In this document: positions 1 to 64,000 of the stretch, piece by piece
Position numbering within the stretch: the first letter of the stretch is position 1
Layout: each line of letters begins with the position of its first letter
Assembly: GCF_030684315.1 (NCBI RefSeq)
Contig: NC_081392.1
Coordinates: 7,981,113 to 8,045,112 of the forward strand
Source: Stegostoma tigrinum
Lineage: Eukaryota
DNA: 64,000 nucleotides
Direction of reading: 5' to 3'
Notes under the pieces: generated by a model
Databases searched by the model: none
What the model saw: the letters and a program-made list of their open reading frames with translations, nothing else
What the model was told of the DNA's origin: nothing
Made by a program: the position numbers and the translations under genes

Positions 1-799
1 TGGATTCTGAAGCATAACTTGGCACTGGTCATGCAAAATACTGAAAAGTTCATACAGGCCCTGCACTTCACCCTTCACTTGCTTCACTGAATGAGGAAGT
101 GGAGGCAGCTGAAAATGCAAAAACACTATTTTGAAATTTGTTGCTGATGCACTACCCCACCTCTCCCTTCCCCATCTGTCCTCCATCTGTTCTCTCCCTA
201 TCTTTCCTATCTATTCCCCATCCTTCTACCTTTCCGCCTCGCAATTTACCCTTTCTTCCTCAATCTCCTCTCTCAACCCAATGCCCTCCTACCTACCCCC
301 TCTCTGCTTTTGCCCCAACACTAAATGCATCCATTCACAGCCACTCAGATTCTGCATTCCACTTTAGGGTCTGGTGATGCCTTAACAGGAATCTCACAAG
401 TGCGTTGGGCCATCCCTGCTTTTCTCTTTTCAGTCAGGTTTCACAGAATTATGTCAAATTTATCCATTTTTCTCTCATTAAGTCCAACCGTACAAGATGC
501 CTGATTGCAGTGAACAGTCGCTACGTAGTCAGCTTTGCCAGCAATTCAGAGCCGGCTGATCAACGGTAGCAACCTTCATAGCTTTACAGGAACCGTTTGA
601 CTAGCTCTGGTTGTTCGATATTATGTACTTAAAACTGTGCTATAAGAAGTATTTATCATACTGCCTCCTCACGTGAGAATTCCTGAACAGATACAAACCC
701 CAGCATGGATAATAACTTCCTCCAGTAAATCTGAATGAGGTGACCACTTGTATTTGTGTAGTTAACACAATCTGCTCCACAGACACAATATTGTTCAAA

Positions 800-1270
800 C
801 ATTTGACATTGAGTCACAGAAAGGTATATGTAGACATGACCACAAGTTTATTCAGATCAAAAGAATGTGTTAAAAAGATAGAGAGGCTGAGACGTTTAGG
901 GAGAGAATTCCAGAGTCTATACTTCTGGTCACTGAAGGGACAGTGAAGATTGCGGAATTAAAATCAGCGATGTTTAGAATTAGAGTTCTGGAAACCTTGG
1001 ATGGTCGGCGGGGGGGTCTAAAGAGAATGAGACCAGGGAAGGGTTTAAACAGTCGGTTGCGAATTTATAGCACTGTTGGTGAATCAAGACCCAGCAATGG
1101 GAAAGCGTGCACAGGAAATGATGGATGGACTGGACTTGGTCTGAGTTTTACGATAGGGACAGCCGACGAGAGTTGTCGGATGGGAAGTATCTCAATAGCC
1201 AAAGTGAAATCCAGCCAACGGATTCATCTCGGAGTGTCTGTAAGAGTTCAGATGCAATCATTTTAAATGT
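800..1270 (-). mobile_element. Degraded L2-clade LINE 3' fragment
   Basis: Resembles the L2-type tail also seen at ~30030-30310 and 11320-11590 (gagagaattccagag...ctgaagg...); no intact ORF. Confidence 0.45.
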
Positions 1271-1362
1271 GCCACACAAGAGACTGACAACTTTATGATT
1301 GAGTTTACGCAGCCCAAACGCTTTCTGCAATTGATCTATGATGGGTCCTGCAAACTTCCTCA

Positions 1363-1554
<192 letters not shown>

Positions 1555-1558
1555 TCAT

Positions 1559-1620
1559 ACTTCCTCGCACTCTGCCTCCAACAGCAGCTTAAGATCTTGC
1601 ACTCACGTGTTCATTTCCTG
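1559..1620 (-). promoter_or_regulatory. ETS motifs and E-box just upstream of the MAP4K start
   Basis: GAGGAAGT (1566-1559, PU.1-type), CAGGAAATG (1620-1612), CACGTG (1604-1609); compatible with a haematopoietic promoter, motif evidence only. Confidence 0.35.
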
Positions 1621-2377
1621 TCCCAGGACTGAAAATACCCACGGTGTTTCACTGCCCTCTAGTGACTTTCAGGAGGACAGATCTCTTTCCTCGTCTGTTG
1701 ACTCCATTTTGTCCCTATTTCTCAAGCGTTCATTCCTTCCACACTCAACGGGACGTACAGCCGCTTCACACTTTCATATGTGTTTGAAGTGTCACCCTAC
1801 AATAATCTTTTCACAGATGCTGGTTAACCTGAATGCTTCCAGAAGCGTTTAGTGGTTCAGCTTGTTCCCTCTGAACCAGTGCAATATTTTGGAAGACAAT
1901 TGTGAGCTATACTCAAGATCATTGTGTTGGGTTTTGGGTTGAGGCAGGTGCTGTGACTAATTTAGTGAGCTAAGCAGGTGAGGCTGAGGTACTGGTTATA
2001 ATTAAACTTTAAAAACATTGCCACGTTGCAACTCCGGATTCCTGGAATGCTATCTATAGAACAGAACAAGACAGAGTTAAGTAAGGATGCAATGGAGAGA
2101 GGTTGAGAGTGAGAGGCTTTTGTCGATCAGAAGTTATTCCTTTTGGGCATTTTTTCCAATAATATGAAAGGGGACTGTTAACTAATCCCTCTAAGTATTT
2201 TCTAATTATCTCCCAAACTGGGTTAGGGTTTAGGACACAATTTTAAGTGGGCTAGAGTCTAGATCCCATGATAGCATTGGCTGGGATTAGAATTGAGAAC
2301 TGTACGACAACATAGATAAATGTCTAGCACTCAGGTTTAACATGGCTTACGGTCTAAAGTAAGGGTCTAGACTATAA

Positions 2378-2692
2378 GGGGCTGTATGGTGGCTCACTGG
2401 TTAGCACTGCTTCCTCACAGCACCAGAGACCCAGTTTGATTCCAGCTGTCTGTGTGATGTTTGCACATTCTCCCTGGTCTGCTTGGGTTTCCTCCCACAG
2501 TCTCAAGATGTTCAGGTTAGGGTGGATTGGCCATTCTAAATTGTTCAGGAATGTGCAGACTAGGCAGATTAGTCATGGGAAATGCAGGGATAGGGTAGAG
2601 GAGTGCGGGTTTGAGTGGGCTGCTCTTCAAAGGGTCACTGTGGACTTGATGGGCTGAGTAGCCTGCTTCCACACTGTAGGGATTCTGTGATT
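2378..2692 (+). mobile_element. HE1-type tRNA-derived V-SINE
   Basis: Head ggtggctcactggttagcactgc...ctcacagcaccagagacc, V-domain tttgcacattctccc...gggtttcctcccacag, tail ttccacactgtagggattct. Confidence 0.85.
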
Positions 2693-3109
2693 CACAGTCA
2701 ATTGTGGAAGTGAATGGGATGGAAGTTATGCTACAGTTGTAGAAGTCCATGGTTGCAACACATCTGGAATATTTCATTCAGCTCTAGGTACTGCAACTCA
2801 GAAAATATATATGAGCTAGGAGTTTCTCCAACAATTTCTGCTTTTGTTTCAGATCATTAGCATCCGCAGTTTGTTTATTTCAGGAAGGTTGCATTTGCCT
2901 GGAGCTATGGTAGCACAAATTCTGCAATTCATCCCTGGTCCTTACATTCACCTTAAAACTTTTGAAGTAATTGCACACTGAGGTAGCACTCCTTCCTGGG
3001 TGATTCAACCAAGAAATACAACTTAAGTCTACAATATACCACTTTAGACCTCAGATGGTGCATTCTATCCCAATTCCAACATAATTCCAGCTGTATGTCA
3101 ACACCTCGG

Positions 3110-3265
3110 AGATAACAAGAACTGCAGCTGCTTGAGGTAGTCAATACAGTGTCAAGCTGGAGGAACATAGCAGGCCAGGCAGCATCAGACAGTAAGATGA
3201 AAGGTCCAGGCCCCAAACATTGACTCTCCTACTCCTTTGATGCTGCCTGGCCTGCTGTGTACCTC
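3110..3265. mobile_element. Penelope pLTR-derived hairpin (inverted pair)
   Basis: agcaggccaggcagcatca ... tgatgctgcctggcctgct inverted arms; same family as 15538-15699 and 40939-41146. Confidence 0.6.
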
Positions 3266-3444
3266 AAGTACATCAATGCCTACCTTGCAGGGGTCTCCAG
3301 TTACATGGGGAGTCAGGACCCACGCTCTCAGAATCTGACTTGATTTGTTGTCCGTGGTGTTCTTGGCTAGTTAAAGGGTATCAAAGGGAAGTTAGGCAAT
3401 GGCTGTAACTCCAGTCTTATAGAATTAGACTAACTATAAAGTTA

Positions 3445-3840
3445 GTTGATGTAGTCTTACCAGGCCATTTTGCTTCTCTTTCATTGCAGACCTGAAGGTC
3501 ACCACACCTCAGGGGGCAAGTAAAGAAATTGAGAAGGAGAGTCCTTCATGGTAACCTCAGCTGTGCAGGAGTTGAATCCGCGCTGTTGGTGTCATTCTGC
3601 ATTGTAAAACCAACTGTACAGCCAACTGAGCTAACCCCCTCTTAAAGTTACCTTAATCCCAGAGGGCCATAGGGCTCCTCTCATGACAGAGAGAGAGACA
3701 CAACTGGTGGTGGTTTAACCTGAGGGTCACTACACCTCAGACAAGGATAGAGATTGAGAAGAAAAGTCCTTCATGATAATCTCAGTCAGTGCAGGAATTG
3801 AACCCACGTTATTGGCATCATTCCGCACCACTGACCAGTT
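3445..3840 (-). mobile_element. Two tandem copies of a tRNA-derived SINE
   Basis: Repeated unit cctgaaggtcaccacacctcag...gagaagg...gtccttcatg...gtgcagga.ttgaa.cc; minus strand reads A-box TAGCTCAGTTGG and B-box-like GGTTCAATTCC. Confidence 0.65.
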
Positions 3841-3859
3841 GAGAGACCAGTGCTTGAAT

Positions 3860-4091
3860 AGAGTGAAAGGGAAGATGTGTTTTTCCCCTGACAGAGAGGT
3901 CAGTCACCAGGGTCAGAAATTTAATGTGTCGTCAATAGGGTTTTGAGAGGAAATGAAGAATACATTTTTTCAGCTAGAAGGTGATGAGCGTCTGGAAGTT
4001 GTCCAGTTTGGTGACTGCAGTAGAAAACCTTGAAATGAACCTAGATCTGCACCTAAAGCACTTTAGCCTGCAGCCTACAGACCAGATGCCT

Positions 4092-4153
<62 letters not shown>

Positions 4154-4265
4154 TAGATAGATAGATAGATAGATCAGAGTGGGCACCTAGTTTGTTAGAC
4201 CAACTGGTGCAGACACAATGGACTGAATGGCCTCTTCCTATGCTGCCACTTTTCTCCAGTTCTAC
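3860..4265 (+). mobile_element. CR1/HER1 LINE 3' end, degraded
   Basis: gatgtgtttttcccc...gaaatgaagaatacatttttttcagc...atggactgaatggcctcttcc, the CR1 3' signature seen in other copies. Confidence 0.65.
4094..4174 (+). repeat. (GA)n(GATA)n compound microsatellite
   Basis: Directly visible. Confidence 0.95.
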
Positions 4266-4371
4266 GTTGGATTGTCCTTAACCCAAAAAAATCATTAGTC
4301 GGCATCCTTGGAATTGCAGAGTTATTCTGGAGCCTGGGCCTCATTTCCAAGCTAATTCCCTCAAAAATTTA

Positions 4372-4955
4372 TAAAAACAGAAATTGCTGAAAGAATTCAG
4401 CAGGTTTGGCAGCATCTTTACAAAACGAAAGAGAATTAGCATTCTGTGTCCAATGTCCCTTCTTCAGAACTGGTTGTAGCTAGGAAAATATTGGCACTAC
4501 ACTAACAATGTGTCTGGTGGCAAAGTTCAGCACAAGCTGGAAGAACAGCACCTAGTTTTCTGCTTGGGAACCCTGCAGCCTTCTATACTCAACATTTAGT
4601 TCAACAATTTTAGGGCTTAAGCACTTTCTTCCACATGCCTCACACCAAACTTTGTCATCACATGAGTTGCTACCATAAACAATCCATTGTCAGCCACTAT
4701 TGGTCCCCATTAGCAGCTATTCATTTTCCTATGCTGACCTTTACCCAGTCCTTTGTCTGCTCAATTGCTTTTCTCTCTTGCCAGGCTCCATCTCCACCTA
4801 CCCCTCTTCCCAATCCCCTTCTTAGCATATCTAACAGTTTCCTAGCTACAATCAAGTCTAACAAAAGGGTCACTGAACCCGAAATGTTAGCTCTGCTTTC
4901 TTTCTACAGATGCTGCCGGACCTACTGAGTCTTTGCAGCAATTTCTGTTTTCATT
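4372..4955. mobile_element. Penelope-like element remnant with inverted terminal pLTRs
   Basis: Left aaaacagaaattgctgaaagaattcagcagg... is the reverse complement of right ...cctactgagtctttgcagcaatttctgtttt; interior encodes KLEEQHLVFCLGTLQP (GIY-YIG C-terminus). Confidence 0.75.
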
Positions 4956-5149
4956 TGATTTCTACCATCTGCACTTCTTTGGTTTTCTTCTACCTCCACC
5001 CAAACATTTATTTGTTGAGAGTATGAACCATCCTATGACCCTTTAACAAGTCAGATCCTGCATTCTTGAGGCACAGTGTCAAGGGGTCAGAGGTGAAAAG
5101 TTGTCTGACGAAGTGAGTAAGCCATTGAACTATGAGAAATGACAGCCAG

Positions 5150-5195
5150 GAACCAAAGAAACAACACAGGATACATCAAAAGGAAAATGTTTATT
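5150..5195 (-). terminator. Probable polyadenylation site of SERTAD gene A (3' UTR ~1.8 kb)
   Basis: AATAAA at 5195-5190 followed on the minus strand by U/GU-rich ttttgatgtatcctgtgttgtttctttgg. Confidence 0.6.
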
Positions 5196-6863
5196 GTTCT
5201 TAAATTAATTCTGTATAGCTCAAAAGCAGTAGAGTGTAATTTTGTTATTTAGGTAATGCTGACAAAAGCAGGCATGAAAGAAAGAAGGACTGGAATGACC
5301 CACATGTGAACAGATTCAGGAAGGGACTGGGCACTAAGGCGATAAACAGGGGAACAAAGCCCAGCTTCATTGTTATAATCTGAATGTCTTCATGATTCCT
5401 TGGAGTTTGTTCCTTAGAGGAACAGAGCCAGCAGAGCCCATGTCCCTTTGCACCCAAGATTAAGCTCCAAAATCTTGCCTGGCTGTTCAATAAATACATT
5501 GGGTGGATCACTGTTGGTCATGAGGTTAAACACAGGCACACACTGCCCGCAGTGTGTGCCAGAACAATCTGCATCCATCCCACCTCAAACAGGAAGATGG
5601 CATGTGACATGTCCCCTTTGGGTAAAAGTTACAACATTGAAAAATATTACTAGTACCACCACTGTCAAAAAGAACAGGCAGTGACAGGCAGAGCACCTCA
5701 GTGAGGGGCAACAAAGGGGAGAGGAATAAAAATAATTGTCAAGGACAGTGGAGCCCACACCCTAGGGAGAGTTAGGGTCTATGAAACCTATACCCCAGGA
5801 AGAGTTGGGGCCTGTGGAATCTGTGCCCCAAAGAGACTCTGGGTATGAGCAACCCATAACCAGCAAGAGTCAGCACCTTTAGGAGAGGCAAAAAAAAAGC
5901 ATTGCAAAATAAATAGATCAAATGACATTGCATCTTTATCCAGGCCCTTGTCCACATTTGGCAAGTATTCAAATGTTAACAACTTGGAGTAACGAAGGCA
6001 TGCAGAGGACAAAATATATACGCACATCTATTATATGTACAGAATCTCAGTATTAACACATACATACAGAAAAGTTAAAATTAGGGATGAGCAATTCAAC
6101 TGGGCATTAGATATATGGAAAATGGGAGATGGGAACTTCTCTTTAGAAAAGAGATGATGTGAACTTCACTAACACGCCGTGCTCCCTGCTACATTGTTCT
6201 TCTGCACGGAATTCCGAGATCCGTATGTAGCAGCAACTTTCAGAACTAGATATTGATGCTGCAAGCAGCATGGCACGTCGATTGCTGTGCACAGACCCTC
6301 AGAACAGCTACATGTGCAAACTTAGATGGAATGTTGCTGACGAGGATAGAATTTCTGACCCATCTCTAATTGTCCTTGAGGTGGTGGTGAACTGCCTTCT
6401 TGAAAATTTGCAATCCGACTTGTTAAAATTACGCCTCCCACTGTGGTGCTGCTTGGATGCACACAAGTAGGTCATCTGCACCCATTTCTGCAGCCCAACG
6501 GAACTCTCTATTCACTTTGCTTCTGACATGAAGATAATCAGCAGACCACCCCTCCTGTCAGTATTTCAGAAATTTCACAGAGACGGGCCATTCGGCCCAA
6601 CTGGACTATGCTGGTGTCAGTGCTCCCTATGAGTCTCCTCCTACCCAACCTCATCTGATTCTATGAGTCCAAACTTTTATTCCTTTCCCTCCCTATGTGC
6701 ATATCCAGTCTCCATCCATGTGTAGAATTGTCTGCCAGCAGAAGGTAAAACTGTCTTTTCCTCGGGGGAAAAGGTATGAGCCCAGTGGCTTTAAAGTAGG
6801 GATTCTAATAGAGGAGAATGTTCAGAGGGCAGAAACTCCGCAAAGGGAAAGAGTTGATGGGCT

Positions 6864-6888
6864 GGGGGGGGGGGGGGGGGGGGGGGGG
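6864..6888 (+). repeat. G25 homopolymer (C25 in SERTAD-A 3' UTR)
   Basis: Directly visible; length may be assembly-dependent. Confidence 0.9.
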
Positions 6889-7006
6889 TAGTGTGGTGGT
6901 GGAACAGCAGCCCAGGGAGTTCTTATTGAAGTCTTTTGGGTTTTGGAACAACACCAGTTGATATTCCAAAGGTTTATAAAAAGGGAATAAATCCCTGAAC
7001 AAAGTA

Positions 7007-7787
7007 TCAACCGACAAGAAGATCCATTAGATTTTCCAACTCAGTAATATCTGTCCGGCTGTTGTGGGGTTTCGCCGAAGGGGTGCCTCGTGAAGCTTTG
7101 ATGGGCTGGATAGTGGGACAGGCCCCAGCAGGGAAGCCCTGCTGGACATCATACATTGAGGTGTCAATGTCTTCAAAGATTGCGTCGAGGGAACCGTCGA
7201 TGAGGAAGTCATCCGAGTCAGCAATTTCAAAGGCTGCGAAGATGGAATCGGGGGGCTTGGGCTCCGCCCGGGGATCCGGACTCGCTGGCTTCAGCGGCAA
7301 GAGGTGGTCATCTTCGGGAGAAGCTTGGTCTGGAGGGGGGCTCAGGTCCTCCACAAAGTCCAGGTCCTGAAGGATGGTGGAGATGGCAGAGGACAATGAA
7401 CTGTCGTTACCAGAGAGGAGACAGAAGGGTGGCTCCGTGAGGCTCGGCGATGGTGCCCTGGCAAGGTTATTGTTTAGGTCAGTGATCTCCTCTCCCATCT
7501 TGGAGACAGGTTGGCTGGTGGGTTTCTCAGGTGGCGGCAGTGGCATCTTGTTGAGCATCTCATTGCGGCCATTCTCCCAGTGGACCTCCGCTTGCAGCCT
7601 GCGCAAGGTATTGGCGATCAGCACTGAGCGGTGTAGGTTGCGCTCAGCCAGAACACAGTTCTGGTGCAATTTAAGCAGTGAGATGTCCAGCAGCGTGCCG
7701 CAGTGGAAGGTTTGTGGGGTGCATGCTGCTGCAGTCTGCCCATCGTCTTCGTGGCGTTTCCGCTTCACTCCTTTACCCAACGGAAAA
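7007..7787 (-). CDS. SERTA-domain transcriptional co-regulator, gene A (SERTAD1-like position); coding exon begins at acceptor 7787, start codon unresolved
   Basis: Open frame: LGKGVKRKR basic N-terminus, SERTA domain LLDISLLKL...ERNLHRSVLIANTLRRLQAE, SLSSAISTIL, FEDIDTSMYD, C-terminal ELENLMDLLVG*. Acceptor tttttgttttgcgcag|T at 7789/7787. No in-frame ATG before codon at 7558. Confidence 0.9.
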
Positions 7788-7859
7788 CTGCGCAAAACAA
7801 AAAGACACTAATCAACCCTCAGAATAGAAAATGCTAAAAAAAAGTCCTCACCAGGATCA

Positions 7860-8600
7860 GGCAGCTACTGCGCAGAGAAGTTGAGTAAACGTTGTAATCT
7901 TTCATAATAACTAGGAAAACTTTGAGATTTAGCAGTTTTTAGCACAAAGAGACAGAGACAAACGTAAGACGAGGGGAAGAAAATTAAAGGGAGAGATTTG
8001 TGATAAAGGTACGAAATTCCATAAGTATTCAGCAGGTCTACTGATAGAGAGAGAATGCGAGGCTTTAGTTCTATTGGAAGGTCATTAATCGGAAATGTTG
8101 ATCTACCAATATTGCCGGACCTGCTGGGCATTTCCAGTGTTTCCTGTTTTCAAAACAAATCTCAAAATCCACCATTTAGTTTAAATGATAGGAGTGACTA
8201 ATGGGATGATGCTGGAAAGCAAAAGGAGATGGTAATGGGACAAGGAATAACGAAGAAAACTTGGTCCAAGAAGGGAAGTGGGAAAAGCAGAACAATTACC
8301 AACAGCTGTTATCTTGGAGAAATCAGAGCTGCAGTTATTCACGAGTTGTTGAGCACAATGCTGAGTCCAGAAAGCTATAAAATGCCCAATTAAAAGATGG
8401 CGTGATGTGATTCAAGTTTGCGCCGAAGTTCACCAGATCAGTTTGAAGAGGCAAGGACAGGAGAACTACAGTGGTAAACAAAATCTCAGGGTCACACTTG
8501 CAGACTGAATAAGGTATTCCATAAAAACGGTCACCCAATCTGCTTCCAGTATCTCCAGTGTAGATTGGTTGCATTGTAAACAGAGTATACATTATTTACA
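7860..8600 (-). mobile_element. Degraded Penelope-like element (GIY-YIG remnant plus pLTR pieces)
   Basis: Minus frame IYTGDTGSRLGDRF resembles YIGETKRRLGDRF at 60061; pLTR-like gacctgctgggcatttccag at ~8120. Confidence 0.55.
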
Positions 8601-9607
8601 ATGGATGTTCACCCACATGTTGCAAATCCATCAGCATATCATTATAGAAATACTCTCCTAATTTCTAATCAACTAGGTAGCAGGTTCAGTTGGAGAACTT
8701 CCTACAACTGACTTCCCATGATCACGTAACACCAATTCCTTTGCATTCCAGACAGAGAGGAGATCTTTCACTCCTTTTGGATTTTCAAAGTCCAGCATTT
8801 TGCCCAAATCATGCACTTATGTCTCCTGCAGCTGCTGACTCACTCCACAACAACTTCTTCTCTTTTAAGCTGCTGTGGTTGCCTTAGGTCTACACTATAC
8901 ACATCCCTACTTAAACTCTCTGCTGCTCTCTTTTACTTTGGGAGGCTTGTCTGGTTAAAGTGGTGTTGCTAGCTATTCAACTGCTGCATGCCTACTCCAA
9001 TTATTGTTGGAAAAAGAGAAAATATATGGTACAGTGTTGTTTAGAGCTGGCAGAAAATGCTATATTTATAAATGTGTCTTTTCTGATCGACAAGATGGGA
9101 CGAGTCGACTCCCACAGGAGTTGGTGCTGAAGCCTCAATTTTTACTATTTACACCAATTAATTAGAAGAGTGAGGGCACAGAAGCTAAAATTTTGCATAA
9201 TACTTTCCTATTTCAGCATTTAAGAAAATATAATAAGGCGTTTGCTGATGGATACGGATAGGTTGAGTAATTGGGATGATGTACAACGGGAGAAAATTTG
9301 AAGTTGAGCAGGAAGAGTGAATAAACAAAACATTTCTTAAGCAGAGAGTGACTGCAGAATTTTGAGATGTTCTGATTGATGGAAATTTTGCAAAGGAGGT
9401 ACAGCATGCAAGAGGCTAATGGGATGCAATCCCCTTATTACAAGATGAATTGAACATAAGGAAAAAATGTTATCCTTCAGTTACACAGGGAATTGGTGAG
9501 ACCACATTGTGAATAGGGTGTGCAGTTTTGATCTTATTGAAGGATGTAAATTCATTGGAAGTGATTTAGAGGAGATTTGCCAGATTGACACCTGAAATGA
9601 GTAGGTT

Positions 9608-9930
9608 AGATTCATAGAATCCCTAGTGTGGAAGCAGGCCATTTCATCCATCAAATCCACACTGACCTTCCAAAGAGCATCCCACCCAGATCCACTCCAC
9701 TACCATATCCCTGTAACATTTTCCATACCTAATCCACCCAGCCTGCACATCCCTGGACTCTACAGGGCAATTTAGCATAGCCAATCAACCTAACCTGCAC
9801 ATCTTTGGACTGTGGGAGGAAACACATGCAGATATGGGGAGAACGTGCTAACAGTTGCCCGAGGGCAGAATTGAACCCAGGTCCCTAGCACAGTGAGGTA
9901 GCGGTGCAAGCTGCCGAGCCATCATGCCAC
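9608..9930 (-). mobile_element. HE1-type SINE
   Basis: catagaatccc...ggcaatttagcat...aacctgcacatctttggactgtgggaggaaac...gtgaggtagcggtgc. Confidence 0.85.
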
Positions 9931-10299
9931 CAGGTTGTCTTACAAGGAAAGGTTGGACAGTCTGGTTTCATTTCTACTAAAATTTAGAAGAGTGAGCAGT
10001 GACTTGAGTGAAGTAAACAAGATACTGAATGTGGAAAGGATATTTTCTCTTATAAGGAAGTCCAGAACTGAGGGACACTAGACCTAAAAAGGTGTCCTGT
10101 GTATTTAGAACAGTGAGGAGAATTTTTTTTCAGGCTTGAACGACTTGGGAACTTTGTCTCAGAAGATAGTCGAAGCAGGGTCATTGAATATTTTTGAAGG
10201 CGATAGTAGATGGTTTTTAAGTAAGAATCTAAGAGTACTGCAGATACTGAAAATCAGAAACAAAAACAAATTTCGGGGAAAGCTCAGCAGGTCTCAGTT

Positions 10300-10330
10300 C
10301 TGAGGAAGGGTCATTGGACCTGAAACGTTA
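10300..10330 (+). ncRNA. Minimal hammerhead ribozyme motif in a Penelope pLTR
   Basis: CTGAGGA-A-GGGTC-ATTG-GACCT-GAAA-CGTTA: both core boxes intact, 5-bp stem II, palindromic AACGTT in place of stem III as described for Penelope hammerheads. Activity untested. Confidence 0.6.
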
Positions 10331-11319
10331 ACACTGATTTCTCTTCATAGATGCTGTCAGATCTGCCGAGCTTGCCAACAATTTTGGTTTTTGCATAGAC
10401 AGCTTCTTGCTAGGCAAAGGAATCAGACTTGTAGATAGATGAGAATGTGACATTTGGAATGCGGACAGATTGGCCAAAATCTCATTAAATGGTGAAGCAG
10501 GTTCAAGGACCGAAATAATTTATTTCCGTTCCTATTTCATGTTCATATGATTAAAACACATACACTACACAATGATGATGAGAGGGATTCTTTATTACAT
10601 TGATCATGAATTTTGATAGACAATAATGGGGAAAACCTAAATTAGATGAACAAAATTTACAAATGATGAATGCCCAATTTTGAGGATATTGTTGTAGAGC
10701 TTAACACCTGATCTCTAACCAGCTGGTTAATGAGTTCAGTTGGAGAAGCTCCTACAGTTAATTTCCCCATTACCACATGACACCGATTACCTTGTTGCCC
10801 AGACCAAAAAGAGATTTATTGCTTCTTGGATTTTGTTGCACTGAAGTTTTGTACAGATCATTCAATCAGGTCTCCTCTACCACTTCCCAGCTTTCTAGCT
10901 TCTAGAAAGTGACTTTGACCTTAACCAATCATGGCCCTGACTCTGCAAGGTTAAGCCACGAGTCAGGAACTCTGCACCACCTCCTGGCCACTGCCCTTCT
11001 CTGTCCCTGTCCACACCTCCCTCACCCTCCTCTCTCACTGAAGCTTCTCTGACTGAGGGATGTACCAGTCAGCCTGGCTAGATATCCAGTAATTGCAGGC
11101 CAGCTTCAATTCCCCTTCCTTGTTCTCTAGCCAGCAACAGGAGCACCCTACTCAAGTCCTGACTTTCTGCTCCTTCTTCTCTGTCCCTTACCATTCCTCT
11201 GGATCTGCCTTCTGGCCCCAGCTTGCCAAAGACACTGCTCCCCTGTGGGAAGAGGATCAAGGGAGCTTATATTCTGTTCCTCACCATCACTATCTGTTGT
11301 CAGAGACTCTGCTACAAAT

Positions 11320-11590
11320 GCAAGTTTCTCTAATTCTGGTCTTTCACACCCCCCACCCCCCACTTCTTTCACTCCACCGTTGTCGGCCATACCTTCAGCT
11401 GCCTGGGTCTTAAATTCTTTAATACATCCTTAAACCTCTCCTTCCTCCTTTAAGACATTTCTTAAAATGCATCATTTTTGATCACCTAGTGTAATATTTA
11501 TTTCTTTGGCTTGTTGTTAACTTTTGCCGCATTTATATTTCCGTGAGACTCCTTGTGGTGTTTTAAGATACAAGTGAGAATCGTTGTTAG
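11320..11590 (+). mobile_element. L2-clade LINE 3' tail
   Basis: ctctaattctggtc...ccaccgttgtcggccataccttcagctgcctggg...ctcctttaagacatttcttaaaa. Confidence 0.6.
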
Positions 11591-11997
11591 CTTCCAGTGA
11601 CCACTCACTGTCTAACAACCTTCACTGAGCTGTGTGCAATTTAGTATGGACAAAACCATGTGGAATAACCACAAAACTGCAATCATGTTGAGACCTGCAT
11701 CTCGGAAGCCAGTCAACATTGAAAGTACATTGAATCAACATCTAGTGTTAGACAGGAACAGGCAGAGGTGGAAGGTTTCTTCCCCTGAAGAGCATTAATG
11801 ATACTATTAGGTTTCAAAACAACAACCTCAATATTTATTGCCAATTTCAGTTTAGTTCCCAAAATAAAATGTAAAAGTATTCAATTCGATTTTAGAATGT
11901 GTCATGGTAGGATTTGGACTTATGAGCTCAAACTTGCTGACTCAGTAACGGAGCCGCTAGATTACTGTACCCTAAAACAAATTTTGCGTTTATAGAG

Positions 11998-12270
11998 GGT
12001 CATAGAATCCCTGGTGTGGAAACAGGCCATTCATTCCAAGAAGCCCACACCAACACTCCAAAGAGCATCCCAGTATTTCCCATGACTAATCCACATAGCA
12101 TCCACGGATGTGTAGGTTATGGACAATTTAGCATGGCCAATCCACCTAGCCTGAACATCTTTGGACTGTGGGAGGAAACCAGAGCACCCAGTGGAAACCC
12201 ACGCAGACATGCACCAAACAGACAGTCACCCAAGGCTGGAATTGAACCTGAGTTCCTGGCGCTGTGAGGT
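11998..12270 (-). mobile_element. HE1-type SINE
   Basis: catagaatccc...gtggaaacaggcc...ggaaacccacgcagac...cctggcgctgtgagg. Confidence 0.85.
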
Positions 12271-12699
12271 GTCTATCAACATCTCTGACCAGGCTGATGA
12301 GAAAATAAAAATCAAATGAATTGTGCAATAAATGAGACATAAGAAAATCAGAACATATCCAAATGTATTTCCTTTAGGTCCTCCATGGAAATAAGGAACC
12401 GCATAATTTGCACCACAGAATGGCATTTATACAAAACAAATTCATCAGCAAGGGGAGTGAATTGAGCTTGTGTCATTCTAAAAAAAGGGTGAGAATTTAA
12501 CTGAAGTGCTGAAATCTGTAATATTTCAGTGTAAAAATTACTAATTGTCAGAATTTCCCTACATCCTAGATGTAGAAATAACCAGTTACCAAAAACAATA
12601 CAAAAGATGTCATGAATTCCTCTTTTGTTAACTCCCAAGTTCTGCCATATTTCTCCTTCGCTACTTGCTGGAAGCTGCTAAAGTAGAGGTATACAAGTC

Positions 12700-13130
12700 C
12701 AGCATTGATGAGACAAAATTTTGCTATTCCGTATATAACAATTTCAAACCAGACATCCCAAAGTGTTTTACAGTCAATAAAATACTTTGTCATCACTGTG
12801 TAATATAGGAATCATGGCACCCAGTTCATGAGCAACAAAAATTTACACAAACAGCAATATATATTTTCTTTAAATATTGAGTCAATGTACAATAGAAAAC
12901 TCTCCACACCTTCTATGAAGGTGTGTCATAGGATCTTTAACATCCACCCAAGAGGGTAGACAGGACCTCTGTTTAATGTTTCATTCAGAAGGGGGCTCAT
13001 CTGACAGTGCTCCTTCTGTACTAAATAGAAGTATTGGCCTAGGCTTTGAACTCAGATCTTGGTGATGGATTTGAAGCTAAGAACTTCTGATTCAGATAGA
13101 AGGGCTCATCACTGAGCCGCAGCTGACATT
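12700..13130 (-). mobile_element. Deu-domain (SacSINE1/AmnSINE1-like) SINE
   Basis: catcccaaagtgttttacagtcaataa...ggatctttaacatccacc...tctgacagtgc...cttctgattcaga...cactgagcc. Confidence 0.6.
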
Positions 13131-14121
13131 GTGTAGCCAGCAGGTTTTTAATAATTAAATTACTTTTATGTGACATTCCAAACCAATGGGGAGTAGATCT
13201 TGACTGTCCACAGGCAAATTAAGCTTCTTGCAGTCTCAAGAACATCTTGCTGGATTGTTTCTCCACCACCCCATTACAGGAAGCAAGTGTCCTGACAAAG
13301 GAAGCGGACAAATTGCAGAATAAACACACAAGCTCCCTTCTCTTCAAGGGATGGATAGTTATTCATTTCTGACTGCTTATTCTACCTACTCGATACAAGA
13401 ATCAATTTTGCCTCCAAAGTTTTTGTTTTAACAAAACATACCCGATTGCAGCCATTGGCTGCCGCTGAAAGATTCACAAACCAAAGAGTTGTTCGTGCTT
13501 CTCAAGCCTTATCTTCAGACCCATTCACACCTGCAAGCAAAGGGGAGAATTTGGGTTAGTTTGAGTCAGGTTGCAAGATATGTATAGAAACCAAGCCATT
13601 TGGCTCCATGTGAATCTATACCAACCTTTATGCTGCACATGAGCTTCTTCCCAATCCCTCTTTACCTCACCCTATCAACATATCATTCTACCCTTATCAA
13701 AGTTCCCTAAAACAAATTCATTTCTCTTACCTCATCTAGTCCTGGTGATAGCAGTTCTACATTCGCACCATTCTCTGGACAAAGACTTTAATTGAATTCT
13801 TTTTAGATCGATTAATGATTTTTATAGATTTTGTCCCTTGTCTTGGTCTGACAGAAGTGGAAACATCATATCTGCATCTACCTTATCAAAAGTCTTCATA
13901 ATTTTAGGTCAGCCTACAGACACTTTCTAAAAAGGAGAAAACTTTAATTCTTCCCAAACTCCTGTGAATTTGTCAATGTAATTATTTTATTAAATTGTAT
14001 CTAGCTTTGCCCCATAATTGGCAACAAAATCTTTCAGGGAACTCAGAGAGCTGAGGTTTCAAGAAAAAGTGGTTTAATTAAACCAAAAGGGAACATCAAA
14101 GCCAAGAGATTACAGACACTG

Positions 14122-14266
14122 ATAGAACAAGAAATTTTCCGAAGAAGGGTCTAGACCCCAAAATGTTAGCTTTCCTGCTCCTCTGATGCTGCTTGGCCTG
14201 CTGTGTTCATCCAGCTCTACACCTTGTCATATCAGATTCTCCAGTATTGGCAGTTCCTACTATCTC
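14122..14266 (+). mobile_element. Solo Penelope pLTR insertion with 15-bp TSD
   Basis: agattacagacactg (14107-14121) / agattacagatactg (14267-14281) flank gaagaagggtctagacccc...gctgcttggcctgctgtgttcatccagc. Confidence 0.7.
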
Positions 14267-14719
14267 AGATTACAGATACTGTAGCTTTAGGAATAAATTT
14301 TGCTCGGGAAAAATCCTTGCCCCAATTCAGAAGGTTAGCGTGAGACTTGAACCCCGCCCCACAATCAAACTTAACACAAGATCCCAGGCAGGACCGAGGA
14401 TATCTGCACTGTTGGAGGCATCCTTTGAGAGATGAAGAGGTTAAATGAGTCTCTTTGAATTTACTTGACTGACTTTTCAGATCTGAGGATAAATTTGCTA
14501 GATTTTAATCATCCCTAAATAGTTGCATCAGCCATGGTGTAGACTCAAGAATATCAATCTGGACCGATATTCATGTGTCATTCTGTGCAGAAATGAGAGG
14601 TGACATTCGTTGAATGACTTTAAAAGTGGGGCTCCTTCTGTTCTTTATTCTTGTACAGATCTCAAAAAAGGTACAGATTTCTCCAAACTCTCGTCATGTA
14701 TTTATCCCTATTCAACATC

Positions 14720-15360
14720 TTTTTCCATGGCTGAGAGTTAAGATCAAGGAGGAATGATCTCAGGATGTGAGGTAAGCCATAAAATGAGAAATTTCTTCAT
14801 TTAGACCACTGAACCAGTGGAATTCTTCACTACAGATGGCTGTGGAAGCAAAGTCACTGAAAATGTGGAAGAAGGATAGATTTGCAGAGAATAAGTATCA
14901 CAGCATGGCTTAGAAAGGGTGGACACTAGGAAGTTGTTTCCATTAGGTGGGGAGACTAGGATCCATGGTCACAGCCTTACAATTAGAGGGGGTAAATTTA
15001 AGACGGAAATGAGGAAACATTTCTTCAGCCAGAGGGTGGGGGGCTTGTGTAATTCATTGCCACGGAGCGCAGTGGAGGCTGGGGAATTAAATGCCTTCAA
15101 GGCAGAGATCGATAAATTCTTGATCTCACAAGGAATCAAGGGCTACGGGGAGAGTGCAGCGAAGTGGAGTTGAAATGTCCATCAGCCATTATTAAGTGGC
15201 GGAGTGGACTCAATGGGCCGAAAGGCCTTACTTCCACTCCTGTGTCTTATGGTCTGGAAAGAAAGCAAAATTATGGCATTGAGATTGAACATCAGCCACA
15301 ATCATGTTGCTTGGGGAATCAGACTCATGAGCTGAATGGCCTATTTCCATGTTTTTATAT
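14720..15360 (+). mobile_element. Nested CR1 3' ends; younger copy at ~14905-15255
   Basis: Translation DTRKLFPLGGETRIHGHSLTIRGGKFKTEMRKHFFSQRV..NSLP is the CR1 ORF2 C-terminus. Confidence 0.8.
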
Positions 15361-15537
15361 CGGAAAATAAACCAGATTCTCTGATCATTATCAGCATACT
15401 GTTTGGGGAGCTTGCTGTGTCTCCCACAATATGATTGTGACCAGACTTCAAAAGCACTTCATTGACCGTAAAACACTTTGGAAAGTTCAGCAATTATGCA
15501 AACCTCAATAGAATTGAGGAACTACTTTTCCTGTGGT

Positions 15538-15699
15538 AACAAAGTGTGGAGCTGGATGAACACAGGCCAAGCAGCATCTTCGGAGCACAAAAGCTGAATT
15601 TAGGTCCGAAACGTTGCTGCTTGGCCTGCTGTGTTCATCCAGCTCCACACTTTGTTATCTCGGATTCTCCGGCATCTGCAGTTCCCATTATCTCTGATC
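15538..15699. mobile_element. Penelope pLTR hairpin insertion with perfect 17-bp TSD
   Basis: actacttttcctgtggt at 15521-15537 and 15700-15716; inverted arms taacaaagtgtggagctggatgaacaca / tgtgttcatccagctccacactttgtta. Confidence 0.85.
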
Positions 15700-15807
15700 A
15701 CTACTTTTCCTGTGGTTCCACGTTTCGATTAGGGACACCAGGATTGAGCTTTAATAAATTGTGAGAGACAACGTTAATGAAATAGCTCCTGGAAAAGACA
15801 GAATTAC

Positions 15808-16130
15808 CTAGAATCATGGAATCCCTACAATATAGAAACAGGCCATTCAGCCCAACAAGTTTACACCGACTCTCAAAGAACATCCCACCCACACCTGTTT
15901 GCCTGTTGTGTGACAGTGCATTTCCCTTGGCTAACCCACCTAATTTACATACCCCAGGTCACTATGGGCAATTTAGCATGGCCAATCCACCCTAATCTGC
16001 TCATCTTTGGACAACGGAAGGAAACTTAGCACCAGGAGAACATGCAAGCTCCGCACAGACAGTAGCCCGAAGCCGGAATTGAAACTGGGTCCCTGCAGTA
16101 GTGAGGCAGCAGTGCTAACCAATGAGCCAG
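15808..16130 (-). mobile_element. HE1-type SINE
   Basis: ggaatccctacaatatagaaacaggcc...gtgaggcagcagtgctaacc. Confidence 0.85.
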
Positions 16131-16371
16131 TTCGTACTTAACTCATGGCTGCCCTCCATACCTTGTATTCCCCAGCATTCCTGTGACTGGGAGACTAGTG
16201 TGCCTCTACTTTCCCTGCCCACCCCAGCACATTATAACAGCAGCTTGGAGTGACTGTCTCAACCTCATATCACTATAGGTGCCATTACACCTGAAGGACT
16301 ACAACAGTTCGTGTAGGTTCAAAAACAAGTTGCTAGAAATGCTCAGCAGATCATTGTGAGGACAAATCAGT

Positions 16372-16402
16372 TAACGTTTCAAGTCTGGTGACCCTTCCTC
16401 AG
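16372..16402 (-). ncRNA. Minimal hammerhead ribozyme motif in a Penelope pLTR
   Basis: Minus strand CTGAGGA-A-GGGTC-ACCA-GACTT-GAAA-CGTTA; core intact, stem II with two G-U pairs. Confidence 0.55.
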
Positions 16403-16969
16403 TTCTTTCGGTTTTTATTGAGTTCACGTAGGTAACTCGCCACCACCTTCCCCAGGGGCAATTAGAGGGGTAATAACTGCTGGCCCAGCCACATCCTATG
16501 GGGTATGAAGTTAAAAGGTTACAAATTGTGGCTATTTAGAGTGATTGCATTGCCATCACCATGGATAGATCAGGTTGGATGATCATCAGGTTTTCTCCGA
16601 TGATCAGTCTCTCACAGTGAGCATAGAGTCAAACTACATGGAAACAGACCCTTCGATCCAACTCATCCATGCCAATCAGGTTTCCCCAAACTAAACTCGT
16701 CCCATTTGCTTGTGTTTTTGTTCACAGCCTTCTACACTGCAACACTAATTAAAGATCGGGTGTGTTCTTTTTACCTTGATTAAGTGTTCTGTGTACAACA
16801 AAGTAGTGCAGTATCATTTGCCCTGCAAACACCTCCCTGTAACAGTGCAGAATGAGCAATATATTACACTTCTATCACTTACAGCACATCCTTAAGTGTA
16901 TAATTCAAGCTACTTGTCTTTTACAGCGTTGACTCAACGAGGTACCTACAGGAGAAATTAAAACGACTC

Positions 16970-17340
16970 TCATGGAGCTGATTCTCCGTGAGTAGCACTT
17001 TTGCTTCAGAAAGTTGCGGGTTTAAGCCCCATCCCAGACTTCAACAACAACAGCCTCGCTGCGGTACTGAGTGAGTGCTGTTCTGTCAGAGACGTTGAAT
17101 TAAGGTCAGACATTCCTTCTGATGGACATTAAAAAATCCTATTTCAAAACGAAGGAAAGGGGTCTACCCGCGATATTCTGGGCCAACATTTATCCCTCAA
17201 ATCAATATCACAAAATATCCTGTCATTTACCTCGATGGTGTTCTAGGGGCCTGCAGTCTACATATTGGCTGTCCGCAGACCCTATAATTTAAACAAACAT
17301 ACATCACTGAAGTGCTGAGAGATAAACTGAGGGTGTCTCC
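16970..17340 (+). mobile_element. Deu-domain SINE
   Basis: tagcacttttgcttcagaaagttgcgggtttaagccc head; tgggccaacatttatccctcaa Deu-domain core. Confidence 0.6.
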
Positions 17341-17379
17341 TGTATAAAGATTTTTAGTTCCTGCGGAACACCTACGGGG

Positions 17380-19100
17380 AGGTGGGGGGGCGGGGTGAAG
17401 GACAGTGAAGTAGATACATAAATCCGCTTTATGTCACATCAATTCCTCGAGCCACAAATCACTTGATTCCCCGTCCCAGGGTTCAGATTCCGGTTTCAGT
17501 CACAGACCTAGGGGGCGCGTCTCGTCCATTGCGACATCTCTCGCCGTAGAAGGTACGTGTAAACTAGCGAGAACAATATAAATTAGAGTTAAAGGGAAAT
17601 CTGAAATAGAAGGGTTGCAACCGTTCCAGGAAACAGGGAGAAAGACAGACAGACCGACCGACAAACAAAAAAACGGGAGGTTTCCAGAAACAAGAGAAAT
17701 GGACCAAAATAAAAAGGACGAATACGATTTGTCTAAAATACTCAAAAGATGCTCTCCTGACAGAGCCTGCACAGTACAAGTTGAGAGACCCTCCACCTCC
17801 TGCCCAAATAGAAACCAGTTTCGCCTATAGCCACTCAGAACGGGATCTACAGACACGTCCAGGCTCCAACACCGAAATCTCAGTTTCAAATCCTCCCAAA
17901 TCGCAGTGATATGTCGAACTGACTGATCGCGGAGAATGTTAGACTAGGCTTTCAAAGCAAATTGCAGATAAAACCTGGAGCAGGTTTAAAACAAAATCTC
18001 CCGCTCTCTGGAACAACTTGGAATGTGGAAACCCCGAATCGTCAGTGACGGAGACACAGATAGATATACAGCGAGAGAAGGAAAATCTCCACCGTCTTGG
18101 TCATAATCCCAAATACAGAGAGGACATCAACCTGGAATTTCTTGACTGAAAAATTGCACCTTCCCACTGCTCCCGAGGTTTTAAGCTAACCACTATAAAG
18201 AGGAGACACAGGCCATTGGGTCCAACTTATCCATACTAACGTTTTAGCGCCCTCCAATCCCGTCAGGATTCCTTCATTCAATCCAATGTTCCTTTCAACT
18301 TCACTCATTCACGTAACTTCTCCTCAAAACGTGTCAAGAATATAAAAGACTTTACATACCTGCCAGGGCTACCCCGAACTGCTGGATCAGTGCCGACTGG
18401 TTCCTGTCACACAGCAGCTGAGAGCCCCGCCTTCCCATCACATGATATAGAGTAAAGCCACCCCCTCCCACACACACACGAAGCGAAACTGAAAGCGAGC
18501 CGGCTCGATCGATCCCTCCCTCTCCCCGGCAGCGGCTTATTCACTGCCGTTGAGTCTCACACACAGTGTCCCAGAGACGGCGCCCTCCTCCTCATTAGCG
18601 GCGCAGGAGATAGTTAAAACCAAATTATTCCCGATTTCATAAACTGGCAGTTTATTTACAATCAGAGCCCGTTCATTCCAAACAATTAACCTGGAGGTGT
18701 CAAAAGATTCACAGTTTGTGAATTCGTAAAATCCAGCGTTTTTTGGCATCAGATTATTTTAAAAAACTAATTAGTTTTCTGGGTCCTTTCCCACGGCGTG
18801 ACTTCAGAAGCAGAGCTCTCCAGGCATTCTCTACACAGAGGAGTAAAAGCCGCCCTGCCTGCCAGAAATAGGAGCAGATTTCAGAACAGCTCAGAATCAG
18901 AGGACCGCTGGACGGAGGGCGGAACTCAAGGAGTTAATGGATCGACGTAAATTTCGAACTGGCTGAGATTACGGACCCGTGGGGGCTGAGCGAGCAGCCT
19001 ACACGCGAGTCACGGCTGACTCATCCCCTATCACGATGATAGAGCAGGATAATGAACAAATAATCAACCCAGGTGCGAGTGCTCATGGCTGAGACATAGA
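17380..19100 (-). promoter_or_regulatory. CpG-rich region; candidate proximal promoter and non-coding first exon of SERTAD gene A (donor at 18360)
   Basis: Many CpGs, GC box GGCGGGGC near 18430, TCACATGA E-box at 18438-18445, TGACTCA at 19017-19023; donor CAG|GTATGT at 18360/18359 on minus strand. Confidence 0.5.
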
Positions 19101-19964
19101 GATGCTTGTGGGTGACAGTATCAAAGGGCAAGGATTACAGATGGATGAATGGGATGTAAAAACAGCCACGATCCTAATGTTAGAATAGGCTCTTAGGGAC
19201 GAATGGCCCCATCTTATTCCTCTATTGCAAAACCACCTGGCCAGCCAACTCTGCTAACTGACCCCCAATGCCATATTATGTAATAAGATATTGGCGAGAA
19301 TACAAAATACATATTTATGGGGATAACATTGAAACTCAGAGGCTCAAACTATGATGAAAGCCTGAAGGATTCCTTATGAATCTTTAAAATTATAAAGAGT
19401 TTTACAGGGGAAAAGTGGAGAATTTTGTTTTACAACTTGGAGATCAAAATTAGGGTTTAAATATAAAGTAGACATTAGTATATCCAATGGGGCTTTCAGG
19501 AGAAACTTCTTTACTGACATGCCATTGACAATGATCACTCAATACCATTGAGGTCGTTGAGACACACAGCACAAATGTACTTAAGAGTAGGCTGAACATA
19601 CAAAGGTAAAGTGGAAGAGAAGGAGATGCTGACAGGCTTTCATGGGGAAAGGTGAGAGAAACAGAAATAAAAGCACAGATCTATTGGGACCAAAGGGTTA
19701 TTTCTGTACTACAGACTAGATGTATCTTGTCTCCTCAAAGAAAAAAGCCCCAACTTGAAGCTTTGCCAATAGATGTCTTCTTTATCATCAATCAGCTTTT
19801 CCCATTTTACTTTGGGTCACCACAATGCTGATCAATTATCCTTCTCTATTTGCTCCTGTCAGGCACCCATTTTGATTCCAAACCCATTGTATTTTCATTT
19901 CTTCACCATATCTTTCCACTTGGTCAGTTTTTCCTAAGAGTTTCATCCTAAATCACTCAGAATT

Positions 19965-20250
19965 ATAGAATCCCTGCAGTGTGGAAACAGACCATTCAAC
20001 CCACTAGTCCACACCGCCCCTGTGAAGAGTATCTCACCCAGAATCAATCATTCTCCTGATTTCCCATGTCTAACCCACCTGATATAAACATCCCTGGGCA
20101 ATTTAGCATGCTCATCTTTGGTCTGCATGGGTTTCCTCCCTCAGTCACGGGGAGAAGGTGCAAACTCCACAGTCACCTGAGGGTAGACTCAAACCCAGGT
20201 CCCTGGCACTGTGAGACAGCAGTGCTAACCACTGAGCTACCGTGCCACCC
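19965..20250 (-). mobile_element. HE1-type SINE
   Basis: atagaatccctgcagtgtggaaacag...gcagtgctaaccactgagctaccgtgccaccc. Confidence 0.85.
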
Positions 20251-20804
20251 ACTCAGGTCATCACACTTCCCTTCTCTCATTGCCTGTCTAACCCACAACC
20301 ATGACATCTTCTAATCTCTTCTCAGCCACTTCTTCAACACAATCTTCACTCCCAAATTCTGGTTTTGATTTTTTTGCTTATTGCTCCACATATCAGCATC
20401 CCAATAGCATTAATATCCAGTCATAGCTCCACTTCTTCATCTCACCCAAGTTTATGCATTCTGTAACATGGCTGGTCTCATAGTTGCCTTGTACATTCTT
20501 CCCTTCAGTCCAGCAACACTTAACTATCCCATAAAATTCTACTGCACTTCTTCCAATTTCTTATACATCATACAGCATGGAAACTGACTGTTCGGCCCAA
20601 CACGTCCACGCCAACTAGGATTCCTAAACTGAACTGGTCGCATATACTTGCATTTGGCCCATAACCTCTTAACCTTTCCTATCTATGTACCTGTCGAAAT
20701 GGCTTTTAAATGTTGTAATTGTATCCACCTCTACCACTTGTCTGGCAGCTCATTCCAACCAAAGCTAATTTGTAGCTTACTTTCCCAAATAGCTGTAATT
20801 TCTC

Positions 20805-21730
20805 AATTCATTTTTATAAATGACTTTGATGAGGAATTGGAAGGGTGGGTTAGTAAGTTTGCCGATGACACAAAGGTTGGTGAAGTTGTGGACAGCGTGG
20901 AAGTTGCAAGGGGACATTGACAGGATGCAGAGCTGGGCAAAGAGGCAGATGGAATTCGACCCAGGAAAAGTGTGAAGTAATTCATTTTGGAAATTCAAAT
21001 TTAAAAGCAGAATATAGGGTTCATGGTAGGATTCTTGGCAGTGTAGATGAACAGAGGGATCTCGGGGTCCATGTCCATAGATCCCTCAAAGTTGCTACCC
21101 AAGTTGATAGGGTTGTAAAGAAGGCGTATGGTGCATTGGTTTTCTTTGGCAGGGAGATTGAGTTTAAGAGCCACGAGGTTATGCTGCAGCTCTATAAAAC
21201 TCTAGTTATAGACACTTGGAATATTGTGTTCAGTTCTGGTCACCTCATGATAGGCAGTATGTGGAAGCTTTAGAGAGGATATTTATCCGGATCCTGCCTG
21301 GACTGGAGGGCAGATCTTATGAGGAAAGATTGCGGGAGCTAGGGCTTTTTCCCATTGGAGTGAAGAAGGACAAGAGGTGAATTGATAGAGGTGTACAAGA
21401 TGACGAGAGGCATAGATAGTGGATAGTCAGAGACTTTTTCCCAGGGTGGAAATGACCATTATGAGGGGGCATAATTTTAAAGTGGTTGGAGGAAGGTATT
21501 GGAGAGATGTCAGAGGTCGGCTGTTTACACAGAGTGGTGGGTGTGTGGAATGTGCTACCGGCAGTGGTAGTGGAGGCAGATACTTTGGAGACTTTTAAGC
21601 AACTCTTAGATAGGCACATGGAGGGTAGTAAAATGTAGTCTTATGCAGGGTACTTTGATCTTAGCAAGATAATAGATCAGCACAACATCATGGGCCTAAG
21701 GGCCTGTACTGTGCTGTATTGTATGTTCAT
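20805..21730 (+). mobile_element. CR1/HER1 LINE RT C-terminus and 3' end, frameshifted
   Basis: FINDFDEELEGWVSKFADDTKVG; KCEVIHFG...EQRDLGVHVHRSLKVATQVDRVVKKAYG. Confidence 0.9.
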
Positions 21731-22946
21731 GTGTCATCTTTGTAAAAATTTTCATGCTCTTTCTTCCAATGCTTCCATATCCTTTCTTTAGTATGGAGAT
21801 AGGATTGTGCTTAGCACTAAGTGCACCGTGACTGGGATATTAGAGCATAACTTTATTACTTCTGATTTATATATCTGCAGGAATATCACATTGTTCTAAT
21901 GATCTGCAATGCTACTTTTAGTTCTCCAACATTCCTAGATCTCTTTGCTTTTCTGTCAGTTTCAATTTCTATTCTGTTTCTTATTTTCTAAGCCATGTGA
22001 TTTCCTGTATTTCCAACCAAAGTGCATCTTTACAGTAATCTATGTTAATGTTAACTTGCTAACTGCAAACTTTCTAATGTTTTCTATTTTGTTGCTTCTT
22101 TCTCAGTGCTAGCTGTACATCCACCTCCTCTAAATTTGATATCAGCTGCAAAATATAGTATTGAGTTACTCATTCCAAAGTCCAAGTTTTTGCTTTCTTG
22201 TTTGGGCAGTATGCCATGCATTGAGTTAATTAATCTATGTGAAGTTGGACAAATCTTTATCACAAACTATTGTGTGGTACTTAATTATAAGAACAGGAGC
22301 TGCAGATTACAGAAGGGAGAGGGATGCAAGGTGTTAATAGGATAACTGACATTTCTACCTGGAGGAGTTTGAAGGGATCAGTGGGAGATGTAAGGGGCGG
22401 AGAGGAGCCTACACATGAGTCAGGACTGATTCACTCCACTCTGACAAGGAAAATTACATTGTTGAACACAGAGCCCCCATCGGCCTAACTCTGGAATTCC
22501 CTTCCTCAACCTCTCTCTCCTTTAAAGATTTTCCTTAAAACTCTCTGAGCACCTTTTTGATTACCTCCCCTAATATTTCTGGTGTGTCTCAGTGCGTTAG
22601 TTTATACTTGGCTACATGGGGATATTTTTATCAGCACTCTGTAACTGCAGGTGGTTGTTAAGGGAATAATATACAAGGAAGGATTGACTGGTCTATTCTT
22701 TCTTCATAAAAGATAGAGAAAATGAGGCAGATACAGAGTGCATATCTATAACAAAGTTCCTGACCACTGGATGTCTCAAAACATTTTACAGTCAATGAAC
22801 TATAACAAGGACTGCAATTCAAAAAGTAATAAAGGAAACATAATAGGACATTTGCTCACAACAAGCTTCAATAATCAGGAACAAAAACGGAAGTTGCTGG
22901 AAAAGCTCAGCAGGTCTGGTAGCATCAGTGAAGACAAAATCAGAGT

Positions 22947-22977
22947 TAACATTTCAAGTCCAGTGACCCTTCTTCAG
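22947..22977 (-). ncRNA. Hammerhead-like motif in Penelope pLTR nested in a Deu-SINE
   Basis: CTGAAGA-A-GGGTC-ACTG-GACTT-GAAA-TGTTA; C>T at the CpG of stem III. Confidence 0.4.
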
Positions 22978-23514
22978 AAGCATCTGCAGTTCTTTTGGTT
23001 CTTATAACTGGGAAAGATGTAATGTCTAGTTTATCTGTTTTTATGATGTTGATTGAGAAATATATAGTAACTAGAACACCAGGGATTATGTTCTGATTTC
23101 CTTGAAAATAATATCACAGGTTTTTTTTTTTGAAAAGGTTTCCCCAAAAGGGAAAAACGGAGGCAGTTTGTTCACTCATCTGAAAGATGGAAAAAAAAAA
23201 ATCAGCAGTGCAGCATTTCCTCAAGTTTTTCTGGGCACTCAACCTCCTAGTTTAGAAGTAGGTACACCATCACACCATCACAACAGCTGCACTCCCACAT
23301 AATATAACTATTCATAGATGGTTATTACCTGGTACTTATGTGGCACAAATGTTACTTAATATTTACCAGTCCAAGCCTGAATGATGCCAAGGTCTTGCTG
23401 CTTATGAAATGGACAGCATCAGTACCTGAAATGCCATGAATGGTGCTATATGTAGTGCAATCATCACAAACATTCCCGCTTCTGATCTTATGTTGAAAGG
23501 AAAGTCATTGATTC

Positions 23515-24078
23515 ATTGAATCCCTACAGTGAGGAAGCAGGACATTTGGCCCATTGAGTCTGCACAGACCCTCAGAAGTGCATCGCCCCCAGATCCCCCC
23601 ACCCCCGCCCATCCCAAACTCTGTAACGCTGCATTTCTTATGGCTAATCCACCTACACTGCACATTCCTGGACACTGCTGCCAATATTAGCATGGCTGAT
23701 CACCTAAACTGCACATCTTTGGACTAAGTCAGAAGGCTCACGCCACCAGGTTATAGTCAGATGTGATTTTTAAAAAAAAAAAATAAACCTAGGTTTTTGA
23801 AGTGCTGTATCTTCGTCAGGTGAAGTGACAAAGGAGCAATACTCCAAAAGCTTGTGTTCTTAAATAAACCTATTGGACTATAACCTGGTGGTGTGAGACT
23901 TCTGACTTTGCCCAACCCAGTCCAACAATGACATCTCCACATCATGGCTTTGGACTATGAGAAGAAATGAGAGCATCCTGAGGAAACCCATGCAGACACT
24001 GGGAATACATGCAACCCCACACATACAGTTACCCAAGGCTGGAATCAAACCCAGTGCTAACCATCAAGCACCATGCCA
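23515..24078 (-). mobile_element. HE1-type SINE interrupted by a 221-bp Penelope-derived hairpin (23727-23947)
   Basis: TSD ctttggacta at 23717-23726 and 23948-23957; 32-bp inverted repeat 23727-23758 / 23876-23907 with 2 mismatches. Confidence 0.85.
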
Positions 24079-24089
24079 ACAATTTTCCA

Positions 24090-25130
24090 CATTTTTGAAC
24101 AACTGAAGATGATTAGATCCAGAACACTGTCCTTAGAAATGCCTGCAACGTTGTCCTGGGTTAAGATGACTGATCTCAAACACCATGTCCAGTTTCTTTT
24201 GTGCATTTTATGACTCTAACCAGTGGTGGGATTCCTTTGTAATTTCTCTTGACTACAGCTTTGTTATGATGCCTTCAGGCTACATTTGGTCAAATACTGG
24301 CTCGGTATCAAGAGCACTCACCCTCACCTCATCTGTTCTTTTTGGACCAAGCAAGACTTCATTAGGTCAGGAGTTTAGTCACCCTGGCAGAAACTAAACT
24401 GGGCAGTGAACAGGTTAACATTGTGTAGGTGCCACTTGATAGCACTGTCAAGACCCCTTTCAACACTTTGCTGATGTTGATGAGGGTAAACTGATTGGGC
24501 AGTAATTGGGTTGGTTGGATTTGTCTTGCTTTTTACGGTCAGGACATACCTAGATAATTTTCCACATAATACTGATATTTCCCCAAATTGAATATTGGAA
24601 TAGCTTGGATAGGAATGCAGCTAGTTCTGAAGCTTAAGACCCACAGCCTTTACCATAGCCAGTGTCCCACTCAGTAGCCCATGGTAGTGTGGAGGGGAAT
24701 TTTGTCATGGACCAATGTATCTGTGACAGGTAGATTGGTGAAGATGAGGTAAAGTAGGCTTTTCCCTTTTGTTGGTTCCATTGCCATCTGCTGCAGACCC
24801 CGTCTAGTAGCTACGTCCTTTAGGACTGCATCAGCTCAGTCTGTGGTACAACTGAGCTACTGGTGGAGATGATGATCGAAGCTTCTTGAAATTGGTGCTC
24901 AGCAGAAAGGAATACTGATTCATCAGATGAGATTGAGGAAGGGAGCAATAATGGGTTAAGCGCAGGATGTTTCCTTGCCTAAGTTTGCCATAAGGACTTC
25001 ATGGGATGTGGATCAATATTGAGAACTCCCAGGACAACTCCTTTCTAACTGTATACCACAGTGCTACCAACACTGGGAATAGTGATGGCGGTGTCTGGAT
25101 ATTGTCAGATATGGTTTGATGAATGATGGT
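24090..25130 (-). mobile_element. Degraded CR1/L2-clade LINE ORF2 fragment
   Basis: Repeat-like phrases (tgatgccttcaggctac, ttggatttgtcttgcttttt, ggacttcatggg) typical of shark LINE endonuclease/RT; no clean ORF. Confidence 0.4.
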
Positions 25131-25449
25131 TTGAATCACAGATTAGGGTAGCTGAGTGAGAATCATAGAAACCTACACAGCAGAAAGACGCCATTCAGCC
25201 CATTGAATCTGCGCCTACCGTTCAAAGAGTATTCCACTCTGTCTCAAGCCCCTACCCAATCCCCGTAAACCAGAATTTACCATGGCTAATCCATCTAACC
25301 TAGATGGCCCTGCTCACCACACACAATTTAGTATGACCAATCCACCTAATCTACACATTTTTTGGATCACTAGTAAACTAGTGAAAGTTTTATTGTCTGT
25401 GCTAGGATTACTTTTAATTATATATTTTGTTAAGGAGCAGGTGGGAGGA

Positions 25450-25795
25450 AGAGCTGATGGTCTGGTGGTATTATCACTGGGCTGTTAATCCACAGACCCA
25501 GATAGTATTCAAATCCCACAAAACAGCAGATGGTGGAATTGGAATTCCATCATTAAAAACTCTGGGAATTATTGAGTCTAGCGATGACCATGAATTCATT
25601 GTCAATTGTCAGGACAAGTCCATCTGGTTCACTAATGCTCTTTAGGGAAGGAAACTGCCCTCCTTTCCTAGTCTGGCCTACATGTGACTCTGACCCACAG
25701 CATTGTGGTTGACTCTCAACTGGTCTAGGGAGTTAGGGATGAGCAATGAATACTGCCTGGCCAGTGGTGCCCTGGTCCCGTGAATGAATACAGGG
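25450..25795 (+). mobile_element. tRNA-derived SINE with L2-type tail (further copies ~11760-11975, 27990-28130, 29510-29790, 44010-44260)
   Basis: ggtattatcactgggctgttaatcca...ttcaaatcccac...ccatctggttcactaatg..ctttagggaaggaaactgcc...gtggttgactct; reverse-complement copy at 29510-29790. Confidence 0.7.
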
Positions 25796-26229
25796 GAAAA
25801 AGATTGACTTTAAATTTCACTAGTTGCTGTGGTGGGATTTGAAACCGTAATTCCAGAGATTAGTTTGGCCTCTGGATTTCTAGTCCAGGCCATGATCACT
25901 ATGCCACATCTTTCCTAATCTTGAGCTTTGTTTATTGAATCCCCTTGTATTTAATTAACCATTTATTTATATTTTCATCTACCTAGTTTTGATTAGATTG
26001 ATTGGGGAAAGAGTTGAGACCGTGAAGAGAGAGAGTGAGTCTGGGGGTGAGGGTAACCAACACAGAGGGGCAACGGTAGAAAGGAGGTGGGGGAACATTA
26101 ACAGAAATGGGACGCCGAGGGCAAAAAAGAGAGAATGGAATGGGAAAGAAAGGGATAGAGAAGGGGACGTGGTGATTAAGATTGCTGATTAAAGTAAAAT
26201 TGAAGTCTAGCAATTTAGGCCAATACGTG

Positions 26230-27120
26230 AAAACCTAGTACCCATGAGGTATTGGGAACATGGAGCACGGCAGTGACAGGCACAAGACAGAACGGAAAGC
26301 CGAACAGTCGCCGTCATTCTAGTCTGACCCACTTTGGTCACTGGCGACTCGGCTGTGATCGGAGCATTGACTCCACTGAGGGGCCGTACCTCAGGAACTT
26401 TCACCACGGATGCAAAACTTCTAACCTGCTTTGATTCTAACCCCATTCCCAGACTGTTTCTCTGTCTGTCTGTCTTTCTGAACAGTCCCAGCAGAGTTAA
26501 ACTGGAGAGGAGGGGACAAGGTCGGCGCGGAGCCTGCTGTATTCGTCACGATCCCGAAGGCGCTCTCTCCTGCCAGGCTGAGCGATGAATCACTCGCTAT
26601 TTACGAAGTCGTACTCACGCAATTCTCACCGCCTCTTACCTTCTTCCTCTCGCTCTCCCCCGCGCGCCTTCCTCGTCTCCACTTTTCTTTTATCGTCACT
26701 TATTTTAAAAAAATAAAATACCAGAATCACGGGGGTTCCCAGCGCCCTAGAGCTTTGGGGAAATTGGATTTCAAGTCAAAGTAACCGCTCTATTAAGTTT
26801 TTAAAAAGACGCCGAGGAGCCGTGATACTTTCCTTGCTACAAAAAGTATCCACTTTGAAAAGATAATGAACCTGACACTTTGTAACTCACCCGCTGCGTC
26901 CAGTCAGCGCGTTCCGCTACATTGTAACCTCTCACTGTGTCAGTTTCACTCGCCTCGGACAGCGTCAGCTGCTCCCGACCGTGGACCCGGATCTAGTTGC
27001 TGGGCAACACGACGGGGGCGGTATTACAGGAGAAGCCCAGGGGGCGGGCAACTAACGGGCGAGAATGCATGCGCACGAAACTGTCGCCGTTCCGGTGCCT
27101 TTTGGGAGTTGTAGTTCTGA
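26230..27120 (-). promoter_or_regulatory. CpG-island promoter and candidate distal first exon(s) of SERTAD gene A
   Basis: ZNF143/SBS AACTACAACTCCCAAAAGGC (27116-27097), CCGGAA (27095-27090), NRF1 TGCATGCGCA (27066-27075), GC boxes, RFX-like GTTGCTGGGCAAC (26996-27008); donors CGG|GTGAGT (26891/26890) and AAG|GTAAGA (26640/26639) oriented toward gene A. Confidence 0.7.
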
Positions 27121-30100
27121 TAGTGTCAGAGGCCTTGAGGACCATCCCCATGGGGGTGATTCTTTTCTCTCCAGTTAGGTCTCACCAGACTCTCTTTTAG
27201 AAGTGCAAGTCTTGAATGGCTCCATGGGAATGCCAACACGTTAGAAAAGGTTTTTCCTGACGGCAACAGCTTTCTAAGGCTGACTTAGACTCCTGGCAGA
27301 TAAAGTAGAATCATCTGGACTTAAAAACGTTAACTAGCTTTCTCACCATGGATGCTGCCTGAGCCACTGTGATCTTTAAGTTTTATTTTCAGTTGAGACC
27401 ACAGCCAGCCAAGCCATGATTTTATCAAATATAAGAGCAAGTTTGGAGGACTGAATGGCCTAGTCCCACTCCTATACTCACTCATCCAAATTACCCTTAA
27501 GGATTTTTGACATCCTTCTGGTGCTGTCCAAAACGTTCTTCCAGCGTGAGCCGAGATGGTGCAAGCACAGAGTAAGTTAACCATCTCAGCCCACCTGATA
27601 GCTACATAAATCCATCTTTCTGGCGAGTAAAATAAACAGCTCCCAGTTATCAAGAAGAAGGAGTTTTGCCAACTTTTCCTCCTGTATCTCAAGGAAATTG
27701 AGATTATTGAATTTAATGAAAAAGGGGGAAAATGTCCCTTTTAACATGTAGGATGTAGGCATTCTTCGCAAGACCACATTTGTGGACCTAGAGATAGTAA
27801 GAACTGCTGATGGTCCTAGTTGGTTTTCAGAAGGTGGAAATGGAACTTTCTTATCATAGTTTCTAAGATAATGGTGTTCTAACTATAGTAATAGGAGGGG
27901 AATGGTAAAATAAACCCAGTACCTCAAAAGAAACAGTGACATATGAACAAGTCAGGTTGGGTTTCTTTGATTTATTTGGTTTCTCCTTTCATGGGATGTG
28001 GGTGTCCCTGGCAAGGTATTGCAAATCACCCTCGAATTGAGTGAGATGCAAGGCCATTTTAAAGAGCAATTAAGAGTTATCCACATTGCCACAGGCCTGG
28101 AGTCACATAGGCCAAATTATGCAAAGAACAACATTTCAGAGAGTTGTCCAGCATAGAAACAGACCCTTCGAGTCAACTTGGCCATGCTGACCAGATATCC
28201 TAAATTAATCTAGTCCCATTTGGCCCATCTCTCTAAACCCTTCCTGTTCATGCACCCATCCAGATGCCTTTATTGAAACCAGACTTCAACTCCAGATTTT
28301 GCAAGTTTTTGCATCAGAAAACAGTTGAGGCAGGGTCACTGAATATTTTTAAGTCAATGGTGGATAGATTCTTGCGAAGCAGGGGTAATCAAGGGTTATT
28401 AGGTGTAGATGGGGATGAGGAATTTGAAACACAAATAGTTAAAAGTCATGCTCTTATTAAATGACATGGCAGACTTGAGAGGCCAAACAGTCTAGTTCTG
28501 CTCTAATTTTGTATATTCAGGTTTAATTAGCTGAATTTAAATTCCACCAGAAGTACTGAACTTGGAATTATTGTTTGTGAGGAACAGGTTATGGTTAGGC
28601 TTATTTTCCAAAACTCTCCAGCTCCGGGATTTCCCTCAGGGCATGTCTGGACCTGTTGGAGATTGGTTGATAAAGACCGATTGCTCTGATTAGTCAGCAT
28701 ATCAGTCATTGATATGTCAAATGATTACATGGATGATAGTAGGTGAACTCGATAAACCTTGGTCTTTTATATTACTTTATATATGCTGGTTTTTCACAAC
28801 CAGTGGGGTTTCTTTAGCCTCTCAAAAGGTTAAATTCAATTTATGGAGCTAGGGAAACCAAAACATTTCTTCCAAGGGGAGTAACAATCTCTTGCTCAAA
28901 CTTCAGCACAAGATCGGTGAAAACATCTTATTTCCCCAAAGTTAAGGCAGCTGATTGGAAATTCCATTTCATATTGCTAACATATGTTTGAATTAATAGC
29001 ATTGCTATATTAACATTGACTTGTATAAAGATGCAGAATCTCTGCTTTGAAATATGCCATCTGTCACAAATAAAGATGCTTTGGCAAAAAAGCTTACACA
29101 AACTTCTCTAGCAAGGCCCCAAATACTCACTCACCACATCAAGTGGTTAATATACAAGTTACAAGTCCATGGCTTCTGCAGACATTAAATAAGTGTAAGT
29201 CAACGCAGAGTTAAACATTTAATATGCAGTCCCAGACAGCTTTGGAAACTCTCACTGACTTGATATTTGAGGAATTAAACTTCCAGTGAGCCTATTGATT
29301 TTCTGGATAGTGGTTGAATTTAAGATTGTTAACATTTTTAATTGGTACCATGGGGATTATTTTCTTTGTGTTAAGCCAGTGATGCCCACTACACATTCAT
29401 CTAACTCAACCTTCAAAAAAGGTGATTTTTTAAAAAATATCCATACACAACTGATAGTCCAATAGATGGACATGACAGCATCCACTCTCACACCAGGTGG
29501 TTTTAAAAATTCATTCACAGGTTGTGGGCATCACTGACTAAGCCAGCATTTATTGCCCATCCAAGAGTCAACCACATTGCTGTGGGTCAGACCAAGTAAG
29601 GTTGTCAGTTTCCTAACTTAATGAACCAGATGGGTCTTTCCCAACAATTAATGGTGATTTCACAGTCATCATTAGACTCTTTTTACAGATTTCAAATTCC
29701 ACCATCTGTTACAGCAGGATTCAAAACATTACCTGTGTCTCTGGATTAACATTCCAGAGATAATACCACTAAACCATCACCTCCCCTTGTTAAATCTCAT
29801 CCATCACTTCAGTGCATGACTGCAGCTGTGCTTCACTACCCAAACAGCTGATGATTCACATCCAAAGACTGTCTCAAGGGAACAGCTTTTGGCCTGGTAG
29901 GATTTTAAAACCTGACTTTGTTTTTTCTGTGTATTGTGGTCTTACAAGACAGGGCACTTTAAAACAAAATGCACTCATACTACACCTTCAATATACAATA
30001 ATAACACAACCAAAGTTACTTCATTGGAGCTATATCTGACAAAAAAAAAAGACACCATGCCTCAAGCTATTAGGAAAAGTACCAAATGTCAAATGTTGAC

Positions 30101-30640
30101 AGGGGTTTATAGAAGGAATTTTAAAATTTAGATTCTAGGCAACAGAAGACACAGTCACCAATGGTGGAGCAATGAAAAACAGATGTTCATAAGGCCAGAA
30201 ATCTGAGTGATGGTAGAGATTATAGAGACAGGAAGGAATGAGCCCAGTGAGATTTGAAACAATGGATAAGAATTTTATAACAGTATTGTCAGACCAAGAG
30301 CCATGGCAGATCAAAAAGTCAAAAAGAATATGGAACATTGTCAAACTAGTTGAACTAATCCCAAAGTGGCACAGATCCCCAATAAAGGTTTTGCCAGACA
30401 AAACCACTAGACCTCAGGCTACTATACATTTTGTGGGCATGAATGGTGCACAGTTAAAGAAATTGACATATCCAGTGGACTCTCTCTACTGCAATAACAC
30501 AATTATAGAGAGTCAGAAGTAACCGTCTGGCCAATTGTTCAACACGCTCTTATCCATAAGACATCGCAACTCACAATCCTCCCCTATCCCCAATAAAGTC
30601 AATTCTTTCCACAAGGCAAAAGGAGATGATTCTCTGAAAA

Positions 30641-30771
30641 GAGGTAATAGGAACTGCAGATGCTGGAGAATCCAAGATAACAAAGTGTAGAGCTCGATGA
30701 ACACAGTTTCTGTGCTCCTAAGATGCTGTTTGGCCTGCTATGTTCATCCAGCTCTACACTTTGTTATCTCG
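30641..30771. mobile_element. Penelope pLTR hairpin insertion with 13-bp TSD
   Basis: gattctctgaaaa at 30628-30640 and 30772-30784; arms agataacaaagtgtagagct / agctctacactttgttatct. Confidence 0.75.
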
Positions 30772-31889
30772 GATTCTCTGAAAATCTTGCAGAATTCCCC
30801 TCCACCTCAGACCTCCTTAATGTCCTGGCCAATATGTATTGGTTGACCAACTATCATTTCATAAAAGTGATTTTTTCTCCATTTCCATAACAGGTGTTTT
30901 TGAGGCCTTTCTGTGAAAATTTGCTGCTGGATTTTCTACATTTCAGAAAAGTTTATATATTTAGGCAAATCTGAAGACTGTGAAAGCTTTATATAAATGC
31001 AAGCCTTTTTGTTTTATCCAGGGAATTCAAGGTTGAAGTATGGTGATTGTTGCATAAAAAAGACAGAGAAGGTTTTAGGTAGGAAAATTAAACTCCAGAT
31101 TCAAAATTTGTCTGTTTAAAAATTTTATTTTAAGAAAATGTAAATACCTGCATTTTCATTGGACAGTAATTGCATAGAAATTGAGCAGCACCACAGTCTG
31201 CTTAACACATTAAACCACAGCACACTGCTGGCACCAACCAAGTCCTGCATTAGCAGCTTAAGTTACAAGCACCTCACATTACCAAAGTGTCTGCTCCCTT
31301 CACAGTCCTCACCCCAATGGGGAAACAAGGCATACGTGCAGAAACAAGCACTGAACAGACTTTGGAGATGAAGACACTGGCTAGCCAGTTTAATCAGGTA
31401 AGGGTGTAAGTAATCTCCCCTCACAGTGGTAGGAAACCTTAGTATTCAAGGCTTTTGTGGTGGTAAGAGTTCCATGCTAGATCACTGTTCAGCAACCTTT
31501 ACTGAAAAATGCATATATAACAACACAAGGTGCAGAGAGATCAACCAGTTGCATCAACCCTTCTCTGCATAGGCTGAATCATGCAAGAAGAATCCGGAAC
31601 ACACAGTTGGTCCCTGTGTAGCCAGACCTCGGCATATCAGCACCACTCACACAGGAGAAACTGCAACCAATTAAACCTCTCAAGTTCACTGCTATTCCCT
31701 AGAGGTCTGTGTTGAACAGTTGTGCTGGGTTTGTGTGGAACTGTTTATAGGTAGACGTGTAATTTCACTCTAAAGGACTTACTGCATCAAATCATATTTT
31801 CCTGCATTAAACATTTCCATAAATATATAACTATTATCATTAAATAAAATTCACATAATTCTCCCTTAACAAGATAGTCTTTTTAATAT

Positions 31890-31890
<1 letters not shown>

Positions 31891-31926
<36 letters not shown>
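31891..31926 (+). repeat. (GC)n(CA)n microsatellite
   Basis: Directly visible alternating purine-pyrimidine tract. Confidence 0.9.
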
Positions 31927-32724
31927 AACATAAGTCTTATCTGAACTACCTGCTCTCTCCAGTATTGAGCTGACATAATCAAAACTATCATTCCGTGGTA
32001 AGTTGGCTTGTGACGCTTGTATTGCAATTAAAGATAACTGTTAATTTCTCAATTTGAAGTTCAGATTCTGAATAGTCTGGAATTAGCTTTTACCCCCCAG
32101 AGCAAACAAGGTATATGAACACATGCAATGGTCAGAATGGGAGAGAGACTGATCAACAAACAGTCCCACTAGAAACAGTGGTGTGTCCATCTCTGTTTTT
32201 AATTGACTGCTGAGCGCTTCTACAAGCTTGGCTGCTGGCTTCTGGCGTAAGTGATGCAGATGTATTTCAACTTAAATAAGATTATTGTAATATCTCTCCT
32301 CTCCATCTCCTGGGCCATTGATCAGAAATATGCAGTAGAGAAGTACATTCCAGAAACAACATGATCTACAGCCACCTTAGCACAGGATAAGCTATGTATT
32401 GGGTCAGTGTAAGCAACCTGGACTAGATACACAAAACAGGGAGCATTCTTCCACACTTGCTAGCCTGCATCAACATTCTCAGCACTGCCAATTCCCAATC
32501 ATTACATCAACAATTAACTATATTCCCAAGAGCATTCATTAACAGTAGACTTCTGCTCACCCTCTTAAATTTCTCATAGTAATTGAATTCCCACTGCAAG
32601 ATTTAAATAAAAACACAAGTGTGCAAGGTATACCCCACCTTAATAGTTCTACTGGACAACTCTACAGTACGCTCTTCACTGCACCATTAACAAATGTGAA
32701 AACTTTTAAAATATTTGCAACCAT

Positions 32725-32730
32725 TTTATT
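32725..32730 (-). terminator. Candidate poly(A) signal of SERTAD gene B
   Basis: AATAAA on minus strand ~3.2 kb past the stop in a repeat-poor tract; other sites possible. Confidence 0.3.
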
Positions 32731-35551
32731 TCTTAAATATCCAAACTGAAGCATGGTCTAGAGGAGGATGAAAGCATAAACCTTTATCCATAACTACATT
32801 AAAAAGAACAATTACGCATTTAAAGAAGTCATTTCAGTGATAAGAAGTTAAACTTGCATAGAACAAAGCAAGTACTAGAGATAGGCGTTAAGTGTGCAGT
32901 CCCACCCACTTGAAAAGCATCTCTCAATCCAGGCTGGAAGCTAAACTGGGCACCATATTTTTAAGTCTTTAAAAAAGCATTTTTAATTAATGAGTTCAAG
33001 CATTTTGTAACACATCTCCAGGAGAGACAGGACTTGAACCCAGACTTTCTGGCCCTGAGGTGGTGACACAACTGTCCCACGAGACCCTGTACTTGTGTTT
33101 AAGGCGTCAAAAGCTCTCACAAATTTGAACAATGAAATGCTGGTGGTATCACCAGTGGACAGTTAAATGGAAACTAAACATTAGGTGCTGTAGCTGAGAG
33201 ACAGGCAGAAAGCATGTTCCAGATTAAAGTTCAAAACCACCAACACTGTACAATGAGTTTGTTTAAAATGATACAAAAGCATATCATCAATGGGAGGGAG
33301 CATGATGGGTATAAATCAGCCTTGTATTGAGGAATATAAAAATTCTCTGGCAAGTGGAATACAACATAATGTTATAATATCAAAGCATGGCTTAAATAGG
33401 ATTCAAGATTCAGGCCACAAGACATCATACACGAGAATTCATAATGCAGAAACAGAGAGTGAGAAAACTGATAGAAGGAAGAAAAAAAACAAATCACATT
33501 ATCTGCTCAGTATCCTTAGATAATGGGTGCAACATCAATCCAATATAAAGTGACAGAGTAAACAAAAATATGAAAAGTATGCACCTTCTTTCTCCAGTGT
33601 TTCACCCTCCAGAAAAAGAATTAAAACTGTACTGCTCTAGTGTATGGAATATAAATTGTCAGAAGCTAAAATTTGGGGCAGGGTATACTAAACATGACAG
33701 CCTGTAAGAATAACTCAATGATGCCTCACAACACAATAAAGACACCAACTAGAATCTCAAGTGTGTGCATCGGTTCAGCAATCTGCATGGTTGTGGACCA
33801 CACTTACTGCTGATCATTGCTTATATCAGAGGCTTCTTTCTTCACTTCTAGTGTTAAAAAGCACCTTCGTTGCTTCATGATTTGTGATCACTGCCACACA
33901 AAACTCATTTGATAGAAGCTATAAAATCATCCTCATTGCATTTAATTTAAAATTTTCTCTTTAAGGAAGCAAACTACAATAACTGGGAGCATTGGCTAAA
34001 CTCAACTTAGAAAAAAAACCTTTGCCTTGTGAAATGGATAATTCTAGGACTGACTTGGAAAGTTGCATGTCTCATTCCCCCCAGTTCATATTTCACCTGA
34101 ACCACTCTCCAGGAAAAATAAACATACACAAGACAAATTAAGTGGCATATATACAGTACAAAAGGTTAACTCGGAATACTATAAAACTGCTCCATGCAAT
34201 GTGCCTTCATGAAACAAACGTTTAAGAATATTTAACTGTGCCTACAGTGCGATCATTAAATACCAATCAATTAATATGGCTATTTAACCTATCTTCGCTT
34301 ATAAAACTAACAGGAGACCTCAACTTTCAACAGCAGTGTCCATGTTCTTAATATCTACCTATATCAGAAAAATCAAGACATTTTAAAAATTACTAAATAC
34401 TGAGTGGTGCAGCAGTCCCTACAGTGAAAACCATGTCAAACCCAAAGCAATTAAAGCTGTTCCACCCCATAAAATTCATCTCTGACAGCTTACATACCAC
34501 AGACAGATAAAGATATAGCAACATGCTGAAGCAGTCAAAAACATAAATAGCAACTAAATAACAGTACAGAATCACTTTAGCACCTCAACACCGTATCCAT
34601 TGGGCTGGATAGTTCACTGTACAAAGGTTTTAGAAAACAAGGCCTTTTTAGTTTTTGTCACATACCGAGGGATTCCAAACTGTCTACCTTCAGCCATTAT
34701 TGTCCACATCAGTAGCAGATGGCAAGTTCAAGTTCAGAAAAGGCAAGATATGCAGCTGACAATGTAAACAACTCCATTCAGATCTGAATTCTCAGGAGAC
34801 TAAGAGGCTTGCCAGTAAAGGTTGGCAGCCACAGATTCCCAATGCAAGGAACACAATTAAGGCATAGGACTGCTTTAGATCACAGCAGCATGATGACTAG
34901 GGTCAAGATTCAACACGTTAACTTTCCAAGTCCTTTAACAGATCAAAATCCACAGTGCAAGTTTGGAGTATGGATGGGAAAAAGGGAGTAATTCAGGATC
35001 TGGTCTCAAAAGCTGGACAAGTGTGTCACATTTTGAAACAACGGCAAGACATCTAGAACCTGGCCCTCTTTGCTCAGTTGAAAACTGCAGCAATTAAACA
35101 CTAATTGAGATCCACAATCACCTGACAGGCAGCAATGTGAAGCTGTTGGTTTGCGGGCTTCGGTGGTGCAGTAGATGTGTCCCTACCTCTGGGCCAGAAT
35201 ACCCAAGTTCAGGTCTCACCTGCTCCAGGGGCACATCATAGAGTCTGAACAGGCTTATTAAAAATATCTATTAAGCCACTGGTCTAACAGTCCACTTCCA
35301 CTTTGGATAAGGGTAGGACCTGCTTTATCCATCTACCCTATAACTGTATTGTAGAGTGAGAGTGCAGGTCAATGGCTTTATTCCAGCAGCAGCTTCATTC
35401 CAGTTCCCCTGCGTCTAACATGACATGCATGGCTTTGCATTCAAAACAGAGGTAGGCTCAAAAAGACAACTCTTCCCTCGTACAATCACAAACTTTAAAA
35501 AAAAAATCTTCAAATCCAGCTTTTGGGGGAAAGAAAAGCAAAAGTCACAGA

Positions 35552-35553
<2 letters not shown>

Positions 35554-35588
<35 letters not shown>

Positions 35589-35594
35589 TACACA
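35554..35594 (+). repeat. (CA)n microsatellite in SERTAD-B 3' UTR
   Basis: Directly visible. Confidence 0.9.
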
Positions 35595-35925
35595 GCGCAA
35601 TGATTAATTTTTTTAAAATGTTCAACCTATTTCTAGGATACAATAAGGAGTACTTTGATCTGTTCTCATAAGGCCCTGTGCAGCTGCCCAGAGGCATATT
35701 TGTTCAATGTCGTTGGTAGGCCCCAAACCAATAGATAAAAATATTTACAGTCTCTAACTCCCCAAATCACATACATTGATCGGAAACATTGCTCCATGTT
35801 GATAATGGAGGCCTGAGTAGAAAATGAGCAATAGGACTGCGCCAGCATTGCTCCCCGTTGAAAGTGAGGGGTGTGTCTTTGGCTTGCAGAAGTCAGTCAG
35901 TAGCCTGTCACAGTGAGGTAGCTCC

Positions 35926-36759
35926 TCAGGAGCTGACCAGGATCTCCATGATGTGATCCAGGTCATTCAGGTCAGTCCTTGAATTTGCATTGGCTCCCAG
36001 TGAAGAAGAGGAATTGCATGAGGTGAAAGTCTTAGCCAGGTCATCGGCCACACCAGGGGGCACTGTTCGGCCACTGGGAGCCGGCCCCACTGTAGCCACA
36101 TCGCAGTCACACACAGAGGTGTCAATGTCAAGAAAAAGGTCATCCAAGGTAACACCTACAAGGTAACTGGAGCTCATGATTTCAAAGCTGCCAAACACAG
36201 ACTCCAAAGGTCTACAGGGCTCTGAGGGCTGGATTTCCTCTTTATCCCAGTCTTCTGCCATTGTGTCCATTGCTTCTGGCATGTCTAGATTGTCTTGTGG
36301 GTTTGATGGTGAAGGGCTTCCATCAACAATGATGTCAAGGTCCCGGAGGATGGAGTTGATGGCAGAGGAGAGGGAGTGGTCCTCATCAGAGGTAGCAGAC
36401 ATAAAGTCCTCAAGGCCATCACTGAATCCAGCAGGGTGGCTCTCTGTCGTCAGCCTTGATGGTGGGGCATCCCGCTGGCTGCCAGATTCCAAACACCCAG
36501 AATCCAAGGTCATGGCAGATGCCAGTTGGCTGCTCTCCAGCCGGATCTCTTCCTGGATCTGCCGCAGGGTGTTAGCAATCAGTACAGTGCGCCGAAGGCT
36601 GAGCTCGGGCAGAGCCCGCCCATTCTGCATCTTATTCAGTGAGGTATTGAGTACCAGCTGCCTCTTGAGGCTGTAGGACTCTGGACAGTCAGCAAGGTTC
36701 TGACAGGAATCCAGACCCCCATCGGCATGGCGTTTCCGCTTCACACCCTTTCCAACCAT
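35926..36759 (-). CDS. SERTA-domain transcriptional co-regulator, gene B, 277 aa (SERTAD3-position / SERTAD2-like sequence)
   Basis: Acceptor cctttatcttggcag|GTCTCA ATG at 36759; MVGKGVKRKR, SERTA domain RQLVLNTSLNKM...LRRTVLIANTLRQIQEE, LDDLFLDIDTS, C-terminal DLNDLDHIMEILVSS*. Confidence 0.93.
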   Translation of the reverse strand: MVGKGVKRKRHADGGLDSCQNLADCPESYSLKRQLVLNTSLNKMQNGRALPELSLRRTVLIANTLRQIQEEIRLESSQLASAMTLDSGCLESGSQRDAPPSRLTTESHPAGFSDGLEDFMSATSDEDHSLSSAINSILRDLDIIVDGSPSPSNPQDNLDMPEAMDTMAEDWDKEEIQPSEPCRPLESVFGSFEIMSSSYLVGVTLDDLFLDIDTSVCDCDVATVGPAPSGRTVPPGVADDLAKTFTSCNSSSSLGANANSRTDLNDLDHIMEILVSS

Positions 36760-38859
36760 TGAGACCTGCCAAGATAAAGGACAGCTGTTAACATTGTACA
36801 GAGCCCTAGAGAGATGGCTCATATCTGTGCCAATACTAGCATATCTGGAATGGGCAACAAAAGATTTATTAGCTTAGTTATGCAGGAATTACTGCAAACA
36901 ACAGGCCATTCAGCCCAAGTGATCAATGCTAGCACGTACATTACAACCAAGCCTCTAACCACTTATGATCTAGCTAGACTGTTCATGTTTAAAAAAAATC
37001 CAAACATTCTAACTTAGCAAAATGTATCAGAAATACATTTCACTTTTGATAAACTTTATTATGTGGGTGTGATTACTGCAATCACAACTGCAGGAGGGAC
37101 ATTCATCACCGTGCAGTTGTAGTAAATGTTCCATCAATGGCCAGCAAACAACAGCAAGGTGTATGCAACAAACAAACAGGTGCAATAAAATAAAAAGTGC
37201 TTTTGCAAAAGTTTAAACAAATTCAGTTCTGGGATTTTGACTTGTTCACTACCCGACCCCAAACACTTGTATGACCTGCTCCTCACACTTCACTGCCTCC
37301 ATCACATTCACCACTGTGTTGTATAGCAAATACCAACCAGAACACCAAATGTAGGAGGGCAACATTGAGTGAAGCAGCAAATGGTGTGAGAGAAAGCCAG
37401 GCACCAAGCAGGGCAAGGGTTCCTTGGCTATCAGTGGGGCAATGTTGATGTCCTGTACTAACATGGTAGCAAGAGATATTCAGTTATTGTACACAAGGCT
37501 CAAGTGCACAGATTCCTCTGATGCTGCATGGCCAGCTGTGTTCCCCCAGCTCCACAATGTTTTATCTCTGGTTTATAACTATGTTATGAACTCAGGTTTA
37601 CTTTCTACTTTAGTTAAGCATTCTCCAAGACAGGGTTTTTTAAAAAAAATGTTTGTAGGACACAACCACAATTAAATCTCCAAAGAATCATGATGATCTT
37701 TAATTCCTCTCAGCTCCAACTATTTTCAGATGTACAACTTTCATTTACCATCTCTTGACAATGGATGCTTCAATCCCTTCTTCTGTTTACCTGATCAATA
37801 CTACTCAGCTCATTCGGCAGATGACTTTATTTCACACAAGAATCTGTGAGGCAGCATAGATTCTTCTACAGGCGTCAAATTCAGCTAGACAAGCATCCAC
37901 CTTCTGTTCCCTCAAACAATCAAACAGAATAAGCCCCACACACAGTGAATGAAGTTAGACTTTTACTTTGCAAACAGAACATGACTGTCAGCTACTGTAG
38001 CTATCTTTTCTCTGTGAACTACAAACCATACAAAATACAAACTAACTCCTTCAGCAAACAACATAAACAGAAACCAGAGAACCGTCTAAGCTTCACCCAC
38101 CTCCATAATGACTTAGGATATCCTCAAACCAACTTTTAATTATTTCTTATTTACAATTTCTTTTTTGATCGGGTGAAGTAAATGGCTTTACAACATTTCA
38201 GGGTTCATGGAATTCTAACCAGTTGAGCTCTTAACTCCCAAAACGAAAAGAAAATCTTCTTTGTCGCAAGGATTGCCTTTATCATGACTTCAGTTCTTTA
38301 CCCAAGCGAGCCCACTTTGCTGTATTATAGTTCCATCTTTGCAGTTTCAACTTTGTTAAACAAATGTAACTTTTTGAAATGCCATTTGTTTAGGTGCAAA
38401 TGTCTACACCCAGCATTTTAATTCCCTCACTTCTTTAACTTGAACCTTGCCAGAGCTAAAAATTACTTCTCAAACAGTAACATGAACCAGGAACAATATA
38501 TTAATAAAACCACCCTTCTTCGTCAAAATCAATCAACACACCCTTCTTGGGCTAGGGAGAGGGAGGGAAAAAAAATTAGTCTGTTTTGGACTACTGCTAA
38601 TTGTACAATTAGGCTTTTTGGAGATCACAGAAGGAGATGACCATTTAGCCATATCTCTAGGCTAGTTCTTTGAAATAGTACACTAGCCTCCTAACCTTGC
38701 AAAAGTTTTCCTTTTCAAGTATGCATTCAGTTCCCTTTGAAACTGATGACAGTATCTGCTACCAACACCCTTTCAGGCAGAGTGCTCTAGATTATAACTC
38801 ACTGTGAGCCAACATTACTCCTCATCGCCTTTTGGCTCTTTTCCCAATTGAAAATGTTC

Positions 38860-39165
38860 TAATTTTTCCTAGGTTGGGTGAGTTCAAAACTGGAGGACAT
38901 AGGTTTAAGGTGAGAGGGGAAAGATTTTTAAAAGACCTGAGGGACATTTTCATACAAAGGGTGGTGCGTGTCTGCAACGAGCTTCCAGAAGTGAGGGAGG
39001 TGAGTACAACATTTGAAAGACATCTGGATGGGTACATGAATAGGAAGGGTTTAGAGGGATATGGGCCAAATGCTGGCAAATAGGACTAGGTCCAAATGGA
39101 TGCCTGGTCAGCGTGAATGAGTTGTGCTAAATGGCCTGATTCCGAGCTGTATGACTGTATGACCT
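38860..39165 (+). mobile_element. CR1/HER1 LINE 3' end
   Basis: FPRLGEFKTGGHRFKVRGERFLKDLRDIFIQRVVRVCNELP. Confidence 0.85.
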
Positions 39166-40809
39166 AGACTACAAAATTCAGATGTGATCAGGTGAGAAAC
39201 TGTCAGTTCCTTAGTAAATCCATACATCAAATCATCTATCAACATTTGGAGACTCACATGCAGTTGGACAAGACGTGGATTAAAGTCTTTGAAAGATTGA
39301 GGGCGCAGGAGGAAATGAGAAAGAAAGATACTAAAACACTACAGGAAAAGAAGACCCGAATTCTGGTAATGTTCTGGCCAACAAAGCATCATCACCCGCT
39401 GCTTCTACTGATAAGTAGGCAAAAAATTGAACATGAGGCACTTTTTAAGTCAAACTGAAACCATGATGAGTCTAGACTTTTCTTTAAGCTACAAGGAACT
39501 GAAATGTAACAGCTGCTATAAAAAACAGCCCTGGATTATGAGTACTCTCCCCTCTCATCAAAAATTATGACAGAACCAGCAACGGTCATGTTAGCTATAC
39601 CTGATAACAAATACACTGTAGGCCTTGCAGCAACAGAAATCTCTGAATGAGGAATCGGCATAAACTAAGGAAGGATTGGAGTAGCCTTGTAATGAAAGTG
39701 AACTCAGGTGATGGGGAAAAGAATGTTAAATTCAAAACTCCCCATCTTCATGTATACTGATAGATCCCATCAGTAAATTCTATGTCAATTCCTTAATGGC
39801 ATTCTCAGTTTCTTTACATAAAACCTCATAGTCACCTGCACCATCAATAAATTCCAGCTACAGTGGCTCCACATCCAAACGCAACATGCCCTCTGCTTCT
39901 GATACTGCTGGAAATGAGTGTGCTTGGTCACTATTAATTACCAATCACCCCTCTGAAATGGGAAACACATTTCCTCCTTTTGGGATCTGCTAATTCAGCA
40001 GAGAAAGGCAGAAATGTAGCCACATCATCCATGATTTCAGATGTGTACTGTCCCATTTGGAGATGAACTGGCATAGTTTCGCATCTGCTGCAAAAAGGAA
40101 CTAAACCTGCACAATCTACAAAGTTACAGAATACGAGTAAACTGCAACTGCTTGTTTGACACAGCCAGACCCCTCAAGACACCTCTGTGCAGGTTGCTGA
40201 AACTAGTGGAAATATCCAGTCACAGTGAAAAGCTTAATCATAAGGATTCATCAGTCAGCAGGTCACTGTTAGATAGGAGAGTAAGCTAGCTAGTGTAAAA
40301 AAAAATTACAAGCTTTTTTCAGATCCATAAAATGTGAGAAGCAGGAGTGGACATTGTTCCTCCAGCTCCGCCCTGTGGGTTGTCAGAACAGGCCTGGAAG
40401 AGGAGGAAAGTTAACTTTGAGTCAGGACCATTCTTCAGAAAGGAGACTGGACATTGGACTGCTAGAAAATAAGGGTAGAGAAGTATTAATGGGAAACGAA
40501 GATGATGAAAGAACTGAATAGGTACTTTGTGTCAGTTTTCAAAATAGAAGACACCGGTAGCATACAGAACTTCAAGAGAGTCAGGGAACATAAGTGTGTG
40601 TAGTGACCATCACTACGACAAAAGGTGCTGGGGCAGGTGAAAGTTCTGAAGATAGATCAACTACCCAGAGTTCTGACAGAATCTGATTCAGGAAGGGTCC
40701 CAGAGGACTGGAATATGGAAAATATAACTCCAAGGAGGCAGAAGACAGGAAACTATAGGCCGGTTAACCTGACCTTAGTCATTGATATTATTTTAGAGTC
40801 CATTATTAA

Positions 40810-42352
40810 TTGATAGATTTATTGTTACATGTACAACAATACAGTGAAAAGCTTTGTTTATGAGCAGTACAGGCAGACCATATCAAGCAATGAAATACAG
40901 ATCAAAAAATTGTAAAAAAAAACACTAATACAGAGGCAGAGATAGTAGGAACTGCTGGTGCTGGAGAATCTGAGATAACACGGTGTGAAGCTGGATGAAC
41001 ACAGCAGGCCAAGCAGCATCACAGGAGCAGCAAAGTTGACGTTTCGGGTTGAGACCCTTCTTCTGAGTATCTTGACCTGAAACGACAACTTTGCTGCTCC
41101 TCTGAAGCTGCTAGGCCTGCTGTGTTCATCCAGCTTCACACTGTTTATACAGAGGCATAAAGGTTACATTGCATAGGGCGAGCACTAAGCGAGAACAACG
41201 TTAGCAAATCAGCATTTTTGAGGCTACAGAGTCTGTTTGTCAGTCTAATAACAGCCAGGAAGAAACTGTTCCTGAACCTGCTTGTGCATGGGTTCGAGCT
41301 TCTGTATCTTCTGCCTGATGGAAGAGGTTGTAGGAGATCATTACGAGAGTGCGATGGGTTTTGCAGCCTTTCTGTGACAGTGAGCCATGAAAAAGGATTC
41401 CATGGAAGGCAGGCTGGCTTCCGTGATGGTCTGGACTGTGCACACCATCTTCTGTAGTTTCTTATGATCCTGGGCAGGGTAATTACCATTCCAGGCTGTC
41501 ATGCACGCAGACAGGATGCTTTCAATGATGCATCTGTAGAACTTGGCGAGGGTCCCTATGGGCATGCCAAATTTCCTGAGTCACCTGAGGAGGGGCCATT
41601 GTTGTGCCTTCTTGACTGTCGCATCTACATCCCAAGCCCAAGTCAGGTTGTCAGTTATCGTCACTCTGAGGAACTTGATGCTCTCCGCTTTCTCAACTTC
41701 AGTTCCATTGGTACAGATGGGGGCGTGTTCTCTTCCTTTCTTTCTGAAGTCAATGATCAGTTCTTTAGTTTTACTGATGTTGAGAGACAGATTGCTTTCA
41801 TTACATCATATCACCAAGCCCTCCATCTCCATTATGTATTTTGACTCATCATTGTTAGATATCAGTCCTACTACGATGATGCTGTCAGCAAACTTGTAGA
41901 TGGCATTCGTTCAGAATTTGGCAACACCGTCGTGGTTGTACAAGGAGTACAGGAGGGGGCTGCGGACACATCCTTGGGGGAACTCCAGCGTTGAGCATCA
42001 TTGATTGGGGTCTGTGGGTCAGAAAGCTGAGGATTCGGTTGCAGAGGGGATAATGGTGTTGAAGACAGAGCTGTAGTCACTGAGCTCATCTGACATTGGT
42101 GTCTCTGTTGTCTAGATGTTCCAGGCACAAGTGCAGGGCTAGGGATATGGCATCCACTGTGGATCAGTTACATCAATAGGCAAATTGTAGGGGATAGAGT
42201 CAGGCTAGGAGATTGGCGTTGATGTGGGCCATGACTAAACTCTCAAAGCACTTCACGATTATGGAGGTCAGAGCCCCTGGACAGTCGTTATTAAGGCACA
42301 TTGCATGTGCTTTCTGAGGCACCAGGATGCCTGTGGTCTTCTTGAAGCTGGT
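40810..42352 (-). mobile_element. Rex1/Babar-like LINE 3' portion inserted in CR1
   Basis: Minus strand encodes PQGCV.SPLLYSLY..D...KFAD, IESILSACMTAW.GN, LPSGRRYRS...SRFRNSFF; ends AATAAA-tctatcaa. Confidence 0.8.
40939..41146. mobile_element. Penelope pLTR hairpin inserted in the Rex1 3' UTR, 11-bp TSD
   Basis: atacagaggca at 40928-40938 and 41147-41157; long inverted arms around GGGTCTCAACCC-GAAACGTC. Confidence 0.85.
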
Positions 42353-44825
42353 ATAAGGATGAGATTAAAGAATATTTGGAAGTGCACTGTAAAATAGGGT
42401 GGAGTCAGCACAGCTTTGTCACGGGGAGGTCATGCCTGACAAATCTGATGGAATTCTTTGAATAGGTAACAAGCAAGTTAGACAAAGGAGAGCCAGTGGA
42501 CAAGACGTAATTGGATTTCTAAAAGGCCTTTGAAAAGGTGCCACATAGGCTGATAAATAACACAAGAGCCTTGAGTTATTTAAGGGCAAGGTTACTGGTA
42601 TGGATAAAGGAGTGACCGACTGGCAGAAGACAAGGAGGTATAAAGTGGACATTTTCAGGATGGCAGCTAGTGACTAGTGGAGTCCACAGAAGTCCAAGCT
42701 GGGATCACACCTATTCACATTATACATTAACGATCTGGACAAAGGAACATGCTGCTAGGTTTGCGGATGACACAAAGACAGGTGGAGGAGCAAGAAGCGC
42801 TCAGAAAATGGGGTGGCTGAAGAAGGATTTAGACAGGCTAGGAGAGTGGGCAAAGGAGTGGCATATGGAATAGAATGTGGGAAAGTATGAGGGTATGCAT
42901 TTTGGTGGAAGAATAGAGACACAGTCTATTTCTTTTACCCTGCTTGTGATGGTCTTACATTTGTTTGGGGTTTGCCCTCTGGAAAATGCACCCTATACAT
43001 TTCTGCCTTAGACATACGTCTTTGCCACTGCGTTTTCATTTGAAGTTTGCCATGCCTCAACTAGGTCTGTTAATGTATTGCACAGCAACATAATGAGGAG
43101 GAAAGCCTTTTGGCCGGAGTGACATGCTCAATACCTAACTAGTTTGTGTGGAAAATTTCTTTTGATGCAAAAGATATCACATCCAGAACCTAAGAGCTAG
43201 AAAGTATGTTATACATTACCAGCCTTAACAATCTGGACAAAGGAACTGAGGGCATTGTGGCTTAATTTGCAGACAACAGGTTGAGGAAGCCAGGAGGCTG
43301 CAGAAGGACCTAGACAGGCTGGGAAAGTGGGCAAATAAATGGCAGTTGGAATACAATGTGGAATAGTGTGAGGATTTGCATTTTGGTAGGAAGAATAGAA
43401 ATGTAATCTATTTGCTAAATGGAAAAAGAATTTGGAAATCTGAAGCACAAAGGGTCTTGGGAGTATTAGTTCATGATTCTCTTAAGGTTAACATGCAGTT
43501 TCAGTTGGTAGTCAGGAAGGCAAATGCAATGTTAGCATTTATTTCAAGAGGACTAAAATACATCTGCAGAAAAGTACTACAGAGGCTGTATAAGGCTCTG
43601 GTCAAACTGCATTTGGAATATTGTAAGCAGTTTTGGGCCATGAATATTCCCAGGGACAAACAGCTTGTCATATGAGGAGCTGTTCAGGGTTTGTACTCCA
43701 CAAGAGTTTAGAAAGTTGAGGGGGAATCTCATTAAAACTTACAGAACACAGTGGCCTGTGTGGAGGTAGAGAAGATGTTTCTACTAGGCATTGAATGTAC
43801 TTATGACAGAGATAGATGGATTTTTGATAGGTTAGGGGATCAAGGGTTATTGGCAGAAGTTAGGAGAATGGGGTTGAGAAACATATCAGCTGTGATCAAA
43901 TGGCAGAGCAGATTTGAAAGGCCAAATGGCCAATTTCTGCCCCTATATCATATGGTTAGTGGCCCAGAGCATTCAAGATCAGACTCAGTCAATCACTGAA
44001 ACTACCATGGGTGGTCAATCCCTATAAATAAGGGTACAGGTTTTCAAATCCCATCATGATAGATCAAAGATCTGGAACTGACCATGTTAAAAAAAAATCT
44101 GGAAGTAAAATTTGTGGCAGTAAAGGGAGCTCATAAATTTATGTATTTTTGTAACATCCAACCTGGGTTGGTATTTCAGGGAAAGAAACCAGACATCTGG
44201 TCTATTCTCATGTAGCTTAAGACAATAAGAAGCCACAGTAATAGACATATGGCCTTTTGAGTCTGCTGCACCATTTGATGACCATGACTGATCTATGGCC
44301 TCAATACCACCTTTCCCAAACATATTTCTCAATTCTGAAATTGAAAAAAAAAACATCCACACAGTCCTAAATATATTCAATTCTGGTGCAGTTGGTTGTG
44401 GGCAAGTGTGTGGGTGAGGGTGCGGGAGGTAGAATTATATAGATTCAAAATCCCAAGTGAAGAAATTTCTCCTCACTCAGTCCTAAACGATTATCCTGAA
44501 ACTACAAATCCATATTTAAAAAAACCTCTGTGTCAAACCCTTTCAGAATCTTGTTTCAATGAGATCAAAAACTTCAGAAAATGTAGGCTAGTTTACTCAG
44601 CCTCTCATGGAACAACTTTGATGCGCCACGAACCAAACTAAAAATTTATATTACAAAATAACTAACAAAAGGATTGTCTTCAGAGAAGAAGCTAGACCTT
44701 TATCCTCTGTGGTTCATGAAGAATCAGAGGTGATGTAATTGAAATATTTAGGATCCCAAGGGGACGTGATTAGGTGAATGTGCAAAGAATGATTCCTCTT
44801 GTGGAGAATGAGGGAACTAGAGACA

Positions 44826-45152
44826 TAGAATCCTTAGATTGACTACATGTGGAAACAAGCCATTCAGCGCAACAAGTCCACATCAACCCTCAGAAGGGCA
44901 TCCCACCCAGACTCATCCCCTTACCTCATCTCTGTAGCCCTGCATTTCCCATGACTAATGCACTAACCTACACATCCCTGAACACTATGGGCAATTTAGC
45001 ATGGCCAATCCACCTATTTCTACATCCTTGGACTGTGGGAGCATGCAGATACAGAGGTATTGAACAAACTCCACACAGGCTGTTGAGGTTGGATTCAAGC
45101 CTGGTTGCTGGCACTGTGACACATCATTGCTAACCACTGAACTACTGTGCTG
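44826..45152 (-). mobile_element. HE1-type SINE
   Basis: gtggaaacaagcc...ggcaatttagcatggccaatccacc...gctaaccactgaac. Confidence 0.8.
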
Positions 45153-46434
45153 CCTTGCACTGACTTCTCCCAGAATGCTTCTCTGCAAAGTCTCTCAGCT
45201 GTTCTCTATTAGATGCTTATCACTAGGATGGTTCTTCTGCACTTCTCTGATCAGTCACGATGACAGCACCAACTTCTCCTAGAATGCTCCTCAATGAAGT
45301 CACTGCCAACTTTCGTTGGAACTAAGGAAGTTGCTCATTTAAGACAGAGACCCTCTCACAGAGGGTCAAGTGTCTTTGAAATTCCTTCCTCAAAATCTTT
45401 AAATTTTTTAAAGGCAAAGGTTAACAGTCTTGATTACCAAAAGGATGAAAGATTATTGGGTGCATGCAGGGATATGAACTCGAGATCAGATATGATCTAA
45501 CTAAATGACAGAACAGACTCAAAGGGCCTAGTGGTCTGCTCTTTTTCTTAATTTGTAGCAAACCTTCACTTTACTAACTGCCTTCAAACAGAGAATAACC
45601 TTCCTTATGTATGAAGGCAAATACAGCACACATTGTATTCCTGGTGACTTCAGATGTACACCAAGCAAGCAACTCTGAATGGTAAACTGTCCAAACAATG
45701 CCACATAGGCTGTAATAGTCAGGATGGTGGCACATTGCCACTTGCACCAGACAATACCAAGCTTGCCAGCTATGTCACATCTAGGGAATGGGAAATCAAA
45801 AACATTCTACAGCAAGCATAACATTTTGAAGATATACTAGCCACTCTAAATCATTTCTACCTATCATAACACAAGCTGTCTCCTCCAAACCCCACATAAT
45901 TATCTTCAGAGTCTTCCTAAGATCCATTCTTGTCACTTCCCCAGTCATTGCTTTTCTGCTGACTACAGACAGCAGTTGTATGAGGTGACCACAATCAAAT
46001 TTTATCCCGTGCAAATACTGGAAATGGAAGGGGTTAAATTGGTAAAGGATCTTCCATGACCACAAGGTATATGTTTAATGTGTAACCACTGCTTGTAATA
46101 TTAGCGCCGACTTATGCCACTGAGGTCCCACAACGAGATAAACTATTTTGGGCAATGCTGGCAGAGGGATAAATGTTGGTTAAGATGCATCTCGAGGAAA
46201 CCCACGCAGACAGGGGGAGAATGTGCAAACTCCACACAGACAGATTCCACCTGAAGGTGGAATTGAATCCAGGTCCCTAGCAACTTGGGATCAGCCATTA
46301 ATGTGACCTAGCCGACACTCCCATATAAATGGGAGAAAAATAGTTGTAGGAGGAGGTTTTTGTCAGTAGGAAGATGGGACTAGGGAGCCACTGACTGTGA
46401 TGCTGCAAATGTTGGTGATAAAACTACCACACTC

Positions 46435-46737
46435 TGGGCAGCACAGTTGCCCAGTGATTAGCACGGCTGCCTCACAGCACCAGGAACCCGGGCTCGATTC
46501 CGCCCTCAGGCAGAATCCGTCTGTGTGGAGTTTGCACATTCTCCCCATGTTTGTGTGGGTTTCCACCAGGGTGCTCTGATTTTCTCCCACAGTCCAAAGA
46601 TGAGCAGGTTACGTGGACTGGCCATGCTAAATTGCCCACAGTGTTCAGGAATGTGTAGATTAAAGTGGGTTATATAGGGATGCTCCGAGGGTCTTGCTGG
46701 GCTGAAGGGCCTGTTTCCACACTGTAGGAATTCTATA
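46435..46737 (+). mobile_element. HE1-type SINE
   Basis: gggcagcacagttgcccagtgattagcacggctgcctcacagc...gggcctgtttccacactgtagg. Confidence 0.88.
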
Positions 46738-47049
46738 AAATACAGCCAATTTCACTGGTGCTTCCTTATCAAAATAGCACCAAGGGGTCTTTCACATTTA
46801 TCTGAAAAGGATTGCTGCAAACAGTGCAACACACCCCTCACTACAGGAGAATAATCTCGTCACCTTTCATCAGTCAACATAACTGCAGACTCTAAAACAC
46901 GGTCCACCTTACACGTAGGCTCCTGAAAACGCTGCATTGACAAAATGTATGCATTAAAACGATCGAACATTCACAGTGCCATCATTATCTGAACAACCCC
47001 AGCTCAAACTGAATTTAAAAAGAAACCCTGACACCACTTCCCACTGAAG

Positions 47050-48332
47050 GCATGCCCACCTCTCCGAGGCACGGCTCGCGGTGCATTATGGAGCTTGTAG
47101 TTCGTCGGGTGTGAATGAACCCGGCGGTCCTACGGCGCGGCAATTATTAGCGGTTCGGAGCCAATCGGCACATCCAAACATCTCGCCTTGGATGGTCACC
47201 TTACAACTACCTCCGTAAAAGAAAAAGGCAGTCTTCACTTCTAAAGAAGAGGCAGCTCAGTGTCTTGAGGCGCATGCGCGTTTGTGCCACCGAGAACTTT
47301 CGCCGCTCCACCCCCTCGCCCCCCTACTTTCCACCCTGCAAAAGGTGGGATTGTTGGGGTAACAGGACTGCCCCCCACGCTCCCCGGGAATCCACCCTTT
47401 CCGGAGAGACACCTTCTATGAAGCCAGCTACTTCAGCGCATAATTCCTGACCTCGGCGATGAAAAACGGTCACTTCGAAGCCGCCGTGTAACGGGCGCCC
47501 TGAGCGGTACAGCAATCAAATTATATTAAAAAAACTCGCCGGGAGTGGGTCGCTACCTGCTGATTTACTCGGACGTGACTATTTGTTTAAATTATAATCC
47601 GATCATCACAGTAGTTGGACACGGTTTTCGCTCCTTATCGACTCCCGACCGCCATAACGTGCCCATTCCCCGCCGAGTTAATTCTTCATGTTTTTCTGGC
47701 CCGCCCTCCCCCACTCCCGCCCTCCCCCTCCTTCTCCTCCTCCTCCTCCCGGCCGCCGCACTCGGGGCAAATCAAGACACTGGCTCGAGGTACCAGCCCC
47801 GCGAAGCTGGTCCTATTTGCCGGGCGTTGAGAGGCGTAGACCTATCGGGAAACGGGGACTGCTCATCCTGCTCTTACGATTGGCAAATAGTGCCGCCCAT
47901 CATCTAGACGGCCGTGGGGTCCATTGATAGACAGCCCGCTCGCCCAATAGCCGTCGCGTCTACCTTGGCGGGGTGGACCGAAAAACTTGGTTTGAAAACC
48001 CCAGGAAATCAAACGTTTTGCGGGGCGAGGTGGGGGTTTAAAATGCCGAGTGCTCACTTTGGAGGGAATTGATGCTCGACCGTGTGTAATCCGCTGTCGA
48101 ATGTGAGTGACCGACGTTGAGAAGGCCATTTTTGAAACGTATTTTTAACCCTTGTTGCTACGCTACGGGAGAGGCCGGTTGTGATTGGCAGAGCGCCGGG
48201 AACAGTATCGGCCAATGGCGGTGGAGATGTTTGTATCACGTTTCAATGACGTGACGGGTGTGGAGTGTGCGGCGGGTGGAGGAGATACCCTTAGGGACTT
48301 GAGTGGGCGGGGCCGGCACTGTAGGCGGGGCG
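47050..48332. promoter_or_regulatory. Bidirectional CpG-island promoter: SERTAD-B first exon(s) (minus) and thioredoxin-like gene 1 (plus)
   Basis: Dense CpG; ZNF143-like site 47083-47102, NRF1 GCGCATGCGC 47270-47279, several CCAAT boxes, TTGGCGGG, TTTGAA; minus-strand donors CAG|GTAGCG (47557) and AAG|GTGACC (47200). Confidence 0.75.
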
Positions 48333-48701
48333 ATGGGCGAGGTCAAGACCATCAAGTGTGTGGTAGAGTATGAGGCAGCTTTGCGGGAGAGTGAGCAGCG
48401 CCTGGTCGTAATGCTCTTCGCCGCGCACTGGTGCGAGTTCTGCCAGATGATTCAGCTATACTTCGACGAGTTCGCCGAATCCTATCCGGAGGTTGCCTTC
48501 TACGAGGTGGACATCAACGTGGCCAAGGATGTGGTGCAGCGTTGCCGCATTGAGTGGTTCCCCACTTTCCAGTTCTACAAGACTGGTGTTAAGATCTTTC
48601 AGTTCAAGGGACCTAACCGCTGCCTCCTGGAGCAGATGATTCAAAAGCTGCAGGGAGATGCATCACAGTGTACGCCTAAATTAAAGCAGGCCGATACCTA
48701 A
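48333..48701 (+). CDS. Intronless thioredoxin-like protein 1, 122 aa, active site WCEFC
   Basis: gcgATGG start; LVVMLFAAHWCEFCQMI...FYEVD...FPTFQFYK.G.K...F.G.N aligns with the TXN fold; ~15-aa C-terminal extension; ATTAAA 48836-48841 and AATAAA 49312-49317 downstream. Confidence 0.85.
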   Translation: MGEVKTIKCVVEYEAALRESEQRLVVMLFAAHWCEFCQMIQLYFDEFAESYPEVAFYEVDINVAKDVVQRCRIEWFPTFQFYKTGVKIFQFKGPNRCLLEQMIQKLQGDASQCTPKLKQADT

Positions 48702-49399
48702 GGGTTATCTTGTCTGTGTTTTGCTTTTTCTCCTTTTAAGAGTAGTCTCAGAGATTTTAACGGCATAGAATATGAACCCCACAATTCATCTGTCTTTTCC
48801 AATCCCATTCTCTAGCACTTGGCCAGTAGTATTTAATTAAAACTCATCAATATTTGCTATCTGAGAGAAAAGTTACATTTTTCCAGCAAGTTTGACAGTG
48901 TCTAAAATAATAATTGGTACCAAGCAAACTTGAAGTTAAGACATAATCCCGGACATTCTATTCCAAAGTACAGAGCTGGATTTATCATTTACAAGTAGGC
49001 TTTGACAGTGGGTTTAATTTATGTGCTCAATGACATGAATAGAAATATTTTTCCACTTTGAATACTCAGCAATGATCGATCCCAGGTCAGGTTTAGCCCA
49101 GTTAAGGACCAATCAAAAGCTGCTTTATTGTTTGTATTTTAGATATTTTTAATCAAAGTGTTCGGACATACTGTTACACATGTTCAGAGCAGGTGGCATA
49201 TGAACCAGTGCCTTCTGGTTCGGAGGCAGGGTCGCTACCACTGAACCACATTGTATACTTTTGAAACGCGTGTATTTTTCGTTGTTAACATTAGCGCTTT
49301 TACAGTGTGGGAATAAAAAGCTCATTTTGTTCAAGCTGGCCCGAAGGAAACAGGCGCTCGTGTGACTCCAAGATTGATGTGAGAGAATAACCCTTTGAT

Positions 49400-51730
49400 T
49401 TCAGGGTCACCCGTACTGGGGAAATTGTAGTTGCATTGTTGGAATAGTCTTCAGCATAACTTACTGGGACCAGTGTGCTGGTGCGTCACAACTAGGCCAG
49501 TAGAGAGGACTTTAAATTAAATAGCGGGGGAGAAGGATCAAGTTAGGAAAGATTCTATAAGTCAAATGGAGAAGATAAGGCAAAAGAGCATGGCAGCAAT
49601 TAAGTAAATTGTATCAGAACATGATAGGAAGGGATAGTGTGCTAATCTAGGAGTGTTACAGTAGGAAGGACTAAAGAATAGAAAATAGTAAAAAGATAGA
49701 ACTAAAGCTTCAAAGCTGAATGCACATGGCATTTGTGACAAAACATGATTTTGCATCTCAAGTAGAAATAAGTAATCATTACAGAGACATGGTTACAAAA
49801 TTTCAAAAAACGGGGCATGCATACTCATAGTTTATGACATTTGGCAGGAAACTAGGTAAAGATGGAGCGAGCAATTGTTCTGTTAATAGTACCAACACTA
49901 TTCTTAATCAGGAGAGATGATCTTAGTTTTGGATGTTAGGGTGTAGACCTGGATAGAGATGAGAAATGGGAAAGGTAAAGAAGTCACTTGTATCAGTAGC
50001 TTATGGGTATCCTAACTGTGACCACACTTTTGGGCAGGGGTTACAGGATTAGATAATTGGTGCTTATGAGTAGGGTATGGTGAAAATTGTGGGTGATTTT
50101 TAACCTTCATCTAGATTGAATTAATGGCAAGGGTAGCCTGAATGGTGAGTTCATAGAGAGTTTCATGACAGTTTCTTAGAACAGCATGTTCTAGAGCTAA
50201 CCAGAGAACAGACAATGCTAGACCAGGTAATGTACAATGAGACAATATTCATTGATGACCTCAGACTAAAGGTATTCAGGGTGGCAAAGACCAAATTTCC
50301 CATTTGGTTTGAGGGAGGAAAGAGTGGACCCAAGACTGGTATTTTAAACTTAAGGACAAACTATAGGAGCAATTATGACAACAGAGCTGGCTAAAGTGAC
50401 TAGAAACTTAAGTTAAGGGATAGGTCAGAGATATTCGGTGGTAGGCTGCTTCAAATGCTATTTCAATATACTTGAAAATGTACTTTTAAATCAGAAAGAA
50501 TGATTGTAAAAGATAGATCTTTGGATAACTATGGAAGCTAAAGATAGCCTTAAATGGAAAGACCTCTGCAAAACTGAGTGGCAGGTCAGAAGATCAGACA
50601 TATATAAAGAACACTAAAAGACTATTCAGGAGGGAGAAATTAGAATTTGAGAGAAAGGTGGCTAGAAATATAACAACTGATTGTAAGAACACTCTAGGCA
50701 TTTAAAAAGCAACCTAAGTTAGCTGAGTGTTGGTCCTCTACAGAGTGAATTTGAGGAATTAATAATGAAAAATAGGGAAATTGTGCATGAATTGAACAGA
50801 TATTTTGTGTATTCACTATATATGATAATAAGATGCAAATAATATTGCAGAAATAATCAGGTAATTGTTTGTGAAAGGGAAGTCATGTTTGATAAATTTA
50901 ATGGAGTTCTTTGAGGAAGTAAAGTCAATATATATAAACAACAACCAGTAAATGCACTGTACTTAGATTTCTAGAAGGCATTTGACAAGGTGCCACATCA
51001 AAGGTTACTTTGCAATGTTTAAGATCATGGTGTAGGCAGTAACAATATTAGCATTGATAGAGGTGTTGCTCAGCTAATAGGAAACAATAGGAAACAATAA
51101 ATGGACATTTTTACGTTGTCAAAACGCAATGAACGTTGTAGCACAAGGACCAGTGTGGGACTTCAACTCTTTCATGGGATACTGGAATTTTTAGACAATA
51201 TTTTAGAGATTTGTATTGCTAAAGGATAGCTATTGTTAAATTGAAAGGATGCAGAAATAATTATGATGATATTGACAGAGTTGGAGGGTTTGAGCTATAG
51301 GGAGAGGCTTAATAGGCTAAGGCTATTTTCCCTGGAGTATCAAAGGTTGGGAGGGTGATGTTATAGAGGTTTATAAAATCATGAGGGACGTGGACAGGGT
51401 TAAAAGCTAAGATTTTTTTCCCAGGGTGGGGGAGTCCAAAACTAGAGGGAATATGTTTAAGATGAGAGGCAACTATATAAAGGGACCAAAAGGGCAACCT
51501 TTCCAGTCAGAGGGTGGTGCATGTATGAAATGAGTTGCCAGAGGAAGTGGTGGAGGCTGGTACAATTACAACATTTGAAAGGCATCTGGATGGGTGCATG
51601 AATAGGAAGGGCTTAGAGAGAGATGGGCCACATGGTGGCAAATGAGACTAGATTAATTTAGGATATGTGGTTTGCATGGACAAGTTGGACCAAAGGGTCT
51701 GTTTCCTTTCAGTATTCCTCTCTGACTCTA
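49400..51730 (+). mobile_element. Long degraded CR1 (endonuclease, RT fragments, 3' end)
   Basis: ctgaatgcacatggcatt, ggtgattttaaccttcat, ttagatttctagaaggcatttgacaaggtgccacat (LDF.KAFDKVPH), young 3' end 51280-51730. Confidence 0.8.
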
Positions 51731-53069
51731 TTTCTTGACAAAAAATATGAATCATCAGGTTTACTAATGAATGTCATTTCTACATCTGAGTATGACTGAG
51801 CAAACTGTATGATTTAATCTTTACTCCTTCCTGCCGACACCATGTGTGACGGCAAACTACCTGTCTATGAACAATTGCCTTGTTTTATTTACATTGTGTT
51901 CTTCAGATGGCATTTCCAGACGTCATCTTTATTACAGTAAGTTGGGAATTGCTATTGTAGATTTAGTGACTGTGATCATTTATGCCAGGCACTTTCCATT
52001 CTTATAGTGAACACTGTTAAAAAAAAATACTCTTGGGGCTCATTTGATTATGTGCTATCCAACAGCTCATTTTTAGGAGATGACATCTCTCACAAGGCCA
52101 GCATTTCTTCTTGCCTATCTCTGTTTTCTCTTGGAACACCTCAGACCATTCTATGCTGTGGGGTGACGGTGCCTCCATGCCCTATTAGGGAGCTCTGAGT
52201 TTTTGACCTAGTGATGGTGAAGGAATGTTGATACATTACCAGGTCAGGATTGTGTGCGGTTGGAGAGAAACCTGGTGGTGTTCATATGATCTGCTTACTT
52301 TGTCCTTCTAGGTCTTGAAGGTTGAGAGTTTGGGAAGGGCGATTGAATGTCACTTGGCAACTTCCTTCCCAAGGCTGGGTAAATAGACTCGCTGTCCTAA
52401 TGTCTTCTGCCTGCTGGGAGCTGATCTCTCCCATGGTCCTTGACAGTGTCTGGAAACTGGCTGCTGATGTATCCAGCATCTCAAAGTGCCTGCCCATCTG
52501 TGCATATCAAGATTTTCTACTGAGTATACTGCAGCAGCAGTACCCATCTGTGACCTCCCTCTCTATCAGCTGGCAAGGGAAACCCCATTCCTGGCTGTAA
52601 CCCACTTATACCTGAATGACTGCGTACTGAACCCAACTTATGACCACCTTCCAGGCTGCATGCAGTGCCAATATTTGATCTGGTGGCTTGAGAGGCTGAG
52701 TAGCCTACTTCTCCTATTTCTAATGTTCTCTGATCTGCTCAGAGTATTAGGATCAGACACCAAAGGATCAGTAATATGAATTTTCAGGCAGACAAAATCA
52801 AATAAAATTATAATCTGATCAATTATGTGTATTGTTTTTGTTAAAATTGCTTCACAAAAAATTAAATAACACAGTGATGCTCTGAAACAATTTTCATAAA
52901 TTCCACATATCAGATAACACATTGAAGTAGTCAGGGTAACATGGATTGGGTAGGGTGTATGAAGACATTGACCGTCACATGCAGACAGTCCTGAAGGATT
53001 GCTGCACTGTCAGAGGTGCTGCCTTACAACATAGAACACGTATGCTTTCAAAGGTGGATGTAAACAATT

Positions 53070-53366
53070 TCATAGAATCCCTACAATGTGGGAGCAGGCT
53101 ATTCAGCCCATACCAACCCTCCAAAGAGCAACCCACACAGACCCCCTCCCATACCCTATCCCTATAACCTGCATTTCCCATGGCTTATTCACCTAGCCTG
53201 CACACCCCTGGACACTGTGGGAAATTTTGCATGGTCAATCCACCTAACCCTCACGGAGATGGGAAGAATGTACAAACTCCACACAGACAGTTGCCCAAGG
53301 CTGTAATCAAACATGAGTCCTTACTGTTGTAAGGCAGCAGTGCTAGTCACCGAGCCATTGTGCCAC
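53070..53366 (-). mobile_element. HE1-type SINE
   Basis: catagaatccctacaatgtgggagcaggc...gcagcagtgctagtcaccgagcc. Confidence 0.85.
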
Positions 53367-53449
53367 GCAGTACTCCATGGGACTCTTTCAAATAAATGGT
53401 TTAAACAACATGCCTGAAAGCATGCACCAAATGTATTATCAAGGAAAAA

Positions 53450-55280
53450 GGAAGGACACAGTACAGGAGCTGGTTAATATATGGATGGGAATTAGAAAAA
53501 CAATCTGAGTCTATAGAACAGGCAGCTTAATGCCAGTAGGAGGAAAAGTGCTGGAGTATGTACTAAAAGAGTACTAGATGAACATGTAGGGACTACAGAA
53601 ACAATAAGAAATATAGCACACATTCCAAAAGGCATGCTAACTGACTTGATTTAAATTTCTGAAAGGATAACAAGAAGTTTAAAAAGGGCAATGCAGTAGC
53701 TGTCATATATTGGATTTTCCAAAGGTTATTAGAAAGGTACTTTATGGCAAGACCTTGAGAAAGGTTAAAGTGCAAAGATAGTCAGCTAAATAGACAGCAA
53801 ATTGTCTAAAAAGCAGAAAACGGTAAGCAGGAGTAAAGTGTAGTCATTTAGTTCAGAGGAAAGTAGAAAGAGATGTTCCACACAATCAACAGAAGGACCA
53901 CTTATGTTCATAATTTACATTATTCGGTTGGATTTGGTAACAAACAACTCAATACTTATTGATATGGGGTTGGTGGGAGGTTTAGCTAGTACTCAGAAGA
54001 TACAAGAAGAATTAGGACATTTGCATGCTAGAATTAAGTAGCAGATTCAGTGTTAATATAGAAATACAGGTTATGGGTTTGATTAAAAAAAATAAAAAGA
54101 CCAAGCCTCGAGGAAAAACAAAACTTAAAGGGATGAATGAGCAAGGCAAACACGAGGAAAAAATGAACAAATTATTATGAGGTTAGCAAAGCTATTAAAA
54201 ATGCTAACCAAGTATTGGAGATTGCTTTCGAGTGTTAAACATTTCCAAACTAATGAAGTTGTATTAATATGATTGTTTGCAATTAGAATTCACAATCTGT
54301 TCTCCATACTATTAAAAGGATATGGAAGCATTGGAGAAAGTGAAAAAAATTACAATGATGGTACCAGAACTGATAAGTATGTTTATGTGGAAGTTTTAAC
54401 AGGGTAGGACTGTTTCTTTAGAAATTCAAAGATGTACAGAATTTAAAATTATGTATGATTGGATATTTTATGAATGATAATTTTATATATTAATTATTTT
54501 ATTTTTATTAATGATTTATATTTTAATAGGTGCATAGTATAAAAACAAGGAGCTGACGTTGAACTTGTACAAGACACTAGTTAGATCTCAACTGGAGGTC
54601 CGGTTCTGGAGGCACATGATAGTGAGGATGTGAACATATTAGAGAAAGTGTAGAAGTGATTTACAAGAATGATTCCACGGAGAAATTTCAGTTATGATGA
54701 TAAATTGAAGAATTTGGGACTTTCTCCCAGGAGAGAAGGCCGAGAGAAGATCTGATAGAGGTTTTCAAAATCATGCTGGAGCTTGGTAGAGTAGCTACGG
54801 AGAAATTGTTCCCGCTCATAAAAGGGTCAACAACTAGACATTTGAAGACTTAGATTTAAAGTAAACAAAGTGATTGTGAGGCAAGGAACAAAACACTTTT
54901 TGCACTGTGAGTGGTTAGGATATGGAATATCAGAGATAATGGGATATGGAATATGCTGTCTTGAAATGTGTTAGAAACAGGTTCAATTGAGGCAGTCAGT
55001 AGGTTATTGTGTGATCATTTGGATAGAAGTAATGTGCGAGAGCATGTGGAAAAACCAGATTGACAATGGATAATGACATTCATTTGAAGAGCTGGAGCAG
55101 ACATGAGGAGCTGAATGGAAGTGACCAAGGCAAATCATTTAAAAGCTTTCCATAAGAGACTAGATGAGTACACGAAAGAAAGGAGAATAGAAACATGTGC
55201 TAAAAGCATGCTGAATATGGAATAGAAGGTATAGGTAGACAGTATATCAAACAAGTAAAAAGTATTTGGCTTGTTTCTGT
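53450..55280 (+). mobile_element. Old, AT-drifted CR1 RT fragments
   Basis: atattggattttccaaagg, ttgtacaagacactagttaga, gatctgatagaggttttcaaaatc. Confidence 0.6.
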
Positions 55281-55929
55281 GCTAAGAACAGGAGAGTTCT
55301 CCTGGTGTCCTGGCCAATATTTGTCCTCAACTAAAAGCTGAAAAGATTAATTGATATAAAAACAGAAAGTGCTGGACAAACTCAGCAGATTTGACGGCAT
55401 CTGTGGAGATAGAAAGAGTTAACGTTTCTAGTCCAGTATGAGTCTTCCTCAAATTAATTGATCATTGTCTCCTACGTAAAACACTGTGAATGCAAGAAAT
55501 ACGGATGCATATCACGCAGCATCTGTGGAGAGAGAAGCATAATTGAGAAGTTTGGGTTCATTAACCCTGACTCGGTCATTACAGCTATTTCTAACTAACT
55601 TCTTCAGGCAGTTTTGTCATGTTGGGAAGCATGCCTTGAACCCAAGTTTCACGTCTCAGAGGTAGGGAAAGGACCAGTGCACCACATAGTACCATGAATG
55701 AATTGCTTTAGGTATTTTGTTTTGGTATTTTAATCAACCTGTCCAGGTGTAGTACTACTCATCTCTTGGGCAGGTGCGACTTGAACCCTTGTCTCCTGGC
55801 TCAGAGGTAGAGACATTACCCTTACACCACCGGAACCTCAACAGATCATTAGTTCACTGATATTTCACTGAATCTGTCCGGTGCAAATTCAGATCCGCTG
55901 ACTCTGATCCTTTTGAATAGAATTGTGGT

Positions 55930-56156
55930 GGCTGCGAAATCGCCGTGATGGACCTTCTGATAGGCTGCTTGCGCCGTCAATCAACCCCATTCTAGCCAAT
56001 GGAGCTGATATCTTTCCGACCCATCCATGAAAAGGTAGCAAATTGTAGCGGCCAATGAGAATCAGCCAATGGGATGTTGACGTCGATCTTCGTCACAACT
56101 GGGTGCGGGTTTGAGGGCGGGGCCAGTGGGAAGGTGGGCACGGACCCGGAAGCAGC
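55930..56156 (+). promoter_or_regulatory. CpG-rich promoter of thioredoxin-like gene 2
   Basis: CCAAT at 55996, 56052, 56066; TGACGT 56078-56083 and CGTCA 56091-56095; GGGCGGGGCC 56115-56124; CCGGAAG 56146-56152. Confidence 0.7.
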
Positions 56157-56474
56157 ATGGTGGTGAGACACGTGGAGGACGCCAAGCAGTTCCAGAACCT
56201 GTTGAGCCAGACCGAGCAGCTGGTTGTCGTCATGTACTCGGCCGAGTGGTGTAGCAACTGCCGCATGATCCGGCCGCATTTCTACAACCTCTCCGAGCAG
56301 TTGACCAACATCGTCTTCGTGGAGGTGGATGTCGACGACGCGGAGCCGCTCGCTCGGTCCGCTGGCATCACATGCATGCCCACCTTCCACTTCTTCAGGC
56401 GCTCGGCCAGAATGGGAGAGTTCTCGGGGACCAAGAGGGAGAAGTTGGAGCGCCTACTGGACGAACTGCAGTGA
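56157..56474 (+). CDS. Intronless thioredoxin-like protein 2, 105 aa, active site WCSNC
   Basis: agcATGG start; LVVVMYSAEWCSNCRMIRPHF...FVEVDVDDA...CMPTFHFF...GEFSG..REKLE aligns end to end with 105-aa TXN; AATAAA at 56557-56562. Confidence 0.9.
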   Translation: MVVRHVEDAKQFQNLLSQTEQLVVVMYSAEWCSNCRMIRPHFYNLSEQLTNIVFVEVDVDDAEPLARSAGITCMPTFHFFRRSARMGEFSGTKREKLERLLDELQ

Positions 56475-57061
56475 GCGGCCTGTTAGAAATTTAGAAAAAA
56501 ATAGACAGGGAAAAACGAAAGCCCAAAAAAAACCTGGAGTTTGAATTCTCTGGATTAATAAAAGTGCAGCTAAAAATATATAACCAGAGAAAGTAAGGGA
56601 GGCAGTTTTCAAAATTCATCTTTGGAATGTGCCCGTCACCTTCTCCAAACAGTGATTATGGTGGATTTTGATGGCTATTTCAGACAGTAGTTAAGAGTCA
56701 ATCACAACAGTTGTGACCACCAATGGGATTTTGGAAGTTTTGTATTGTACAGGGAATCTGGCACATTATTTTGGATCAGGACTGGTTTAGAGTGGAGCTT
56801 GCAGTATATGTTTTAAAAGAGCTAACATTTATATGGCATCTTTCACATTTTAAGGAGGTATAATTGAACCATATCAGCTGCAGCTGAATAGTGGCATTCT
56901 AACCTCTTTGTGTCAGAAGGTTGTGGTTTCAAACACCATTCTATAGAAAATCCAGGAAAATTCTGCAGTTACAGCACCAAGAGTGATGCACCATCAGAGG
57001 TTCCAATATTTGGGTTGAGAACAATACAAGATATCGGCTCCCCTCTTGGCTAGCTGATGGA

Positions 57062-57870
57062 ACATTAGAACATTACAGCACTGTACAGACCCCTTCAGCC
57101 TTCGATGTTGCACCGACCTATGAAACCAATCTGAAGTCCATCCAACCTACACTATTCCATTATCATCTGCATGTTTATCCAATGACCATTTAAATGCCCT
57201 TAAAGTTGGCGAGTCTACTGTTGCAGGCAGGACATTCCATGCCCTTACTGCTCTCTGAGTAAAGAACCTACCTCTGACATCTGTCCTATATCTATCACCT
57301 CTCAATTTAAAACTACGTCCCCTCGTGCTAGCCATCACCATCCAAGGAAAAAGGCTCTCACTGTCCACCCTGTCTAATCCTCTGATCATCTTGTATGTCT
57401 CTATTAAGTCGCCTCTTAACCTTCTTCTCTCTAACAAAAACAGGCTCAAGTCCCTCAGCCTTTCCTCATCAGACCTTCACTCTGTACCAGGCAACATCCT
57501 GGTAAATCTCCTCTGCACACTTTCCAATGTTTCCACATCCTTCCTATAATGCAGCAACCAGAACTGTATGCAACACTCCAAGTGTGGCCGCACCAGAGTT
57601 TTGTACATTTGCAACATGACCTCATGGCTCCAAAACTCAATCTCTCTACCAATAAAACCTAACACACCGTACGCCTTCTTATTAACCTTATCAACCTGGG
57701 TGGCAATTTTCAGGGATCTATGCACATGGACACCGAGATCTCTTTGCTCATGCACACTACCAAAAATCTTACCATTAGCCCAGGACTCTGTATTCCTGTT
57801 ACTCCTTCCAAAGTGAATCACCTCACACTTTTCCGCATTAAACTCTATTTGCCTCCTCTCAGCCCATCTC
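57062..57870 (-). mobile_element. Young CR1/HER1 3' fragment
   Basis: IHFGRSN...EQRDLGVHVHRSLK...YKTLVRPHLE..QFW; LERRRLRGDLIETYK...FFTQR; (gaacatta)n tail. Confidence 0.92.
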
Positions 57871-60022
57871 TGGGAAAGATCCCATTGCGCTATTTTGAGG
57901 AAAAATAGGAATGATCTTTCAAGTGTCCTGGCTGATACTTATCCCTGAACTAATACCAATAATGTGCAGTTGCTGGTGTTGGACTGGGGTGGACAAGGTC
58001 AGCAATCACCCAACAGTAGGTTATAGTCCAACAGATTTATTTGAAAACACAAGTTTTTGGAGCCTCAGTCCTTCTTCAGATGGTAGTATTTGAGGTAGTA
58101 TCAGACACAGAATTTAGAAGTAAAGATCAAAGGTTTACACGATGGATGAAGATGTACTAAATCTAAGATGCTATTAAATCTTTATATGTAAATCCCCGAA
58201 TTCCTTTCAAGCCATGGTCCTGAGGGAATTAGAGGTTTTATCAGTGTAAAAAAGAGGTGACATTTTACGTCAGATGATACAAGTTAGGTGTGATGCCTTG
58301 TTGGCAATCTGTTTGTGTTTTAGTTCGGAGTCAGACTGGTTTTATTCCTAAAGTGGGAATGTATAAAACACGACATTGACTGACTGTCTATAAATTGTGT
58401 ACTTTTCGAACAAAATAAAATGTATCTGCAAATACAAATTTACCCATAGATTCACATGTGTGTGTGTCTGTCTGTGAGAGAGAGAGAGAGAGACTTGACA
58501 GACTTTGTGTGGATGAGAGAGGATCTGTCTAAGTGTATGTATGTGTGTGTGTGTGAGAGAGAGTGTACAGTGAGGTGGGGTCACCTGTAGTGCGACACAA
58601 ACCCAAGATCCCAGTTGAGACTGTCTTCAATGGTACTGAACCTGGCTATCAGCCTCTGCTCAGCGACTCTGTTGTGTATCCTGAAATCTGCTTTGGAGCA
58701 CGTTTAGCCCAACATCCGAGCACGAATGCCCTTGACTGCTGACGTGTTCCCCCAGTGGGAGGGAACATCACTGTCTGGTGATTGTTGCACAGTGTCCATT
58801 CATCCATTGTCATTGTGTCTGCATGATTTTGCCAATATACCATGCCTCAAGACATCCTTGCCTACAACATATGTGATAGACAACATTGGCCGAGTCATGT
58901 GTATCTGCCATGCACATGGTGGGTGGTATTCCATTGTGTGATGGTAGAGTCCATGTCGAAGATCTGACATGTTTTGTAGAGGTTACCATGACAGGGTTGT
59001 AGGACGTAATGATCGATATTGTCCTGAAGTCTGGGTAGTTTGCTGTGAACAATGGTTTGTTTAAGGTTAGGTGGTTGTTTGAAGGCAAGAAGTGGAGGTG
59101 TGGGGAAGATCTCGGTGAGATGGTCATCATCATCGATAATGTGTTGAAGGCTACAAAAAACATGGCATAGTTTCTCTGCTCCCGGGAAGTACTGGACAAC
59201 AAAGGTACCCTATTGCATGTATCCCTTATCTGAGCAGGTCATTATGGAATTTTGCTGTGGCACTTCGGAACTGGCGATCGATGAGTTGAGCATCGTATTG
59301 GCCTTGTTGATCTTTAAGGGACCATATTCTGTTCCTACTTATTCTTTTGCCCTTAATTTACTTGGAGAATATCTTTGGATCCTCCTGTACCCTATCTGCC
59401 AAAGCTGTCTCAGGTCTCCCTTTTGCCTCCTGATTTCCCTCAAGTGTACTCCTACACTCCCTATACTCCTCAAGAGTTTCCCTTGAATCTAGCTGTCTGT
59501 ACCCTACATACGCCTCCTTTTTCTTAACCAGAACCTCGATATCTCCAAGTCATCCAGTGTTCCCTACTCCTGCCAGCCTTACCCTCCACACAAACAGGAA
59601 CCTGCTGGCCCTGAACTCTATTATTTTGTTTTTGAAAGCTGATGTGCTTTTCACATTTCATTAACACTTAAGGCAAAAGTAAAACACTACAATGACATCA
59701 TAAATATTTATTTATAGATCTTATTAGTTTTTGGGGTACTGTGCATGACTGGGATCTGAATACCTGCAAGAAGATCTCCGGATATTTTTATGTCCAAGGA
59801 TTTGCCTTCTGACCTGAGCTCATGAGAACTCATCTATCAGTGTTGTGTTGTAAAGTACAGAATACATTATTTATCAAAATCAATATTAGTGATGTAGTGT
59901 CTCAAGTATAATAAAATGCTGGATCATAAATTTTAAGGATTATAAAAATATGGTGAAAGCATGCAAAAACAATTCTTGCTGATATTAGATTTCGTCTGAA
60001 GACTGTCCAAGGTGTATAACAT

Positions 60023-60752
60023 TTGTATACTGCTTCCACTGTACCCGGTGTGGCTGCCTCTACATTGGGGAAACCAAGCGGAGGCTTGGGGACCGCTTTG
60101 CAGAACACCTCCGCTCAGTTCACAATAAACAACTGCACCTCCCAGTCGCAAACCATTTCCACTCCCCCTCCCATTTTTTAGATGACATGTCCATCATGGG
60201 CCTCCTGCAGTGCCACAATGACGCCACCCGAAGGTTGCAGGAACAGCAACTCATATTCCGCTTGGGAACCCTGCAGCCCAATGGTATCAATGTGGACTTC
60301 ACCAGCTTCAAAATCTCCCCTTCCCCCACCGCATCCCAAAACCAGCCCAGTTCGTCCCCTCCCCCCACTGCACCACACAACCAGCCCAGCTCTTCCCCTC
60401 CCCCCAATGCATCCCAAAACCAGTCCAACCTGTCTCTGCCTCCCTAACCTGTTCTTATTCTCACCCATCCCTTCCTCCCACCCCAAGCCGCACCTCCATC
60501 TCCTACCTACTAACCTCATCCCACCTCCTTGACCTGTCCATCTTCCCTGGACTGACATATCCCCTCCCCACCTATACTCTCCTCTCCACCTATCTTCTTT
60601 TCTCTCCATCTTCGGTCCGCCTCCCTATTAATTCTAGAACCCTCACCCGATCCCCCTCTCTGATGAAGTGTCTAGTCCCGAAATGTCAGCTTTTATGCTC
60701 CTAAGATGTTGCTGGGCCTGCTGTGTTCATCCAGCCTCACATTTTATTATCT
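60023..60752 (+). mobile_element. 5'-truncated young Penelope-like element (second family), open GIY-YIG frame, 10-bp TSD
   Basis: tgtataacat at 60013-60022 and 60753-60762; 60025-60447 reads VYCFHCTRCGCLYIGETKRRLGDRFAEH...RRLQEQQLIFRLGTLQPNGIN without stops; pLTR with CTGATGA...GAAA at 60660-60683. Confidence 0.88.
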
Positions 60753-60994
60753 TGTATAACATGGGTATTTTATGAATTAAATGTTCCTGGGGCATGGATG
60801 TTGCAAGCAAAAGCCATTACTAACTGCCTTTTGAGAAGGAAATGTAAGTCACCATCTTGACAATGGAATGATTTGCTGGGCTATTTGAAGCGAGTTGAGA
60901 ATTAATTTGTAAAGTTCTATTTTGTTGACAGTTCTGAAAGCCTTCATGAGATTCACAGTATCCTGTTCTCTACACTATTCTTGTAGCAGACCGA

Positions 60995-61379
60995 TGGAGA
61001 TATCTTCAAAGAGGTTTATAAAATCTGAGGGGCATGGATAGGGTGAATAATCAAGGCTTTTTTCCCCAGGGTAGGGGAGTCCAAAACTTAAAGCTAAGTC
61101 CTCTTGGTGAGTGAGGAAAGATTTACAAGGAACCTGAGGGGCAACTTCTTTACAGAGTCGTGTTTGAATGGAATGAGCTGCCAGAAGAAGTGGTAGAGAC
61201 AGGTACAATTATAACATATAAAAGGCATCTGGATGGGAACATGAATAGAAAGGGTTTAGAGCGATATGGGCCAAATGCTGGAAAATGGAACTAAATTAAT
61301 TTAGGATATCTGGTCAGCGTGGACGAGTTGGACCAAATGGTCTGTTTCTGTGCTATACATCTGACTGACTGAATGAATT
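60995..61379 (+). mobile_element. CR1/HER1 3' end
   Basis: agaggtttataaaatc...ggggagtccaaaac...gggcaacttcttt...ggatatctggtcagcgtggacgagttggacc. Confidence 0.8.
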
Positions 61380-63123
61380 CTGTTCCTGTGAGGGCGTCCT
61401 TTAACACCTTCAGGTGTCCATCTTGTTTTTCCTTATCCAAACAGATGCTCTGTATGTGTAGGGATTGTCCATAGGAGATGGCTGTTTCAATATGTTTCGG
61501 GTAGAAGCTGGAGAAGTGCAGCATTGTCAGGTTATCCATAGGCTTGTGGTAGAGTGATGTACCACATCTGTCCCTGATGGAGATGCATGTGTCCAAGAAT
61601 AAGACTGAAATTTGTTGATATCACTATGTAGGTGTTTCAGTGATTCCTCGCCATGAGTCTAAAGGAAGAAAATGTCATCAGTTTGTCTGGTGTACAGCAT
61701 TGATTAGAGGTTCTGTACAGCAAAGAAGTCTTGTTGGAACCTGTGCATAAAAGTATTTGCATACTGGGGAGCAAATCTGGTCCCCATGCCTGTTCCATGC
61801 ATCTGGATGAAGAACTGGTTGTTGAAGGTGAGGAGGAAGTGATGAGTTGCAGGATGGCGCCTGGAAATTGGCAGTTGGTGGTATTGATACTGAGGTTGTT
61901 GCAGTGATGCTGTCCTCATGGGGGATGCTGGTGTAGGGTGCTGAAACATCCATTGTGATAAGGATGTTCCTGGTTTGATTGGTCCATGGATGTTGAGTTA
62001 AGAAACCTGTAATGTCATCGCAGAAGCTGGGGGTTCCCTGTACAATGGGTTTCAGGATGCCCTTGACATTGCCAGAGAGGTTCTCACACTGGGTCCTATT
62101 GCCTGATACGTTGGGACATCCAGGTGTGTTGGCTTTGTGTATTTTTGGAAGGCAGTAGAAGTCCCCTACACAGGAAGTACACAGGATGAGAGTGCGTTGG
62201 GGACTCTGAAGGACTGGATCAAAAGTCTTGACCAATCTGTTCATTGACGGGTGTATTCTTTGGTCGCATTGGCAGGTAGTTGTCTGTAGTGTTCCTAGTT
62301 ACAGTAGTCCATTTTCATGCACCGGCTTGACTTCATTGATACACAAAAAGTCCGATCAGTGCCATACATCAGATACATTGATGACATTTTCTTCTGTTGA
62401 ACTCTCGACGAGGAATAACTGTAACAACTATATAGTTGTATCAGCAAGTTTCATCCCACCATCAGACTTACCATGGATTACACTTCAGAATCAGTCTCGC
62501 TGTTGGACATACACACATCTCTAACAGGGACGACACCTCAGTATATCCCTCAGTACTGGAAGCATATGGATGTCCTCATGATGCTGCACTTCTCTAGCTT
62601 CCACCCAAAACATACTAAAACAGCCATCGCCTATGGACAAGCCCTACACATACACAGGATCTGCTCAGATGAGGAGGATCGAGAAAGACACCTGAAGGTG
62701 TTGAAGGAGACCCTCATGTGAACAGGATATGATGCTCAACTCATCGATCACCAGTTCCGACTTGCCACAGTAAAAAACAGTAATAACCTCCTCAGAAGAC
62801 AGAGACATATCCAAATGGGTACTCTTTATCATCCAGTACTTCCTGGGAACAGAGAAACTACTGTTCTTCGTTGCCTTCAACATATTATCGATGACAATGA
62901 GCACCTTGCCAAGACCTTCATGTCACTCCACAGGTGACCCTTCCACACAATACATTCTCACATACATACAAACTCACTCACACAGACACACACACAGATC
63001 CTCTCTCATACACGCAGTCTCTCAAACCTCTCTCGCTGTCTGTTCCCCCACTTCACACACACACTGTTTCTCTCTCCACACATGCACACACATACTCTCT
63101 CACGCACACATACATTCACTTTC

Positions 63124-63167
<44 letters not shown>

Positions 63168-63733
63168 TTTCTCTCTCCGCACATGCACACACATACTCTC
63201 TCACGCACACATACATTCACTTTCCCTCACACACACACACACTTTCTCTCTCTTCTCCCACCCCCATCCCCAATACACCACAGATATACACATAATCACT
63301 CAGTCTCTCTCTCATAAACAAAGACGTGTGAATCTTTGGGGTGAATTTGTATTTGCAGATACATTTTATTTTGTTCAAAAAGCACACAATTTATAGACAA
63401 TGTGGTGTTTTATAAATTCTTACTTTAGAAATAAAACCAGTATGACTCCAAGCTAAAACACAAACAGTTTGTAAACAAGGCTGCAATGTAACATGCATTG
63501 TCTGACCTAAAATATCATCCCTTCTTTACACTGGTGAAACCATTAATTCTCTCAGGACCATGACTTGAAAGGAATTCGGGGATTTACATAGACATATTAC
63601 TCAATTAAAACCTTCTAACAGATTAAAGATTTAACAGCATCTTAGGTTTGTTTAGTACATTCTCAATCATGGTGTGAACATTTGATCTTTTACTAATAAA
63701 TTCTGTGTGTGGTACTTCCTCACTCACTAACAC

Positions 63734-63763
63734 CTGAAGAAGGACTGAGCCTTCGAAAGCTCA
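63734..63763 (+). ncRNA. Hammerhead-like motif in terminal pLTR
   Basis: CTGAAGA-aggactgagccttc-GAAA-GCTC; core boxes intact, stem II imperfect. Confidence 0.4.
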
Positions 63764-64000
63764 TGTTTTCAAATAAATCTGTTGGAGAATAACCTGGTAT
63801 TATGTGATTTCTGACTAAATATCAATAAAACAGACTCTCTCGTCATTATCACACTGATGTGTGGGAGCTTGCTGTGTGTAAATTGCTTTTGAAGGGTGCT
63901 ATATGAATACAAGTTCTTTTCAACCAACTAATTTCTTTTTAAAGGATATTTGAGATTTGCTGGTTCTTAATGTTACTTCTGTGTGGTGATTTGTAATAGG

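Follow-up and report, generated by a model that had tools for sequence, protein, structure and literature searches.

Two genes in a 64,000-nucleotide stretch of Stegostoma tigrinum DNA (hereafter the window) belong, together with a third gene outside it, to a real lineage-specific variant of the well-known thioredoxin family, and the sequences of their fixed active sites point to specialised jobs. We refer to the three paralogues as A, B and C. The reading that we favour, and hold to be reasonably probable, is that they are old TXN1 retrocopies that now act as specialised cytosolic dithiol proteins and form a three-gene chondrichthyan cluster. The two members in the window are:

48333..48701, + strand: thioredoxin paralogue A, 122 amino acids, WCEFC at 48429-48443
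56157..56474, + strand: thioredoxin paralogue B, 105 amino acids, WCSNC at 56247-56261 (family motif WCxNC)

Both are unbroken frames from ATG through stop, with starts 7,824 nucleotides apart. The preliminary description of an intact pair of single-exon reading frames 7.8 kb apart therefore holds, with the term single-exon applying to the coding sequence only. Other features that it had read from the letters were borne out by measurement: the mutual identity of about 30% is 31% (32 of 104 residues), codon usage is GC-rich (GC3 of 0.72 in A and 0.88 in B), both ATGs lie in a good start context with a purine at -3 and G at +4, and poly(A) signals follow both frames (AATAAA after B, ATTAAA and AATAAA after A). 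Likewise, the Asp26 column holds Leu in A (48414-48416) and Met in B (56232-56234), and Trp31, Cys32, Cys35 and Pro75 are retained in both. The two proteins score 63.7 (A) and 83.7 bits (B) against Pfam Thioredoxin (PF00085), above the gathering cut-off of 23.5 bits; the domain of A spans residues ~3-107 and is followed by a low-confidence C-terminal tail. A tblastn search of the window for a third paralogue matched A and B alone, and tRNA and Rfam scans of the window gave no match. The flanking DNA of A and B shares a single 83-nucleotide match (E 0.026). Since 7 of 11 four-fold sites differ between the two genes, their dS is not estimable. Predicted models of A and B (pLDDT 88 and 92, respectively) superpose on human TXN1 with an rmsd of 0.6-1.2 Å and a TM score to human Trx1 of 0.94-0.96 (by target length). 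Both proteins are thus predicted to adopt a TXN1-like fold, and the fold match suggests a cis geometry for Pro75.

Relatives of A, B and C occur in 17 named cartilaginous fish species, where they are annotated as 'thioredoxin-like' or hypothetical and nothing more. In the catshark, the orthologue of A is XP_038642163.1 and that of B is XP_038642018.1. The third paralogue, C, mostly carries WCNNC. Among these relatives, locus tags run consecutively, or accessions nearly so, on contigs of equal length, which indicates a conserved cluster. This cluster is old and common to sharks, rays and chimaeras. No members were found outside the cartilaginous fishes, within the limited sensitivity of the search, and our literature search returned no description of the family, in agreement with the initial remark that no vertebrate thioredoxin family with these motifs is known.

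To describe the active sites we used an alignment of 35 family rows (12 of A and 23 of B and C, 12 of them B), 11 canonical TXN rows and 7 TXNDC2 rows. Asp26 and Pro34 are absent from all 35 family rows and present in all 11 canonical ones; position 26 is always Leu, Met or Phe in the family, and Trp31, Cys32, Cys35 and Pro75 are kept throughout (35/35). The replacements for the lost residues differ between A and B/C. Glu33 and Phe34 are invariant in A (12/12), and Asn34 is fixed in B and C (23/23). As no other residue of the motif dipeptide is fixed in B and C, their motif is CxNC; WCSNC, first given as the motif of B, is correct for the window but not as the conserved form. Beyond the changes reported earlier, A is also altered at Pro40, Asp60, Cys73, Met74, Ala92 and Glu95. 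At position 95 it carries an additional Cys, which is invariant, and its fixed aromatic binding face is made of Phe34, Trp73, Phe74, Pro92 and Cys95. B keeps Cys73, Met74-Pro75 and the acidic 56-61 loop.

The conservation of the thioredoxin fold, Trp-Cys-x-x-Cys and Pro75 makes thiol-disulfide exchange via Cys32 and Cys35 the most likely chemistry, and redox activity of the A and B proteins appears quite likely. Exchange without the assistance of Asp26 would yield slower, substrate-restricted redoxins and not general reductases. Redoxins devoid of Asp26 are reported to be active by means of a Ser or Thr four residues before CXXC (PMC3720550), and Ser28 is found in 12/12 rows of B and 10/12 of A (Ala in the A of the window), so catalysis is not necessarily slow where Asp26 is lost. 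These redoxins, NrdH and Cp9/BC3987, are bacterial and glutaredoxin-sized, and hence provide a mechanistic analogy and not close kin of A and B. Regarding recycling, the human substitutions K36E, D60N and Q63R are reported to reduce the affinity for TrxR1 (PMC8189816). A has Gln36 in 11/12 rows, lacks Asp60 in 12/12 and has Lys or Arg63 in 10/12; B keeps Arg36, Asp58, Asp60 and Arg94 in 12/12. This residue pattern suggests coupling to TrxR and NADPH for B and poor coupling for A. B, which retains the charged residues used by human Trx1 to dock on thioredoxin reductase, is probably still reductase-coupled. The residue preceding the cis-Pro is described as tuning redox properties and partner binding (PMC2665069), and it is Phe in 12/12 rows of A. 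Given the loss of three docking charges and the fixed aromatic face, A is probably dedicated to one specific partner and recycled poorly or by another donor. According to PMC6928294, target specificity is poorly predicted by sequence and redox potential; we give the division of labour between A and B an even chance.

The proteins, and A above all, could instead be redox-inactive adaptors or metal or Fe-S binders, for which the thioredoxin fold would serve as a binding platform, with structural or metal-ligating cysteines. The absence of Asp26, Pro34, Pro40 and Asp60 from A and its extra invariant Cys95 would fit, as would the fact that its most conserved part is the C-terminal third, which faces the partner (25 of 34 columns invariant over residues 71-104, and 2 of 20 at the N-terminus). 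The retention of Trp31, both cysteines and Pro75 in every family row makes this alternative unlikely. In particular, the retained cis-Pro (35/35 rows) speaks against metal or Fe-S binding, one of the functions proposed at first, which we discarded as the main reading.

The regions around the two frames contain the following features:

47001..48500, no strand: CpG island over the start of A, CpG observed/expected 0.92-1.11 against a window mean of 0.31
48184..48310, + strand: promoter-like motifs of A (CCAAT at 48184 and 48212, TGACG half-sites at 48247 and 48252, GC box at 48305)
48836..49317, + strand: poly(A) signal candidates of A (ATTAAA at 48836, AATAAA at 49312)
55975..56120, + strand: promoter-like motifs of B (CCAAT at 55996, 56052 and 56066, GC box at 56115)
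55975, 56078 and 56091, + strand: TGACG/CGTCA upstream of B, from the motif scan
56001-56500: small CpG island at B, observed/expected 0.87
56471..56476, + strand: GTGAGC splice-donor-like site, overlapping the stop codon of B
56557..56562, + strand: AATAAA poly(A) signal candidate of B
35926..36759, - strand: coding exon of a SERTA-domain gene, splice acceptor directly before the ATG (context, outside the thioredoxin family)
7007..7807, - strand: coding frame of a second SERTA-domain gene (context)

The promoter scan tried seven motif types, with post hoc counts of CCAAT, CRE and GC boxes, and detected no TATA and no testis-type X-box within 400 nucleotides upstream of A or B. The SERTAD gene at 35926-36759 probably has its first exon head-to-head with A, in the same CpG island. 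The GTGAGC site is placed in a way consistent with the alternative C-terminus that isoform X2 has in Heptranchias (model P0007).

Expression of A and B in the male germ line is a serious possibility, slightly short of an even one. Five family accessions are absent from the catshark semen proteome list as given in PMC11083954 Table S2 (305 + 535 proteins), which counts weakly against abundance in mature sperm. Alternatively, A and B may be somatic, broadly expressed back-up thioredoxins, that is near-canonical reductases whose motif changes are tolerated and not function-changing, suited for example to a urea-rich cytosol or to immune or blood cells. Promoters that lie in CpG islands, lack a TATA box and contain CCAAT and GC boxes are also compatible with housekeeping genes, B retains the canonical residues listed above around Pro75 and in the acidic loop, and redoxins can be active without Asp26. 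However, the invariance of the new residues (Glu33/Phe34 in A, Asn34 in B and C) fits selection for a new state, and sharks still have a canonical WCGPC TXN (P0196, P0075). We regard the somatic alternative as decidedly improbable.

The closest known protein is TXN (human PDB 1ERT/3M9J), which is the best sequence match of A (E 1.7e-22) and B (E 3.6e-30) and their best fold match, is of the same size, and has Trp31, Cys32, Cys35, Asp58, Pro75 and Gly91 in common with them. It differs in being only 37-48% identical to A and B, in the WCGPC and buried Asp26 that both lack, with Gly-Pro replaced by Glu-Phe in A or x-Asn in B, in Ala92, and, for A, in Pro40, Asp60, Cys73 and Met74. In our trees, which contained no TXNDC8 sequence, A forms a clade (support 100/100, stem length 1.15), and B and C form one clade (100/99, stem length 0.76), both with short tips. 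The three do not form a clade in free trees (with 24 rows, 9% of the bootstrap replicates contain this grouping), and the AU test does not reject their single origin (0.311 and 0.289), which at these values is neither shown nor rejected. Thus, of the tandem duplication first proposed, the B/C duplicate pair is clear, within a cluster of three genes, and A and B as sister duplicates are unsupported.

Mammalian TXNDC2 (Sptrx-1) is retro-derived and, similarly to A, B and C, a lineage-specific paralogue derived from TXN1; mammalian TXNDC8 (Sptrx-3) is multi-exon and adjoins TXN. The former has been described as sperm-specific with oxidizing activity, the latter as a germ-line paralogue of TXN that is small and has a single domain. 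A and B might be orthologues of either, and hence part of an old vertebrate family rather than an invention of cartilaginous fishes: the AU test leaves a clade of A, B, C and TXNDC2 standing (p 0.101), and a TXNDC8 cluster comes at rank 12 of the feature search. Nevertheless, the constraint with TXNDC2 costs 12.0 log-likelihood units, compared with 1.7 for grouping A, B and C with shark TXN. TXNDC2 forms its own clade (96/89), with A and B outside it in the free tree, and keeps Pro34 (7/7) and Asp26 (6/7); the two named TXNDC2 proteins (330 and 660 amino acids) have long repeat N-termini, whereas A and B start at the thioredoxin domain. Human TXNDC2 and TXNDC8 have CGPC in PMC6928294 Table 1, in contrast to CEFC and CSNC, and the human redoxins of that table include no CEFC and no CxNC, the small TXN-like paralogues being all CGPC. 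Such orthology is thus very improbable. We do not file A and B under TXN1, TXNDC2 or TXNDC8, and, where examined, they do not fall within an already described family.

Orthologues of the two genes are intact in sharks, rays and skates, none of those examined being disrupted, with shark-batoid identities of 67% on average for A and 77-90% for B. Since we found no neutral shark-ray distance in PMC10587355, we simulated on assumed distances, and both frames of a pair stayed open in 0.5-1% of runs at 0.2 and in 5-10% at 0.1. The idea of processed pseudogenes or drifting copies with frames intact by chance, which the identity of A alone would allow as the neutral expectation at the assumed distance of 0.2, is ruled out for practical purposes by the intact orthologues and by conservation that depends strongly on position, and is further opposed by the simulations and by the identity of B.

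A retro-origin of the cluster appears likely. The vertebrate TXN gene is multi-exon, in contrast to the uninterrupted coding regions of A and B, and in Heptranchias only, the location also differs, the WCGPC-type model lying on a contig of 141.9 Mb and B on one of 17.1 Mb. No A-run of at least seven follows A, and survival of a poly(A) remnant is not expected at such age; two short A-runs after B lie 5' of its AATAAA. Of the old neofunctionalised retrogene first suggested, age, selection, TXN1 ancestry and rebuilt active sites hold, and the retro-origin is plausible on indirect grounds. Most likely, a TXN mRNA would have been retroposed beside the SERTAD CpG-island promoter. Local duplication would have come next, certain for B and C, while A would have arisen either in a previous duplication or as a retrocopy of its own. 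An episode of rapid change at positions 26, 33, 34 and 92, on the active-site face, would have been followed by purifying selection on each gene.

By itself, the cluster leaves the understanding of thioredoxin chemistry unchanged. It provides natural, long-selected active-site variants on the TXN1 scaffold, in which the part played by the CXXC dipeptide, by Asp26 and by the cis-Pro loop in setting redox potential and reductase coupling can be tested. A bolder reading, which we consider unlikely, is that chondrichthyans used TXN retrocopies to build germ-line thioredoxins independently, in parallel with TXNDC2 and TXNDC8. The WCEFC protein would then be a single-domain cytosolic vertebrate thioredoxin uncoupled from TrxR, working as an oxidase or dedicated redox switch on a single conserved partner, which might act in sperm chromatin or flagellum assembly, for instance. 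If testis-specific, these genes would represent an independent vertebrate case of a thioredoxin recruited to sperm.

The preliminary description proposed an old tandem pair of thioredoxin retrogenes with rewired active sites. We found both open reading frames, A (WCEFC) and B (WCSNC), complete and open throughout where they had been placed:

48333-48701, plus strand: ORF A, 122 amino acids, frame uninterrupted
56157-56474, plus strand: ORF B, 105 amino acids, frame uninterrupted

The active-site motifs, the loss of Asp26 (human TXN numbering throughout), GC3, the start contexts and the poly(A) hexamers were all reproduced on re-checking, and the identity between A and B, estimated by eye at about 30%, is 31% when computed. 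Both proteins score above the Pfam thioredoxin cut-off, and the closest solved structure for each is human TXN1. Structure prediction, which had been suggested as a check, returned Trx1-like AlphaFold models for both (pLDDT 88 for A and 92 for B; superposition on human Trx1 at 0.6-1.2 Å), with an extra, low-confidence tail beyond residue 109 in A.

Searches with B and with A retrieved 12 proteins from 15 candidates and 7 from 8, respectively, from cartilaginous fishes in every case. A profile search gave 20 matches from 2,630 candidates, of which 19 belong to the family and the other is a canonical WCGPC thioredoxin from a sawshark. Including cluster members, the family covers 17 named species, spread over sharks, rays and skates as well as Callorhinchus, and its proteins are named only 'thioredoxin-like', 'Thioredoxin', 'thioredoxin domain-containing', hypothetical or uncharacterized. 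Its three paralogues are A, with WCEFC, and B and C, both with WCxNC (usually NN in C); C has no copy in the window. Of the 110 best domain rows rescored from an exhaustive search, those with CEFC or CxNC were all family members, either already known or later named as whale shark; that search covered the best 150 of 45,248 representatives, with lower-scoring members and those hidden in 50% clusters beyond its reach. Since the word-based search passed over most vertebrate TXN1 despite good profile scores, a diverged orthologue could be missed, and the restriction to cartilaginous fishes is limited by search sensitivity. The open-access literature, mostly main texts, on shark and cartilaginous-fish thioredoxins, TXNDC2 retrotransposition, the motifs, and gene or protein identifiers yielded no description of the family, and the accessible part of a human redoxin table lists neither CEFC nor CxNC (PMC6928294), in agreement with the initial statement that no vertebrate family with these motifs was known.

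Consecutive locus tags link C, B and A in Chiloscyllium punctatum (GCC31411, GCC31412 and GCC31413) and B and A in Scyliorhinus torazame (scyTo_0016845 and scyTo_0016846). Hemiscyllium, Pristis, Amblyraja, Leucoraja, Hypanus and Mobula hypostoma all list A, B and C with a longest contig of equal size. We read these data as a conserved gene cluster. Among the relatives recovered, A was not found in Callorhinchus. The B-like protein of this species (record P0008) is a mosaic: its N-terminal half shares 64% identity with B and 36-45% with C, and its C-terminal half is identical to Callorhinchus C, which points to gene conversion or else to a chimeric model. The chimaera lineage nevertheless has B-type as well as C-type sequence. 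Two Heptranchias records (P0075 and P0195) are read-through models in which a WCGPC domain is joined with a diverged second domain carrying WCMPC, which suggests that TXN copies stand in tandem at the shark parent locus as well.

TXN is a multi-exon gene and TXNDC2 a retrogene. We built a tree of 60 rows and 106 columns (12 A, 12 B, 11 C, 12 TXN-type, 7 TXNDC2-type and 6 other thioredoxins) without isoforms, near-duplicates, TXNDC8 and TXN2, in which 3 TXN-type, 5 TXNDC2-type and 5 outgroup rows were labelled by resemblance. P0102, a Chlamydotis record named partial TXNDC2 by its source, was counted as TXN because it groups with sauropsid TXN, and is likely misnamed. A forms one clade (100/100, stem 1.15), B and C another (100/99, stem 0.76); the TXNDC2 rows stand apart (96/89), and the backbone is poorly supported. 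AU values are 0.311 for a constrained A+B+C grouping (0.289 in a 24-row tree), 0.39 when shark TXN is joined to it and 0.101 when TXNDC2 is. Columns 18, 19, 26, 33, 34 and 92 are conserved across 80% or more of the 25 rows outside the family, and 90% or more of the family rows have lost them; at those on the active-site face (26, 33, 34 and 92), the replacements in A differ from those in B and C. Given the adjacency of the genes and their shared losses, one retrocopy followed by tandem duplication would be the likely origin. Against this origin, the A+B+C clade is absent from the free tree, and the AU test only fails to reject it.

Mean identity between sharks and batoids is 67% for A, 83% for B and 75% for C. 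In neutral simulations at assumed distances, both frames of a shark-batoid pair stayed open in 5-10% of runs when the distance was 0.1 and in at most 1% when it was 0.2; the identity of A is not by itself decisive for selection. Invariant columns of A number 25 of 34 in residues 71-104 versus 2 of 20 at the N-terminus, and the long stems and short tips of the tree fit rapid change followed by constraint. We regard the family as real, old and under selection.

For B of Heptranchias, the annotation gives two isoforms, one of which switches to an alternative C-terminus at the point where, in the window, a GTGAGC donor overlaps the B stop codon. As annotated isoform models are usually based on transcript reads, this pair hints indirectly at expression. 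Table S2 of a catshark semen proteome, a list of accessions only (PMC11083954), contains none of five family accessions, A0A401PZW5, A0A401SLZ3, A0A401SM08, A0A401SM12 and A0A4W3GY17 (a set that does not include catshark B), which weakly suggests that family proteins are not abundant in mature sperm. The 'TXNDC2' of that proteome is a different gene, scyTo_0001399.

Two SERTA-domain genes lie upstream of A, a tandem pair that we take to resemble mammalian SERTAD1/SERTAD3 and that offers a synteny anchor for searches in other vertebrates:

35926-36759, minus strand: SERTA-domain gene nearer to A, with a splice acceptor directly before its ATG at 36759
7007-7807, minus strand: second SERTA-domain gene of the tandem

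The acceptor implies that the first exon of the nearer gene sits further up, plausibly within the CpG island (47001-48500) covering the start of A; an island held in common would make the promoter bidirectional. B has a separate small CpG island of its own. The 250 nt before the ATG contain two CCAAT boxes in A and three in B, two and three half-sites of the TGACG type, and a single GC box in either gene; in a post hoc comparison over seven motif types, the counts of A and B are reached in 11% and 2% (CCAAT) and 1.6% and 0.4% (TGACG) of 255 window tiles. The 7.5 kb spacer between A and B holds repeat fragments with copies also elsewhere in the window. Another CpG island (26501-27000, o/e 1.15) contains a strong donor on the minus strand near 26890 and probably represents exon 1 of the second SERTAD gene (7007-7807), and a CpG-rich 2 kb without an assigned gene (17001-19000, o/e 0.62-0.87) is possibly a young repeat. 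Degenerate frames at 20884-21273, 43367-43675, 57147-57938 and 58810-62524 are presumably, by eye, LINE reverse-transcriptase or Penelope-type remnants, and a long low-complexity, (CA)n-rich tract occupies 62774-63396.

Trp31, Cys32, Cys35, Asp58, Pro75 and Gly91 are present in all 35 family rows, and Asp26 and Pro34 in none. B and C have fixed Asn34 and Thr92 with a variable position 33; in A, Glu33, Phe34, Leu40, Trp73, Phe74, Pro92 and Cys95 are fixed in 12 of 12 rows and Asp60 is absent. According to published work, the X-X dipeptide and the residue preceding cis-Pro modulate both redox properties and the binding of partners (PMC2665069), human K36E, D60N and Q63R lower the affinity for TrxR1 (PMC8189816), and Asp26 has been put forward, not without dispute, as the acid/base that serves the buried cysteine, some redoxins being active without it via nearby Ser/Thr (PMC3720550). 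A is naturally changed at all three TrxR1-affinity positions, whereas B is still basic at 36 and acidic at 58 and 60 but has Glu63. The kept Trp31/Cys32/Cys35/Pro75 pattern, together with these published effects, points to A and B as putative specialised dithiol oxidoreductases, B probably coupled to the reductase and A probably dedicated to a single partner. Within the thioredoxin family, the three paralogues represent a lineage-specific variant rather than a new kind of system.
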